Source: Pseudovirgaria hyperparasitica
Taxonomy: Eukaryota
Length of the DNA stretch: 64,000 bases
Assembly: GCA_010093815.1 (NCBI GenBank)
Contig: ML996579.1
Direction: 5' to 3' (one strand)
Position 1 is the first letter of the stretch. Each line of letters starts with the position of its first letter. Below are positions 1 to 64,000 of this stretch, piece by piece. The translations under genes were made by a program, and so were the position numbers. Under the pieces are notes generated by a model, which worked only from the letters and a program-made list of their open reading frames with translations, had not been told where the DNA came from and searched no databases.

Positions 1-1285
1 GAAGTTTCCGAGGTTTTTGAGCAGCAAGTTGTTATTACCACTAATCAACGCATCCCAATTGAATTCGCTGTCCCCGCTCTCTGGACGATGAGCGAGTAGA
101 TAGAAGCGCCAGATATCAGCAGGAATACCAGTGTTCCTAGCCGTGTCCCCAAACACGCCTATGCCGCGGGATTTTGAAAACTTACCACCCTCGTATGTGA
201 GATACTCAGTACTTGAAAGGTGGTGGAGCTTCGTCCAATCGTCCTGTGATCCAAGCTGCGAGCCTGGAAAGATTACCGAATGATATGAGACGTTATCTTT
301 ACCAAGAAATTGATAGAGTTGCACATCGTCCGGGCTATGCCACCAGCGCCTCCATTCAGGTGTATACTGTGCCGTGATAGAGATATATCCGATACAAGCG
401 TCAAACCATGAGTAGATGACCTTATCTTCGTATTGCGCGATAGGTACCGCTATACCCCATTTTAGATCGCGAGTAATACTCCGTGGAATAAGGCCCTCTT
501 TCAACCAGGCTTCGGTGATACGCTTGCCATTTTCGGACCACGCGCCTTTCTTGGCGGACTGGCGATAGAAAGCATCGATTTTAGGTTGCAGCTTGTCTAA
601 CCTTAGAAACATGTGTTTAGTTTCCTGTACGACTGGTGTAGAGCCATCAACTTTGCATCGAGGATTTTTGAGATCAAGAGTGTCTAAAATCTTCCCGCAT
701 CCATCGCACTGGTCTCCTCGAGCATCTGGGTAGCTACAAGCATTGCATTCACCCTCAACAAAGCGATCCGCTAGAAAGGAGAGATGTTGTTGGCAATACA
801 GTTGATTTGTCCAGCGTTCCTCGAGGAACCCATTGTTCTGCAACTTTAAGAAGACATCTTGGGTAGTTTGACTATGTAGCTCATGCGTTGTACGTCCGAA
901 GATATCGAAGCTGATGTTGAACCAGCGGTAGATGTCGGCGTGGATAGCGAAATATCGATCGCAGAGCTCTTTCGGTGTGCAATTCTCTGCAAGGGCTTTC
1001 ACTTCCGCCGTCGTTCCATATTCATCAGTGCCTGTAAGCAACGAATGAGAATCCTTTGTCATCGACGATCTTGGCTGAGATAGAGAAACACTAACCACAA
1101 ACGTAGAGCGTTCTGAGTCCACGGCCTCTGCAGTAACGGGCAAAGACGTCCGCAGACAACACTGACCCTATGATATTGCCCAGGTGAGGCACATTGTTGA
1201 CGTACGGCAATGCACTCGTAATGAGGATATTGCGTTCCCCTGGTTCAGGGAGAATGGTCTGTTGTACGCCTGAATGTAGCGACAT
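1..1285 (-). CDS. MES1: Cytoplasmic methionyl-tRNA synthetase (5' portion; runs off the window start)
   Basis: Exon 1 has [20 protein letters not shown] (HIGH-like motif). A GT-AG intron at 1095..1032 joins YVCG to TDEYGTA. Exon 2 contains GDQCDGCG and GGKFSKSRG (KMSKS-like, near 170-190). Confidence 0.96.
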
Positions 1286-2027
1286 ACTGGGAGAGGTAAT
1301 GAAGTTTTAGGGAGCTGTTTCGCTACCGCTTATAGAGACTTGTATTACTGGCAAAGGATAAAGGTATTGAAACGAGCTGTTTCGTAGTTGCATGTATAAT
1401 GGATGCTCGTGTCTCGTCATAGAATGAAGTTATGTTGTGGTGGCTCATGGCGCAGACTATTTGATATGACTGCAATAACAGATGCGTCAGAGGGAGGGAT
1501 GACTCTTAGATCTATTCAGTTGTACAGCGGGCGGCGCGGGAGGACCCAAATGCTCCGGCCAAGTTCAAGGCTAAGGCGACAAGGCGCCACTCTCAAGACA
1601 ACCTTGTTCTATATAATATGATTATATGTATGAACTTAGTAACCTATAATTGATATACAGTACATCCATGGATGTCTATATATAGTCGAGCTCACGCAGC
1701 TTAACTAAGTTAGCGTATATTTTACATCTAGCCCCAGCCACGCTGTGGGTCTAGCTTCGACGATTCCTCGTTTACGCTCGACCGCGACTGGCCTACAGCC
1801 TCAGTGGGCTCTGGCTGCACAGCCAATGCCTTTCGCAGTCCAACACCAACTGTTGAACTATTTGTTTCCTCCCTTGAATCTGCCTTCCCGTATACATTCC
1901 TTGCTTCTTCCAGCGTCGCTCTTTGTACCTTATTGCTCCCGTTTATCACTCTCATCTGTTTCCGGCCTCGAATTGTCGCCCTCACACGGACTGGAGAATC
2001 GCCTTCCCAGGGGCCGTTTTGACAAAC

Positions 2028-3528
2028 ATGGTAGAGAACAATGCGCCACGAGGTGCGCAGTGGGCTGGACTACCCATGAAGCAGCTCACTCTACTGGCCC
2101 TGACCTTCCAGAACTCAGCACTCATTCTTGTATGTGCTCCAGGACCAAGGCACCATCGCTCTACACTCCTCCCCTCGCAAGGTCGCTGACAGCTATTTTC
2201 AGATTATGCACTATTCACGAATAATGCCTTTGGTAGACTCTAATCGATATTTTACCTCCACCGCCGTCTTTATAAACGAAGTCCTTAAATTGGGAATATC
2301 AGTGACCATGGCACTGTACGAGATGTCGAACACTATGCCCCCCTCGACACCTGCTACTACGCTTTTCGGCAATGTCTCTAGGAATATATTCACAGGAGAT
2401 AGCTGGAAGCTCGGAATTCCTGCTGTACTCTATACGTTTCAGAACACACTACAATATGTTGCTGTCAGCAACCTGGATGCTGCCACCTTCCAGGTCACAT
2501 ACCAATTGAAGATTCTTACTACTGCGCTGTTCAGCGTGGTTCTGCTCGGCAGGACTCTCTCTGGACGCAAGTGGGGTTCACTCGTCTTGCTCATGATCGG
2601 CGTTGGTGTTGTACAGCTACCGACGAAGGCGGAAGTTACTACATTTACGACCTTCAAAGAGTCGCAAGCGAAGTTTCACATCCCGCGGACCGTCGGAGAT
2701 TTGCGAGACGTTGGGCGAGCTATTGCAGTTGAAGTTGCCGAAAGGGCTACCTTGCTAGGGGCTGGAATATTGCAACGGTCAGCGACGTATGAAGGTATTG
2801 AGGAGGACCGCCGGCTGCAGAATCCGACTTTGAATGCTCAACTGGGCTTGTTCGCAGTAGTCATTGCTTGTATGTTGTCTGGACTTGCAGGAGTGTACTT
2901 TGAGAAAGTCCTCAAAGATGGCCAGAAAACGACTACGATGTGGACGCGAAACGTCCAGCTCTCCTTCTATTCTCTTTTCCCTTCCTTTTTCATCGGTGTT
3001 CTGTTCAAGGATGGAGAAGAGATCTCAAAACTCGGTTTCTTTGCTGGTTACAATTGGGTTGTCTGGACAGCGATAACGTTCCAAGCTGCTGGAGGTGTCA
3101 TAGTTGCCTTGGTCGTCAACTATGCTGACAATATCGCCAAGAACTTTGCTACGAGCATCAGCATACTTTTGAGTTTCATAGCGAGTGTCTGGTTCTTTGA
3201 TCTTACGATCACGCTCAATGTAAGCATCAGTTTTAACCACTTGCAGCCTCTGATACTAACTAATTCCTAGTTTGTGCTTGGTACCGCAATTGTACTATTT
3301 GCAACATATATGTACAGCAGTGAGGATATGTCTAGAGCATCGCAAAAACTAAGCATTGCACCGTACGAGAAGACCACAATTGAAGGTGATCCGAACTTTT
3401 TCGAGCAAGAAAGATCTCTTCTATCGCCTTCGAGGTCAGAGGGTACATCCTCTTCACAACCTGGGACACCTAGTGAACGCGTGTTCAGATCTAATTCGCT
3501 AAAGCACGGTAAAGAACGAGACGACTGA
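2028..3528 (+). CDS. gms1: UDP-galactose / nucleotide-sugar transporter (SLC35A, Gms1/UgtA-like)
   Basis: ATG 2028; introns 2130..2202 and 3220..3270. Motifs LTFQNSALILIMHYSR, LDAATFQVTYQLKILTTA, SGLAGVYFEKVLK and YADNIAKNFATSISI; multiple hydrophobic helices. Confidence 0.92.
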
Positions 3529-3871
3529 TTAGTCCTTTTGAATGAACGAAGAGTACACAATGAAAATAATTCTTTGCTCAACACAGTATAGTCTTCTTTG
3601 TGCTCACGTTATGAGCTTTGCAGAATTGGATGGGGACATTAGCGGCTATAACACCCGGGCATTGCTGGCGTCAAGGTATAGAAGCGGTAGGCATTTTCTA
3701 TGTATATACCCTCTTTGTACAGCGCTTCATCTATTGATTGAATTTGCGATCTCGTCCCATGCTTCTCGTTGTAAATTTCCCACGTGACGGCGACGGGTGT
3801 CTCCGTGCGACCTCTTCTTCCACGGTTCATGAGCTTCACCACCTCGAGCATGATGCGTCACGGCTGCAACA

Positions 3872-6800
3872 ATGGATGTGTTTGATCTTCTTGATAATCT
3901 TGACAGTGTGACCAGAGGGTCAAAAGTGCCGGAAAGACCACAGCTCTACGAACCTAGTCCTTCGGACACTCATTGTGGTATGTCACAAATCCTACAGAAT
4001 GAGAGCTTTGAAAATGAGATGCCTTACGATGAATTCGGTGAGCATTCTTTGACCCCGTCAGTATAGTACTACTCATTTCATCGCAGACGAAGAGCTCCTG
4101 GCGCAGCCTTATGTAGATCGGCGAGTGCAAGCAGAGCGAGGCACAGCTCGACTGTCACTGGCTCCGACCACAACGAGAAGTGCTGCTTCCACGACTCGGC
4201 CCAACTTATGTCAGTTATTCGTATGATATCCCGATTCAATGCTAAGCATAGCTCCAAGCTCAATATTCACGACCGGTTGTTTCAAAGCATAGCTCGTCAC
4301 CGCCTCGTATCATGCCATCAAGTCCATCTCTAGACGTTGGAAAGAGACGCGATCGCGATCGTCGCGCCTTACAATCACAGTTTTCTCAATGCTCAGCCAT
4401 AACTGGGTCAGGAACACAACCATCGGGATCTTTAGTCAGGAAGACAACGCAATCCCAAGCACTACTCAAAAACCAACTTCCGATTGTACATGGCGTCCGC
4501 CTTGTGCCACGCTCCATACTACCGGATCGCTTCCGTACTGTATTTCCGTTCCCTCTGTTCAACGCGGTCCAGTCAAAGTCCATTGACAAGGTATATCATT
4601 CCGATGACAACTTTGTCCTTTCGTCGCCCACTGGAAGCGGAAAGACTGCCATTCTCGAGCTCGCCATATGCCGTGCAATTGGTCAATACCCAGGTGGGCA
4701 GTTCAAGATTGTCTATCAAGCACCATTCAAGGCGTTATGTTCCGAGAGGTACAATGATTGGCAAAGGAAGTTTGGTCCACTCGATTTACCGTGCGCTGAG
4801 CTCACAGGGGACACCGAAGCTAACGAGTTGAAGAATGTTCAAAATGCAACCATTATCATAACGACTCCTGAGAAATGGGACAGTCTGACGCGGAAATGGA
4901 AGGACCATGAAAGACTCATGCGTATGGTCAAGCTCTTTCTCATTGACGAAGTACATATTCTCAAAGATGAACGTGGTCCGACACTGGAGGCTATTGTATC
5001 ACGTATGAAGTCGATGGGTACTGACATGCGGTTTGTAGCTCTCTCAGCCACGGTGCCGAACCTCGAAGACGTAGCAATGTGGCTGGGTAGGAATAGCCGC
5101 GAGCAAAATGAACCAGCGCCCATGGAGAGGTTCGGCGAGGAGCTACGACCTGTCATGCTGGAAAAGCATGTATGTGGTTATAATTCGAGCAGCAATGATT
5201 TTGCTCTCGATAAAACGCTGACATCGAAGTAAGTCTGAAAGGATTAATAGATTCTTCTTTGGCTGAGACTCATATCAGGCTTTCTGAAGTGATACCGAAG
5301 TATTCTCATCGTAAGCCGATCATGGTATTCTGCATGACACAAAAGTCAGCTGTTAGTACTGCCAAAACCCTGGCCAATTGGTGGTCGGAGCGCCCAAGAA
5401 ACAATCGATTTTGGGATGCTCCAAATCATCCTATTCCTCTCGCTGACGGCGAATTGCGAGGTGAGTTGTGTTGGCAGCTAAAGAAGCTATCTTTGACCAT
5501 GATCGATTAGCTTTCGCCGCATCTGGAGTCGCGTTTCACCACGGATCAGTTGACAGTGGGGACCGACACCTCGTGGAGAAGGCGTACCTTGCCGGCGATA
5601 TCAGCGTAATTTGTTGTACCTCAACCCTCGCAGCGGGAATTAATTTACCATGCCATATGGTGATCATCAAGAACACTGTGGCTTGGTCTGGTACAGGTCC
5701 AAGGGAGTACTCCGACCTGGAGATTATGCAGATGCTTGGACGAGCAGGGAGACCTCAATTCGACAATACCGCAGTGGGGGTGATCATGACATCCTCTAGC
5801 AAAGTTGCCCACTACGAAAATCTAGTCTCTGGACAAGAACCTGTAGAAAGCCAGTATGTTATGTCTATCTATGCTCAACCTCCCTAGCTGATTTTTTTCA
5901 GACTTCATCTGAATCTTATCGAGCATCTGGTAAGTTGACGTCGAATGCGAAGGCTACTGGGCCCTAATGCAACGTAGAATGCCGAAGTCACACTAGGCAC
6001 GACCTCTGACTTGCAGTCGGCTAAGAGATGGTTAGGTGGAACCTTCCTGTCTGTTCGCATGTTGAAGAATCCTACCCATTACGAGATTGATAATATCACG
6101 GACGCGGGTAGCCTTGACGAACGACTCAGTAAGATTTGTTCTCGCAATATGGCCTCCCTGAAGGATCACGAACTCGTATGCGGCAGCCAAAACTTCAGAC
6201 CAACCGAGTACGGCAATGCTATGGCACGGTATTATGTTCGATTTGATACAATGCTGTTATTTCTGGGCTTGCCTCGACAGGCTAAAGTATCAGAGATCGT
6301 CAGTCCAGTCCAATCCACATTGATGTCACTCATCTTGACAAAGCAATAGCTATCAGCCCTTGCACAAGCTGCAGAGTATAGAGATATACGCTTCCGCATC
6401 CCGGAAAAGTCAGTCTACAAAGAGGTCAACGGATCTAATCTGATCAAGTTCAGCATCAAGGTAGACCTGGCATTGCCAGCTCACAAGACATCCCTCCTTA
6501 TGCAGATGGCACTTGGTGGTGTCGACTTCCCAAGAGATGAGAAGGCAATAAAATGCAGCGTACAATTCGGTTTGGACCAAGGAATAGTCTTCAAACATAT
6601 CAACCGCCTTGTACGGTGCGTCATCGACTGCCAGCTCTTCCGTGAAGACGCGCTTGCGGCTCGAAACGCACTCATGCTTGAGAGGAGTTTTAGTGCCCGA
6701 GCCTGGGACGATAGCCCTTTGCAACTGACTCAGCTAGAACACATTGGTCCTGTTGCGGGAAGAAAGTTGATGGGCGCCAATATTTGCTCAATCGAGGATC

Positions 6801-8737
6801 TCGAGAACACCGAGCCGCATCGACTTGAGACCATACTGAAGCGGTATCCTCCGTTTGGAAGACAGGTGCTTGATTCGCTGAAGTCATTTCCGAAGCTACG
6901 CGTTGGCATGCAAATGACCGGACACTCGGTATGTGTCCGCTGCATCCAATCATCACACACTAATATCTGATTCAGGTTTCGAAGTCAGGGGAGGGCGTGA
7001 AGGTTCATGTGAAAGCAGAAATAGGCTTCATGAATGAGAAACCTCCTTTGATATTCAGGAAAAGGCCAGTTTTCATATGCGTACTCGCAGAGACTTCAGA
7101 TGGCAGGGTTGCGCACTTTGCTCGCACTAGGTAACAACGACCTCTTCGTAAAGATCACTGGCCTGTACTGATGTTCATCGAGTTCAAAGAAATTGAACAC
7201 CGGGCTAGATCTTTTCTTCTCAGCTACATTAACAGCAGTAAACCAACATATCATTTGTTACGTCATGTGTGAATCAATCGGTATGCTGTCGAGGTAAGTG
7301 CATGTAATCATATATTCTAATCATTTCGCAGCTGGAACACTTCGACGTGCGTCTCTGACACACCAGCTGTCTCCCTATCTCTTTCCGAAAGCTATTCAAG
7401 TAGTAGAGCCTTCTTCACCGGAGGAGTGTAAGCCCATGTCCAACATTTCACGTCGACGAGCCGATGTCTACTCTCGCCACCGCAGTCTTGGAGAAGCTAG
7501 TGAAGACTACGGAGACGATGATCTAGACGACGAAGATTTCGCCTACCTTGCTCCGAAGGATCTAAACTTCGAGCATATTGATGACTTTAAGAAGCCTAAG
7601 GGCAAGATAACCCATCAGAACCAAGCGAATGATGAATCACAAGCGCTATTGCCTGAGAGGGATCACATCTCAGAGCCTGAAAGAATGGAGAACGGAAACT
7701 ATTTCTGCAATCATGTTTGCAAAAACAAACTGTCATGTAAGCATCTATGCTGCAGAGAAGGTCTAGAGAAGCCACCAAAGAAATCCGCAAAGAAGCGTGC
7801 CACAAACCATGAGCCGTCCGAGACCCAGCGATATTCGAAGACAGCCAAGAAACAAATCAAACTCGACCTTAGTGCCACAAAGCTGAAGTCTGAATGGCCT
7901 AGATTCAAGGAGCCGTGCATCGAGATCGACTTAACCCAAACTATGCCTGGTCATACTTACACGAAGCATAGCTCGTATGAGTCCCAAAGCCTGCATCGTT
8001 CTCATAGTACTGTCCAGCGTGGGTCAGGCAAACAGACCTCAAACGTGCCCGACACCATACCAAGTAAGCCGCGGGCGTCGGATGCTACGAGCAAAAATCT
8101 TAGACTTTCTTTCCTTCCTGCACCTCTCCATAACGATGTAAGTAGCGACTACGGCGACGTCCTGAGCGATATAAATACCACGTCAACGCCTCCGCATTGC
8201 AAATCAAAATTCTCATTGCACGATGACGAAGAGGACGATATTGAAAGTCTTGAAGAGGCTATGATTGGAGTTACCGATTCGCAAGACCTGAAATATGATC
8301 GTGGAACATACGATGACGAGTCGTTTGACTGCACGCAGTTCAATGTCTACGAGGATGTACAGATGATAAACCAGGCTTCTCAGAAGGTTGGCGCGATGCG
8401 GTCAGTTAAGTACAATGAAAGCTTACCAGTGGAAGAAAAGGCGGATTATATATCAGAATATGAACCAGCCCAAGTCACGCCAACCAAGTCTGTGTCGTTA
8501 TTCGTTGGAGACACGAGCCGTGTGGGACCAGCACAAAAGGCACCAGTAGCGCGGACAACTGGTACAGCGTCTACCTTCTTTAGCTCCAGAGCTGCCGAAG
8601 CTGAGGACCTGATTTCTACAGCTGTAGGTGTCGAAGTCGAACATAATGCAGGAGGCGATGTGGTTATACCTCCTGGATACGAGGGCATAGATCCCTGTCT
8701 GATCGCTGAATTCGGTGATATCGTTGACTTCACTTAG
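3872..8737 (+). CDS. MER3: Meiotic ATP-dependent DNA helicase Mer3/HFM1 (Ski2-like DExH helicase + Sec63 domain + C-terminal Cys-rich motif)
   Basis: SPTGSGKT, TPEKWD, DEVH, LSAT, QMLGRAGRPQFD, a Sec63-like region, and CNHVCKNKLSCKHLCCREG. Introns approx 5229..5278, 5462..5510, 5854..5901, 5930..5977, 6299..6349, 6929..6976, 7131..7182 and 7282..7331. The 5' exon structure (3872-4311) is uncertain. Confidence 0.93.
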
Positions 8738-9128
8738 GAATGTGAGTATTGAAAGGGGAGGAGCGCAAGAGACACGTGAGGAAATCTGCGATAGCTTATA
8801 ATGAATATACATATAAATATATGATGGTAATGATATATGCTAGCTTGGCTGAATTGTTCCTATAACCCGCCGAAAGAGGACGATGAAAAGAGGTATAACG
8901 ACACAAGTACTACAAATTAATTCATGTTGGGATACTTGCAAGTCTATTGATTGAAGTAATTAACCTAAGACCCCACGCAGAAGGCTTCGTCATTCAAGGC
9001 GTGACTCGCGCAACCCCACAGCATGACTCGCTACGACGGCCCCACCAAAAATCCAAGACCTCCAATCTCTCGAGCAGCATTAAATACTCCGATAACCTCA
9101 CCGCCTCCACCTTTCTCCAGCGACGAAG

Positions 9129-10403
9129 ATGCCAGCATCCCCTTGTGCCCTCTGTAAAACCTCGCGCGCCCTTATCGTTCGACCCAAGAACCACCAAAAG
9201 TTGTGCAAACCGTGCTTCCTGCATGTCTTTGAGACCGAGATCCACCACACAATAACCACAAACGCCCTCTTCCACCGCGGTGAACGGATCGCCATAGGCG
9301 CCTCCGGTGGTAAAGATAGCACCGTCCTTGCATCAGTCCTCAAGACCCTCAATGAGCGCTACGACTACGGCCTCGAACTCATCCTTCTCTCTATAGACGA
9401 GGGCATCACCGGCTACCGTGACGACAGCCTTGAGACAGTGAAGAGAAACGCCGTGCAGTATGGCATGGAGCTGAAAATTGTGGGCTATGGAGAGCTATAT
9501 GGGTGGACGATGGACCAGGTCGTTAGCCAGGTGGGCAAAAAGGGCAATTGCACCTACTGTGGGGTGTTCAGACGGCAGGCATTAGACCGCGGAGCGGCGA
9601 TGCTCGGTGTCAGACATGTAGTGACGGGGCATAATGCAGATGACATGGCAGAGACAGTGCTCATGAACCTACTCCGAGGTGATCTGCCGAGGTTAGCAAG
9701 GACAACGAGCATCGTCACTAAGACGCCGAACGCGGCCGCGAAGATGGACACAAAAGACGGCAGAACAGACGATGGCATAGAAATCATCCCGGACGTAATC
9801 TCGCACACCGACATCATCCGCTCTAAGCCGCTCAAATACGCTTACGAGAAGGAAATCGTCCTCTACGCACACCACAAGAGCCTCGACTACTTCAGCACTG
9901 AGTGCATTTACTCACCCGAAGCCTTCCGCGGCAGCGCACGAGCTCTGATCAAAAATCTCGAGCGTATCCGTCCCAGCGCGATTCTAGATGTCGTGCGTAG
10001 TGGCGAGGACATGGCGAAGCTTGTGCCCGCAGAATTCGGGGGCGCACAGACCGAAGAAGAAGGCGAAGGTGGCTGTGGAGCCGCGCAAGGCCGGACGGGG
10101 GGCGGGAGTATGGGATCATTGGAGGCAAAGCTGAGGGAGGATGAAGGTGCAAAGATGAGAGAGGTGGAGGCCCTGGAGACAGAGATCACACTACCCATCC
10201 GCACAAAGGGGAAACCGAAGAGTAAGCCGAAGAAGGGAGCGCCGACGCAGGCGAAGAAATACCAGAAGCAGGTCATGGGCCAGTGTGAGAGGTGCGGATA
10301 TCTGTCAAGTCAGAGCGTGTGCAAGGCTTGTACGCTGCTCGAAGGGCTGAACAAGGCTAGGCCGAAGGCAGACATTGGGATTGTGGTTGGACTGGATACG
10401 TGA
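9129..10403 (+). CDS. NCS6: Cytoplasmic tRNA 2-thiolation protein 1 (Ncs6/Ctu1)
   Basis: Intronless. PP-loop [37 protein letters not shown], and N- and C-terminal CxxC zinc motifs. Confidence 0.96.
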
Positions 10404-10910
10404 AAGAGTAAAGAAAGGTATAACGACTACGCTTCTGATGCTCTAGGAGCGCATAGATTCAGTAGAGTCCGGGGCCCGCACGACTGATACAGCAATAACG
10501 CCGGTGGTCCTTCGTGCTTCGATCAAAGTTACGACGACTGAACAAAAGTGAGGCCTCGACAACAGCACTGGCAGCCATGAAGATCCGTATCTTCGATAGC
10601 GCCAGAGCACAGGCACGTCTGCGCCTTATCCTCGAGGTTCATATAGACAAACCATACAGCAATTTTTTTGCTTTGCTATACAGCGGCCGAATAAGATAAT
10701 ATCCCAAGATCCCTTTATATAGAGTTTAGAGAGCCTATTTACCATCGCCGCTACGGTATATACATACACGCTCGTATATATAATGAGACACACACAATAC
10801 AAACGTCCGCATCCAAACGAACGCTCTTCTCATTGATGAATAGCAATGCTGCTTGGGCTATACTTTACCCATTTCCCGCAAGATGTCCCCGAAGAGGCAA
10901 TATCCCAACC

Positions 10911-12608
10911 CTACCCCGTTCCTCCACCCCATAAATCCCTCCAAAACTGCCTCATCCCATACCTCTTCCCACCCTCTTCATCTCTGACTCTGACAGCCGC
11001 ACCCGTTCCCACAACTCGATCGAGTAAACCTCCCCGTACACCACCATCACTAATGACACTACTCCGCGCCCTGGGCGCCAGCGCACGCATTCTTATCTCA
11101 GGTGCCAGCTGAGGCGCGACGTCGGTGTAGCACGCGCGCAATTCGCGCTCGAGGTGGAAATAGGGCTTTTGTGCGACGCGGGGTGCTTGTAGGTTGTAAG
11201 TGCGTGTTAGGGCGTTGAGCGAGGCGATCGCGTGGGTCAGGTAAGCTTGCTCTGTGGAAAGCCAGCTGGGGTCGCGGAAGGGGTGAACTGTGGGGGGAGA
11301 TGTTGGTAATGTTGCGGCGGTATCTGGAGAGGTGATGGGTGCTGGGGTGCTATCTGCGGTTACGGCGTCTGTGGTAACAAGGATTTCTTCGTCAATGACG
11401 TTGGCAGTTGGAAAGGGGGTCAACGAGGGCGCATCTGGGACGTGCAGTTCGCTGGAGGGGGAAATCTGCGATATGTGACCTTCGGCACTGATGGTGTTCA
11501 TGCGCTCCTCCTTGACACGACTGCTAGGGTTCTCGCGTAGCTCTGCTTCGGCATACAGCTGCGCACGGCGGATCTGTTCTTCGAGCGTACCACCCTTGCT
11601 CGCGATTGTGCGTGCGGCATGGCGCTTCCAGTCGTTCCGTAGACGCGCACGGAACTTTGCTGCCGCACTGACAAGTTCCTGTTGTTTCTCAATCCACGGA
11701 GGGACGATCTCCTGCTTCTGGATGATCTTGTTCATGAAGTACTCGGTGGTGTCGAGAAAGGGGCTGCTGGCGGTGTAGTCGCGCTCGATGACTTGGCCAC
11801 GAGGGAGATTCTTGAACTGGCCACGAGCGATAGCGTCCTCGATGCGTTCGTTGGCGAGGGAGGCGAGGCCTTGGATAGTGCCTGGGACGACGCTGCGGGC
11901 GTGTGGGTGGAATTTGGCACGCATCTCGGCCAGCATCTTCTCTCGCTCTTCCTTGCTGACAGGAGAGTCCTTGATCTTCTCGTACGTAGCAGTATTCTCC
12001 TTTGCTCTTGCAATCACACTGGCAATTCCGGGCTTGTGCTTTGCTCTTCCGGTGTCTACTGTTTGAGGCATTCGGAATGGCTGTCCTGATGATTGTCGCG
12101 AGCTTCGCATGGGTTTATGAGAATCTGTTAGCATCCTGAGCGCAGCATCTTCGACGCTCTCCATTCCTTGCCACGGTTGTGACATTGCGATATTCCGGGC
12201 ATGTCTCGGGGTCGTGTTGCCCATCTCAACCTGCGCGAGTGCACTAGCATGCTGGTTCCGGAAGTTTGCGCCTGCAATGCGCTCCTCAAGCTGCCGCCGA
12301 AGGTCTTCGCTGAAGCCTGCATCCGAGACAGCTCTCGCAGCGCCACGGGGATTTGACTCCAGCGATTCATTGCTCATTTGTTCGAGCCGAGCTGACATCG
12401 CTCCTCGCTCGGCCTCTTTCTCTGTTTCCCTTGCATCATCGCGCTGATTTGTAGCGTGTGAGGCATCTTGGCCAGCGCTCTCAAGCAGTGGAGAATCTGC
12501 GGTCTTGGAGGCGTATCGCCTCGATGGAACTTGGAACGTGGGAGAGAGGCACTTGGCTCGTATGCAGCGAGCGCAAATATATGGAAAGACACTCTCCGCG
12601 GGACGCAT
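10911..12608 (-). CDS. DUF1992 / DNAJC28 conserved-domain protein, likely mitochondrial
   Basis: LANERIEDAIARGQFKNLPRG ... TTEYFMNKIIQKQEIVPPWIEKQQEL is typical of DUF1992. Arg/Ser-rich N-terminus (RRYAS) resembles a mitochondrial presequence. First ATG at 12608 (the track starts at TTG 12611). Confidence 0.8.
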   Translation of the reverse strand: MRPAESVFPYICARCIRAKCLSPTFQVPSRRYASKTADSPLLESAGQDASHATNQRDDARETEKEAERGAMSARLEQMSNESLESNPRGAARAVSDAGFSEDLRRQLEERIAGANFRNQHASALAQVEMGNTTPRHARNIAMSQPWQGMESVEDAALRMLTDSHKPMRSSRQSSGQPFRMPQTVDTGRAKHKPGIASVIARAKENTATYEKIKDSPVSKEEREKMLAEMRAKFHPHARSVVPGTIQGLASLANERIEDAIARGQFKNLPRGQVIERDYTASSPFLDTTEYFMNKIIQKQEIVPPWIEKQQELVSAAAKFRARLRNDWKRHAARTIASKGGTLEEQIRRAQLYAEAELRENPSSRVKEERMNTISAEGHISQISPSSELHVPDAPSLTPFPTANVIDEEILVTTDAVTADSTPAPITSPDTAATLPTSPPTVHPFRDPSWLSTEQAYLTHAIASLNALTRTYNLQAPRVAQKPYFHLERELRACYTDVAPQLAPEIRMRALAPRARSSVISDGGVRGGLLDRVVGTGAAVRVRDEEGGKRYGMRQFWRDLWGGGTG

Positions 12609-12783
12609 CAAGCAGGGGCCTGAGGACGCTACACAGAGCAGATGGCTAAAGACTAAACATCCATCACGGAATGCAAGTCGTCAAGAACCGGAGCTCGGAT
12701 TTAGCGGAACCTGCGTATGAATCCTGTGGCGTGCCGAGCCCCGCATAGATCGCGCCACACGGGCTTTCCTGGCGCGTCCTTCG

Positions 12784-12789
12784 ACGCGT
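12784..12789. promoter_or_regulatory. Candidate MCB (ACGCGT) cell-cycle box in the divergent DUF1992/centrin promoter
   Basis: Perfect ACGCGT plus a nearby CGCGT (~12774), about 170 nt upstream of the centrin ATG; a short motif that could be chance. Confidence 0.35.
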
Positions 12790-12955
12790 GAACCTGAAAC
12801 ACCATTACTATCCTGTCCGACTCTAAGCTATACACACCACGCCAGCCCGACCGTGCGACGCTCTTTCTTTGTGCTTGCAGTCACACGCTGTCTTTGTCTT
12901 CGTCCGACCCAGACGGACCTGAGATTCACATCCCTCTCTACCCTTTTGACCCACA

Positions 12956-13624
12956 ATGGCATCCTCACACAGCACATTTCCCATTCGCCAACAAACGTAT
13001 GGCCGCGCCTCCGCGCCTCCACCTACGGCCTATGGCCCAACCAATGCGCAAGTCCGCGAAACCGCTAGACTCGAACGCGAACGTAACGAACGCCTCGAGC
13101 GAGAGCGTGCCGCCCAACCGCACGCCGAAATCTCTGAAGAGCAGCGCGAAGAAATCAACGAGGCGTTCGCACTCTTCGATCTCGACAAGGACGGTCATAT
13201 TGACTATCACGAACTCAAGGTCGCGATGAAGGCGCTCGGATTCGACCTGCCAAAAGCGGAGATTCTAGGCATTCTGCAGAGCCATGGTGTGCCTGCTGGG
13301 GGGGTAGGGAATGGGAAAGCCTCGGTGGGCGCGGCAGGAGGGGTGGCGACGGCGGGGAGGCTGTTGCTACCGCTGACGGCGTTTCAGACCGTTATGGCAG
13401 GTCGGATTGCGAGTAGGGACCCGAGAGAGGAGATTAATAGGGCATTTGATCTATTTGACGCCGATCAGAAAGGGTCAATCTCGTTGACTGACCTAAGAAG
13501 GGTCGCGAGGGAACTTGGGGAGGGCCTACAAGAGGAGGAGCTGGCGGCGATGATTGAGGAGTTTGATATGGATGGAGATGGTGCTATTAGTAGAGAGGAG
13601 TTCTTGGGTATTTGCCTTGGTTGA
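12956..13624 (+). CDS. CDC31: Centrin / caltractin (spindle pole body EF-hand protein)
   Basis: [38 protein letters not shown] loops [12 protein letters not shown] and [22 protein letters not shown]. Confidence 0.95.
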
Positions 13625-13856
13625 GCAAGCTATTGGAGAACAGACAGACATTCATACAAGCGAGGAGTTGGGAGTCTTGTACTTGGGTTGTACTTTTGAG
13701 GACTGTACTTGCAGGCGCGCAATCCGTTGGATTGTGTGATCTGGCTTTTCGGGTATCGAGCCGAACTTGATGAATATTTTTATCTAGCTGCTCCTAAACT
13801 GTACAAAGTGATGTAGCGTAGTCTACAAAGGGAACGCAAAAAATCGAACTGTACAA

Positions 13857-15477
13857 CTATTGTCCTGGTGACACCAGTAGACCTTTCTTGCCCGCATCGT
13901 GTGTCCAACCACCAGCAAGCGCCTCGCCTCCAGCTTTTTGCGCATTGCCCTTGATTCTAGCTTCAAGTTCCGGTCTGAAGTGCCTGATCAGGCCCTGCAG
14001 GGGCCATGCGAAAGCCTCACCCAAGGCGCAAATTGTGTGTCCTTCTACCTGCTTTGTAAGCTCCTGCAACATATCAATCTCGCGCTCCCTGCCCTCGCCC
14101 TTCTCGAAGCGTTTCATAATTTGGTCGGTCCACTTTGAACCTTCACGGCAGGGCGTACATTGTCCACAAGACTCGTGGTGGTAGAACTTGGCCAATCTAC
14201 TAATAGCACGAACGACATCGGTCGACTTATCCATGACGATGACAGCAGCAGTACCGAGACCAGACTGCGAATCCTTCAAAGCATCGAAATCCATCAGTTG
14301 CTCAGTGCACGTTGCAGCCGGGAGGATGGGTGTTGATGAACCACCAGGAATGACAGCTAGGAGATTGTCCCAGCCACCTCGTACACCACCGCAATGTTTT
14401 TCGAGTAGCTCCTTGAGCGGAATACTCATCTCCTCTTCGACTGTACATGGGTTGTTGACGTGGCCAGAGATGCAAAAGAGCTTGGTTCCAGAGTTTCTTT
14501 CGCGTCCAAAGCTGCTGAACCAGCTGCCTCCACGGCGACAAATCGTAGGTGCGACAGCAATAGTTTCAACATTAGCGACCGTAGAGGGACAGCCAAAAAG
14601 ACCGACGGCAGCTGGGAATGGTGGCTTGAGACGGGGCTTGCCGGGCTTTCCTTCAAGTGACTCGATGAGGGACGTTTCCTCACCGCATACGTAGGCGCCC
14701 ATTCCACGGTGGAGGTAGACGTCGAAGTCATAGCCAGAGCCGCATGCATTCTTTCCGATCAGACCGGCCTGATATGCCTCTTGAATTGCTCTTTGCAAGA
14801 CTGTCGCTTCGTGATAAAATTCACCACGGATGTAAATATATGCTGCTGTACAGTTCATTGCTCGTCCAGCAACGAGACAGCCCTCGATTAGCTTGTGTGG
14901 GTCTTTTCGCATGATCTCGCGGTCCTTGCAGGTTCCAGGCTCACCCTCGTCAGCATTCACGACGAGGTACCGGGGCTTATTGTCCTTGTCCCAATCTTTG
15001 AAATTCATGAACGACTGTCCATATCAGCAGCTGCCCGGAACGAGTTTAAGTGTTCCATACCCATTTCATGCCCGACGGAAATCCAGCACCACCGCGGCCA
15101 CGAAGGCCAGATGCCTTGATTTCGGAGATGATCTATCCTCTTAATCAGTACATGATCCATCAGATTCGCGTTGTAGAGTATAATACCCAGTCATGGCCCT
15201 TCAAAATGATCTCTTTAGTCTTGTACCAGTCTCCATACTTCATAGCACTCTTGAGATCAGCACCATGGTGACCATACAGATTGGTGAATATCCTGTCCTG
15301 ATCCCTCAAGCCGCCATGTGTCTTCTTTGGTGTGCCTTCTTGTACTGTGGCGAAGCCTCTTTGCTGTCGGGTCGAAGGAGTCTGTGAGGACGCTCGCGAT
15401 GCGGTAGCGGCGCACGGTAGGACGCGCTGCGATACAGCAGTGAGGGCCTGCTTTGAGGGTGCGTGGCGTGCGATCAT
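13857..15477 (-). CDS. nuo51: NADH:ubiquinone oxidoreductase 51-kDa flavoprotein subunit (NDUFV1/NuoF)
   Basis: ATG 15477 with a presequence-like N-terminus; introns 15186..15133 and 15060..15015. [35 protein letters not shown] and the Fe-S motif [12 protein letters not shown]...HTIC. Confidence 0.97.
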
Positions 15478-16998
15478 CGTAGCTGGTATCAATTGACTCT
15501 GTCTAGGAGATGTCGGCCAGCAGATTCGCCTCAAACCAGGTGTGATACAGCCGATTCGGATGAGGTCGTGAATGGAAGACGTCGACGATTTGCGCTAATG
15601 CTGATTACATGCCACCGAAATCTGGGAGCATTGATTGGCTGTAAGCTAGCATCCATTAGGGATCTCCGAAATCTGGCCGCTCTGGAAAATGCTATCATCA
15701 TCACACTCACTCAGCGTCGCACAAAAAAGAACATAGTCATTTAAGACTGGTCCTATTGTCATTGTCAGACTTGACTTATGCACTTTCCGTCATACAAATA
15801 GGGAGTCTCGCAGATATTGGCTCTTTTCATACGAAAGCATACTACTAATTATCATTACTTGACTACGATGATGAGACTCATCGCTCACAGAGTTTACATT
15901 AGGAAGGTAATAGAGCACACGTAGTATTGTCATTATCTTCCATGGTTTTCTGCACAGTAGTTACTTCAGTGTTTCGAGAATAAAAGTAAGTCTTGGTTGG
16001 CTCCGTGTGTTGAGAAAGCAAGTCATAAATTGACATACACAACTGAGGCTACACGGCACTTCTACGATGGGCCAAGAATACCGGGTATAGAGCCATTTAA
16101 TATGTCCGCTATATAGCTAGAGAACCAGGTATGTAAGTAAGGCGGCTGATTCGTCCTCACTACACTCTTATATAGAGCTGCGTACGGATTCCCACGGGCC
16201 AGAGCACCTCTGATGCAGGGCCCGAAGCCAGTCTCGCTATTATGGTATGCTGCTCTAAACCAAATCAAATGACCCGATGACCGCGACCTTGTGAAGAAGA
16301 CAGAGATTCCATTATTGTTCGTTCTTCCGATTGATCGGTGTTCATCTTTTTCATAAACAAGAACATTTACATAAACATGACGATGGGGATGTTTACACAG
16401 AAGACTAAAGACCGTGGCCTCAAGAGTCGGGTGAGATTCCACACAGGTCCATCGTTATTGCCCTGTTGTGGTTTTACTGCCTGATCTGCCAGGGTGCGCC
16501 GTCTGAGGTCCTGTACTTTCTCTCAGTGGGATTCATATTGTCAATTTCTTGAACCGAGTGAACCCACAACTTGCGTCGAGGTATGAGCGTATCAGTTATC
16601 CATCAATGCACGAAGACAAATTTACAGGCGCCTCAGAACAACTGACGATGATTCTGTGGGCAATAGGTCTCTACTGTCCGACTCCTAAGGAGCTAGGTAG
16701 GACCATCACTTGCTATACGTATACTCTTTTGGTTTTCGGGTGCCCTATCGTAAAAGAACCACTTTTCACAGCGCTGTCGAGCAGATCTATGATTATGTAT
16801 CATAATTCAAGAACTCAGACCTACAGGCCTAGTCAGCACGCACTATGATGATAGCGTCATCGCGGGGCCACCGGTAGAACGCCTTACATAATTAGCACTG
16901 CCTGAGCTGATCTGGAAAAGGCATTCAAGGCCCGACATATCAACGGAAAGCAAGTAATACTTTGATCCAGCGACGAGGTTACAATATTCGCCAGTGCA

Positions 16999-17946
16999 AT
17001 GGGCCCATCAGTCATTTACGGCAGAGACCAACTGGACCGCTATTTCAAGCGCATAAATTTACCGGAACGTCATCAGCACACATCAATCGCGTCTCTCACG
17101 GAAGCAGAACAATTACGATACCTATCGCTGCTCCAGCGCTACAACTTAGTAGCCATACCTTTCGAGAATCTTTCACTCCACTACAGCCAAGCGGGTACAG
17201 TGACACTGCATCCCGATGCCTTGTACCACAAAATTGTCGACGATCCTGGTCGTGGAGGATACTGTATGGAAATTAACCGCCTCTTTGGCACTGTCCTTCT
17301 TTCTCTCGGCTTTCAACTCTATTCCGCCGGTGCACGCGTAAAAACAAGTGGACCCGCGTGGACTGGCTTTTCGCATATGTGCAACATCGTGACGATCGGA
17401 CAACGAAAGTATATGGTAGACGTTGGCTTTGGTCCTAATTCTGCGATTCAGCCACTCGAGCTTGTCAAAGACGATCCACCGGTGGTTTCAAACATCGGTC
17501 CTGCATCAACGAGATTGATATGGACAGAACTTGAGGAACATACGGATCCAGATCAACGGGCTTGGGTGTATCAGTTTAGGACAAATGATGACGCCGAGTG
17601 GCGCGATTGGTACTCGTTTCCGGAAGTTGAGTTCTTCCCCGCCGATTATGAGGTTATGAATCTTTCCACAAGCACGAGCCGAAGGATTTGGTTCACTAGG
17701 GAGGTTATTTGTGTCAGCAAGGAAATGAGTGAGGGTTCGGATGATGCTTTAGTAGGCGAGGTCGTATTGTGGAACGGTTTGCTAAAACGAAGTAGAGGGG
17801 GCAAAAATGTAGAAATTATCGAGCTAACGAGCGAGGAAGACCGTATAGAAGCACTGGAGAGGTATTTCAAGATTACGCTCAGCCGTGATGAGAAAGATGC
17901 GATCAAGGGGCTAGCGACTGCACTCAAGGGCCGAGAGACTGGATAG
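16999..17946 (+). CDS. Arylamine N-acetyltransferase
   Basis: Intronless. IPFENL, RGGYC (catalytic Cys), FSHM (His) and VDVGFG (Asp) form the NAT triad. Confidence 0.93.
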   Translation: MGPSVIYGRDQLDRYFKRINLPERHQHTSIASLTEAEQLRYLSLLQRYNLVAIPFENLSLHYSQAGTVTLHPDALYHKIVDDPGRGGYCMEINRLFGTVLLSLGFQLYSAGARVKTSGPAWTGFSHMCNIVTIGQRKYMVDVGFGPNSAIQPLELVKDDPPVVSNIGPASTRLIWTELEEHTDPDQRAWVYQFRTNDDAEWRDWYSFPEVEFFPADYEVMNLSTSTSRRIWFTREVICVSKEMSEGSDDALVGEVVLWNGLLKRSRGGKNVEIIELTSEEDRIEALERYFKITLSRDEKDAIKGLATALKGRETG

Positions 17947-19223
17947 CTTTTCAGGCCGACGGAACCATTGCATAGGGATATTCGAGTGTACACAGCGCAA
18001 TTGAGTATATGAGGGTCATTCTTAGCCCCACCGTCTTTGGAAAAGCGCTTTCTTCGTCTTGATATATACAGTGATAATCTAGTAGATCCTGCGTTCCAAC
18101 TGCGTCATGTTAGCCTCTGGACTTGATAGATGCTCTCATGTCATACCTTCCATGGATTGTTCAATTCAAAGCCATCTGGCGCATGGGGTTTGTCCGTCTG
18201 TCCTCGCATAAAGCCTGTCAATCTTTTGTCGCGTTCCATCACTGCGGACCGGTCAGCACTCGGGTCGGACTATCACATTGGTACTTTAGGTTTGAGAACG
18301 TCGTACTTTGCTACATTCTGGTTAGTATCACTGCCAGTCTCTATAGAGATTATGCCTTACCCTGTCCCATTGATCAAGAGTGCGCCTGGGTCTTTTTCCT
18401 CCATTTTGTGTGTATCTCAACCAGTTGAGTCCAGCACCGGTGATACCGAACATCTGTAGAATGTCAGTCGAATGATTAATTCTCGTAATATCCGAGGCGA
18501 AATCGTACGCCAACGATGATTCCATAGGGAATAAGGGCTTCGAAGGGAACCGGCATGGTGTAGACAGAAAGGTTGTCTACCTATTAGTAGTATAGTTGAC
18601 GTGCGACTTTAGTTTCGACGTCAAGCTTGAAGCTGCTGAGGTCGACAAGTGCAGCTAACGATGACTAACTTGTGGCCTCAAAATTCAGGCTTGAACGCCG
18701 CGCGCCAAACAGGCCAGGACGACCACATGCGGAGAAGCGACCAAGGAGGTCGAGCACGATAACTTTGGTCAATTGTTCACGACCACCCACCACTTCCGAC
18801 ACCTTATCAAGCCGTTTTCTCCTATCGCAAACATCTCCGCTACGATATATATTACAAGTCTGGACAAAAGTGCCTCACCAGCAGGACATCCACAGAGCTG
18901 AGCTGAACGTTTAACCTGACCTCAGAGACCGCTTTCCATCGAAGGCCCATCGCATGCACGTCGATCACGACTCAATCTCGGGTCTAGACACCACTGAACA
19001 TCGTAAACACCCCATACGTACCGAAATCGCGTCCAGTCCCTTCCCACAACTACATAAATCGCGTTCTGCTACGAAGAACGCGCTGTGCCAGATACTTCAT
19101 GAATGCGAGAGCTGGGCGCACCAGCAAAGTCGTAAGGGCGATAAGCATAACAATACAGTCTGAATACGCGTGAGGCTGGAGTTCTTAACGTCCAAGCTTG
19201 CTTCGGTGGTAGGCTATGCCTCG

Positions 19224-22200
19224 ATGGCCACCGAGGTTAGGAGCGCGGTGAACATTGGTGTGGGACCTATGGAGATGGACATCAGTGATCAAGATGGAGA
19301 GTTTGAAGAGGACTACGAGACACCACAAGCACATCCAGCAACCCCTGGAGATACACAGTCGCGCGACGGACAACAAGAGGTCGATGTCGATGCGGAGGGT
19401 GAAAGTGAAGATGCCGAGGGTGAAAGTGAAGATGCCGAGGGAGAAGATGAGGACGATGGTGAAGCTCCCGGCGCTGTGAAGATACGCGATCGTATCCTTG
19501 GGGAGTCAGATTCTGGTGACGAGGACGAAAATAATCACGCGGCCTTTGATTCCGACCCAGAGAGCAAGAGCGCGGGAAGTGGGGACGACTCTGGAGCTGA
19601 TTCTGAAACGGCAGAATCCGAAGCTGAAGAAGAATGGGATGCGCATAGCGAGTCTACAAAAGATGCACAGGAAGGCGATCCCGATGTAAAGTTCTGCATG
19701 TATGTGGAGTAAACCGTAAGGACCTGACGATCCCGTGCTAATGTCAACAGACACTGTAGACAAAGTGAGGAAGATGATCCAGCAGAAGAGTTTGAAGAAC
19801 CGCTATCTTGTGCAGTGTGTGGTGACATAGGTAAGTTTTGTATTTCCAAGCATATCATAACGAATTTAGTGGTTCTGGATATAGGGCTGACATTCACATT
19901 CCCACAGCCCACCGGCAATGCGCCCGAGACGCTAATTATTTTAGTGGAGACGAGGGTATGTCAACACGTCCTAATCATCCACCAGTGCTTCGACTAAGTG
20001 ATCAATCAGATCCAGAATCATGGCGCTGTTTGAGCTGTGTCGAAGACAACGCCAACCCGAGAGATGAGTCAATCGAGCAAGAGACTCCGAAGCTGTTACG
20101 AGATCTAGGGGCCGCCGCCGGAAGAGGAGACTTGGATCCGCCCCCTCCGTCTATCTTTAAGGAACTCATCCTTGCCGATGATCCGCTGGACGGCTCGCGA
20201 TCATTGCGAAAAAGAAAGACGACGCCGGATGAGGATGAGGATGACAGCGCTCCAGCCACTAGAACAACCCGAAAACGCCGGAGAACGTCCACTGTAGCAT
20301 CAGGCTCTGCCAGGCAAGCGTCAGCTCCGACTACGCCAAGGACTCGGTCTGGTGCTACCGCTGCAGACGAGGTATCAGATCAAAATGACGGCACCTCGCC
20401 TAGGACTAGGTCGACCCGACCAAGGCGATCCATATCAAACAAGCACAAACCTGGAGCTTCCATCATTTCTGTTGAGGGTATGGCTATGGTTGTTTGCATT
20501 CGTGTCGCAGACAAAGACCGACTCGCAAAGATTCTTGCTGCGCGTCCTAGGAAAAAGAAGCTACGAACTGATCGGCCACCAAAGGCACAACCGGCATATA
20601 TTGAACCTGAAATCTCTCACTATCCCGCCATTGACACTAACTACCAACCATTCATCCCATACGGAGAGCGCGAAGATGACCCCTCGAAAACCAAACCTTA
20701 CGGGGGCATCTTGAACGAAATAGAAGCAGACACCTCAAAGACCTTCCCAGTATCAGTTGACAGGAGGCGCTTTGAGGATGCGCGACTCAAAGCTGAGGAG
20801 GATTGGAAACGCAAGATTGCAGCTGCAGCCGCAGCAGGGCCACCAGAGCCTGTTCGTCCTGTCAACAAGATGTCTGGTCCTCCAAGCAAGATCAAATGCA
20901 TTAATTTCGGTGGCTACGAGATTGATACATGGCATGCTGCGCCTTATCCCGAAGAGTACAGCCGCAATAAAGTACTCTACATTTGCGAGTTCTGTCTCAA
21001 GTACATGAACTCCGACTACGTAGCCTGGAGGCACAAATTGAAGTGCGCAGCAAAGCATCCACCCGGAGACGAAATTTATCGTGATGGCAAGTTTTCCTTT
21101 TTTGAGGTCGATGGTCGTAAGAATCCAGTCTACTGTCAAAATCTCTGCCTGCTTGCCAAACTCTTCCTCGGATCAAAGACGCTCTATTATGACGTAGAGC
21201 CTTTCCTGTTCTATATCATGACGGAAAATGATGAGTTTGGATGCCATTTCGTAGGCTATTTCTCGAAAGAGAAACGACCAAGCTCATTGAATAACGTCTC
21301 ATGTATCCTTGTTCTGCCGATACACCAGCGCAAGGGTTTCGGTCACATGTTGATCGAATTCTCGTATCTCCTTACGAGGCAAGAGAAGAAGACAGGCAGT
21401 CCCGAAAAACCACTCAGCGACATGGGTCTTGTCAGTTATAGGAGCTATTGGCGACTCATCATGTGTTACCAGCTTCGAGAACTAGAAGGCGCTGTCAGTA
21501 TCACACAGTTGTCGGAGCGTACTGGTATGACAGGTGACGATATCGTGTCTGCACTGGAAGGTCTGCGTGCGCTGGTGAGAGATCCAATCACGAAGACTTA
21601 CGCTTTCCGTCTTGATCTCGGCTATTTCGATCAATTTATCAAGAAATTTGAGAGCAAGAATTGGCCCAAGATTGAGCCAAAATCTCTAATCTGGACGCCT
21701 TTCGAGATTGGCCGTGGAAACCTCTCTCACTACGACGATGGTCCACAACTTCACACCGTCGCACCCCGCGAAGAAGAAACCAATGAAGACGCCGTCGCCG
21801 AAGAAGGCGTTCAAATGGAAGAAGCTGTCGCCACAAGTCAAGACCCAGCTGAACTTTGCAACAGCGATACCGCTATTCCTGACGTCGCACCGCCCGCTCA
21901 AACTACCACTATAAACCATCATCCTCCAATAGTCCCCTCCACCCCTCTCTCAAATGGCATCCCGCACACGCCTATCCCTGGCCCCTCAATGTCCACCCCT
22001 TCATTCCCCTCGACTCACATTCCCCCCAACCGCTACGAGGTCTTCCCTCCAATTCCCGGCATGCCAGCAACAAAACGCCGCCCGGGTCGTCCGTTCGGCT
22101 CGCGCCGCCGTCCACAGACTCCGCTCCGCCGCAACCACACCGCGCCCAGCGGCGGGAAGAACTTGCAGCTGCTCGCACGGTCGCACTCAGGCAAATCCAG

Positions 22201-22489
22201 TCCTATCGGCAATCCCATCGGGCTAGGAATCAACGGGAGCACGGTGCGCAGGACGAGGAGTAAATTGGGCGAATTGGTGAACGGGAACGGGACGAATGTA
22301 GATGAGGTTGCAGGCAGTGGGAGTCCGCGCAAGAGTTTACGCAGGTTGAAGGAATTGGCTAAGAGCGAAATGGGCGGCGGGGAAAGTAATGGTGGTGATG
22401 ATGACGACGCCGAGGCTGAAGACGATGGCGAAGGCGATGAGGATGCGGAGGGTGAAGAGGAGATGCATGACGAAGCCATGGCTGATTGA
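19224..22489 (+). CDS. SAS3: MYST-family histone acetyltransferase (Sas3/Mst2-like) with N-terminal PHD finger
   Basis: MYST core WHAAPYPEEY, CEFCLKY...HKLKC, QNLCLLAKLFL, QRKGFG and GSPEKPLSDMG. Introns 19700..19750, 19831..19907 and 19956..20009 assemble a C4HC3 PHD. The start could be 19224 or 19269. Confidence 0.92.
19389..19451 (+). repeat. 21-bp coding tandem repeat (DAEGESE x2, then DAEGEDE) in the HAT acidic N-terminus
   Basis: gatgcggagggtgaaagtgaa / gatgccgagggtgaaagtgaa / gatgccgagggagaagatgag. Confidence 0.85.
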
Positions 22490-23395
22490 TGCACAGCAGG
22501 AGTTGTCGCCTCGTTTATATGGATCATAATTTATACCTGCCCGCCCGTAGAAAATGGGATGCGCTGGTTCGACTAGAATCGAATCGAATCGAATAATCAA
22601 ACTAAGCAATGGAGAGGGCTTTGTCTGTATAATTACGCATCTAGAACATACTGTACTATCACCCTTCGGAGGAAGGAACGTACGAACGAACGAAGAAGGG
22701 AATGAAAATAAAAGCGTTCGCATATATGCCATTCTTGCTCTGTCTGCATACACAAACTGGCCGCCATTGAGGCATGAAGGCTGTTCTATATTAAGTTGTC
22801 GCTTCTCCTGACCTGCTCTATTCAGTAGGTGCGGGCTGGATGTATCCTTCACAAGAGAGGTAGTGCTAGAATCAAGATGTGAAGATATTACCTGATACGA
22901 TTTAAGTTTAGGGTTCAAGTTAGGATCATTGGACCTTGTTCTAGTGTAGGTCTGTTGGTTGTTTAGTTGTCAAGCAGAGCAATGTCCTCGGCCAGGCTAG
23001 AGAATGGAAGGGTAGAAGAAGACGCGTGTAAAATATGACTGTATGGATACAGTCTAGTGTGGTAAGTGAACAGCGACTTCCAGACATGCATTCTTTGAGT
23101 ACAGATTAGCGCGCTTTCGTGATGTAGATATATAATATACACAAAAGACGTCGATGCAGTGATGCAGTGATGCCCGTCTGTCTATTCCTCCATCTACTCA
23201 TTCATACGCCCAAACCAACTCCGTGCCCCCTTTGCTTTTATCCTTTCCCCAGCCTGATCCGCAGAAAATGCTCAAGCGCTAAAACACTGACATTTACGTG
23301 GGGAAACCCCGCCCCCCAAAAATAAAACCCCCAGATTTTTCCCCTGCCGGTCCTACATCCCATACATATGATGTCCGACAATAGTCGTCCAGGAC

Positions 23396-25903
23396 TTAAT
23401 TCGCTGCAACAGTCGTGCTGCCGCTCTCCATCGGGTTCGTGCCGTAGATGCTCATGTACGGGTCTAGCAGAATATTTGTGATGCGCTGTACGAGTGCCTT
23501 GACGTTGTCGCGAGTGGTGCGGACAAAGTCCTCGTCGATGCTGGGTTGCAAAGGGCGCGGCGGAGGCGGCATCGAGGACGAAGATGCTGCCGAGGAACTT
23601 CCGTGAGAGCCCAGCGGTGTGGGAGAGAATGCAGAGAGCGAAGAGGGTGTGGAGGGCGGTGGGTTATTCGAGATGCCTGCAAGGGGCGGCGCGTCGAACA
23701 AGGTTGCTGAGTCTGCGAGAGAGTTAATTGCGGCTGGTCGGGGGAGATGGGAGGGGAAATCGAGACAGGAAGAGTTACCAAACATCCTCGCCCCAGGGCT
23801 CCTGTGGTCGCTGCTGTTGCCGCTGCCAGTGCCAGTACTGCTGCCCATGCCGCTTGGCCGGCGCTCGTCGCCGCGCAGCCAGTAGCTGTTCGATATCACT
23901 TTAAGCTCCTGGAAGATTGGTGTGACGATGTTCAGACACTTTTGGGCTACGGGCCCGGAGGAGGCGCACCATGCGAGGAGCTTGATGAAATTTTCAGCAT
24001 AACCTAGGTCTTGCTCGAAGCCGCCAAAGGGCTCATAGAGGAGCTTTTGGGAAGCGGAGAAGAGGAGGATAGAGCAAGCGGAGAAGGATTGGAAAATTGC
24101 TACCCAGCAGCGCTTAGGCATTGTGTTGTCTACGCGTAGGAGATTGGCGATTCGAGCGGCTTGCTGGGCGGCGAGGAAGCAGTAGTCTTGGTATACACGA
24201 CACTCTTCTCGACTTCCGTCAAGATCCCAGATTCCTGCTAGACGTGACCGGGCTATGGCGATGAGCAGTGGCCGGTGCAAGATACTTACGGCGCCCAGGC
24301 ACATGATATGCACTAGGAGAACACTTCTCTTCTGAAAGTGGCTAAAGATCTCAGATTGCTCGCTATTGAGTGTTGCAATACGCATGATGGCTGGCAACTG
24401 ACGGTACCACATTTCGAGCTTTTCCATATGCGCGCGGATTTCATGAACGTTCGGTACGTCGTGCGACTTTACATCAACGGCAATACGCACACAGAGAAGG
24501 CCAATGCGGTTGACTTGGTCCTGAATCATGTCTTCGAGGGACGAATCTGAGCCGAAGATCTCGTCACAGCCGGTCTCGACATCTTTGTCCGAGAGACGTA
24601 ACTGATAGCCCAGCCCGTAGTGTAACCAGGACTCCATGAACACGATACTACGGAACACTTTGCGCCAGTCATTCTCCTCTGCGGGATGTGCCTTCTGTGT
24701 ATTCCAAAGCTCCTGTAATTCAAGGCGGCCTATGAGTAGCGCAGCTTCGCTAAGCATGCGGCTTCGATGCGGTTGTTCAAGAGTGCTGTAGAATGCGAGA
24801 GCAAGGAAAAGACGCATTGCACGGAGATTCCTACGGTCCGGGCATGTGCGCAGGATCTGCAGGCATGATTGAATGTATTCGATGTGTAAGGATTCAGGAA
24901 AGCAATCGGCATCGCAGCAACTACCAATGGCAGCAATAGTAAAGAGGTCCATGAGAGTCCAAGAGTCTGGCTGGGCGTTGAGTCCGAAGGCAGCTTCGAT
25001 GAGGGCAAACGCCTCTTCGCGGTCCCAAAGATAGAAGCGTTGTCCTGTTCCGTTGAAGAATGCAGAGACGGCGAGCATAGTCGTTTCTTTCTGTGGAAAT
25101 TGGCCTTCAGGCTGGCTTGTTGTGTCCAAGGTTTCGCGTAGGTTTCCAATGGATTCATCTACTGCAATAGAGTGTTCGTCCTCAGCTGTCAGTAGTGAGG
25201 AAGTGTTGATCTCGTGGGTTGCTGAGTATCTTCTCTTGAAACTAGCTGAACTCGTAGAATCGAATCGTTTTTGGGCCCAGTCACTGTGGCGCGATTCATG
25301 GATGCGATCGTACTCCTCTAGATAAACCTGGTATGACTGGTACAATTCCGTTTTACTGTACTCCTTGCTTTTCATTTGATATTCTTCCATAGCCTTGGAA
25401 GCTGGCTTAAGCCAATCCTGCAGTCGCGTATGAATTGATAGACGTGACCAGGTCTGAAATGTTATATGTGCTATCTCGATGAATGACTTTCCTGTATTCT
25501 GTGGCTGTTGGTGGATGTATTCTTGGAAATTTTTGTAGGCAGTACATGGTCTCTTCGGAGCATCTTCATCAGGCCTTGGCTGATGAGCAAAACGGCCTCT
25601 TTTGCTAAGTCCTATAGTCGTTCGCTCGCCAATACCAGTTGCACGGTCCATGGCTAGCTGAGCGATGCTCATACGGCGATTACGTTCCAAAGAGAGACTG
25701 CGAAGCCTGTATGTTTCGATTTCCCGCTGCAGCTTTCGTCGATGACCCAGCTTAAAGCCGAGCTTATGAAAGTCATTCTCGGTGATGTCCAGGACGCCTT
25801 CCCAACTATCAAAGCCATTGCTAACGAGGGCGTCATAATATGCAGTAAGGTTGAGATTGTTCAAGACAGTTCGGAGGTCGGTCCGCGTAATTGGAGAACT
25901 CAT
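23396..25903 (-). CDS. SAM domain + HMG box + fungal transcription factor middle-homology-region protein
   Basis: Intronless 835 aa. SAM-like LNNLNLTAYYDALVSNGFDSWEGVLDITENDFHKLGFKLGHRRKL; HMG-like PDEDAPKRPCTAY...SFIEIAH...W...Y; MHR-like WRKVFRSIVFMESWL...LG, LEMWYRQLP, ILHRPLL and CFLAAQQ. No Zn2Cys6 cluster seen. Confidence 0.8.
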   Translation of the reverse strand: MSSPITRTDLRTVLNNLNLTAYYDALVSNGFDSWEGVLDITENDFHKLGFKLGHRRKLQREIETYRLRSLSLERNRRMSIAQLAMDRATGIGERTTIGLSKRGRFAHQPRPDEDAPKRPCTAYKNFQEYIHQQPQNTGKSFIEIAHITFQTWSRLSIHTRLQDWLKPASKAMEEYQMKSKEYSKTELYQSYQVYLEEYDRIHESRHSDWAQKRFDSTSSASFKRRYSATHEINTSSLLTAEDEHSIAVDESIGNLRETLDTTSQPEGQFPQKETTMLAVSAFFNGTGQRFYLWDREEAFALIEAAFGLNAQPDSWTLMDLFTIAAIGSCCDADCFPESLHIEYIQSCLQILRTCPDRRNLRAMRLFLALAFYSTLEQPHRSRMLSEAALLIGRLELQELWNTQKAHPAEENDWRKVFRSIVFMESWLHYGLGYQLRLSDKDVETGCDEIFGSDSSLEDMIQDQVNRIGLLCVRIAVDVKSHDVPNVHEIRAHMEKLEMWYRQLPAIMRIATLNSEQSEIFSHFQKRSVLLVHIMCLGAVSILHRPLLIAIARSRLAGIWDLDGSREECRVYQDYCFLAAQQAARIANLLRVDNTMPKRCWVAIFQSFSACSILLFSASQKLLYEPFGGFEQDLGYAENFIKLLAWCASSGPVAQKCLNIVTPIFQELKVISNSYWLRGDERRPSGMGSSTGTGSGNSSDHRSPGARMFGNSSCLDFPSHLPRPAAINSLADSATLFDAPPLAGISNNPPPSTPSSLSAFSPTPLGSHGSSSAASSSSMPPPPRPLQPSIDEDFVRTTRDNVKALVQRITNILLDPYMSIYGTNPMESGSTTVAAN

Positions 25904-26519
25904 ACTTACGACACTTGGCTCACCCCGAGGCCAGGCTGATTTGGTATGACAATATCGATGCGCATCGAGACGGGTATCTCAACAATTGGACAGCGGGAAG
26001 ACATAGGCATTCTGGGTGCTGCTTGAGCGTTTGTGGGGCGTTGTTTCCACGTGATGAGCAGGTGCAGCCAGCGGTGACGATGAAAATGCATAGCGGTGCA
26101 CGAAGCCTACGGACTGTGCTCCGGGCCAATCAGATGAAGTCCAGGGCGCGGGCTGGAGATGTGAAGGAGTTGAGAGAAAAGTTCATGCTTTGAGGCCTCG
26201 GAGGGAGAAAAAGAGACGGCAGGATTGGAAGCGTAAGGAAGACGGGCCGAAAGCCAAGGCGGAGTCCAGATGTAGCAGGGCAGTCATCGTTAGGGCTGGG
26301 ATACAGATGCACGAGGGCAAGGTACATGATTGCAGTGTAGCTGTTCGGAAGTGGCTTATGTGGCAAAGCAACGTAGGTTACGCTTATCCCTATTCATCAC
26401 CCTCTCCCTGAGTGTAATTAAAGCATTCACATTGCAGAAACAGGCAGTACTGAGAGCCACGATGATCCAGGTACAGCGGTCTTCGAGGGAGTTAGAATTT
26501 AGAGATAGGATACGAATCG

Positions 26520-26660
26520 TTGATGTTGATGCTGAGACTGACCATGATGCTGCTGGTGCTGGTGCTAATGATCATGACAATGATGATCATGATGATAGTA
26601 CTGATGCTGAGACTGACACCTATACTCATGAAGCTACTGATGTTGATGCTAGTACGTCCT
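26520..26660. repeat. Degenerate (GAT/GCT/GGT)n trinucleotide-like low-complexity tract
   Basis: tgatgttgatgctgagactgaccatgatgctgctggtgctggtgct...; tgatgctgagactgac occurs twice. Confidence 0.6.
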
Positions 26661-26883
26661 CATGTTGCGGGTTGGTGGTGAGGATGTAGATAACTAACAG
26701 GGTGATATTCATGCCTCAGGCTACTAGTCCGTATTTGGCTGCAGGATCTTGCTTTGTCCAAGATGTCTCTATCGACGAACAGACCGATACATTGATTAGT
26801 TTGTCTCTGTATCTTTGTGTATGCATTTGCATTTGCATCTGCATCTGCCCTGTAACAATCACTGCTCCAGTTACTCTTGCAGC

Positions 26884-27992
26884 ATGTCCACACCGTCAAT
26901 TCCATCCATCGCCGTCATAGGCTCCCTGAACGTCGATCTCGTTACCAGAACCCCTCGCATTCCCGCCGGCGGTGAGACATTGGCCTCAAAATCCTTCAAC
27001 ATCGGCTTCGGAGGCAAAGGAGCCAACCAAGCCGTTGCATGTGCCCGCCTATCCCGGACAAAAGTCCAGGCTGCACAGCACGCGGAGACTGATGTTGCTG
27101 TACAGATGGTTGGCGCTGTGGGCACTGATACCTTTGCAGACGACTTCCTGACCAGTCTGAAGGAGGATGGACTTGATGTGTCGCTAGTGGAGAAAGTCGG
27201 CGGATTAAACACGGGCGTAGCGGTGATTCTTGTCGAGGAGGATACTGGCGAGAACAGAATCCTGATTTCTCCTGGTGCGAATGAGGCGATAAGGCCGCAA
27301 GGGCTGTTGCCCAAAGGAGCAGGTGTGGCTGTGTTCCAGTTGGAGATCCCGAAGGATGTTGTTTTCGCCACAATGGCGGAAGCAAAGAAGAAGGGCACGA
27401 TTGTAAGTGGAACGCAAGACAAAGGCCTGATGGTATGAGTGGAACTGCTAATCTGTAAGCAGATCATTCTTAACCCGGCACCCGCTATTCCACTTCCAAA
27501 GGAAGTTTTTCATGGCTTGCATCATCTGATTGTCAACGAAAGCGAGGCTGCAATCCTGTCCCATCGATCTCCCGACCAGATCAATCCAGACGCAGACCTC
27601 TCAGCCATTGCTGGGGAATTCATTGATGCTGGAGTTGGCCATGTCATCATTACTCTAGGATCACATGTATGCACCCTACCACCTCTGTACATTACACAAG
27701 CTGACGAGCCCAGGGGGTCTTCTTCCAAACAGCTACGAAGCATCAACAAAGGACTGTTGGTACTTTGATACCTGCTGAACCTGTCCCCGTTGTTGATACC
27801 ACGGCTGCCGGTGATACCTTTGTAGGCGCATATGCTGTGTCCGTGGCTAGAGCATCGCATGGACCGAATCCTGCAAAGTTCGATATTGCCTCTGCTGTCG
27901 CATTTGCGAATCGAGCTGCTTCAATCACGGTCCAACGACCTGGGGCTCAGTCTGCCATTCCATGGCTAGATGAAGTCTCAATGGTACAATAA
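26884..27992 (+). CDS. RBK1: Ribokinase (PfkB family)
   Basis: IAVIGSLNVDL, GGKGANQAVA, NPAP, NESEA and DTTAAGDTF; introns 27403..27462 and 27667..27713. Confidence 0.94.
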
Positions 27993-28226
27993 ATAAAGCA
28001 ACTGAACAGAACAACGCCACCGAGGTGGTTGTGCAACGAACCACTAATAATCCAAAATGCTCGTCCATGACCATAGCATAGCATAGCTTAACATGAAAAT
28101 AGCTTATTCTGGTTTGACATGTATATATTTTGAGCTAAATCACAGCAACAGCTCGAAGAGTCTGCAGTGATCTATGGTATATGCAGTTTCTACAGCTTGA
28201 CAGGTACAGGCAGGCAGTGGTTATAT

Positions 28227-28992
28227 TTAGTCCTCCTTCTCGTAGATCCAGCTTTGCTGGGCGGACTTCCAGGAGGTAATCTCGCTCTTGTCGAACCAAA
28301 GAGCAATCTCTTTCTGGGCGCTTTCGACAGCATCGGAGCCGTGGCAGACGTTACGGCCAACGTCCTAAGGCATTATGTTAGAAGATGAGAAGTGAGAAGG
28401 CCAAGCAGAACATACAATGCAGTAGTCACCACGGATGGTCCCAGGGGACGACTCGCTGGGCTTGGTGGCACCAAGGATGGCACGGCCAGTCTTGACAACG
28501 TCACGTCCTTCCCAGACCATGGCGCAGATAGCACCGCTAGCCATGTCTATCCTACCGTCAGTATTATTCGGAGCGTAGGGCTTCTTATCGATGGAATGTA
28601 GGGTTGACCGTACAGGAAACAAGGCCGCCAAAGAAAGGCTTGTCACTCAGGTCGGAATAGTGCTTCTCGAGGTGCTCCTTGGAAGCGACGACCATCTTGA
28701 TGGCGACCAATTTGAAGCTGATATCTAAATGAGCTCATTTTCGACATACAGAGCAAGCAGAGTACTCACCCACGGTTCTCGAAGCGAGAGATGATGGGGC
28801 CAATCAGTCCACGCTTGTATGCGTTAATATTTGCTGTCCTTGACATTGATGCTGAAGCATACCTGGACACCATCTGGCTTGACGGCGATGAAACTGGCCG
28901 TGGTAGTCAGCTCTAGCACTATTCGTCGCTGGTCTGTAACAACTTCCAGCTTCACAATTGAAAACGTACGTTTGTTCGTTGATGCCACCCAT
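28227..28992 (-). CDS. NDK1: Nucleoside diphosphate kinase (6 exons; possible 31-aa longer form from ATG 29085)
   Basis: Exons 28992-28970, 28893-28863, 28813-28770, 28717-28614, 28546-28416 and 28364-28227 give [16 protein letters not shown]...[21 protein letters not shown]...WIYE. Confidence 0.96.
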
Positions 28993-29360
28993 TTTGTCTA
29001 GTACACCTTTTGCGATATTATCTTTGATTCGAGCTCGATCTTTGGGTCCGAGATGTTTGAGGAAAGTAGGAGTTTCGCTGGACATGAATAGAGGAGAAAA
29101 TTTGGTGTGTTGTTCTGCCACCCTAGAACTGCAACTTCCATGAAGGTGGGGTCGCGGGGCTTCTTGGCAGCCCGTTATCGGTCAAAGGGAGCTAACCTTG
29201 AAGCAGCTTGGTACCCGACCTGAAAGATTTCCCGACGTTGAGCCGCTTCATGTTGCGCTGTCCCGTCTAGTGAGCAGTCTCGAGGTGTTTTGTTGATAGA
29301 GCTTATGCCCGTCTTCTGTATTGTTCAGGAGGCGGTCAATTATCTTTGATTCAAACCATC

Positions 29361-32300
29361 ATGATTCCACTGAAGGGATCCTCATCATGGACCTCCTGCT
29401 TCGTTGCACTGACAGCTGTCAGCTTCCTGATCACCCCAGCGGGTACGTTTCTTGCTTAAGTCGTGCCGTTGTTTATCGCTTGACTTATGCGTTGTAGTAT
29501 CGGTCAAGCATGCCAACTTCAAAACGTGCGAGCAGTCAGGATTCTGCAAACGTAATCGGCTGTTTGCCGATGCTGCTGACTCTCTTGGGTCCGAATGGCA
29601 ATCCGGATACGCCCTCGATCCTTCCTCAATCAAACTGACTGGCGGCCAATTTACGGGCAACATCTTGAAGTCGATAGTCGGGCTCGAAGAAAAGATTGTA
29701 CTACCACTGACGGTGTCGTTTTTGGAATCTGGCGTTGCTAGGGTCACACTTGACGAAGAGAAGCGCCTGAAAGGCGAAATTGAACTAAGACATGACAGCA
29801 AAGCTAGAAAAGAGCGCTACAATGAAGCTGAGAAATGGGCTATCGTTGGTGGTCTGCAATTAAGCACAAGTGCTGCCATCAATAAGGAAGCTGAGCAAGG
29901 TACTACGAGAGTTTTGTATGGGCCGGCCGGAAGCTTCGAGGCAGTCATTAAACATTCACCCTTCTCAGTCGATTTCAAAAGAGATGGTACTACGCAAATC
30001 AAGTTCAGCGAGCGTGGCTTGCTCAGTATGGAACATTGGCGACCTCAGATTGAGAAGCCCGCACCGCCTGAGGTCAAAGAGGGTGAAGAAGCGCCACCTC
30101 CTCCAGCCGAAGATCCAGATAAGCCTGTGTATGATGAGAGTACATGGTGGGACGAGTCCTTCGGTGGCAATACAGACTCGAAGCCTCGTGGGCCAGAGAG
30201 TGTTGGGCTGGATATCACTTTCCCAGGCTACGAGCATGTATATGGAATACCTTCTCATGCAAGTTCTTTGTCATTGAAGGAGACTCGGTATGTCTTAGCA
30301 TATCTCTAATGGAAGCTGAATTAACTAGGTATCAGTGGCGGCGATGGCCAATATAGCGAGCCGTACCGCTTGTACAACTCGGATGTCTTCGAATACGAAA
30401 TGGACAGTCCGATGACTCTCTACGGAGCGATTCCACTTATGCATGCCCATCGCAAAGATTCCACTGTCGCCATCTTTTGGCTGAATGCAGCTGAAACTTG
30501 GGTGGATATCACAAAATCAAAGTCTACTGCCAACCCTCTGAGTCTGGGAATTGGCTCACACACCGATACTCGCACTCATTGGTTTTCGGAGAGTGGGTTG
30601 CTAGATGTCTTTGTTTTTCTAGGGCCCACCCCCAAAGACATCACCCAAAAGTATGGCGAGCTAACCGGATACACACAACTCCCTCAGTCTTTTGCAATTG
30701 CATACCACCAATGCAGATGGAATTATGTCAGCGACAACGATGTAATTGATGTTGATCGCAAGTTTGACAAGCACAAGATACCATACGACGTAATCTGGTT
30801 GGATATTGAGTACACTCAAGAGAAGAAATACTTTACCTGGGACCCAATGACTTTCGCCAATCCTATCAAGATGCACGATCATCTTGACAAGAAAGATCGG
30901 AAGCTTGTTGCCATCATTGATCCTCACATCAAAAATACTGACAACTATCCTGTTGTCGAAGAGCTGAAAAAGAAGGAACTCGCAGTGAAGAACAAAGAAG
31001 GTAACATATACGAAGGATGGTGTTGGCCGGGTTCTTCCCACTGGATTGACTGTTTCAATCCGGCGGCCATTACGTGGTGGAAGACACTGTTCAAGTACGA
31101 AAAATTCGCAGGTACAGCGCCAAACACATTCATTTGGAACGACATGAACGAGCCTTCTGTGTTTAACGGTCCGGAAACCACAATGCCGAAAGACAATCTG
31201 CATCATGGCAACTGGGAGCACCGAGACGTTCACAATATCAATGGGATGACATTCGTCAATGCCACATACCAAGCCATGGTCGAGCGCAAGAGAGGAGAGC
31301 AACGCCGCCCATTCGTTCTAACTCGTTCCTTTTATGCTGGAAGTCAACGATTGGGTGCCATGTGGACTGGAGACAACCAAGCTAATTGGGATCATTTGGC
31401 CGCATCAATACCTATGGTGCTAAGCCAAGGCATAGGAGGTTTTCCCTTTGCTGGCGCTGACGTGGGAGGATTCTTTGGTAATCCAGAAAAAGACCTGCTC
31501 ACACGGTGGTATCAAGCTGGAATCTTTTATCCGTTCATGCGCGGTCATGCACACATTGACACTCGTCGACGTGAGCCATATCTTGCTGGAGAGCCGTATA
31601 CGGGGATTATCAGTCAAGCACTTCGACTCAGATATGCGCTACTGCCCGCATGGTACACTGCGTTCCACCAGGCCAGCGTCGACGGCTCGCCAATCGTACG
31701 ACCTAACTTCTTCGTTCACCCGACCGATGACAAGGGCTTTGCAATCGACGACCAGTTGTACCTTGGCGATACTGGTCTTCTGGCCAAGCCTGTAACCAAA
31801 GAAGGTGCTGATAGTGTTGACATCTACATCGCCGATGATGAGCCTTACTATGATTATTTCGACTACACTATTTACTTAGGCAAAGGGACGAAAACTATCA
31901 AGGCGCCTTTGGAAAAGATTCCATTGCTTATGCAAGGCGGGCATATCATTCCTCGCCGTGATCGCCCTCGTCGTAGCAGCGGTCTTATGCGTTACGATCC
32001 ATACACTCTCGTCTTGGTACTTGACAAGGAGGGCAACGCCCAAGGTACCCTCTACGTCGATGATGGCGACTCTTTTGACTACATATCTGGTGGTTACATT
32101 CACAGGAATTTTGAATATAGCTCCGCAACTAGCACCCTCCAATCGACCGATCTTAACCCAGATCCTAATGCAAAGGGATCTAAGACGGCCGCATATCTGA
32201 AGACGATGTCGAGCGTCACAGTCGAAAAGATTCTCATTATTAGTGCGCCCAAGGAGTGGAAGCAGCGTACTCAGGTCTCCATTAGCGAAGAGGGTGTCAA

Positions 32301-32436
32301 AGATAGCTTGAAGAAGCGAACAGTCGAGCTCACGTATCATGAAGGGAGCAAAGGTCAAGCCAACTGGGCTGTTGTACGGAAACCAGATCTTTCTATCGGG
32401 AAGGGCTGGAAAATCGACTTTGGCGGTACCGAATAG
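29361..32436 (+). CDS. ROT2: ER glucosidase II alpha subunit (GH31)
   Basis: Signal-peptide-like first exon; introns 29443..29497 and 30288..30335. FKTCEQSGFCKRNR, catalytic WNDMNE, WTGDN and GADVGGF. Confidence 0.96.
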
Positions 32437-34422
32437 AGGAGAATTGTAACGAGATTGATGTATAAGAGATGTAATAGCAACATAAACACTTGAGCAACAC
32501 CTCGGATTGAGCAGTACGAGACTACTGTGTGAAGCAATAGACTGTCTGTAATATACACAATAGACGCCAAGCGCTCAATAGAAACCTCGAAGCCCTTCTG
32601 TGATCCGACACAGCTGGAATATGTCTCTGAGCGAATATGAAACAACGCCGTGCAAAATTGGCGACTGGGCCAATTTACATATCCGTTCCGTCACTAGTGC
32701 AATATGTCAACGGTGATACCTAACGTCTTGGCTCAGTGTAGTATTGGATGCAGCCCAACAAGCCTGGCTTATATACGCAGTCAATCTAAGAGCCTATAGA
32801 TCCGCTGCTTGTATAGCACACTACTCTACTTCAACATCACACAAGATCTTTCTTAGACTTCTGTATATGAGACTTCCTGGTGTCGAGGTCTGTAATTTAG
32901 TCTTCCTCTTGTCATCGTTTCCATTGCAAGGTCATCTCATCACACACTTGCTGCTAACACCTTTTTAAGCAATCGTTATTACGCGAATTCTTCTGTCTCT
33001 GTAGCCACAGGTTCAATAGATTATCCACTCATGATCTTGTGTCAATAACTATAGAGTTCGTGTCGGAATATACTGCGTATGTACGGACACCCAATGACGT
33101 CTCTGTCATGCCATTGCGACTTGACTTTGAGGAACCGTTGCCTTGCTCACTCCTAGCGAGGATTTACACTTCACAACCCACTGACAGTGTTTCTGACATG
33201 GATTCAGATCAATAATGGCTTCAACACTAGAAGACTTATCCTCCGGAGTATTGTGATATTGCGTCTAGTAGCGTATGAACCATGCTTGCAAGTCTAAACA
33301 AGTATATATTACCGCATCTTACATGTAAAACCTTATTAATGTCAAAGTAGATAAATAGTGAGGCAGCAGAAATATGATACAAAAAATTGGCTTCTATGTT
33401 CTTGGTAGTGTTGGGTAGGGCGTGTAGGTTTCGAGTCAAGTGAAGCTGGGTTCAGGTACTCTAAGGAAAGGGGCTTCTGTTGATGTTCCAAAATCGTCAT
33501 GAACGGGATTCTCAGATGGTGCTTGTATCAGGTTTCATGATTAATTATACTTGCATTTCCAAGCTGCGTAGCAGTGATAAATTCCGTTGTCCTCTGCTGC
33601 CTTTGATGTTGGGACCGTTCTGCCAATCGTGCCTGCTGCCATGTCGCCTGTTGTCATTGCACTAAACTCTTTCGGACGGCAGTTTGGCCTCACTTTTCAG
33701 AGGACTTAATTAGTGATTGTTTTCTGCTGCCAACTTACCAAAGCCCTCTACCAATCCGGTTACGCGGCTTTGCTGCCGCTAAGCTATCATAGGATTAACC
33801 TCAGTCAGAAAGATGCTGGCAGAGCAGGGACAATTAATTAGTGCAGGCGCGTCTTGAAACGCGTCTGCCTTGGTGCATTCCAGTTCCAACACTCGATATC
33901 ATCTCGCACGACTCACGAGACGACTTCGCTGGACTTCATCCGATCAGTCGAGCGCTTGGTTTTGTCGACCAGCGAGTGCTCTCGACTAGTCTGCTCACAG
34001 CTCTACCATCTTGAGCTATATACGACAACAACAAAATCGCGTACCAATCCCGTGCGGCGCCGTACTGCCGCCAGTCGTAGACGCTGAGGCGCCCATGTAG
34101 GCAGTTTTGGATCTTGAAAGGAGCGCACGCAGGATAGACGTAGCGCGGCTGACGATCGAAGCAGCGGCCCGCTCCATCCTCCGATCCTTATCTCTTTGAA
34201 CGTTAGTAGACTTCTGCGCATTTTTTGCACGCGTCGCGTTTGCTCTATATGCCGTTCTTTCCTCAAAGTACTCAGAGGAATCAAGTCAGCTTCATCTGCT
34301 GTTCTCACTGCCTGCCTCTCACGACTTGTTAGGAGTTGGCCTGTTCAATATAAACTCCACTCACCTGTTTCTCATCACGTCAGCTCGCTTTCTCTCGCCA
34401 CTTTACAAGCAACATCTATCTT

Positions 34423-36930
34423 ATGGCGGCTCAACCGACCATGCTTCGCTGGCATGAGCGAGGCTGCAAGCATCCTGAAGTCTCTGCTGAAATTGGCGTG
34501 CCGGTTTGCAGATATTGTTTTGCAATGGCTCCCCAGGACACGATTCGAATCGGTCAAACGGCAAACAGGCAGCCAAGGAGGAATCTCAGATGGCCACCCG
34601 CTGTCGTATATACGACTGGACCAGAAGCATCAGAGACGAGCAACGACATGCCTTCGCCTCAAATTACTACGGAACCGAGCGAAAATCAATCAGGATTGAG
34701 GCCACTCTTAAGGTCACAGAGTGACATTCGACTGTTTCGCGTGAAGCCAGGCAGCCCTCACGACTTGATCTATGGAGACATGGAGCTGGTAGATCTTGGA
34801 AGCTCTGATATCCCCGCCTATGACACCGTCTCCTATACCTCCGCTGACGACTCTGGCGAACAGAGCTCAAGTTCGGCGGCGATATACGTCGGAAAATATT
34901 GGGACATAGCATATGTTGCGCAAGCCTGCGAACATGCCCTCAGGAGAGTGAGGAGCCGTAGAACTTCTCGACTGTTCTGGGTGGACGCGCTTTGCCTTGG
35001 CTTCGAGAGCACAAAGGAGAAGGATCATCACATCTTTCAGATGCACAGCATCCACGGCAAGGCATCGAAAGCGATTGCGTACATAGGAGAAGCATCGGCA
35101 GATAGCGCAGAGGCACTGGCGTTCATGGGTCGAGAAGGGAGCGAGCCCGAGCAGATCAGCGAAAGCACACGTAAAGCCCTCGAGTCATTGTTTGCGAGAC
35201 CCTTCTTCTCACGGCTATGGATCCTGCTGGAGATGGTCTTTGCCACAGATATCAACATTCTCTGTGGCCCAGATGCAATCATGTGTCCGATGCTCTCATT
35301 GGCCACACGCCTTGCCAACACCAACGCCCCTACTTGGATCTCGCAACGTCCTGTATGGCGTGACACGCTGTCTCACGCACCTCTCATGGAGATCCTGACT
35401 CTTACCTCAGGCTATCGATGCCTTGATCCCCGTGATAAGGTGTTCAGCCTGCTTGCTTTCAGGGTAAATGATGAAATCGCCTCTGACTACTCGCTCGCTG
35501 TCGAAGAGGTCTACACCGGTCTGGCCGCTTATCTCATTCAGATTCAGCATGCATTCGACATTCTAGTGTTCAGCAGCTCTCACAGCACGCAACACAGCGT
35601 GCCCAATTGGTTGCCCAGTTGGGTGCCCGACTGGTCCCAGAAGCTGGTCACAACATTACCCACGCAGACAGACCTGGAGCACGAAGACTTTGACATGGAG
35701 CATGCCGAGACGGAAACGGCAACTCCGGTCTCCTTCAAAGGCCCGTTCAGAACCGACATCAGTGACGCTGTCCGGATCGATTCTTCCACCGGCTCGCTAC
35801 AAGTCTATGCCTTTCGATTGTGCAAACTTGCCGGGCGAAAGGTGTTTGCAAACGGACAGGCCAAAATTATCATGGAAAGAGGTCAGCGAGGATCACTGGT
35901 CGTCACTGTGAAAGACACGGCCTACGAGCCCAGCAGCGATTGGGTATTCTTACTGCACGGATGGGAGCAGCCAGTCGTCTTAAGGGCTCAGAAGGGCTTG
36001 GAATCTTTCACCTTTGTCTCCACATGCATACTGGCAGTTGGAAGAACGTCAGGAAGTTGTTTCATTTCCTCGAACCAGGGACTCTATGACATGGATGACC
36101 GGATCGAAGCGGCACAGTTCTCGCCAGAGGACTGTGCCAGCTTCGAACAGTTCCATGACGGGCTGACGGAGTTGCATAGAATCCGAGCTATGAACAGTGC
36201 AACTTCTGAGGAGAAGATACTCAGAGTCCTGGATTACAAGCTCTTGTCCCTGACAGGAACTTGGGCGATTGAATCAAGTATGATGAACAAATGGACCCAG
36301 CTCGAGCAGCAGCTAGGCTGGATGTTCTTGGACCAGGCCGCCCTGGGAAACTTCATCGAGAGTTTGGATCACAGAGACGCGCACCAATACCAAGGAAGCG
36401 GTCCAATGCTTGTCGAACCCAATGAGATGGTCGGCTTTTCGAGGTATTGCGGAGCAGAGCTGCGACAGAGTGTGTCCTGGGACATCCGTCGCTTCTGTTC
36501 CACATTTCTTCGACGGCCAGAAGAAACAGCAGCAGCCCCAGATTCGTGGAGCCCCCTCTTTTCGCGATTGCAATCGTCCCTGCCTCAGATTCAAGACTGG
36601 GCGAGTCTGACTGAGCAATTGCTAGGACTTCTGGAGCTATCCAGCATGGTTCTTAGCCGCAGCTGGCCTTTCCCACCTGGTGGCGAACTGTCTGCAAGGT
36701 GGCAGAACTCTTGGGCGGACGGCACCGGAAGTACGGAAGATATCACAAGTAGCACATGCACATGGGACTGGTCGGAGTTCAAGACCACCATGGCTCTTCG
36801 AGCACGGCTGTGGGAGCAATCGTTTCCGGAGCAGCTGGATCCATCAATCAATCATACAATGGCTGTACAACTTGGCTGCCGGGCCATTGAGTTGAATATA
36901 GTCTCGGGCAAGTACATTACGATTGCATAG
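34423..36930 (+). CDS. Heterokaryon-incompatibility (HET, PF06985-like) domain protein with degenerate motifs
   Basis: IRLFRVKPG, AYDTVSYT, ALRRVR..RLFWVDALC, QMHSIHGKASKAIAYIG, FFSRLWILLE, DPRDKVFSLL and LPSWVPDW, in the canonical order of HET-6-like proteins. Confidence 0.85.
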   Translation: MAAQPTMLRWHERGCKHPEVSAEIGVPVCRYCFAMAPQDTIRIGQTANRQPRRNLRWPPAVVYTTGPEASETSNDMPSPQITTEPSENQSGLRPLLRSQSDIRLFRVKPGSPHDLIYGDMELVDLGSSDIPAYDTVSYTSADDSGEQSSSSAAIYVGKYWDIAYVAQACEHALRRVRSRRTSRLFWVDALCLGFESTKEKDHHIFQMHSIHGKASKAIAYIGEASADSAEALAFMGREGSEPEQISESTRKALESLFARPFFSRLWILLEMVFATDINILCGPDAIMCPMLSLATRLANTNAPTWISQRPVWRDTLSHAPLMEILTLTSGYRCLDPRDKVFSLLAFRVNDEIASDYSLAVEEVYTGLAAYLIQIQHAFDILVFSSSHSTQHSVPNWLPSWVPDWSQKLVTTLPTQTDLEHEDFDMEHAETETATPVSFKGPFRTDISDAVRIDSSTGSLQVYAFRLCKLAGRKVFANGQAKIIMERGQRGSLVVTVKDTAYEPSSDWVFLLHGWEQPVVLRAQKGLESFTFVSTCILAVGRTSGSCFISSNQGLYDMDDRIEAAQFSPEDCASFEQFHDGLTELHRIRAMNSATSEEKILRVLDYKLLSLTGTWAIESSMMNKWTQLEQQLGWMFLDQAALGNFIESLDHRDAHQYQGSGPMLVEPNEMVGFSRYCGAELRQSVSWDIRRFCSTFLRRPEETAAAPDSWSPLFSRLQSSLPQIQDWASLTEQLLGLLELSSMVLSRSWPFPPGGELSARWQNSWADGTGSTEDITSSTCTWDWSEFKTTMALRARLWEQSFPEQLDPSINHTMAVQLGCRAIELNIVSGKYITIA

Positions 36931-37042
36931 TGGCTAGTGTTTGGAGAAATGAGCCCGTTCTGAGGGTATAACAAACGGAGACTATTGAAACGTTCTGCGT
37001 GTACCTGGCTTCTTTGCATCGGCCATTTATGTGACGAACTCT

Positions 37043-38244
37043 TCAGGATCTCTGAATATCAACATCTTTCTCCGCCGTTGCTCGTTTGACATAAAGCACA
37101 GCCTGGCCGAATCTTTCTTGGTCCGCAACGCAGTCGTACTCGTCATAAGAGCTCTGAAGAAGCTCCAAGGTACGAGGGGAATCTGCGTCAGCCCTTTGAA
37201 CGGAAGATGTTAATAGGACAGCATCCGCAGAGTCGTTGAACTTACCATAGATACTTTGGATCGGCTTCTTTCATTCTGTCCCAAAACATAATGGCAGGTC
37301 TTGTAAGTTCTAGCGTAACCTGCTTGACGGGCACTTCCGCACTGCATGAGATGACGAGAGTGGAAGTGTCCACTTTCAAGAATGCCTCCGGGTTGTTCAG
37401 AATCGTGATCCCGTGCTTGACGAGTACCGCCATATCTGCCTCGGTGTATTCTGGGTCCTGAGCAAAACATTGAACTTGGTTTCCGAGCAATCGTTGCAGA
37501 GACAGAATCAATGCATGCTGAGACGCTGACCTCACCTGTCCTTCCATCAAGTCCCATGAGATATTGCCACATGCAAATGCGACAATCTGTCGGATCGGCG
37601 CCGAAGCGTTTGCAGCCTTGACGATCGCATGGAGTAATTTCAATTGGTGACTGGCTTCTAAGCTCTTCATGACCGCCATAAAGTGCGCTTCGCACTCATC
37701 GACATCCACTAGCTTTTCTGGGACCTCATTAATTATCTCATGTGTCAACTTGTCTCGCAATGAAACGTAGTGGTAAATCCTCAAGCTGCAGTATGCAATA
37801 CGAGGAACAGACATATCGGTGATAGTTGTCAGACTTTGGAAGGTGAAGTAGTAGATAAATGGAGATTCCCTAAGTCCGTCAGCGAGTGGCCGACCAAGCT
37901 TGTGTCAGAAAAAGCGCGGTTAAAGGGGGATCATACACGATGTATTCATGCTTCGGACCGATGGGAATCGTAGACCCAGTCTCCACGACAAATTCGACTT
38001 CACGTCCATCTAGGCCTCGAATGGACACTGTACCAGCCTCTCCGTCTAGTGCTCGCAACTGCTTCATGAGCCCTTCTATGGCCTCGCGTTCAAAGATTCG
38101 AGCACCGGATCTGTACCATGACTGAATGTTTGACTGGATTTCGGTCAAGGCTTGAGTTCTCTCGCCATCGTACTCAGGATTATCGGATAACTTGTCGTAA
38201 ATCCTGAACTCATCTCCCTGGTAGATACTCTTGCCTATGATCAT
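37043..38244 (-). CDS. SRR1-like domain protein (3 exons)
   Basis: QIVAFACG...SQHALI...CFAQDPEYTEAD...GITILNNPEAFLKVDTSTLVIS..PVKQV...RPAIMFWD. Introns 37936..37870 and ~37245..37193 give a continuous frame ending DADSPR...AVLYVKR...TGA at 37043. Confidence 0.8.
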
Positions 38245-39022
38245 ACTGAACCTTACAGATGCTCGTGAGTATCATGGCTCTCGGGGCACTGCAGCCCAAA
38301 GCTCGTGTTTGTCGCGCGCGAATTGTTCTTGGCAGCGGTGGCTGCTTGGCATCTACAAGTCCGTGCGTTCCAACATCTTGGCATCTACAGTATTCTGACA
38401 TTGAAGGAGGCGGCACAGCTCATTGACAGACTTTCAACCAACACCACGTCGTACTTACAGCTAATGAGACTTACGAGAGCAACGCCGGCCGCGCGACCAG
38501 CGCTTCGCTTCAATCTGCATAGTCTCACAGACTCGCTTGTACCCGAGCTCAGCGCCAGAGCGCATCGACTTGGCTTGATCGGCGTCGAGCTGCCTCCTTA
38601 ACAAACTTTTGAGACCAGTCATTCTCAGTCGCTGAGTGAATTCTGATGTCGGACGTTTTGTTTCAAGCGTTTGATGGCCGCAAAGCGCTTCCCTAGCTCT
38701 CCATGAACGCTCATTCGGGAATTTCAGTTGACCATCTTGCTATAAAGCTGTGGATAGTCAGGCCTCTTGTCTTTCTTTCAATCTCATCTCAATCCAACAA
38801 ATATACTGGCATCTTCTCTCTCTGAACGAATATCACGCCTCTCGGTCAATTCTCAACCCTCAAACACGTGCACCTTTCGGTATCCTTCCTCTAGCATTTT
38901 TTCCGAGACCAAGCATCACTTGCACGCGATAAGTATAGCTCTATCTTTCTTTACAAGTATGGATGATGCAGAAAGTCTCCCACAGCCTTAGCCAGATCGC
39001 TGACAAAAGAATAAGATACAAT

Positions 39023-39181
39023 ATGTGCAGCTACGTTCTCACAACCTACGACTGCGGACACAGCGTCTGGGGGCAGTTGCTAACCCCCTGCGCTTTCGCA
39101 CCACAATGCGGCAGGAAACTTCCTCGACATCGACGTAGTGGTGGCCCATGCCCGGGCTGTCGGTTGCCAACGCCACCGTAG
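39023..39181 (+). CDS. Small Cys-rich protein, 52 aa (MC...CGH...C...C...CPGC...TPP)
   Basis: MCSYVLTTYDCGHSVWGQLLTPCAFAPQCGRKLPRHRRSGGPCPGCRLPTPP; A at -3 before the ATG. The Cys/His spacing resembles small fungal orphan proteins from recall, not from a search. Confidence 0.6.
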   Translation: MCSYVLTTYDCGHSVWGQLLTPCAFAPQCGRKLPRHRRSGGPCPGCRLPTPP

Positions 39182-42136
39182 CCTTTCGGAGGGCTTCACA
39201 CATGGGAATAGATACGAAGTGGAGTAGGGGAGGGGTCATCTGGTGTATCTCAGGTTTTCCTTTGTCTGTTTGAGTCTGCTGTCTTTCCTTATTTTTGTTA
39301 CGGATATGTCCAAATACGGTCGTTTCCGTTCCTGATTTAGTTGCAATTCATTGGGCTGTGCCTGATTATCTACTCAGTGTTGCACTTTTCACGATTCACG
39401 ATTTCGAATGGGTTAAATGGAGAGCCTAGGCTGGCATGCGAGCTTCTCGTTCCTGGGTACGCAAAGTCCAAATTTCAGATCTTAGAACCTGGGTTCTAGA
39501 TACTCGATGGCCAATGACCCGCGGGGCTGCTGTCAGATTTGGCGCCGCGAACACGCACGATAGGCGCCGCTGACACGATGAAAACCATTAAGCAGGAAGC
39601 CGCTAGGTAGACAAATAGTAGAAAGATAGACGGTAGACAGACAGCCGTTGTGCTCATCCCTCAAGTATCTCTCTGGAGCCTTGATGGACGTTCCGATTGA
39701 TGCTTATGGTCACTGGTATCGACGGCTATTCTATTGTCATTTTGCTTGGCTAATCATCAGGTAGAAGACGAGGTCGAATTCCTTTCGTTATGTAGCTCTG
39801 TTAAGGCGTCTAGCATAGCCTTCACATGTTCGAGAAGGGTATGATGATACAATGGCTCCGACTGCCGTCCGGTCGGCTATCTAAATTTGAACCGGGCTGA
39901 CTACAGACAATGGACATGACTGAAATAGTGTACATTCCACCTACTTGTCCAGTATCCTACGAGACAGGAACGAGACAAAGAGACCTCCTAATAGTAAATA
40001 AGAGTCTAGTCTAGAATTGCTATATCTTAAGGCCTAGTAGCAATTACTTGAAGAGCCTTAAGAAAGATCCATCCTATTTGGAGGAAACCACTATTGACAG
40101 CACAGTACCGCTCATGTTAGCTTTTAACGCGATGAAAGACCGGCAGTGACGTATCGAGGCCGTTATCATTTCGCTTTAGCCAGCCACGAGAATCCTAAGC
40201 GTTACGGCGGTAACGGTCTAGGACACCTATCTAAGAGTGCGTGTAGGTAATCCGAAATGAGGTGAATGACCGAGGGCGTCGCCGCCTAAGTACCAGCTCT
40301 CTTAGGAGAACTGCATCGTTCCCTTACCCCAACTATTACGTCTTATATTACTTCGCTTCTGCCGTGATTTTACACATCATTTTAAGCCAACGGTCATTAT
40401 TGCAATACCTAGAGTCGTTCGATTAGCAGCTATCGAAGGATAGCCATCGGAACAGCGCAGCCGGAGTAAGGACCGCAATTGGCAAAGGGGTCACAAGTGC
40501 AGTCTTCGCATGGATGCTGCACGCCGCTGGTAGCTCGTTGTGGTCGCGTTTAGAAGCCGCTTATGGGTGCTTTTCACTACGCTCAGCTATGTAAGTCAGC
40601 CGCATAGCCACAAGCCGGAGTGGCATTGAGAATGACATAAGTCAAATATTGGGCCCTGGTGATGATCCTTGGGGTTGCGGCTGGACAAAAAGCCTTGTGC
40701 AGCATCCTTGAGGACATGGATGAGACGGCGACGCCAGTGTATCTTGCAGTTGGGAAACGTTTGTATGGGATGGGTCAGAAAGTGGTTTCGGAAAGCGACT
40801 CAATCGAGTTCACGCAAAGTTCTAGGCCCTGTACAGATATTATGCTCCTTGAAGTCAAAGTATCTACTGATTGTCCGCAACTGCATGATTTCCGTTACGA
40901 GTGATCGGACGTTAGTTAGGATACCTAAAATACAACCCTTAATCGCTACAATTCTCTACAATAATTGCAAGCAATCGAGGAGGCCCGCTCACGATTGGTA
41001 AGCGGCTGAAACCATACAATGCGCTTGCGTTGAACTGCCTTGCAGAAACCCATCTCTGGGTAGACCTCCTCGGTGATGATGTGCATTGTTTACATAGAGT
41101 GACGCTTAGGAAGTTTGGACTCGGTTGACGAAGCCAGGGTTTTCGTGAAATCGCTTTCTAGACGTGTTAATGAAAGTATGCGTCCGCCGGGTTGTTTCGG
41201 TGGTCTGGAGAGGCACAGCCTCATCGGCCGCGTCACGCACTTTAGAGATTCGAAAGGGTGTGCAACGTCTTCGTCTTATTAGTCAACAGCGTTGTCGGAG
41301 ATCTCAGATCCGTCATGTAACTCCGGTGATGTTGTTCATTATCGCCATGTTAATAGACGTTCTGGATAGGAGTAGCTTGTAGAAGGACGCTAATGATCAG
41401 CATCACGCTTTGGTAAAGACTGGCATTTCGTGTGCACTCTGGCAGCACAATGCAGAGAACGAGGGCCACGTCAAAATGACACGCAGAAGCGAAATTGTTT
41501 GACGACATCCTGTGACCGCGCTGGCAGGGGCACTTATTGAGCAGTCAAGATTGAAACTTTCCTCGTTGCTGCAGGCATTACATGGCGGTAAAGGTACTTC
41601 TAAGGGAAAGAGAAGTCCGAATAACAGCATTCATTGCTTGTTCATATACTATGGATATTAGAAACAGGAGGTCTCGCTGTATTGAACTTGAAGTGTCTAT
41701 CATAATGCCTAGTGCTGCTACAGCCGTTGTCACATTCCTACATCTGATGGAGAAAGGGGTCCGGAACACCAAGGAAGCTGCGTAATACAATAAAGCGCAC
41801 CCCGATACATAATACAATGATAATTGTTAACTTACCGTAATACTGCAGCTCGCCACCACGCATCAACCCTGACGCGTATCACCGCGCATAAAATTCAACC
41901 CACCGTAACCCCTGATCACCAAACACAAACAAAAACACGTCCAACATTCGAAGAATGGAAACCATCATATACCCAGTCGTTACAGGTCACCAAGTCCACA
42001 TAAAGGCCTGTTCATGACTTTGTCACATGCAGGTGTGGCTTGACAGACAGTTTGGTTCCCGCCCATATCATGTCCACAACACCCATCCCAACGAGAGGAG
42101 GCTAGGAATGGCGCAACATCATTCACAAAGTCAGAG

Positions 42137-42137
<1 letters not shown>

Positions 42138-42231
<94 letters not shown>

Positions 42232-42241
42232 NNNNNNNNNN

Positions 42242-42339
<98 letters not shown>
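42138..42339. repeat. (AAAG)n tetranucleotide microsatellite interrupted by an assembly gap (N 42232..42241)
   Basis: Perfect GAAA repeats on both sides of 10 Ns; the true length is unknown. Confidence 0.98.
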
Positions 42340-45300
42340 GAGAAGGAGACGAGCCCAAGAAAACGACGTTGTTACTATACTACACTGGCGTATCCCGGCA
42401 TGAATTTCACATAATCGTTTGTTCGTCATGTCGTGTGAATGAGTCCCTGTATACATACAAGTCTACCCGACGTTTAACCCAGGACAATACCGTAGCCAGT
42501 ATACTATGGTAAGCCAAATGAACTTTTCGAAAATTCCGGAAAAGGACATGAAACCTATATTAAGTACCCACCGCAAAGTGTACCCTTCGCAGCCAACGCA
42601 CCAAGCACATCAATCATATGCCCCTCCCCACCACCAGCATGTATCCAAACGAAGCATTACTTATCAACACACACGCGTGCACGCCATGATGATAAAGCGG
42701 TATAACATGATGCGGGGATGACACTGGGCATATGCTTGGAGCGGCGAGAAGGGCCAAAACGTTGTGATATACACATGGATATATACAACTATAAAATAAA
42801 TCTGTGCGGTATCAAACATGCATAAAACAGAAGTCCTTGTTGAGGTCAGTTGCTAGAGAAGGATAAGACCGTGGCGATTGATGCTGGATCTGTACTTTGA
42901 GATTGGGGTGAGGAGATAGGGAGTTTGGGGTGGGATGTGAGATGGTACATGGCGATACAGTATGGTTGTTTGGGAAGGTGGAAATGTTACTTTCTCTTAA
43001 TTCAACCTCATTTTGGCAGACTATGTATGTGCTCACGACAGAAATCCAAATTACTCATCTGTGATGGCGTGTCTGGTGTCCCTATATATACATTACTATT
43101 TCAAATATATATGTGTGTGTGAAGCCTATGTGCCAGGTATGAGTGCTTGAAGGGACATGGATACGTACTTCGAGGGCAAATATATCGATAAGGATTCAAA
43201 AATAGATACGTATAAATTAACATCACGTTTCGTGGAGGCCGGTAATAACGAAATGAACGATATTAAAGGGATTTAATTCAACTGGAGGTAGACAGGGTTT
43301 GGGATATGAGACTACGATTGGGACATAAATGATTTGATAAGATTGACGGAGGGTGTGCTGTGATATTTATTTAGAGCTCATGTTCGTACTTTATCGTTGA
43401 GTCTGCTCTGTTATCTGCTCTAATTGAACCAGACCTCTGGCATTCCGCGTGATGGTTGGTGAAGTGTAGTGCCTATCGAATGCTATGTTATGTTGAAAGG
43501 CCTGGAGTGCTGGTGGTAAGTATTGCTACTGAGTCTGCTACTGGGACTAACGTGAGAGGCGAACAGTCTGGAGGCGAAGATGCTTTAAGGATTGAAGGGT
43601 TAGATAGACAGGAGCGTGTTGCGTAGTGGGATAAGTGGGAAGGGTGCTTTCATGGGGATTTTCAATCGGCCCGTTCGCCAGAACTAGATGTACGTATTTG
43701 CGCGAAAGCAAGTATGTGTGGTTAGGAGGATGTATTTTGGAGAAGGGCGTGCCAGTGGCGTGATTCACCAGATGAGTCCCCCTTTTTAAGGCGTGCATAG
43801 TGCATGGCCAGCTGCAACCACATCCGTGTGCTTGTACACGATTAGCAGAGGTAAGCCGTTTCGACAATGCCGCTCATCTCTATACATGGTTGTTGCTGCT
43901 GCTGATCATCATTATATACAACGCCTTGCGACGGAACGCAGAGGACATGGAACACGATGGCCATTCTGACGACGCGGAGCTCAGAATCCGTACCCTTTGC
44001 ATGTCGATGCAGCCAACATCCTGTTTCTGAATCAAGTAGAGTTGGTATTGACGGAAGAAAGTATGTCGCCAGTGGGAGGAAGTTGTGGTATTTATAGATT
44101 AGTACCAGCGTACGTGCCCACAAGAAAAATGCGGCGTTGTGAACGAGCCCGGGATGTACGCATGACGTGCAGGACACATTAGAGCTCTCCACACGAAATT
44201 AACAACAAAAGATGGAAACGGGGAAAGCGAGAAGGCGTGAATGAAGGACCCTGGTTACATGATGCCTCTCCAAAGGATGGCTCGTCAAATTATGCCTCTC
44301 CGCGCAACTTTCACAGAGGCCAGATATGTAGAAGTGAAGAAGGAAGACGTGAAACTGCCGTGATTCGCGGGGAATGTTCTCGTCCTCTAGTCGGTGCTAT
44401 TACTCCATAGTATAGGTAGCCGTGACTATGGATATCATCCGATTACCTATATCAGCCTCAAATAGAAATATAAAGGGCCGAAGTCGTGCGCTCTGGAAAC
44501 TCACTATCTAGCCGAACTGCTCGGGCCGTATATCCTGGCATCATCCTGGCGTGGCCGGGTAGGATAGCAGTTGCTATTAAGAAGACGATGTTGATGACAA
44601 TGAGTTTGACGTTCTAATAGCCATCCTGGCTGGTCCTGGCGGTCCTTGCTGTTCTGCCGGCGATGGTCAACACCACGGTGGTAGCGGGAGCGCCGGTAAG
44701 CAGCCACCACGCAGGACGGTCCCGATCCATCGAACACAGACCCAGGACAACAGCAGCACACGACAGCAGCACACAACAGCCCAAGCGATGTCTGGAACGA
44801 CTGTATTACAAACGTCATGCGCCATACTGGGAAAATGTGGAACAGGAGCCAACAACCGCTGTCCAGGTCTGCCCAGCAGCGAGGTGAAAAATCTCACACA
44901 AATGGTGAGGGATTTAGCACGCATGTACCTTGCGATGATCACTCCGTACAGGCTGCACAGTGGAACTTGTTCTGCAGCGATGACAGGCCTTTCTTGTTGG
45001 CGCCATGAGCCAATGTGCTGTCGCCGATGAGGTGCTGTTCGCATCGATGCGCCTCAGCTCAGCGCTGGCGGCAGTTCCTTAATGGCCCGTGTTCTGGGAG
45101 CAGTGTGGCTAGATAGACTCCCCGGATTTAGGTCTGCTCACAGACATGAAAATAGAAGCACAGATTAAAGGACTGGTCGGTGGTCGGCGCAAGATGATGG
45201 TTATGATCATACTGGAGACGTTGTGTCGAAAGGCAAGTTGGTGTAGGCAGGACGAGAAACTGAGCGCGTGAAGCCGAACCACATGACTTGACAGAATCAA

Positions 45301-48300
45301 CGAGGTTATTGATGCATCGACTGGCTTAACAAATATCATCTTGACGATGATCATGATATCTGGGGCAAAGTCGGAAAACACTCCGATACTTTCAAGGTAA
45401 GACTGTGGCTACTGCTGCGGCATAAACCGTGGGAAGAACAGAGCAGAGCAGAGCAGAGACGCGGTTCAACGCCCACCCAGGCGGTTTCTGGGACGGCGTT
45501 TTGGTATACGGCTTGCCGGCAAGGCTCTGGCTCTGGTTCTAGCTCCAGAATGCAAAGCAAAGGTATTCATAGTACAAAACGTGGGCTACGGTACAACAGT
45601 GTTACTATTCTTAGGGTGTAATTGACGGAGTTTGCTAGTATTTAGAGGCGAGTCGTGTGGTGTATACGCGGCGCCAGTGCCGCAGGTCCCAACCAAGTCC
45701 ACTCGTCCACTCAGTCACTCATCTCCGCGTCCACTCAACAGACTTGCTAGCCTGCTGCAACTCGCGCCAGGCATCTCGCTCCTACCTGGCATGAAAAGTC
45801 ACAAGGAGGAGCCAGAGCCGGAGATGGAAGCCTTCTAGAAAATTAAGTTTGGGCGCGTGGATCGCCGAAAGCCCATGGTTTCACGACACCCAAAAGGGAA
45901 ACCTTCTAGAAGACTTCGTTGGTTGCGCACGGCCCGATTGTCGCGGCATTTCAGAAATTGCGCCCCCTGGACGCCCCAGCCCCGTGTTTGTCCATCGGTC
46001 GTATGTGTAATATGCAACATGCAGGCGTCTCGTATACGGTATGGTATCCTTGAGTATGTGTCAACTTCTGTATTATCCTGATACGTCTCATTCAGTTGTT
46101 CAGTACTGGGAGTGGTAGGCTGTATGTGACTTGCATTTGTATGTAACGTGCAACGCATATCAACCACATACACAGCAAGTGTCTGCCTGCTGCATGTGCT
46201 GCAATGTGAACCTGCCACATAGCCCAAGCGGCACTGGCAACGGCTCCTGGCTCCTGGCTCTTGTGTCCAGTGGAAGACCGCCAGCGCTGATACCACAGCT
46301 TGATACAACTCCAAGCTCTCACTCCCCCCCCCCCCAACAAAACATACTGAGCTTAGGCCTGCCTCCACGAACGTGAGTGGGAAAGCAATCACCAAAGCTA
46401 TGATGATCATGACTTCATGTTTGTGTCCACGGCTTGCTGCCTCCGATTCATCTGCATATGAGCAGTCGGAAGGGAATCAAAGGAAGGAGAATTGAGGCTG
46501 CATACTACCGAGTCACGCGCGTAGTCGATATGCGTCGTATCTGGAATTAAACTTCCACCGTTCAGAGCGCCTGTCAAATAGCAAGCACGGAGATGAGCCA
46601 CCTAAGCTCCCGCGAAATGACCATCTTCGCCAGTCTTGTGCCAATCTCTGGCGCTACGTATAGATCTTTCTAGCGTTACTGAAATGATAATACTTGGCTG
46701 TTGGTTCCAAGAAGGTGCAGTTGCAATCCAGTCGATGCGGCTACGTGGAGAGTCCTGTTGTGTGTCGTGTCGTGTTGTGTTTATACATCGATCTACGGGT
46801 CGCTTACCGCATGCATGGCGAGTGCCCAAGGCGATCTGCGTTTTCCAGAAGTTCTGCATCCCGACATAATATATTAGACTCGCCATTCGGTTTAGTGAGT
46901 CTTCAACCCGTGCCTATTATTTCTCTATTTGCCCGGTAGCCTCGAGGTCTCTATCAAACTCGACAAATAAACTTTTGATATCTGGAAAATCTAAAAATAA
47001 CAAGCCGGCGCCCAAGAGTCCGAGCGTCAGCCGCGGTAAGGGGCAAGCAATTAGGGCGTCTAGTGGCATCAAGTGATATGATCAATTCTATACGTACCAC
47101 GTAGAAGCAGGATGGTGGGCATCCCGATCTGGATTGATGTCATGACAGTTATGCCGATTAACTTAAATGACATCCATTTGTTTCCTCCCCGGGCACGGAC
47201 TCGCGAGGCCCAGCGACAAATGATCAGGCCGGGCCCCTTGCCGAAACCCTAGCGTGGCGTCTCCCAGAGAAATCTCAAACAAAAGTGTAATATGGGTGGA
47301 GTGGGGACATGCTTCTCTGCCGGCGCCGGTCCGGTTCATGCTGCCACTGGTGACATGACATGGACGACGTTTCGGCACACTCTGTCGACAGTCTCAACTG
47401 TCTATTGCTCACAAAACCTGTGAGCCTCCAGACTGGTGCGTCTACATGCAAGTAGCAACATGGGCAAAAGTTTTATCTCCCATGCCATCCACACGGAAGG
47501 CAGTGATTTGCGCGCTGCCGAGTGTCTCCGAGTGACAGCGAATAGCGAATCGTAGCTGGATGGTGTCCTCTCGAGTGTACTGCCGAATAGATTGAGGTAA
47601 AATGTATTTACCGCACTGCATCAGGTGAGAAGAGAGTGAGCGGTGTACACTATACATAGTACGACGCGGACAAGTGTTAGTAGGTTGTTTACTATCTTTG
47701 TAGTAGATACATGCCATGCCCAAGCGTATCGCACGCCCATGATGATGCCAGTGTCAAAGGGTCTGTTGGTCTGCGACGACGGGACCTATTGGAGGACTGT
47801 AGTACATACTCACAGTTTAGAACCTGGGTGTGGTGGTCTCAGCGTGATTTTAGAAACCTTCCTGCATCCTTCTAGCGCGCTTCTAAACGTGGTCATAGCA
47901 ATTCCCCCAAGGGCTCTTCTTGCTTGGGTATACCTATCTAGGTACCCACGTACCTACCTCCTACCCCATCCTCCTGCAGCGCCGCGCGAAGGAGGTGCAT
48001 CTCAACTATGGCCAATGTGGATAGTCCAGCCTCTCATTACGTGTTGATTAATATGCTGGAGACCTGGACGGGACAGCGATACTGCAGCGCGCATACGGCC
48101 TTGAGCAGTCTTGGTCAGCCGGCTCCTTCCATCGGTGTTCATTCGCCAGGTGTGTATATATATGTGTGTTGTGTGAAAGACGATTGCTATGGGCGCAGGA
48201 GTGCTTCAGCACAGACAGAAACCCCCTTGCCCCCCCCTCCCTGGTAAGCCTTTTCTCGTCGCGACGGCACTCTCTAAAACGGCTGCAAGGATGGCTTGCC

Positions 48301-49567
48301 CATAGTGTAGAGCCATTGTTTCTAGCCGCCATCAGCCACCATGATGCTGCAATCTCATCTTGACTGTCCTCTCCGCCTGTGATCTACTTAACGAAAGCCT
48401 CTGCCACCCTGGCTTGCGCTGTGACTTCTCGTTGTTACACGTACCAACATCTTCTGCCTTGGACACGCTGACGACTGAGCGTGGATCTTTGCCATATCTG
48501 CCAGCTTCGCCATCTCCAACTTCCTGGGTAACCTTTGTGTACACAACTACGCAGCCATATATCGTTTGTGTGCAGTCGGGCATCAGCCATCCCTTACGCC
48601 CATTGAAATTGACTACTCAAAAGTCGACTGTGCCAGCCGGGGAACTGGCATCGCATAAATGTAAGTCGTCTTATAGAAGACTACGACCCTGCACGTAGCC
48701 GTCTTGTCTGGCGCTCACTGTGTTGATTAGCTTTCAGCCCTAAGTCTTTTCCGACCCGTCCGGGAGGCTGAGTCTTCTAAAAACAACTCCCGCATACAAA
48801 GCGCCTACTAAACGTAGCTACCACGAAGAACTTCAGCAAGAAAAAGAGGTGTGAGCAATCGTCGCTTTTTCACCACCATCGGAAAACGCCCGTGACGGAC
48901 AGTCATCTCCGAAAACACAGGTCCGAGGAAACAGCTACACCCTTCAGGACGAACGGCTGGCCTGAGCTTGCTCAAAGACGGAACTGCAGAGTCACACGAG
49001 AATTCTGAAGGTGCCTCGAATCACTAGACCGTGCAGGAATTGGTGAGCCACAAAGAAGCCAGACTATATATTATTCTCCGACAAGCGCAGGAACCCGGAC
49101 TGGAGCAGTTTGGCAGGACACACAGGACACAAAACAGATCGAGAGTTTCCATCGGGGAAAAAGGCAGCATACTCCAAAGTGACATATACGCCGCGATCAG
49201 CCAGCAGATTGAGTAGAAAGCGTATTCAGTGATAAAATCACGACAGAAATCTTGGGTGTGGGATCGAGGAATTCCAGCTCTCAAGCTAAAATACAAACTC
49301 CACTAGCTTCATTGACAACGTCGCTTTGCCCGCAGGGGAGAGCAAAAAAACAGAAGAATCCTTCCTAGCCGATCATTCCACGTTCGGCCTAGCGGGCTTG
49401 GCATTAACGCGACTCTTCGCTCTGCAGTGCCCGACAAAAGTACCCACGTACTTTCTCTCGTCGAATCTTCGTCACTCTCTACTCACCGTCACTTCTCTCG
49501 TGTCTTTGTTTCTTTCTCTTCGCGGCCTCTCTTGCTCTGACCCCTTCACTATTTCCATCGAAGAAAG

Positions 49568-49806
49568 GTATGTCGCCTCTTGCCCTACCCTTCCGTCCTT
49601 CTCCGACCGCTCTTGTCTCTCGCGTCAGCCTCTAGCTCACAGAAGCGCCTCCTTTTCGCCTGCTGGCTGGCTGCGAGAGACGTCAGCATCTACGCCTGGC
49701 ACCTGCAGAAACATACATTCCTCATCTCTCACATTCTCTATTCCACTCAACACCAACACATATTCTTTGGGCTCTTGCGGCCGTTGCTGACTTGGGTCCC
49801 TGATAG
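49568..49806 (+). other. Putative 5'-UTR intron of the C2H2 gene
   Basis: AG|GTATGT donor at 49568 after a CT-rich promoter-like tract (~49450-49560); GCTGAC branch at ~49785 and TAG at 49806. Confidence 0.5.
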
Positions 49807-50110
49807 TTGGAACATTCCTCAGCATTGACCCTCGAGCGATCCGGCACTTCCAGCTCTATACTGTGACGTTTGGACCCTTCACCCTCCAACGGTCGTTCAA
49901 ACCACCGTTCGAGTCTGCACGCGACGTCAACCCGCCTACCACTTCACATTACGCTCGCATATGCGAGTTGTAGTACCTGAGGGGTCTCTCGTGTCTACAT
50001 CCCATACCTCTAGTGGTGCGCATCCTCCTTTTCAGGTTTCTTGGAGCCCGAGATTTACCTCGAATATTCCACTCCTGTCTTCCAGCGAAGACCACTCCGC
50101 TCCTCATACG

Positions 50111-51651
50111 ATGATGCAACTTGGAACCATACTGAACACTAAACTGAACGCCATAGCAGGTCGACAAATGTCCTACGAAATGCAACACACAATGCAGCAC
50201 GAGCTCCAGCAACAGCCGCAATTTGCACCAGCTCCATACATCAACGGGCGGATAAAATCCGAAAACAACTCTGAACGAGGCGTTTCACCACATCCATCAG
50301 ATCATTCTTCGCGTTATTCTTCCCAGGCACCGCAGCCGCTGCAGTCCTACCCACAACCCATGACCAGCAACATGGCGAATGGTATTCATCGATACCCGTC
50401 TCCCACACACATGCAGAGCTCAATGCCGATGCTCAACAACTATGGTATACCAAATCCTCCCGATAACGGATATGCCCAACAAGCACAACAAGAGTCGCAA
50501 GGGCAAACGCCTGGACGGTCTGAAAACCCCCAAGGTCCCCCAAAAGCCTTTTCTTGCTCAACTTGTGGGAAAGGATTCGCGAGACGTAGTGACTTGGCTC
50601 GTCATGGTGAGTTATCATCACCGCCAAGAACTTGCACACATTTTAACACAACAATAGAACGTATTCACAGCGGTGTAAGGCCCCATGTGTGTGACTATCC
50701 TGGCTGTGGAAAACAATTTATTCAACGATCTGCGTTGACTGTCCACCAACGTGTCCACACTGGCGAGAAGCCTCACATGTGCGAGAGATGTGGCAAGGTA
50801 AGCGGTGCGCGACTTGAGGCCTAGGCTCAAATACTGACTCGGTTATTTCACAGCCCTTCAGCGATTCCAGCTCCCTAGCAAGACATCGACGAATTCACTC
50901 TGGGAAGCGGCCTTATAAATGTCCGTACGCCGATTGCCAAAAAACTTTCACCCGTCGTACTACCCTCACTCGCCATCAAAACCACCACACCGGCACTGTT
51001 GAGGAAGCAGCCGCTGCAACGGCCGCTGCATTAGCGTCTCGCCAGTCTGCTCCCAGTCGATCAACACGTTCCGATGTCGATGACTACTCTGAAACGCATT
51101 CGCCAATGCCAACGCCTTCGCCTCATGAGAGGCCGATGTCCATGTCACCTGCTGCTGGAATGCCTGCGGTACCACAGATGCATAGGCAAGCCTCCGACTA
51201 CAACTATATGGGTAATATGAATGTGCCGCCGCACCTCAGGAACGAGATGCCTCAACAGAGCCCGCGCGCTTCCCCATCTCTAGCACAGTCCTATGCTTCT
51301 GGCATGGCGCCCCAACCTCGAGTCACTTCTCACCCAACTGCCTTCAACCCTCCACCTATTCTAGAACCTCCAGCCACCTCAAACAATCATCAAGCTGGCA
51401 GCGCGAATGCTAGTCCCCATATGGGAACCATGGGATGGCAATCACCAGGACATCAATCAATGGCCTCACCTGGTGCCGGAGAGTCGTATGTCTACCCCGA
51501 GCACGCATACCAGCCGCACGCCCAAAACCAAAACATGTATTATAACAGCAACAATAACATCCGCCGACCAAACAGCACAGAGCCGGACCACCAATATGAC
51601 CCGCGCCAGCAACGAATGCCTAACGATATGTGGGCGCCACCTGTTCAGTAA
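50111..51651 (+). CDS. Four-finger C2H2 transcription factor (ZfpA/Cos1/Znf2-like by recall)
   Basis: Introns 50607..50657 and 50798..50853. Fingers [65 protein letters not shown] and [26 protein letters not shown]-rich flanks. An in-frame upstream ATG also exists at 49961. Confidence 0.93.
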
Positions 51652-52679
51652 ATATGACGAGTTCCATCCATTTTGTTCCTGTTTCATTAGGTGGTAATTG
51701 GGTCCAGAGGTTTACGCTATACCCTAGACACACGATTGTGAATTTCGATCGCACTTGCGCTACTCCGCGTTTTCCTTTATTGATAACAGATTCTAGCATC
51801 TGCAACTGTACCAATGTAGCTTCTTTTGTTTTCCCTAGGTACTCTTTTTGTTTGCACGCTGTGTTCGTGCCATTGCTTTCTGGGAGTTGGTCACACCTGC
51901 TGGAGCCCCAGTTACTACCTTGCCTGTATTAATGTGCTGGCGTCGGACAACAAGGTGGGCAGCAGGCGTCTCGGCTCTGAGGTACAGCATGATGTGGGAA
52001 TCAAGGACAATTTTTTCTGTTTTCTGATAGACTGGGGCCAAAAATGTAATCATCACCTGCTCCGTTAACGCGTTGATCTATCGCCAGACCCAAAGTTAGA
52101 AAGTGGCCGTGACTGTACACGCATGTACTCTATAATGTCTAATTATGTGGTTTTATGTTACAACGCAACCCATGTCTCTTCGGTGAGTCACGTGAACAGG
52201 AGCCCAAGTGATATCGAAACTTGCCGCAGACCGTGCTCCGAAGTAGACTAGCTCGTTTGACGCGAGGCTGTATGGGTCCTTGGTCGGTCCCAAGCAATCC
52301 CGCCAACATGCGCCCAAAAGCCCAGAAGCCATTACGACTCCTCTATTCGCCTTCACACGGCCAACCATTTCCTCTTTGCCATCTTCCAACTTCCTTCACC
52401 GTCGCCATTGTAACACGATCTCCTGCGCATACCTGCGACTACCACGAAGCGATCACTGTCTATTTCACCCTCACTCGCTTCGTCCGCTAGAACACTCGCC
52501 TCACCAGCCACAACGGAGCGGATCCGGAGCTCGAATCATTAGCCAAAGGACTAAATCCGAATTCGCTGGGCTCTCTGCCTCTATTTAGCCTTGTCTTCAT
52601 AGAGCTGTGATCAGACCTCCATCAGATAATTTACATCACCGCATAGTAGGATCTAGACGCCCTATCAGACCTACGCACT

Positions 52680-54568
52680 ATGTCTGGCGCTTTGAGAAGC
52701 ATAAAGAATGTCACGAAAGGATACTCCTCAGTAGAAGTAAAGGTTCGCAATGGTATGAAATATCTTTCACGACTTGCCGACAGCCCAACTGACGGTATCA
52801 GCTACAAGCAACGATCCGTGGGGCCCTCCGGGTTCTGACATGGCCGAAATTGCCTCGATGACCTTCAATAGGTTTGTATCTCTTGCAAGTAGAAAGACTA
52901 ACCTCCCAGCTGATACCGTTATAGCAACACCGATTTCTACCAAATCATGGACATGCTAGACAAAAGATTGAACGACAAGGGCAAGAACTGGCGACATGTG
53001 CTCAAATCCCTCAAGGTACTCGACTATTGTCTACACGAGGGCTCCGAGCTCGTGGTGACCTGGGCTCGCAAAAACATATATATAATCAAAACGCTGCGTG
53101 AGTTCATCTACATCGATGAAGAGGGTCGCGACGTCGGTGCCAATGGTAGGTCTGCCTCCTAAGAAGCTTGGGAAGCGTGCTAATTCACTCTTTAGTCAGA
53201 CACTCGGCGAAAGAGCTCACATCACTTATCCTCGATGAAGAACGATTGCGCACGGAAAGAGCGGACCGAAAGACTTGGAAGTCGCGGGTGACCGGATTGG
53301 ATGAGTATGGCCCTCCTGGAAGTCATCATCACGAGCCGCCGAAGCGACGCGAGAGGCCCAGACGGACTGACGAAGAGGATCTCGAGTACAAGCTCGCTAT
53401 AGAAGCCAGTAAGAACGAGGCAGAGGAAGACCGGAAAAGGCGTGAAAGAAACGCTGGCGCGGCCGATGACGACGACGATCTTGCAAAAGCAATCAAACTC
53501 AGTAAAGAAGAGGAAGAGCTTCGGCGACGAGAGCTGGAGGAGTCGAACGCAAACTCACTCTTTGATGATACCCCGAGTCAACCTGCTGCGTCGCAACCTA
53601 CCGGGTTTAATCAGGGGTACCAGCAGCAGGGAGCCGTAGATTGGTATGGAAATCCAGTAGATCAGCAGCAGTCACAGAACACTGGATTTCTTAACAACGC
53701 CTATTCCCAGCCGACCGGAATGCAAGGCCAACAAACAGGCTTTCAGAACGGTTTTGGTTATGGGTACCAGCAGTCGCAACAACCCCAACAGACAGGCTTT
53801 GACCAGTTTGCTCAGCAGAACTTCATGCAGCCTCAACAGACATCCTTCAACATGAATAATCCGTACGGACAACAGATGAATGGGGGTGGTTTTGGCCAAC
53901 AAGGTTCTTTCGGACAGCAACAGCAACAGGAACAACCACAACAGCCACAAGAGCAGCAAAGCACGCTGCAAGCTGGCAGCCATAACCCCTGGTCATCAAA
54001 CCAGCAACAGCAAGATTCCATGAAGCCGCAGCCCACCGGATCCAATAATCCATTCGCACCATCGTTCGGTAAGCCGCAGCAACAGCAGCAACAGCACATT
54101 CCGACACTGGGTTCCCTCCAGGAGATCCAAGAGCAAAAGACACAAACACAATTCAACAATCAAAACTTCAATCCACCCCTGTCTTTTGGCACACCACAGC
54201 AAGCACAGCCACAGAAACAAGCTCAACCTCAAGACCCGCATCACGCTCAACTCAACGCACTGCTGGCGTCGGGTGACGGCCAGGACACGTTCGGCAATAC
54301 AGGAAACCTTCGTATTCCCGCACAACACACGGCACCGGGCACGTTTGTCAATTCGGCTGGAGCTGGCCTGAACCGCTTGAACGCGAACCAGACGGGCAAC
54401 AATCCGTTCCTCAACTCGCAGTTCACAGGCATGCCCCAACAAACGGGTTTCACGCAAAATAGGCTGATGCCGGCGCAGACCGGGCCGGCTGGTGGTTTTG
54501 GTGGGAACAATCCGTTTGGGAGGCAGCAGGGTCAGCAGCAGCAAGGCGGGAGCTTGATAGATCTTTGA
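52680..54568 (+). CDS. ENT2: Epsin (ENTH domain, 2 UIMs, NPF motifs, clathrin box)
   Basis: Introns 52753..52801, 52872..52924 and 53146..53195. KVRNATSNDPWGP, KGKNWRHVLKSL, UIMs (LAIEASK, AIKLSKEE), NNPF x3 and C-terminal SLIDL. Confidence 0.95.
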
Positions 54569-55329
54569 GGTTTGCGGTGCATGCGGGGGGCGTGAGGAGT
54601 GATGAATAGTGAAGGGATGGTTTGAAAGAGAACTATGCGTCAAGAGCGTGGGCCTTCCATCTGGCTGGAATATTCTATCATTGGTTGGTGGGTTGGGATT
54701 GTACAGATTGAGATTAATTTTGCCCGGATTTGGTGATCGGATTTGTGTGGCTACTACTAGAGCACACTCGCAGGAGAGAGACACAAACCCTACTACCTAA
54801 CTACCTACCTACTACTTTGACTACTTAAATACCTATAGCTCTTTTTACTTTTCTTCTTGGGCTTCATTACACTATCGATGTCTCTCTCTATGCCGTTTCG
54901 ATCTCATACCGAGTCGTTGTCGGTGTATTTGTGTCTCTGCCTGTCTGTGCCTGCCGTTCTGTGAGTCTGTGTCTTCCATTTGTGAATCTCACGCGTTTTC
55001 AGAGACAATTTTCTTGTCTTGTCTTGTTGTTGGGTTATGCTTGGCTGGCTCTAGTCTTGTTATTGCTCTGGGCAGACCGTTTTTTTATGGGTTGGCAGGC
55101 TGTGCATAGATATGCCTGTTTGCATGTGTGAGAGAGGGATCAGATCCTACGGAAGCTGTGTGATGTGTGTTGTGTAGGAGCCGGGGAATTCGAGACTTGT
55201 TGTGGTGGTATTGTAAGAGCTGATCTTCCGGATCAAGACAATCAGTTGAAATGATGCTCTCTACAAGCAAAACACTCTTCTTGGACACGTTTAGCTGCCT
55301 GAACAACACCTTGGACTAAGTTTCCGATG

Positions 55330-56390
55330 TGTGTGACTAAAGTGAATCCTTCGATAGTTTAGATGGATAGAGAAATTCCAACACTTCTTACCAGGCAGAG
55401 TCAGTAAAGACTACGATTAATTGGGCTACTCTTATATATCTAAGTTCAAGGATCTCTCCATGATTCATAAGGATAGCGAGATGCAAGCGTTCTTTACTAG
55501 GTAGAGTCACTAAGAATTACCATTAATGGCAGTCTTTTAATATATATAACTTATGTATTTTCTCTTTAACTTATATAGATAGTAACGTCCTAGTACTTCT
55601 CTTTCGATAGACTTACTACTAACTATAATTAGAGATACTATTATATTATATCTAACGGTACTAATCTCTCTAAAGCTTACATAGATAACATATTCTAAGT
55701 ATTATCTACTAGATAGAACTAGTAAAGGATATAACTAAAGAAGCTACTCTAGTAGATCTAACGTATATATTTTCTTTATAGTCTAGATAGATAGTAAACT
55801 TCTAGTATTTCTTACTAAATAGATTTACTAATTACTATAATTAGATATACTATATTAATATAATTAATATAAGTAATTTCTCTATCATTTCTATAGAGAA
55901 TAGAATCTAAGTATATTTCTTTAGATAGAATTACTAATTATTCTAATTATAGATACTACTCTAGTATATCTAACTTAATATTTCTCTTCTAATTTAGATA
56001 GATAATAGAACTTAAGATCTTTCTTTTCTATATAACTACTAAATATTATAATAGAAGAAGCTATTCTAAACTATCTAACTTTAATATTTCTCTTTAATCT
56101 ATATAGATAGTAATAATCTTATATATCTAGCTAGAGTATTTTCTCTATAGATATTATAGATAGTTATATATTTATATATTTAGCTAGACTATTCTCTCTA
56201 TACTTTATATAGATATTACTAATATATATTTAATATATAAGTAGATCTTATGTCTGGTTATATAGATAGTATAAGTAAATTATATATAAGCTTAAGAGTT
56301 GCTTTCTATCTTATATAGATAGTAGAATTTTAGATGGATAAGATTAATAGAATATTCTCTTAAGTAAATAGATAAGTAGTAACATAGCGC
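55330..56390. repeat. AT-rich, RIP-like tandem array: seven ~106-bp units followed by five 53-bp units
   Basis: TAGAT(AG)-type anchor at 55364, 55470, 55576, 55682, 55788, 55894, 55999 and 56104 (spacing 105-106), then 56157, 56210, 56263, 56316 and 56369 (spacing exactly 53). Most anchors have a TCTCT-like pyrimidine motif 15 nt upstream. TpA-rich and CpA/TpG-poor. Confidence 0.85.
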
Positions 56391-56802
56391 TTTCTAATAG
56401 TAGACTACTTTAAATTTCGGTTAACTCAAGTCTACCGTCGTAGTATAAGATAATTAAACCTAGCTATGTATGACCTATATCGATTAAGTCTAGTAACTAC
56501 TTATACAGATTATAAGGACTATAAGAATATTAAAACTACTATTACGTCTAGATCTAAAGTAATATAACCCTCGTTGAAATGACGAGAATTAAAAGAGTGT
56601 CTACTGCATATATTAAGAAAGAATTCATTAGCGAGGCACATACTATGAATCGTTATTCATCACGTAGAATCTAGTAACACCGAGAAGGTTATTCAACAAT
56701 TGCTTCCCCTAAACATAGGGACCAAGGACAGTCATTAGCATAGCTAAGATAGCTTCTAGTATACATTTTTGATAGTGCCATCATCATGTACCGTTGCCGG
56801 GC

Positions 56803-58047
56803 TCAAGTAGACATGTCATCTGCTTTTCTCTTTCTTTCCAGCTCACTAAGGAAGAGCTCGCTGGTCGCGAACTTCTCCTCCTCGTGTCTTTGGGCGGCGA
56901 TGCGTAACGCTCGCATCTGTCCAATCAACCGGCGCTTCGACTTTATCTCTTCTAAGGTCATGTCCGGTGCCAGACTCAGGTATGGAATTACATACTCTGG
57001 GTAAAGCGCCATCAGCTCTGTCAAGGTTGTGCGGCTCTGATCAGTCTCTCCCATCGGGGGGTCGATGCCAAACCCCTGAGGGGCTGGGCCAGCGTCCTCT
57101 CCAAAGCCGATGTCAGGCCCAGTGTTGGTATGCTGCTCTTCGTGGACTGATCCCCGATTGGATTCATTGTGAGCTCCACTTGGAGCATTGAAGGTATTAT
57201 GATTGTCAATCGTATTTCTCGCTCCATTCCAACTGTCGTCGTTGTTGTTGTTGTTACTCCTATTTTTATTGTTTCTCGGAGCTTCGATGCCGTGAAGAGG
57301 GAGCGGTGCTTCTTGTACATTGCTACGTGGGGGACTGAAGCTGACTTGCCGTATTGGGTACCCAGAATCTATATACTGGATTTCGGGTTGGGAAGAATCG
57401 TTGCCTGTGAAATTTCGAGGGGACGATACGGTCGATGATTGCATCATGTGTCCTAGAGGTCTGGTCACGCCGCTGCCTTGAGGTCTTTTACCATCTCTTT
57501 GACTTTTGATAGTACTGTTATGCCGTTTGAGGCTTTCGTGAAGAGTCGGAAGATTCTTGAAGTCGGACAGAGCTTTGTCCACGTGAACTGCTTGTATGCC
57601 GAGATAAACCCCTTCTTGATGCTTTTCGGAAGGTAATGAACCATCACTCTGTGCCTTGGCTAGAACATGTTTGACAATGCCAGCTTTTGCGACGGCTGGA
57701 TTGTTGATACAGCGTGATAGAACAGAGATGGCTTTACAGAAGTCCTCTGGCCATTCACCATACTCTTGGTGGACCTTTCCGTCTTTGTACGGAGCGAAGA
57801 TGCCCGAGTACATTTCATGCAGTTCGGCGTGTGTCAGAGCCCAGTTCTTGCAAGCTGCTTCCTTATAGATAACAGATTGTGAGTTTGAGACTGTATTGGT
57901 GCGATCGTTATCAATATCATTGTTGAGCTGTGAGTTTTCCGCGATCGAGGGGAGAACAGGAGAATTCTGTTCAGCTTTGATCGAATCGCTTCTAGAGGCA
58001 GCCGATGACTGTGCGCGACGGCTTGATGCACGTGTAGTTCTTTTCAT
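56803..58047 (-). CDS. Hypothetical protein, orphan family paralog A (414 aa)
   Basis: Long intact ORF sharing motifs CKNWALTHAEL, EW, GIQAVHVDKA and YPEYVIPYLSLAPDMT with paralogs B and C. Confidence 0.8.
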   Translation of the reverse strand: MKRTTRASSRRAQSSAASRSDSIKAEQNSPVLPSIAENSQLNNDIDNDRTNTVSNSQSVIYKEAACKNWALTHAELHEMYSGIFAPYKDGKVHQEYGEWPEDFCKAISVLSRCINNPAVAKAGIVKHVLAKAQSDGSLPSEKHQEGVYLGIQAVHVDKALSDFKNLPTLHESLKRHNSTIKSQRDGKRPQGSGVTRPLGHMMQSSTVSSPRNFTGNDSSQPEIQYIDSGYPIRQVSFSPPRSNVQEAPLPLHGIEAPRNNKNRSNNNNNDDSWNGARNTIDNHNTFNAPSGAHNESNRGSVHEEQHTNTGPDIGFGEDAGPAPQGFGIDPPMGETDQSRTTLTELMALYPEYVIPYLSLAPDMTLEEIKSKRRLIGQMRALRIAAQRHEEEKFATSELFLSELERKRKADDMST

Positions 58048-60422
58048 CTTGATAGAAAAATGGCCGTGATGTTAGAACTTGAGATAGATAAATGCAATGA
58101 TTGGAGGAGGGTGAGTTTGGGGATAGTGTTTGTAAGACAGGAAAGTAGGATCTATATTGAGAAGTGTGGGTTACGGAAGCCGGCATGAGATAACCCGTGA
58201 ACTTGAGTGTTTTGCCGAACAGTCTTAAGGGGTCGCTGTGTTCCTGTCTATCGGACTGTATTTAACCATGGTTTTCACATTATTCCTCGCAAACAGCTCC
58301 TTAGCTACCGGTCCTCTCTAATCATAGTTCCAAAGAGTTACACTTAAATAGTTGGGACTACGTATCACCAGCAACTTAGACATTATGGCCTTGGAGCCAA
58401 AAAAAGCAGCCATAAGTCTTGATATACTTAAAGATCCAAAGCTCGAAGTAAACATATAAGCACCGGATGGAATTTTTTGAGGCGACGGACGAGCAAGACA
58501 AAGGAGAATCTGGGTGGATATGTGATCTGCTTCCACAGAATCTCAGGAAAGATAATCTCAAAAGATTCTAGTTGATGCTAAGGATATTCTTCCAAAGCGC
58601 CTTAAAAAACTTTATGATTCTTCTAAAGTATGACAGTGGACACGAGATTATGATCCTATTAGGACAATATAGGTAGATTCAAGCCACTTTTCCCCCTTAT
58701 AGTTGTGTCCTGAGCTAATGTGACATTCTTAAATGTTGTGATACCAGATGAAGTCATTGTTCATCTCTTTCAAGATCCGTGATATGCATCAAATCTAGGC
58801 TTTCTCTACGCACGTAACTGTGCAATCAACAATTGACAGTGTCATACCCCTTTCAGCCACCGAGCTATTGAAACGTTGGGGTAGAAGGATATAGTCAAGG
58901 CTTAAGGGGTTATATTAGCTGAGCATACAGATTTGCTAAGAAGAAAAGTTGAGGTGGAATCTACACGCGTCTTGTTAAGTGTAAACTGACTTGTAAGATT
59001 GTGTATGATGACTTTCTCCAATATATGTCGCCTATAATATAATAAGCTTCGTCTTGTGAATAACCATGAACTAATCTTTTGAGTATATTCTCATTTGTAA
59101 TAGGCGTCGCTACAATGCGGCATTGTACATCGGAACAGTGGAGTCTGACTCTTAGATATCAGAGGTGCTATTTGGACGGTGGGTCGTCGTTAGTCTTCCC
59201 ATGATTGATCCACCTACTATGTACCGATTACACCGAAAACGAGGCTCTAATATCCTGGAGCTACAACGGATATATATCGAACAAAGCATACTAAGGCAGA
59301 GCAGCTTCTCGTACCCTCCGATTCGACAATTTTAGCGGTAAAGAAACTAGACCAGCCATGGCGAACGAACCAAGGGAAAGCGAGAACGGTGAAACTCACG
59401 TGGTAGTGGTGATAGGCCTGGCAAGTACAACAGCAGAGATATCCAGCTGATCCACTATTGCGTAGAACGCACCACGATAATTAGATATTCCACTGCCAGA
59501 GCACCTCAGACGAACCGTAAGTCAATCGTCCTTCATTGCTTCTATCAAAGGCCTTCCTGACAGTCTCTCCGACCTTTCAGTAGCTCCATGAAGGAAGTCG
59601 CTAGAAAACCTTTCTCTAAAATTCGGTAGACACAAATGCTTAGTCTCGGGTGACTCCTTCTCCACCACTATTAGACGACACGAGAATCTCCTTTCATATC
59701 TTCGCAGGACCAAATTATACACACATTGACAATGATGAAGGTGGAATATACATGGCCTAAACAGCCAGCCTCACAAAATTAAAGACTATCATGTCTTTGT
59801 ACCAGAAGTTCAAGATATCATCCCTGTGTTATGGCGATATAGAGATCTGACAGATATCGAGACTATAAAAGCGTTATTGATAACATGATGGCTTTCAATA
59901 TTACATAACAAGTCAAAGATATGCCCGATGACCTCTCTTTGTACGAGCTTCGACCTCATTGAAAGAAAAGGATGAACATCATGTGTAGGATACCATTCTG
60001 GGTCTGGTCAGGAAGTCAGTGGGAACTATTCTAGATCAAGGTCGGATAAATCATTCTGTTATTGAAGAAGCTATCTATGTGCGTTCGTGGGGCAAAAGTC
60101 GCCTTCAACGATCTCACTACAGTACATGCTGCTCTGCTAAAGAAGGTGAGATACTACCAAGTATCTTCTAGTCTTTGTCTAGTGTGCATGTGAAAATACA
60201 ATATTACATTGAACGAAACCTCGACGTCCTGCCAAAGGGGGATTACAGCAGGAAACAAAAGCAGCTTAAAGCTCGAATCAATATCGAAGTGACAAGACCT
60301 TCAACCAAGATGACAATCCGATATGAACGCCATCAATGACACAACGCCCTTCCACAGCAACCAATGCCATCAACAGTGCCTAATCTTCACCAATTTTCTT
60401 TCAACCCTCAATATACCTATGT

Positions 60423-61805
60423 CTATCCCTCGGCAAGTTCTTCATCCCCAGTTTCATCTCCTGCCATGCTATTATCATTGCCTTCGTCCTCCAATGCTCC
60501 AGCAATCCTCTCTCGACCCTCGAGAAAAAGTTTAGAAAGACCGAGTCGAGCCTGCTCCTCAGGGCTCTCGAATTTCGGCAAGCTCCTCATGTAGTCGATC
60601 ATGAGGACCTTTGTGTTGAGATCCGTGAAACTCATGGCCGTATCAAGTGTCAGATACGGAGAGGAGAAGTGAGGGAGGAATCTCGCGAGATCTTCAAGCG
60701 TATGGAATGTGTCGTGGTTAGCAAAACGAGCATAGTACTCAGGGAGATTGTGGCTGGAAGTAGGCACAAGCTGGTTCTTGTTGGCAGTCTCAGAGCTCTG
60801 AGGGTCATGGTCGATGGAGCTGCTGGCCCTGTCATTTGAAGGTGGAGAAGTGGAGCTGTTCTCGCGCGACGCTTCAGAGCTTTCTTGCCTGTTGCTATCG
60901 ATGGTGTGTTCGTCTGACTGATTCATCAGTAATTGGTCATATGGTGGAGCATGCACGTTTCCGTTCTGTAGCATTGTCTCACCGGGTTGAGTATCCGCAT
61001 CTCCATGAATCATTGCCCCGTTATGGAGATGGTCAGACGTAGTAGAATCATCTGCATCTCTGATACTGAGTCCATTTTCAGAATTACCATCGTTGACATC
61101 ACTGCCATGGAGGCTGCGATGTTGATTTCCCTCAGAAGCGTTGGGTCCACGACGGGTGCGGGTACGTCTGATGCTTTCGTGATATGGCTGGAGGCCGTCG
61201 TTGTCACTCAGTTCGTCGTCCCAACGCGACTTACGCTTCTGGGGCCTGGGTAAGAAAATTTCGTCTAGTTCTGTTTTGCTCTTTTGGGTAATCTCGTCCA
61301 GTAACTTGGGCTCTCTCGCAATTGTATCACAAGCTGCATCGATATCCCCTCTCTTGACACCACATTGATTTTTGTGGGAATTCTTTCCCTTGCGATCCTT
61401 TGTATGCTGGAGGACGACTATCCTTGCGATTTCCGGCAGATTCGTAGTCAATTTAGACAGAGACAAAAGACTGTGAAACAGAGTTCCCGGCCATTCATGA
61501 ATGGAAGAGAAAGCTATACCATGCTGATTGACGAATACATCGTCCTTGGAGAACATAGTTCCTAGGTCTGCCACCGTGAAGTCCCAATTCAGGCAAATCT
61601 TTTGTATAATATCGACGATACGCTGTGGGTGAGCTTCTGAAACAGACTCTATGGTTATCGATGGCCTGCTGTCGCATGATTCATCGTCAGATCTATCTGG
61701 TGTTACTTTTGACGTCGAAGTGGACCTCTCGTCGCTCTTGGGAGCAGTGCTACTCATCAGAGGTGTGGACCCTCCTTCCGAGTGTTGTGGGGATGATGGA
61801 TCCAT
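60423..61805 (-). CDS. Hypothetical protein, orphan family paralog B (460 aa)
   Basis: Long intact ORF with CLNWDFTVADL, EW, GVKRGDIDAA and LPHFSSPYLTLDTAMS; basic NLS-like PRPQKRKSR. Confidence 0.8.
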   Translation of the reverse strand: MDPSSPQHSEGGSTPLMSSTAPKSDERSTSTSKVTPDRSDDESCDSRPSITIESVSEAHPQRIVDIIQKICLNWDFTVADLGTMFSKDDVFVNQHGIAFSSIHEWPGTLFHSLLSLSKLTTNLPEIARIVVLQHTKDRKGKNSHKNQCGVKRGDIDAACDTIAREPKLLDEITQKSKTELDEIFLPRPQKRKSRWDDELSDNDGLQPYHESIRRTRTRRGPNASEGNQHRSLHGSDVNDGNSENGLSIRDADDSTTSDHLHNGAMIHGDADTQPGETMLQNGNVHAPPYDQLLMNQSDEHTIDSNRQESSEASRENSSTSPPSNDRASSSIDHDPQSSETANKNQLVPTSSHNLPEYYARFANHDTFHTLEDLARFLPHFSSPYLTLDTAMSFTDLNTKVLMIDYMRSLPKFESPEEQARLGLSKLFLEGRERIAGALEDEGNDNSMAGDETGDEELAEG

Positions 61806-62931
61806 CCTTGAGTAACGACAAAAATTTGATACGTAGAGGTCTATGGTGCGTATTGAGAGTATAAGAGGCGCGTGGCGGTTCTAATGTCTTGGCAACAAAT
61901 TTGAAAGCTATGACGGAAGTAAACAAGACAGGGCGTGGGACGTAGGAGATCTACAGGAACTGTGTGTATTCCTTCTTTTCCTATAGGTACAGCACATAAC
62001 AAAGGTGCCCACCACTACAGATCTATGTAGTATACTAGGATACACTTCACTTGTATATCAGCACGCACATGTCACTCTGCTTATAGATGAGTTCAATATC
62101 GCTGGGTGGAGGAACAGTATACTCCGAATCTGAGGAAGATGAATGCAAAATAAAGACTTACTACGAGCAGCTTCTGCAATATGGTAACATAATATCTACA
62201 ATATGCGCTTATTTACAACCGGGGCGCATCCTGATAGTCCTCTTATCAATAGCACAAACTCCTCCAGACTCGAGACAAAAAGTGAGCAAACTTGCTTCGA
62301 GGTGTAGATTCCCTCAACTCTATCTTTCCGAGGGTGATATATTGCTATGATCTCCACGTTTCAAATCGTCCCGAAGACTGAAATTGTTGAGGATGAACAG
62401 TGGACTGTATCAGGCTACCCCTGAGCTATGAAAACTCACTTTGATGATTCTTGACAAGGGAAGTGGGTACTGGAAAGTTCACCCCAATGAGATCGATTAT
62501 CATAGAGATGAGAAGAGCAGCTATTGGAAGACAACTGTGTTACCCAACGGAAGAGCCACTGATGAACTGTGTTCGCACTCATTATTACTTAGAGGGTAAT
62601 TAGGGTCAGTGATCGATTCAAACTACAAAGTGCTTAGAAATGGATTACGAGCATAGCATTTCTAGGGAACGAGTTATAGCACGGTCGTGCACGCCGTAGT
62701 CATAGTCATGTAGATCTGTTGTCCCGGCGACCCACTTCACTCCGGAGTGTCTTATCGAGCTACAGGGTTTTCGTCTTGTCAAGTCCTTCCCTGAGCTCCA
62801 CTAAACAAGTTCATACACTACCAGCCACTCTTCTCAACGACACTCTTATGTATGTAACAAGCAGTGATTATGTAAGATCTCAGCACAGTCTAGTCCTAAC
62901 TTCACGTTTAGCTGCGCTCGTGTTCTCGAAG

Positions 62932-63819
62932 ATGGCCTCTCGCCGCAAATGCAAAGATGCTACGGCCGTCCGCATCGACAACGATATCTCCGAAATATGT
63001 CGAATTTGGGGTATGACATACTTTGAGCTCGAAAGACTTCTTTCCAGCAATGGATTGAGCAACTCCAGTGGCAAACCCACGCCCAATATCAAAGACTGGG
63101 CAGTTACAATAAGCAGATATCTGAAGAGATTGGCCACTCTCGAAGCTGATCCACAAACTGCTATGGGACTCATTCTTTTCGAATCAAAGAAAAGAAATGA
63201 TGATGATGCGCGTACTTTCCATGCCTTTAGGGGCATTCTTGGTGTTGACGTGGATCGTGCTGTAAAAGCTCTGGAATCTCGCAATGGTGCTGCTCATCGA
63301 GTGGGTACTATCACCCGACCCCAGGAGCGCACTACGGGCCCTACGAATGAAAACATCAATCAAGGCAATCAAAATAGCCACCAGTTGACCGCCCATCAGG
63401 CACCACTCAACTCAAACAATCGAAACGGCCAGCCGGCCATTACTGAAGGTCCTATACGCAACGCAAATGCTCGCCCAAATATTCCTAACATGGCCCCTCC
63501 TGTTGATCGCAATGGGCTTCCACCTCTCCACGACGTTTCTCTGCAGATGGCATTCAGCGAGTTTTGGCCACGTTATGCAATGCCCGCGCTAGGAATTCAC
63601 GGGGCAATGACGACTAACGAGATTAACGTCAAACTTGAGTTCGTCCAGCATTTGATGGACCTGGAAAGGAGTGAGAAAGCAGTGGTACAGAAAGAGGCAC
63701 AAGCAATACAGAGATTGGTGGACGCGGAAAAGCACCAGGTCACCCTCGAGAAGTTGGAGCTGAACAAGCAGTATCTGGAGGCGATCAAGAGGGAGAAGCA
63801 GATGAGGGGGGAGATGTAG
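62932..63819 (+). CDS. Hypothetical protein, orphan family paralog C (295 aa from ATG 62932)
   Basis: CRIWGMTYFEL, DW, GILGVDVDRA and WPRYAMPALGIHGAMT, then a coiled-coil-like C-terminus. A putative 5'-UTR intron 62850..62911 (GTATGT...CTAAC...TAG) argues against the longer TTG-start ORF. Confidence 0.8.
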   Translation: MASRRKCKDATAVRIDNDISEICRIWGMTYFELERLLSSNGLSNSSGKPTPNIKDWAVTISRYLKRLATLEADPQTAMGLILFESKKRNDDDARTFHAFRGILGVDVDRAVKALESRNGAAHRVGTITRPQERTTGPTNENINQGNQNSHQLTAHQAPLNSNNRNGQPAITEGPIRNANARPNIPNMAPPVDRNGLPPLHDVSLQMAFSEFWPRYAMPALGIHGAMTTNEINVKLEFVQHLMDLERSEKAVVQKEAQAIQRLVDAEKHQVTLEKLELNKQYLEAIKREKQMRGEM

Positions 63820-64000
63820 AGATTGGAAGACGACGTGGCCTCGATAAATCCTATGGACATGGCGATGGTCAAGATACGTGTGCTTGCATTAGTAAGGCGA
63901 AAGGAAGCTACATCATGCTGCTTACCGCTTTGAAAACAATGTCATCATCAAGCCTCTGGCTTTTAGGGATCGGAGGCATGTTAAAGAGAGCGTGATCGGA

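Follow-up and report, generated by a model that had tools for sequence, protein, structure and literature searches.

Near one end of the stretch of Pseudovirgaria hyperparasitica DNA analysed here (64,000 nucleotides, hereafter the window) lie three open reading frames, A, B and C, which raise two questions: do they descend from one gene, and does that gene belong to any family already known? A preliminary description, made from the letters alone, had reported them as intact frames; their coordinates were as claimed (Table 1), and all the motif strings that it quoted were found in the translations. In the public protein collection, proteins identical to A, B and C (414, 460 and 295 aa) form singleton clusters. 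The public entry for C, P0004, begins at ATG 62932; an alternative, longer frame opens at ATG 62848 and would encode 323 aa. The window stops 181 bases past gene C.

Table 1. Features of the A/B/C cluster, in positions of the window.
Feature	Position	Strand	Description or basis
Gene A (P0001)	56803..58047	-	single-exon ORF, 414 aa; translated
A N-terminal conserved domain segment, residues 52-178	57514..57894	-	three-copy alignment, AF2, leave-one-out HMM
A C-terminal conserved module, residues 335-414	56806..57045	-	alignment, leave-one-out HMM
Gene B (P0002)	60423..61805	-	single-exon ORF, 460 aa; translated
B N-terminal conserved domain segment, residues 55-185	61251..61643	-	alignment, leave-one-out HMM
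B C-terminal conserved module, residues 360-460	60426..60728	-	alignment, leave-one-out HMM
Gene C coding region (P0004)	62932..63819	+	ORF, 295 aa, start ATG 62932
C N-terminal conserved domain segment	62953..63312	+	alignment, AF2, leave-one-out HMM
C C-terminal conserved module, then long charged helix	63520..63816	+	alignment, AF2, leave-one-out HMM
C 5' leader intron, 62 nt (GTATGT...CTAAC...TTTAG)	62850..62911	+	spliced X3 contig, sequence
RIP-like AT-rich block, A side of cluster, outside genes	55501..56500		base composition, repeat structure

BLASTP aligned A with B in both conserved blocks (E 1e-5 in the C block, 4e-5 in the N block), B with C in the C block (E 7e-4) and A with C in the N block (E 0.018). 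When Smith-Waterman scores were compared with those of 1000 shuffles, the six same-domain pairs gave z values from 4.2 to 13.1, against -0.7 to 3.2 for six control pairs in which an N domain was set against a C domain. Real scores were matched by 0 of the 1000 shuffles in five same-domain pairs and by 1 of 1000 in the sixth, the C domains of A and C. Moreover, in a leave-one-out search of the window with HMMs (1573 fragments in six frames), the left-out copy always came out as the top non-training match, both for the N domain (E 6e-8 for A, 1.1e-8 for B and 4.6e-7 for C) and for the C domain (E 4.7e-5, 1.4e-4 and 3.5e-4, respectively), the closest unrelated fragment having an E value of at least 0.23. 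All three approaches agree with the earlier reading of three diverged paralogs that share two conserved modules. Judged from these comparisons, the likeness is weak (19-29% mutual identity in the domain alignments), but above chance and collinear. The raw Smith-Waterman scores indicate that A and B, which lie on the same strand, are the closest pair (74 for N, 86 for C), and that the outlier is C, in divergent orientation to B (59 and 70 for N, 49 and 56 for C in the pairs containing it). A DNA search for further copies found no fourth one in the 64-kb window. We conclude that a single lineage-restricted ('orphan') gene was duplicated in tandem long ago to give the three copies.

The three proteins share a common layout: an N block of about 110 residues, a low-complexity linker and a C block of about 45-80 residues. 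Thirteen columns are invariant in the N-domain alignment (C, W, T, L, S, G, W, L, P, A, G, D, A) and nine in that of the C-module, which carries a Pro/aromatic motif (rough consensus F-x-P-x-Y-x-x-P-x-L-x-L-x-x-x-M-T/S-x-x-E-I/L-N-x-K) running into a helix. The linker, of 90-190 residues, is rich in Asn, Ser, Gln and Pro, and S, T, N, Q, P and G together make up 0.35-0.41 of each whole protein. We modelled the structures with AF2 from the three-sequence alignment. For the N-domain of A, the best model (pLDDT 79.5, pTM 0.74) shows a bundle of helices and a small hairpin; pLDDT values were 55-65 in the other four of the five models. The model of full-length C (mean pLDDT 59.5) places N-domain helices at residues 10-26, 30-38, 58-70, 74-91 and 104-123, with block pLDDT values of 68-87 and a dip near residue 95, and the order of helices and hairpin agrees between the two models. 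The linker of C is modelled as disordered (pLDDT < 50 at residues 121-218), and its tail as a helix of 67 residues (228-294; block pLDDT 72-82).

Such a long modelled helix is found in the tail of C only, that of B being acidic with 9 Pro/Gly. The family had been described as ending in a charged helical or coiled-coil tail; the helical part of this description holds for C, in the model, and the coiled-coil part was not confirmed. Taking a coiled coil as hydrophobic heptad periodicity across at least 28 residues, a crude heptad-contrast test was significant in no copy, the observed value being reached by 479, 44 and 136 of 500 shuffles for A, B and C, respectively. The C helix matched solved coiled coils with Z values up to 6.8, and these matches are generic. 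No signal peptide or membrane segment appeared in A, B or C by hydropathy calculation (19-residue maxima of 0.62-0.99; means over the first 30 residues of -1.39 for A, -1.21 for B and -0.42 for C). This calculation predicts soluble, non-secreted proteins. A secreted effector was rejected on the same calculation, as the N-termini are hydrophilic and devoid of a hydrophobic signal core.

The reading frames carry the marks of coding sequence. The in-frame codon log-likelihood of A, B and C (0.12-0.17 bits per codon) compares with 0.12-0.24 for 11 conserved ORFs of the window; it is negative in both off-frames, and codon usage and GC3 match those of core genes. At identical degenerate residues, the copies use the same codon in 36 of 127 cases against 41.8 expected at random, indicating saturation of synonymous sites where residues are conserved. 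Together with the conserved residues and the open frames, this saturation argues for old duplicates held open by selection, as had been proposed, and the codon and residue patterns indicate that purifying selection at the protein level has preserved all three frames.

Which family, then, do these proteins belong to? The preliminary description recognised none and suggested an HMM search and a structure search. A profile of A, B and C run against 1,835,955,588 representative proteins returned three hits at E <= 0.001, all of them the window's own, and word-index searches likewise found only self (1 of 3094 candidates in one; in another, 2 of 8000 scored, each from the window). A scan of metagenome DNA gave 403 pattern matches, of which 0 were confirmed. 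Membership of a Pfam-A family was taken as an hmmscan score at or above the gathering cut-off of the family, which no match of A, B or C reached. With whole proteins at E <= 1, no family matched A or C, and B matched PF22488 only (14.3 bits, cut-off 27); with the six domain segments at E <= 10, three gave unrelated sub-threshold matches (12.3-15.5 bits against 27-27.5) and the other three none. Profile searches of PDB sequences found nothing for the N-domain; for the C-module they produced a single hit, at E 1.3. Foldseek found no match at E <= 0.001 in PDB or BFVD, the best PDB match of the N-domain having an E value of 1.9, and the ESM Atlas held nothing significant for the three proteins. 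Thus, neither a named family nor a significant fold match came out of these searches. We call the family novel in this sense only, that the searches run assign it to no known protein family or fold, and claim no new kind of biological system.

This orphan status is not surprising. The host lineage (Dothideomycetes, Acrospermales) is phylogenetically isolated: even for the neighbouring conserved epsin gene, the nearest non-self homologue is 79% identical (a short contig) and the nearest named genome 69-72%. With an isolated host lineage and a fast-evolving family, an orphan is what one would expect, and orthologues of a family with such diverged paralogs could be undetectable or unsampled.

The same fast evolution, visible in the low identity of the paralogs, would also allow A, B and C to be a hyper-diverged branch of a known family or fold, out of reach of sequence methods, for example with a stand-alone helical domain akin to the AAA+ C-terminal helical subdomain or to another small protein- or DNA-binding helical bundle. 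VIA-align of the N-domain model gave, among 48,161 chains, 3 with Z >= 5 and none with Z >= 8. AAA+ ATPases made up about two-thirds of the 50 matches listed (by entry titles), aligned over their C-terminal helical part; CbbX (3syk_A; Z 5.7, rmsd 3.2, 79 residues aligned) was the best structural neighbour, p97 (9ox9_A) reached Z 5.1, and AAA+ entries reappeared in both Foldseek lists. The part of CbbX and p97 concerned is, we presume, the AAA+ C-terminal helical 'lid', and the N-domain model resembles it as a small helical bundle of similar size. Among the matches listed were also the N-terminal domain of the DNA polymerase alpha B subunit p68 (2keb and 4e2i; a roughly 78-residue helical domain for protein interaction; Z 4.7 and 4.3, below significance) and a DnaD-like domain (Z 4.4). 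However, all these Z values lie under the noise bar of the tool, the structural alignments have sequence identities of 4-18%, and the proteins contain neither a P-loop nor any other Pfam domain, in line with the Foldseek and PDB profile results. In AAA+ ATPases, the lid subdomain comes after a P-loop core that bears the Walker A/B motifs, whereas the three proteins lack such an ATPase core, a Walker motif and any AAA match in Pfam, the identity is 6-8% and the Foldseek E values exceed 1. An AAA+ ATPase as such was rejected, since only about 20-60 residues precede the N-domain, hydrophilic over the first 30 and, in C, modelled with low confidence at residues 1-8. From the models, the lid likeness would be a resemblance of shape only. 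Unlike p68, the proteins have no phosphodiesterase/OB part, their N-domain is 8-10% identical, and no sequence hit links them to it. We therefore regard a disguised known fold as rather unlikely.

Another lead, Myb/SANT, came from a W..T..EL pattern. Myb/SANT tryptophans lie about 18-19 residues apart in a three-helix unit of about 50 residues; the two invariant Trp residues of A, W18 and W48 in its segment, are separated by 30 residues with no third conserved Trp, so that the Trp pattern does not fit this candidate. Myb-type matches were absent from Pfam at E <= 10, from the PDB profile search (0 hits) and from the 50 VIA-align matches listed.

The surroundings of the cluster suggest a different reading, in which the three genes are cargo of a mobile element or a strain-variable accessory island with a role in conflict (allorecognition, meiotic drive or host interaction). 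As previously noted, the open frames lie beside RIP-like DNA: the 1-kb AT-rich block directly adjoining the cluster is strongly RIP-like (GC 0.23, TpA/ApT 1.41-1.51, (CpA+TpG)/(ApC+GpT) 0.17-0.21) and carries a degenerate 53/106/212-nt periodic repeat. The spacers around the cluster have a GC content of 0.39-0.44, below the window average, the profile search found no orthologue, and a HET-domain gene (34354-36927, unrelated, with the only HET domain of the window) lies 20 kb away. The hallmarks of Starships and other large mobile elements are the element boundaries and a neighbouring gene for a transposase or for a tyrosine-recombinase captain (DUF3435). Against such an element, neither transposase nor recombinase domains, DUF3435 included, were found in 17 large ORFs or in the 31 of 69 smaller ORF fragments scanned, the right boundary lying beyond the window, and positions 40000-64000 contain no long direct or inverted repeats besides a microsatellite and the AT-rich repeat. 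The genes themselves are free of a RIP signature (index 0.96-1.67) and core-like in codon usage and GC3, their synonymous saturation speaks for a long divergence of the three copies, and the public collection holds no other annotated copy, even among the proteins of this genome. HET/NLR incompatibility genes were rejected as well, A, B and C containing no HET, NACHT/NB-ARC or repeat domain, nor any other incompatibility domain or signal peptide. The suggested roles as mobile-element cargo or in meiotic drive or incompatibility thus found no support, and we consider this reading improbable.

Our preferred explanation, to which we give a probability of about 0.65 as a whole, is that A, B and C are an old, selected orphan triplicate with two modules, whose products would act inside the cell as modular adaptors or regulators. 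Specific binding would fall to the helical N-domain as one module, docking or self-association to the C-terminal motif with its helix as another, and the three copies would have become sub- or neo-functionalised. Nuclear location is probable in this proposal, since each protein has at least one Lys/Arg cluster, all of them short (ERKRKA in A, PQKRKSRW and RRTRTRR in B, SRRKCK in C). Taken jointly, these functional details are tentative, and more likely to fail than to hold. The 'nuclear DNA/chromatin-binding oligomer' put forward earlier is still a guess, with no more than the basic clusters and the architecture behind it, and Pfam gave no hits to DNA-binding, enzymatic or localisation domains in the three proteins. 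A bolder version is improbable: a folded two-module family born in Acrospermales/Pseudovirgaria, or diverged there beyond recognition, and then triplicated, with an N-domain fold that has no solved relatives, and with members that would serve rust parasitism or self/non-self discrimination as a module for recognition or regulation in the nucleus or cytoplasm.

Taxonomically restricted ('orphan') tandem gene families are a known phenomenon in filamentous fungi. Like them, A, B and C are confined to a single lineage, contain no Pfam domain, have long disordered low-complexity regions and lie in tandem beside repeat-rich, RIP-affected DNA. Unlike them, they keep two modules in all copies despite saturated synonymous divergence; in contrast to young or doubtful orphan ORFs, they form an old selected family with one module modelled as a compact helical domain. 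On this evidence they are a real, lineage-specific gene family of a rust-parasitising fungus, with a role that sequence and fold matches do not explain. If truly without relatives, they would exemplify a lineage-born or hyper-diverged folded domain selected in three copies, and provide material for studies of orphan-gene origin and possibly of rust-hyperparasite biology. Their practical weight is limited, as orphan families are common in fungal genomes, the collections searched hold no close relative genome, and the family cannot be linked to a function, a phenotype or population data.

We give a very small probability to the reading that the frames lack a function, being open by chance or relics in decay that were annotated as genes: more than one-third of each protein is of low complexity, no RNA run is on record for the stretch and the one spliced, low-depth contig touches only C, but three frames of 295-460 codons with two collinear conserved blocks (a random open frame of 414 codons would have a chance of about (61/64)^414, roughly 2e-9), native-like codon usage confined to frame 0, and residues conserved though synonymous sites are saturated are all unexpected in neutral DNA. 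X3 covers positions 63526-63988 of the gene C region with 0 differences, and one of its contigs (depth 3.9, 114 letters on the shorter side) joins 62849 to 62912 across GT..AG. X3 and X4 are taken as RNA on a single ground: in the two neighbouring genes their contigs leave out GT..AG introns, which X1 does not. This single contig, RNA by inference, is consistent with transcription of gene C and splicing of its leader. Removal of the intron eliminates ATG 62848, so that C starts at the ATG given in Table 1.

The preliminary description had recognised by eye that three ORFs near the right end of the window, A, B and C, are diverged paralogs in which a conserved N-terminal block (N-domain) and a conserved C-terminal block (C-module) are joined by a low-complexity linker, and BLASTP, shuffle tests and leave-one-out HMMs all agree with this observation. 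In BLASTP, A and B share two collinear blocks (E 1e-5 and 4e-5), A matches C over the N block (E 0.018) and B matches C over the C block (E 7e-4). When each pair was compared with 1000 shuffles, the six same-domain pairs gave z scores of 4.2-13.1, the observed score being equalled by 0/1000 shuffles in five pairs and by 1/1000 for the C-domain of A and C, and the six N-versus-C control pairs (1000 shuffles each) gave z scores of -0.7 to 3.2. By these pairwise comparisons A and B are nearest to each other, with C as the outlier. HMMs trained on two copies were also searched against the complete set of 1573 six-frame fragments from the window, and the left-out copy was the top non-training match in every case, with E-values of 6e-8, 1.1e-8 and 4.6e-7 for the N-domain and 4.7e-5, 1.4e-4 and 3.5e-4 for the C-module, the next unrelated fragment standing at E 0.23 or worse. 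The domain alignments show 19-29% identity among the paralogs, with 13 invariant columns in the N alignment and 9 in the C alignment. Judged from these sequence comparisons, the similarity among A, B and C is real. Searches by tblastn and six-frame HMMs turned up neither a fourth copy nor a pseudogene in the window, the best other six-frame fragment being at E 1.8 or worse with the N profile and at E 5.4 or worse with the C profile. An internal duplication, in which the second half of the N-domain ('EWP...') would be related to the C-module ('FWP...'), was also considered. The A N-domain against the C C-module gave z 3.2 in the shuffle test, but hhalign profile-profile comparison led to rejection of this reading (E 0.49, probability 0.1).

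Coordinates and lengths of the three paralogous reading frames
Feature	Position	Strand	Type	Length
A	56803-58047	minus	ORF	414 aa
B	60423-61805	minus	ORF	460 aa
C	62932-63819	plus	coding region	295 aa

The public collection contains precisely these three proteins at the same lengths, each as a singleton cluster. The longest ATG frame of C begins at 62848, and one contig from sequencing run X3, at a depth of about 4, passes over 62850-62911, a segment bounded by GT..AG; the skipped segment has GTATGT at its start, a CTAAC box inside and TTTAG at its end. The ATG at 62848 is thus interrupted by a leader intron, so that the coding start of C is the one that had been proposed from the sequence. 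The kind of runs X3 and X4 is not on record as RNA, and we treated them as transcript assemblies because their contigs skip introns and those of the DNA run X1 do not: X3 and X4 contigs lack eight GT..AG introns of two neighbouring genes, all of which X1 keeps. One X3 contig matches 63526-63988, in C, without any difference, which together with the leader intron is compatible with transcription of C at a low level. The contigs give B zero cover and are uninformative on its expression, as is the sole contig cover on A, which falls on its (GTT)n/(AAC)n coding microsatellite. This microsatellite (57235-57255) encodes the Asn run of A, has a partner stretch at 54071-54096 and attracts short contig pieces; a spurious joint from 54096 to 57235 occurs in each of the three runs, the DNA run among them, and therefore calls for caution on any expression estimate of A.

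The view that the three genes are old duplicates under selection is borne out by saturated synonymous sites, open frames and native-like codon usage. The in-frame codon log-likelihood of A, B and C is 0.119-0.170 bits per codon, with both off-frames negative, which places them inside the range of 11 conserved reference ORFs of the window (0.124-0.240 bits per codon) or just at its lower limit. Between copies, the same codon is used at 36 of the 127 identical degenerate residues, with 41.8 expected under random synonymous choice. Same-codon use is therefore not above random and the synonymous sites are saturated, and it is protein-level selection that maintains the amino-acid identities. After such divergence, chance alone is unlikely to have kept three frames of 295-460 codons open ((61/64)^414 is about 2e-9). 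The RIP signature is absent from A, B and C (composite index 0.96-1.67).

The family had been described as an unrecognised one with two modules, and indeed Pfam, PDB, Foldseek, VIA-align and ESM Atlas gave no family assignment. Pfam returned no family at or near cut-off, either with the whole proteins at E up to 1 or with the six domain segments at E up to 10. PDB sequence profile searches gave no match for the N-domain and a single one for the C-module (E 1.3). No Foldseek match at E 0.001 or better was obtained against the PDB with the full-length C model, or against the PDB or BFVD with the A N-domain model. Compared with 48,161 chains by VIA-align, the full-length C model matched generic long helices only (Z up to 6.8), and the A N-domain model gave three chains at Z 5 or more and none at Z 8 or more, the top row being CbbX (Z 5.7). 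By their titles, about two thirds of the best 50 rows are AAA+ ATPases aligned over their C-terminal helical part, and the rows listed also include the N-terminal domain of polymerase alpha p68 (Z 4.7) and, at Z 4.4, a DnaD-like domain. According to VIA-align's own note, such Z values sit under noise level for helical models, and unlike AAA+ ATPases A, B and C do not contain the ATPase core; the likeness is therefore a resemblance of shape and not membership. ESM Atlas gave no usable feature match for A or for the N-domain of C, and its structure rows, which at TM 0.51 or below pointed to generic helical tail proteins of phages, were rejected as look-alikes.

The three full-length proteins were combined into a profile of 392 positions and searched against all 1,835,955,588 representative proteins, and the three matches at E 0.001 or better were A, B and C themselves. 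Word-index searches returned self matches only, and none of the 403 pattern matches from a metagenome DNA scan was confirmed by tblastn. Since the host genome's own annotated proteins are in the searched collection, it appears from these searches that this genome has no other annotated family member, and unannotated or decayed copies could exist. As calibration, a fragment of the epsin encoded by the epsin/ENTH gene, the immediate left neighbour of the cluster, yielded 7997 scored candidates, of which 1597 are homologues at E 0.001 or better. Among the non-self homologues the closest is 79% identical and lies on a short contig, and the nearest named genomes stand at 69-72%, which indicates that the lineage is poorly sampled. 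A family whose paralogs share 19-29% identity could easily escape detection in the closest genomes available, so that the orphan status is real in the data, yet unsurprising. The epsin protein is identical to a public entry whose source name is Pseudovirgaria hyperparasitica, a species placed in Acrospermales, Dothideomycetes incertae sedis, and described as a mycoparasite (PMC7082219); the words 'RIP' and 'orphan' are absent from the main text of that article.

A, B and C lack both a hydrophobic N-terminus and any membrane-like segment, with 19-residue hydropathy peaking at 0.62-0.99; a Lys/Arg cluster occurs at least once in each, and their S+T+N+Q+P+G fraction is 0.35-0.41. The AF2 model of C, for which the alignment rows were A and B only, has a mean pLDDT of 59.5. 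It contains a helical N-domain at residues 10-123 (block pLDDT mostly 68-87), a linker at 121-218 that is unmodelled (pLDDT below 50), a short helix at 202-211, then a stretch of low confidence across the Pro/aromatic motif, and a 67-residue helix at 228-294 (pLDDT 72-82). For the A N-domain alone, the best model reached a pLDDT of 79.5 and a pTM of 0.74, the other four being at pLDDT 55-65, and its order of elements is that of C: two helices, a small hairpin and three or four helices. The tails are unlike between copies, with a long charged helix in C, a short helix in A and an acidic tail with 9 Pro/Gly in B. For the coiled-coil tail that had been proposed, a crude heptad test gave support in none of the three.

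Our best reading is that A, B and C form a family restricted to this lineage, whose members are soluble, modular and intracellular, possibly nuclear. The helical domain would bind and the C-terminal module would dock or associate, a functional part to which we give about one chance in three. The family is new as a family; orphan families are commonplace in isolated fungal lineages and no phenotype has so far been linked to this one.

The functional roles put forward in the preliminary description are guesses, and for those of a mobile-element, drive or incompatibility kind the window offers no support. The 17 large ORFs contain no Pfam domain of a transposase, recombinase or other mobile element, and none was detected in the 31 fragments scanned out of the 69 ORF fragments with at least 80 aa at 36.9-49.4 kb and 54.5-64 kb; the 38 left out comprise 19 frames that overlap A, B or C and 19 located in the (GAAA)n tract or representing shorter, overlapping alternatives. 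The window is filamentous ascomycete DNA, with ordinary eukaryotic or fungal Pfam domains in 14 of the 17 large ORFs (MetRS, nucleotide-sugar transporter, DEAD helicase, Nuo51, MYST acetyltransferase, GH31, HET, C2H2 zinc fingers and others). An ORF of 479 aa at 7298-8734 (+), with native-like codon usage, and one of 213 aa at 45838-46476 (-) match no Pfam family at E 0.001 or better.

The window stops 181 bases past C, and the genomic context thus covers the left flank only. At 34354-36927, 20 kb from the cluster, an 858-aa ORF encodes a heterokaryon incompatibility (HET) domain (E 3e-17); its sequence is not related to those of A, B and C. An SRR1 domain (E 1.9e-18) is present in an ORF fragment at 37245-37904 (-); long ORFs are otherwise scarce in the 38-48 kb region, and the fragments scanned there gave no Pfam matches. 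X3 and X4 contigs give exon structures for both neighbouring genes within 48295-55504, skipping introns at 48661-48730, 49566-49804, 50015-50158, 50606-50656 and 50796-50851 in the C2H2 zinc-finger gene and at 52752-52800, 52868-52920 and 53145-53194 in the epsin gene.

Neither the A-B spacer (2.4 kb) nor the divergent B-C spacer (1.1 kb) contains an ORF of 90 aa or more. A promoter motif common to the upstream kilobase of A and the B/C spacer was considered and rejected: they share 19, 6, 1 and 0 k-mers of 9 to 12 nt (shuffle means 11.8, 3.6, 0.8 and 0.2), all within shuffle maxima. The A-B spacer (58048-60422) has a GC content of 0.39-0.44, the window's usual value being 0.45-0.55, and borderline RIP indices (TpA/ApT 0.72-0.98); it may be decayed former sequence, in which a six-frame HMM search detected no paralog remnant. 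The long repeats within 40-64 kb are a (GAAA)n microsatellite at 42127-42350, which includes a run of 10 N marking an assembly gap, and an AT-rich periodic repeat. Beside A, 55501-56500 is strongly RIP-like (GC 0.23, TpA/ApT 1.41-1.51, composite 0.17-0.21). This block lies between the epsin gene and A and holds a degenerate periodic repeat at 55541-56324, in which a 44-nt core occurs in 8 copies spaced at 53/106/210 nt and for which TRF gives periods of 212 and 53.
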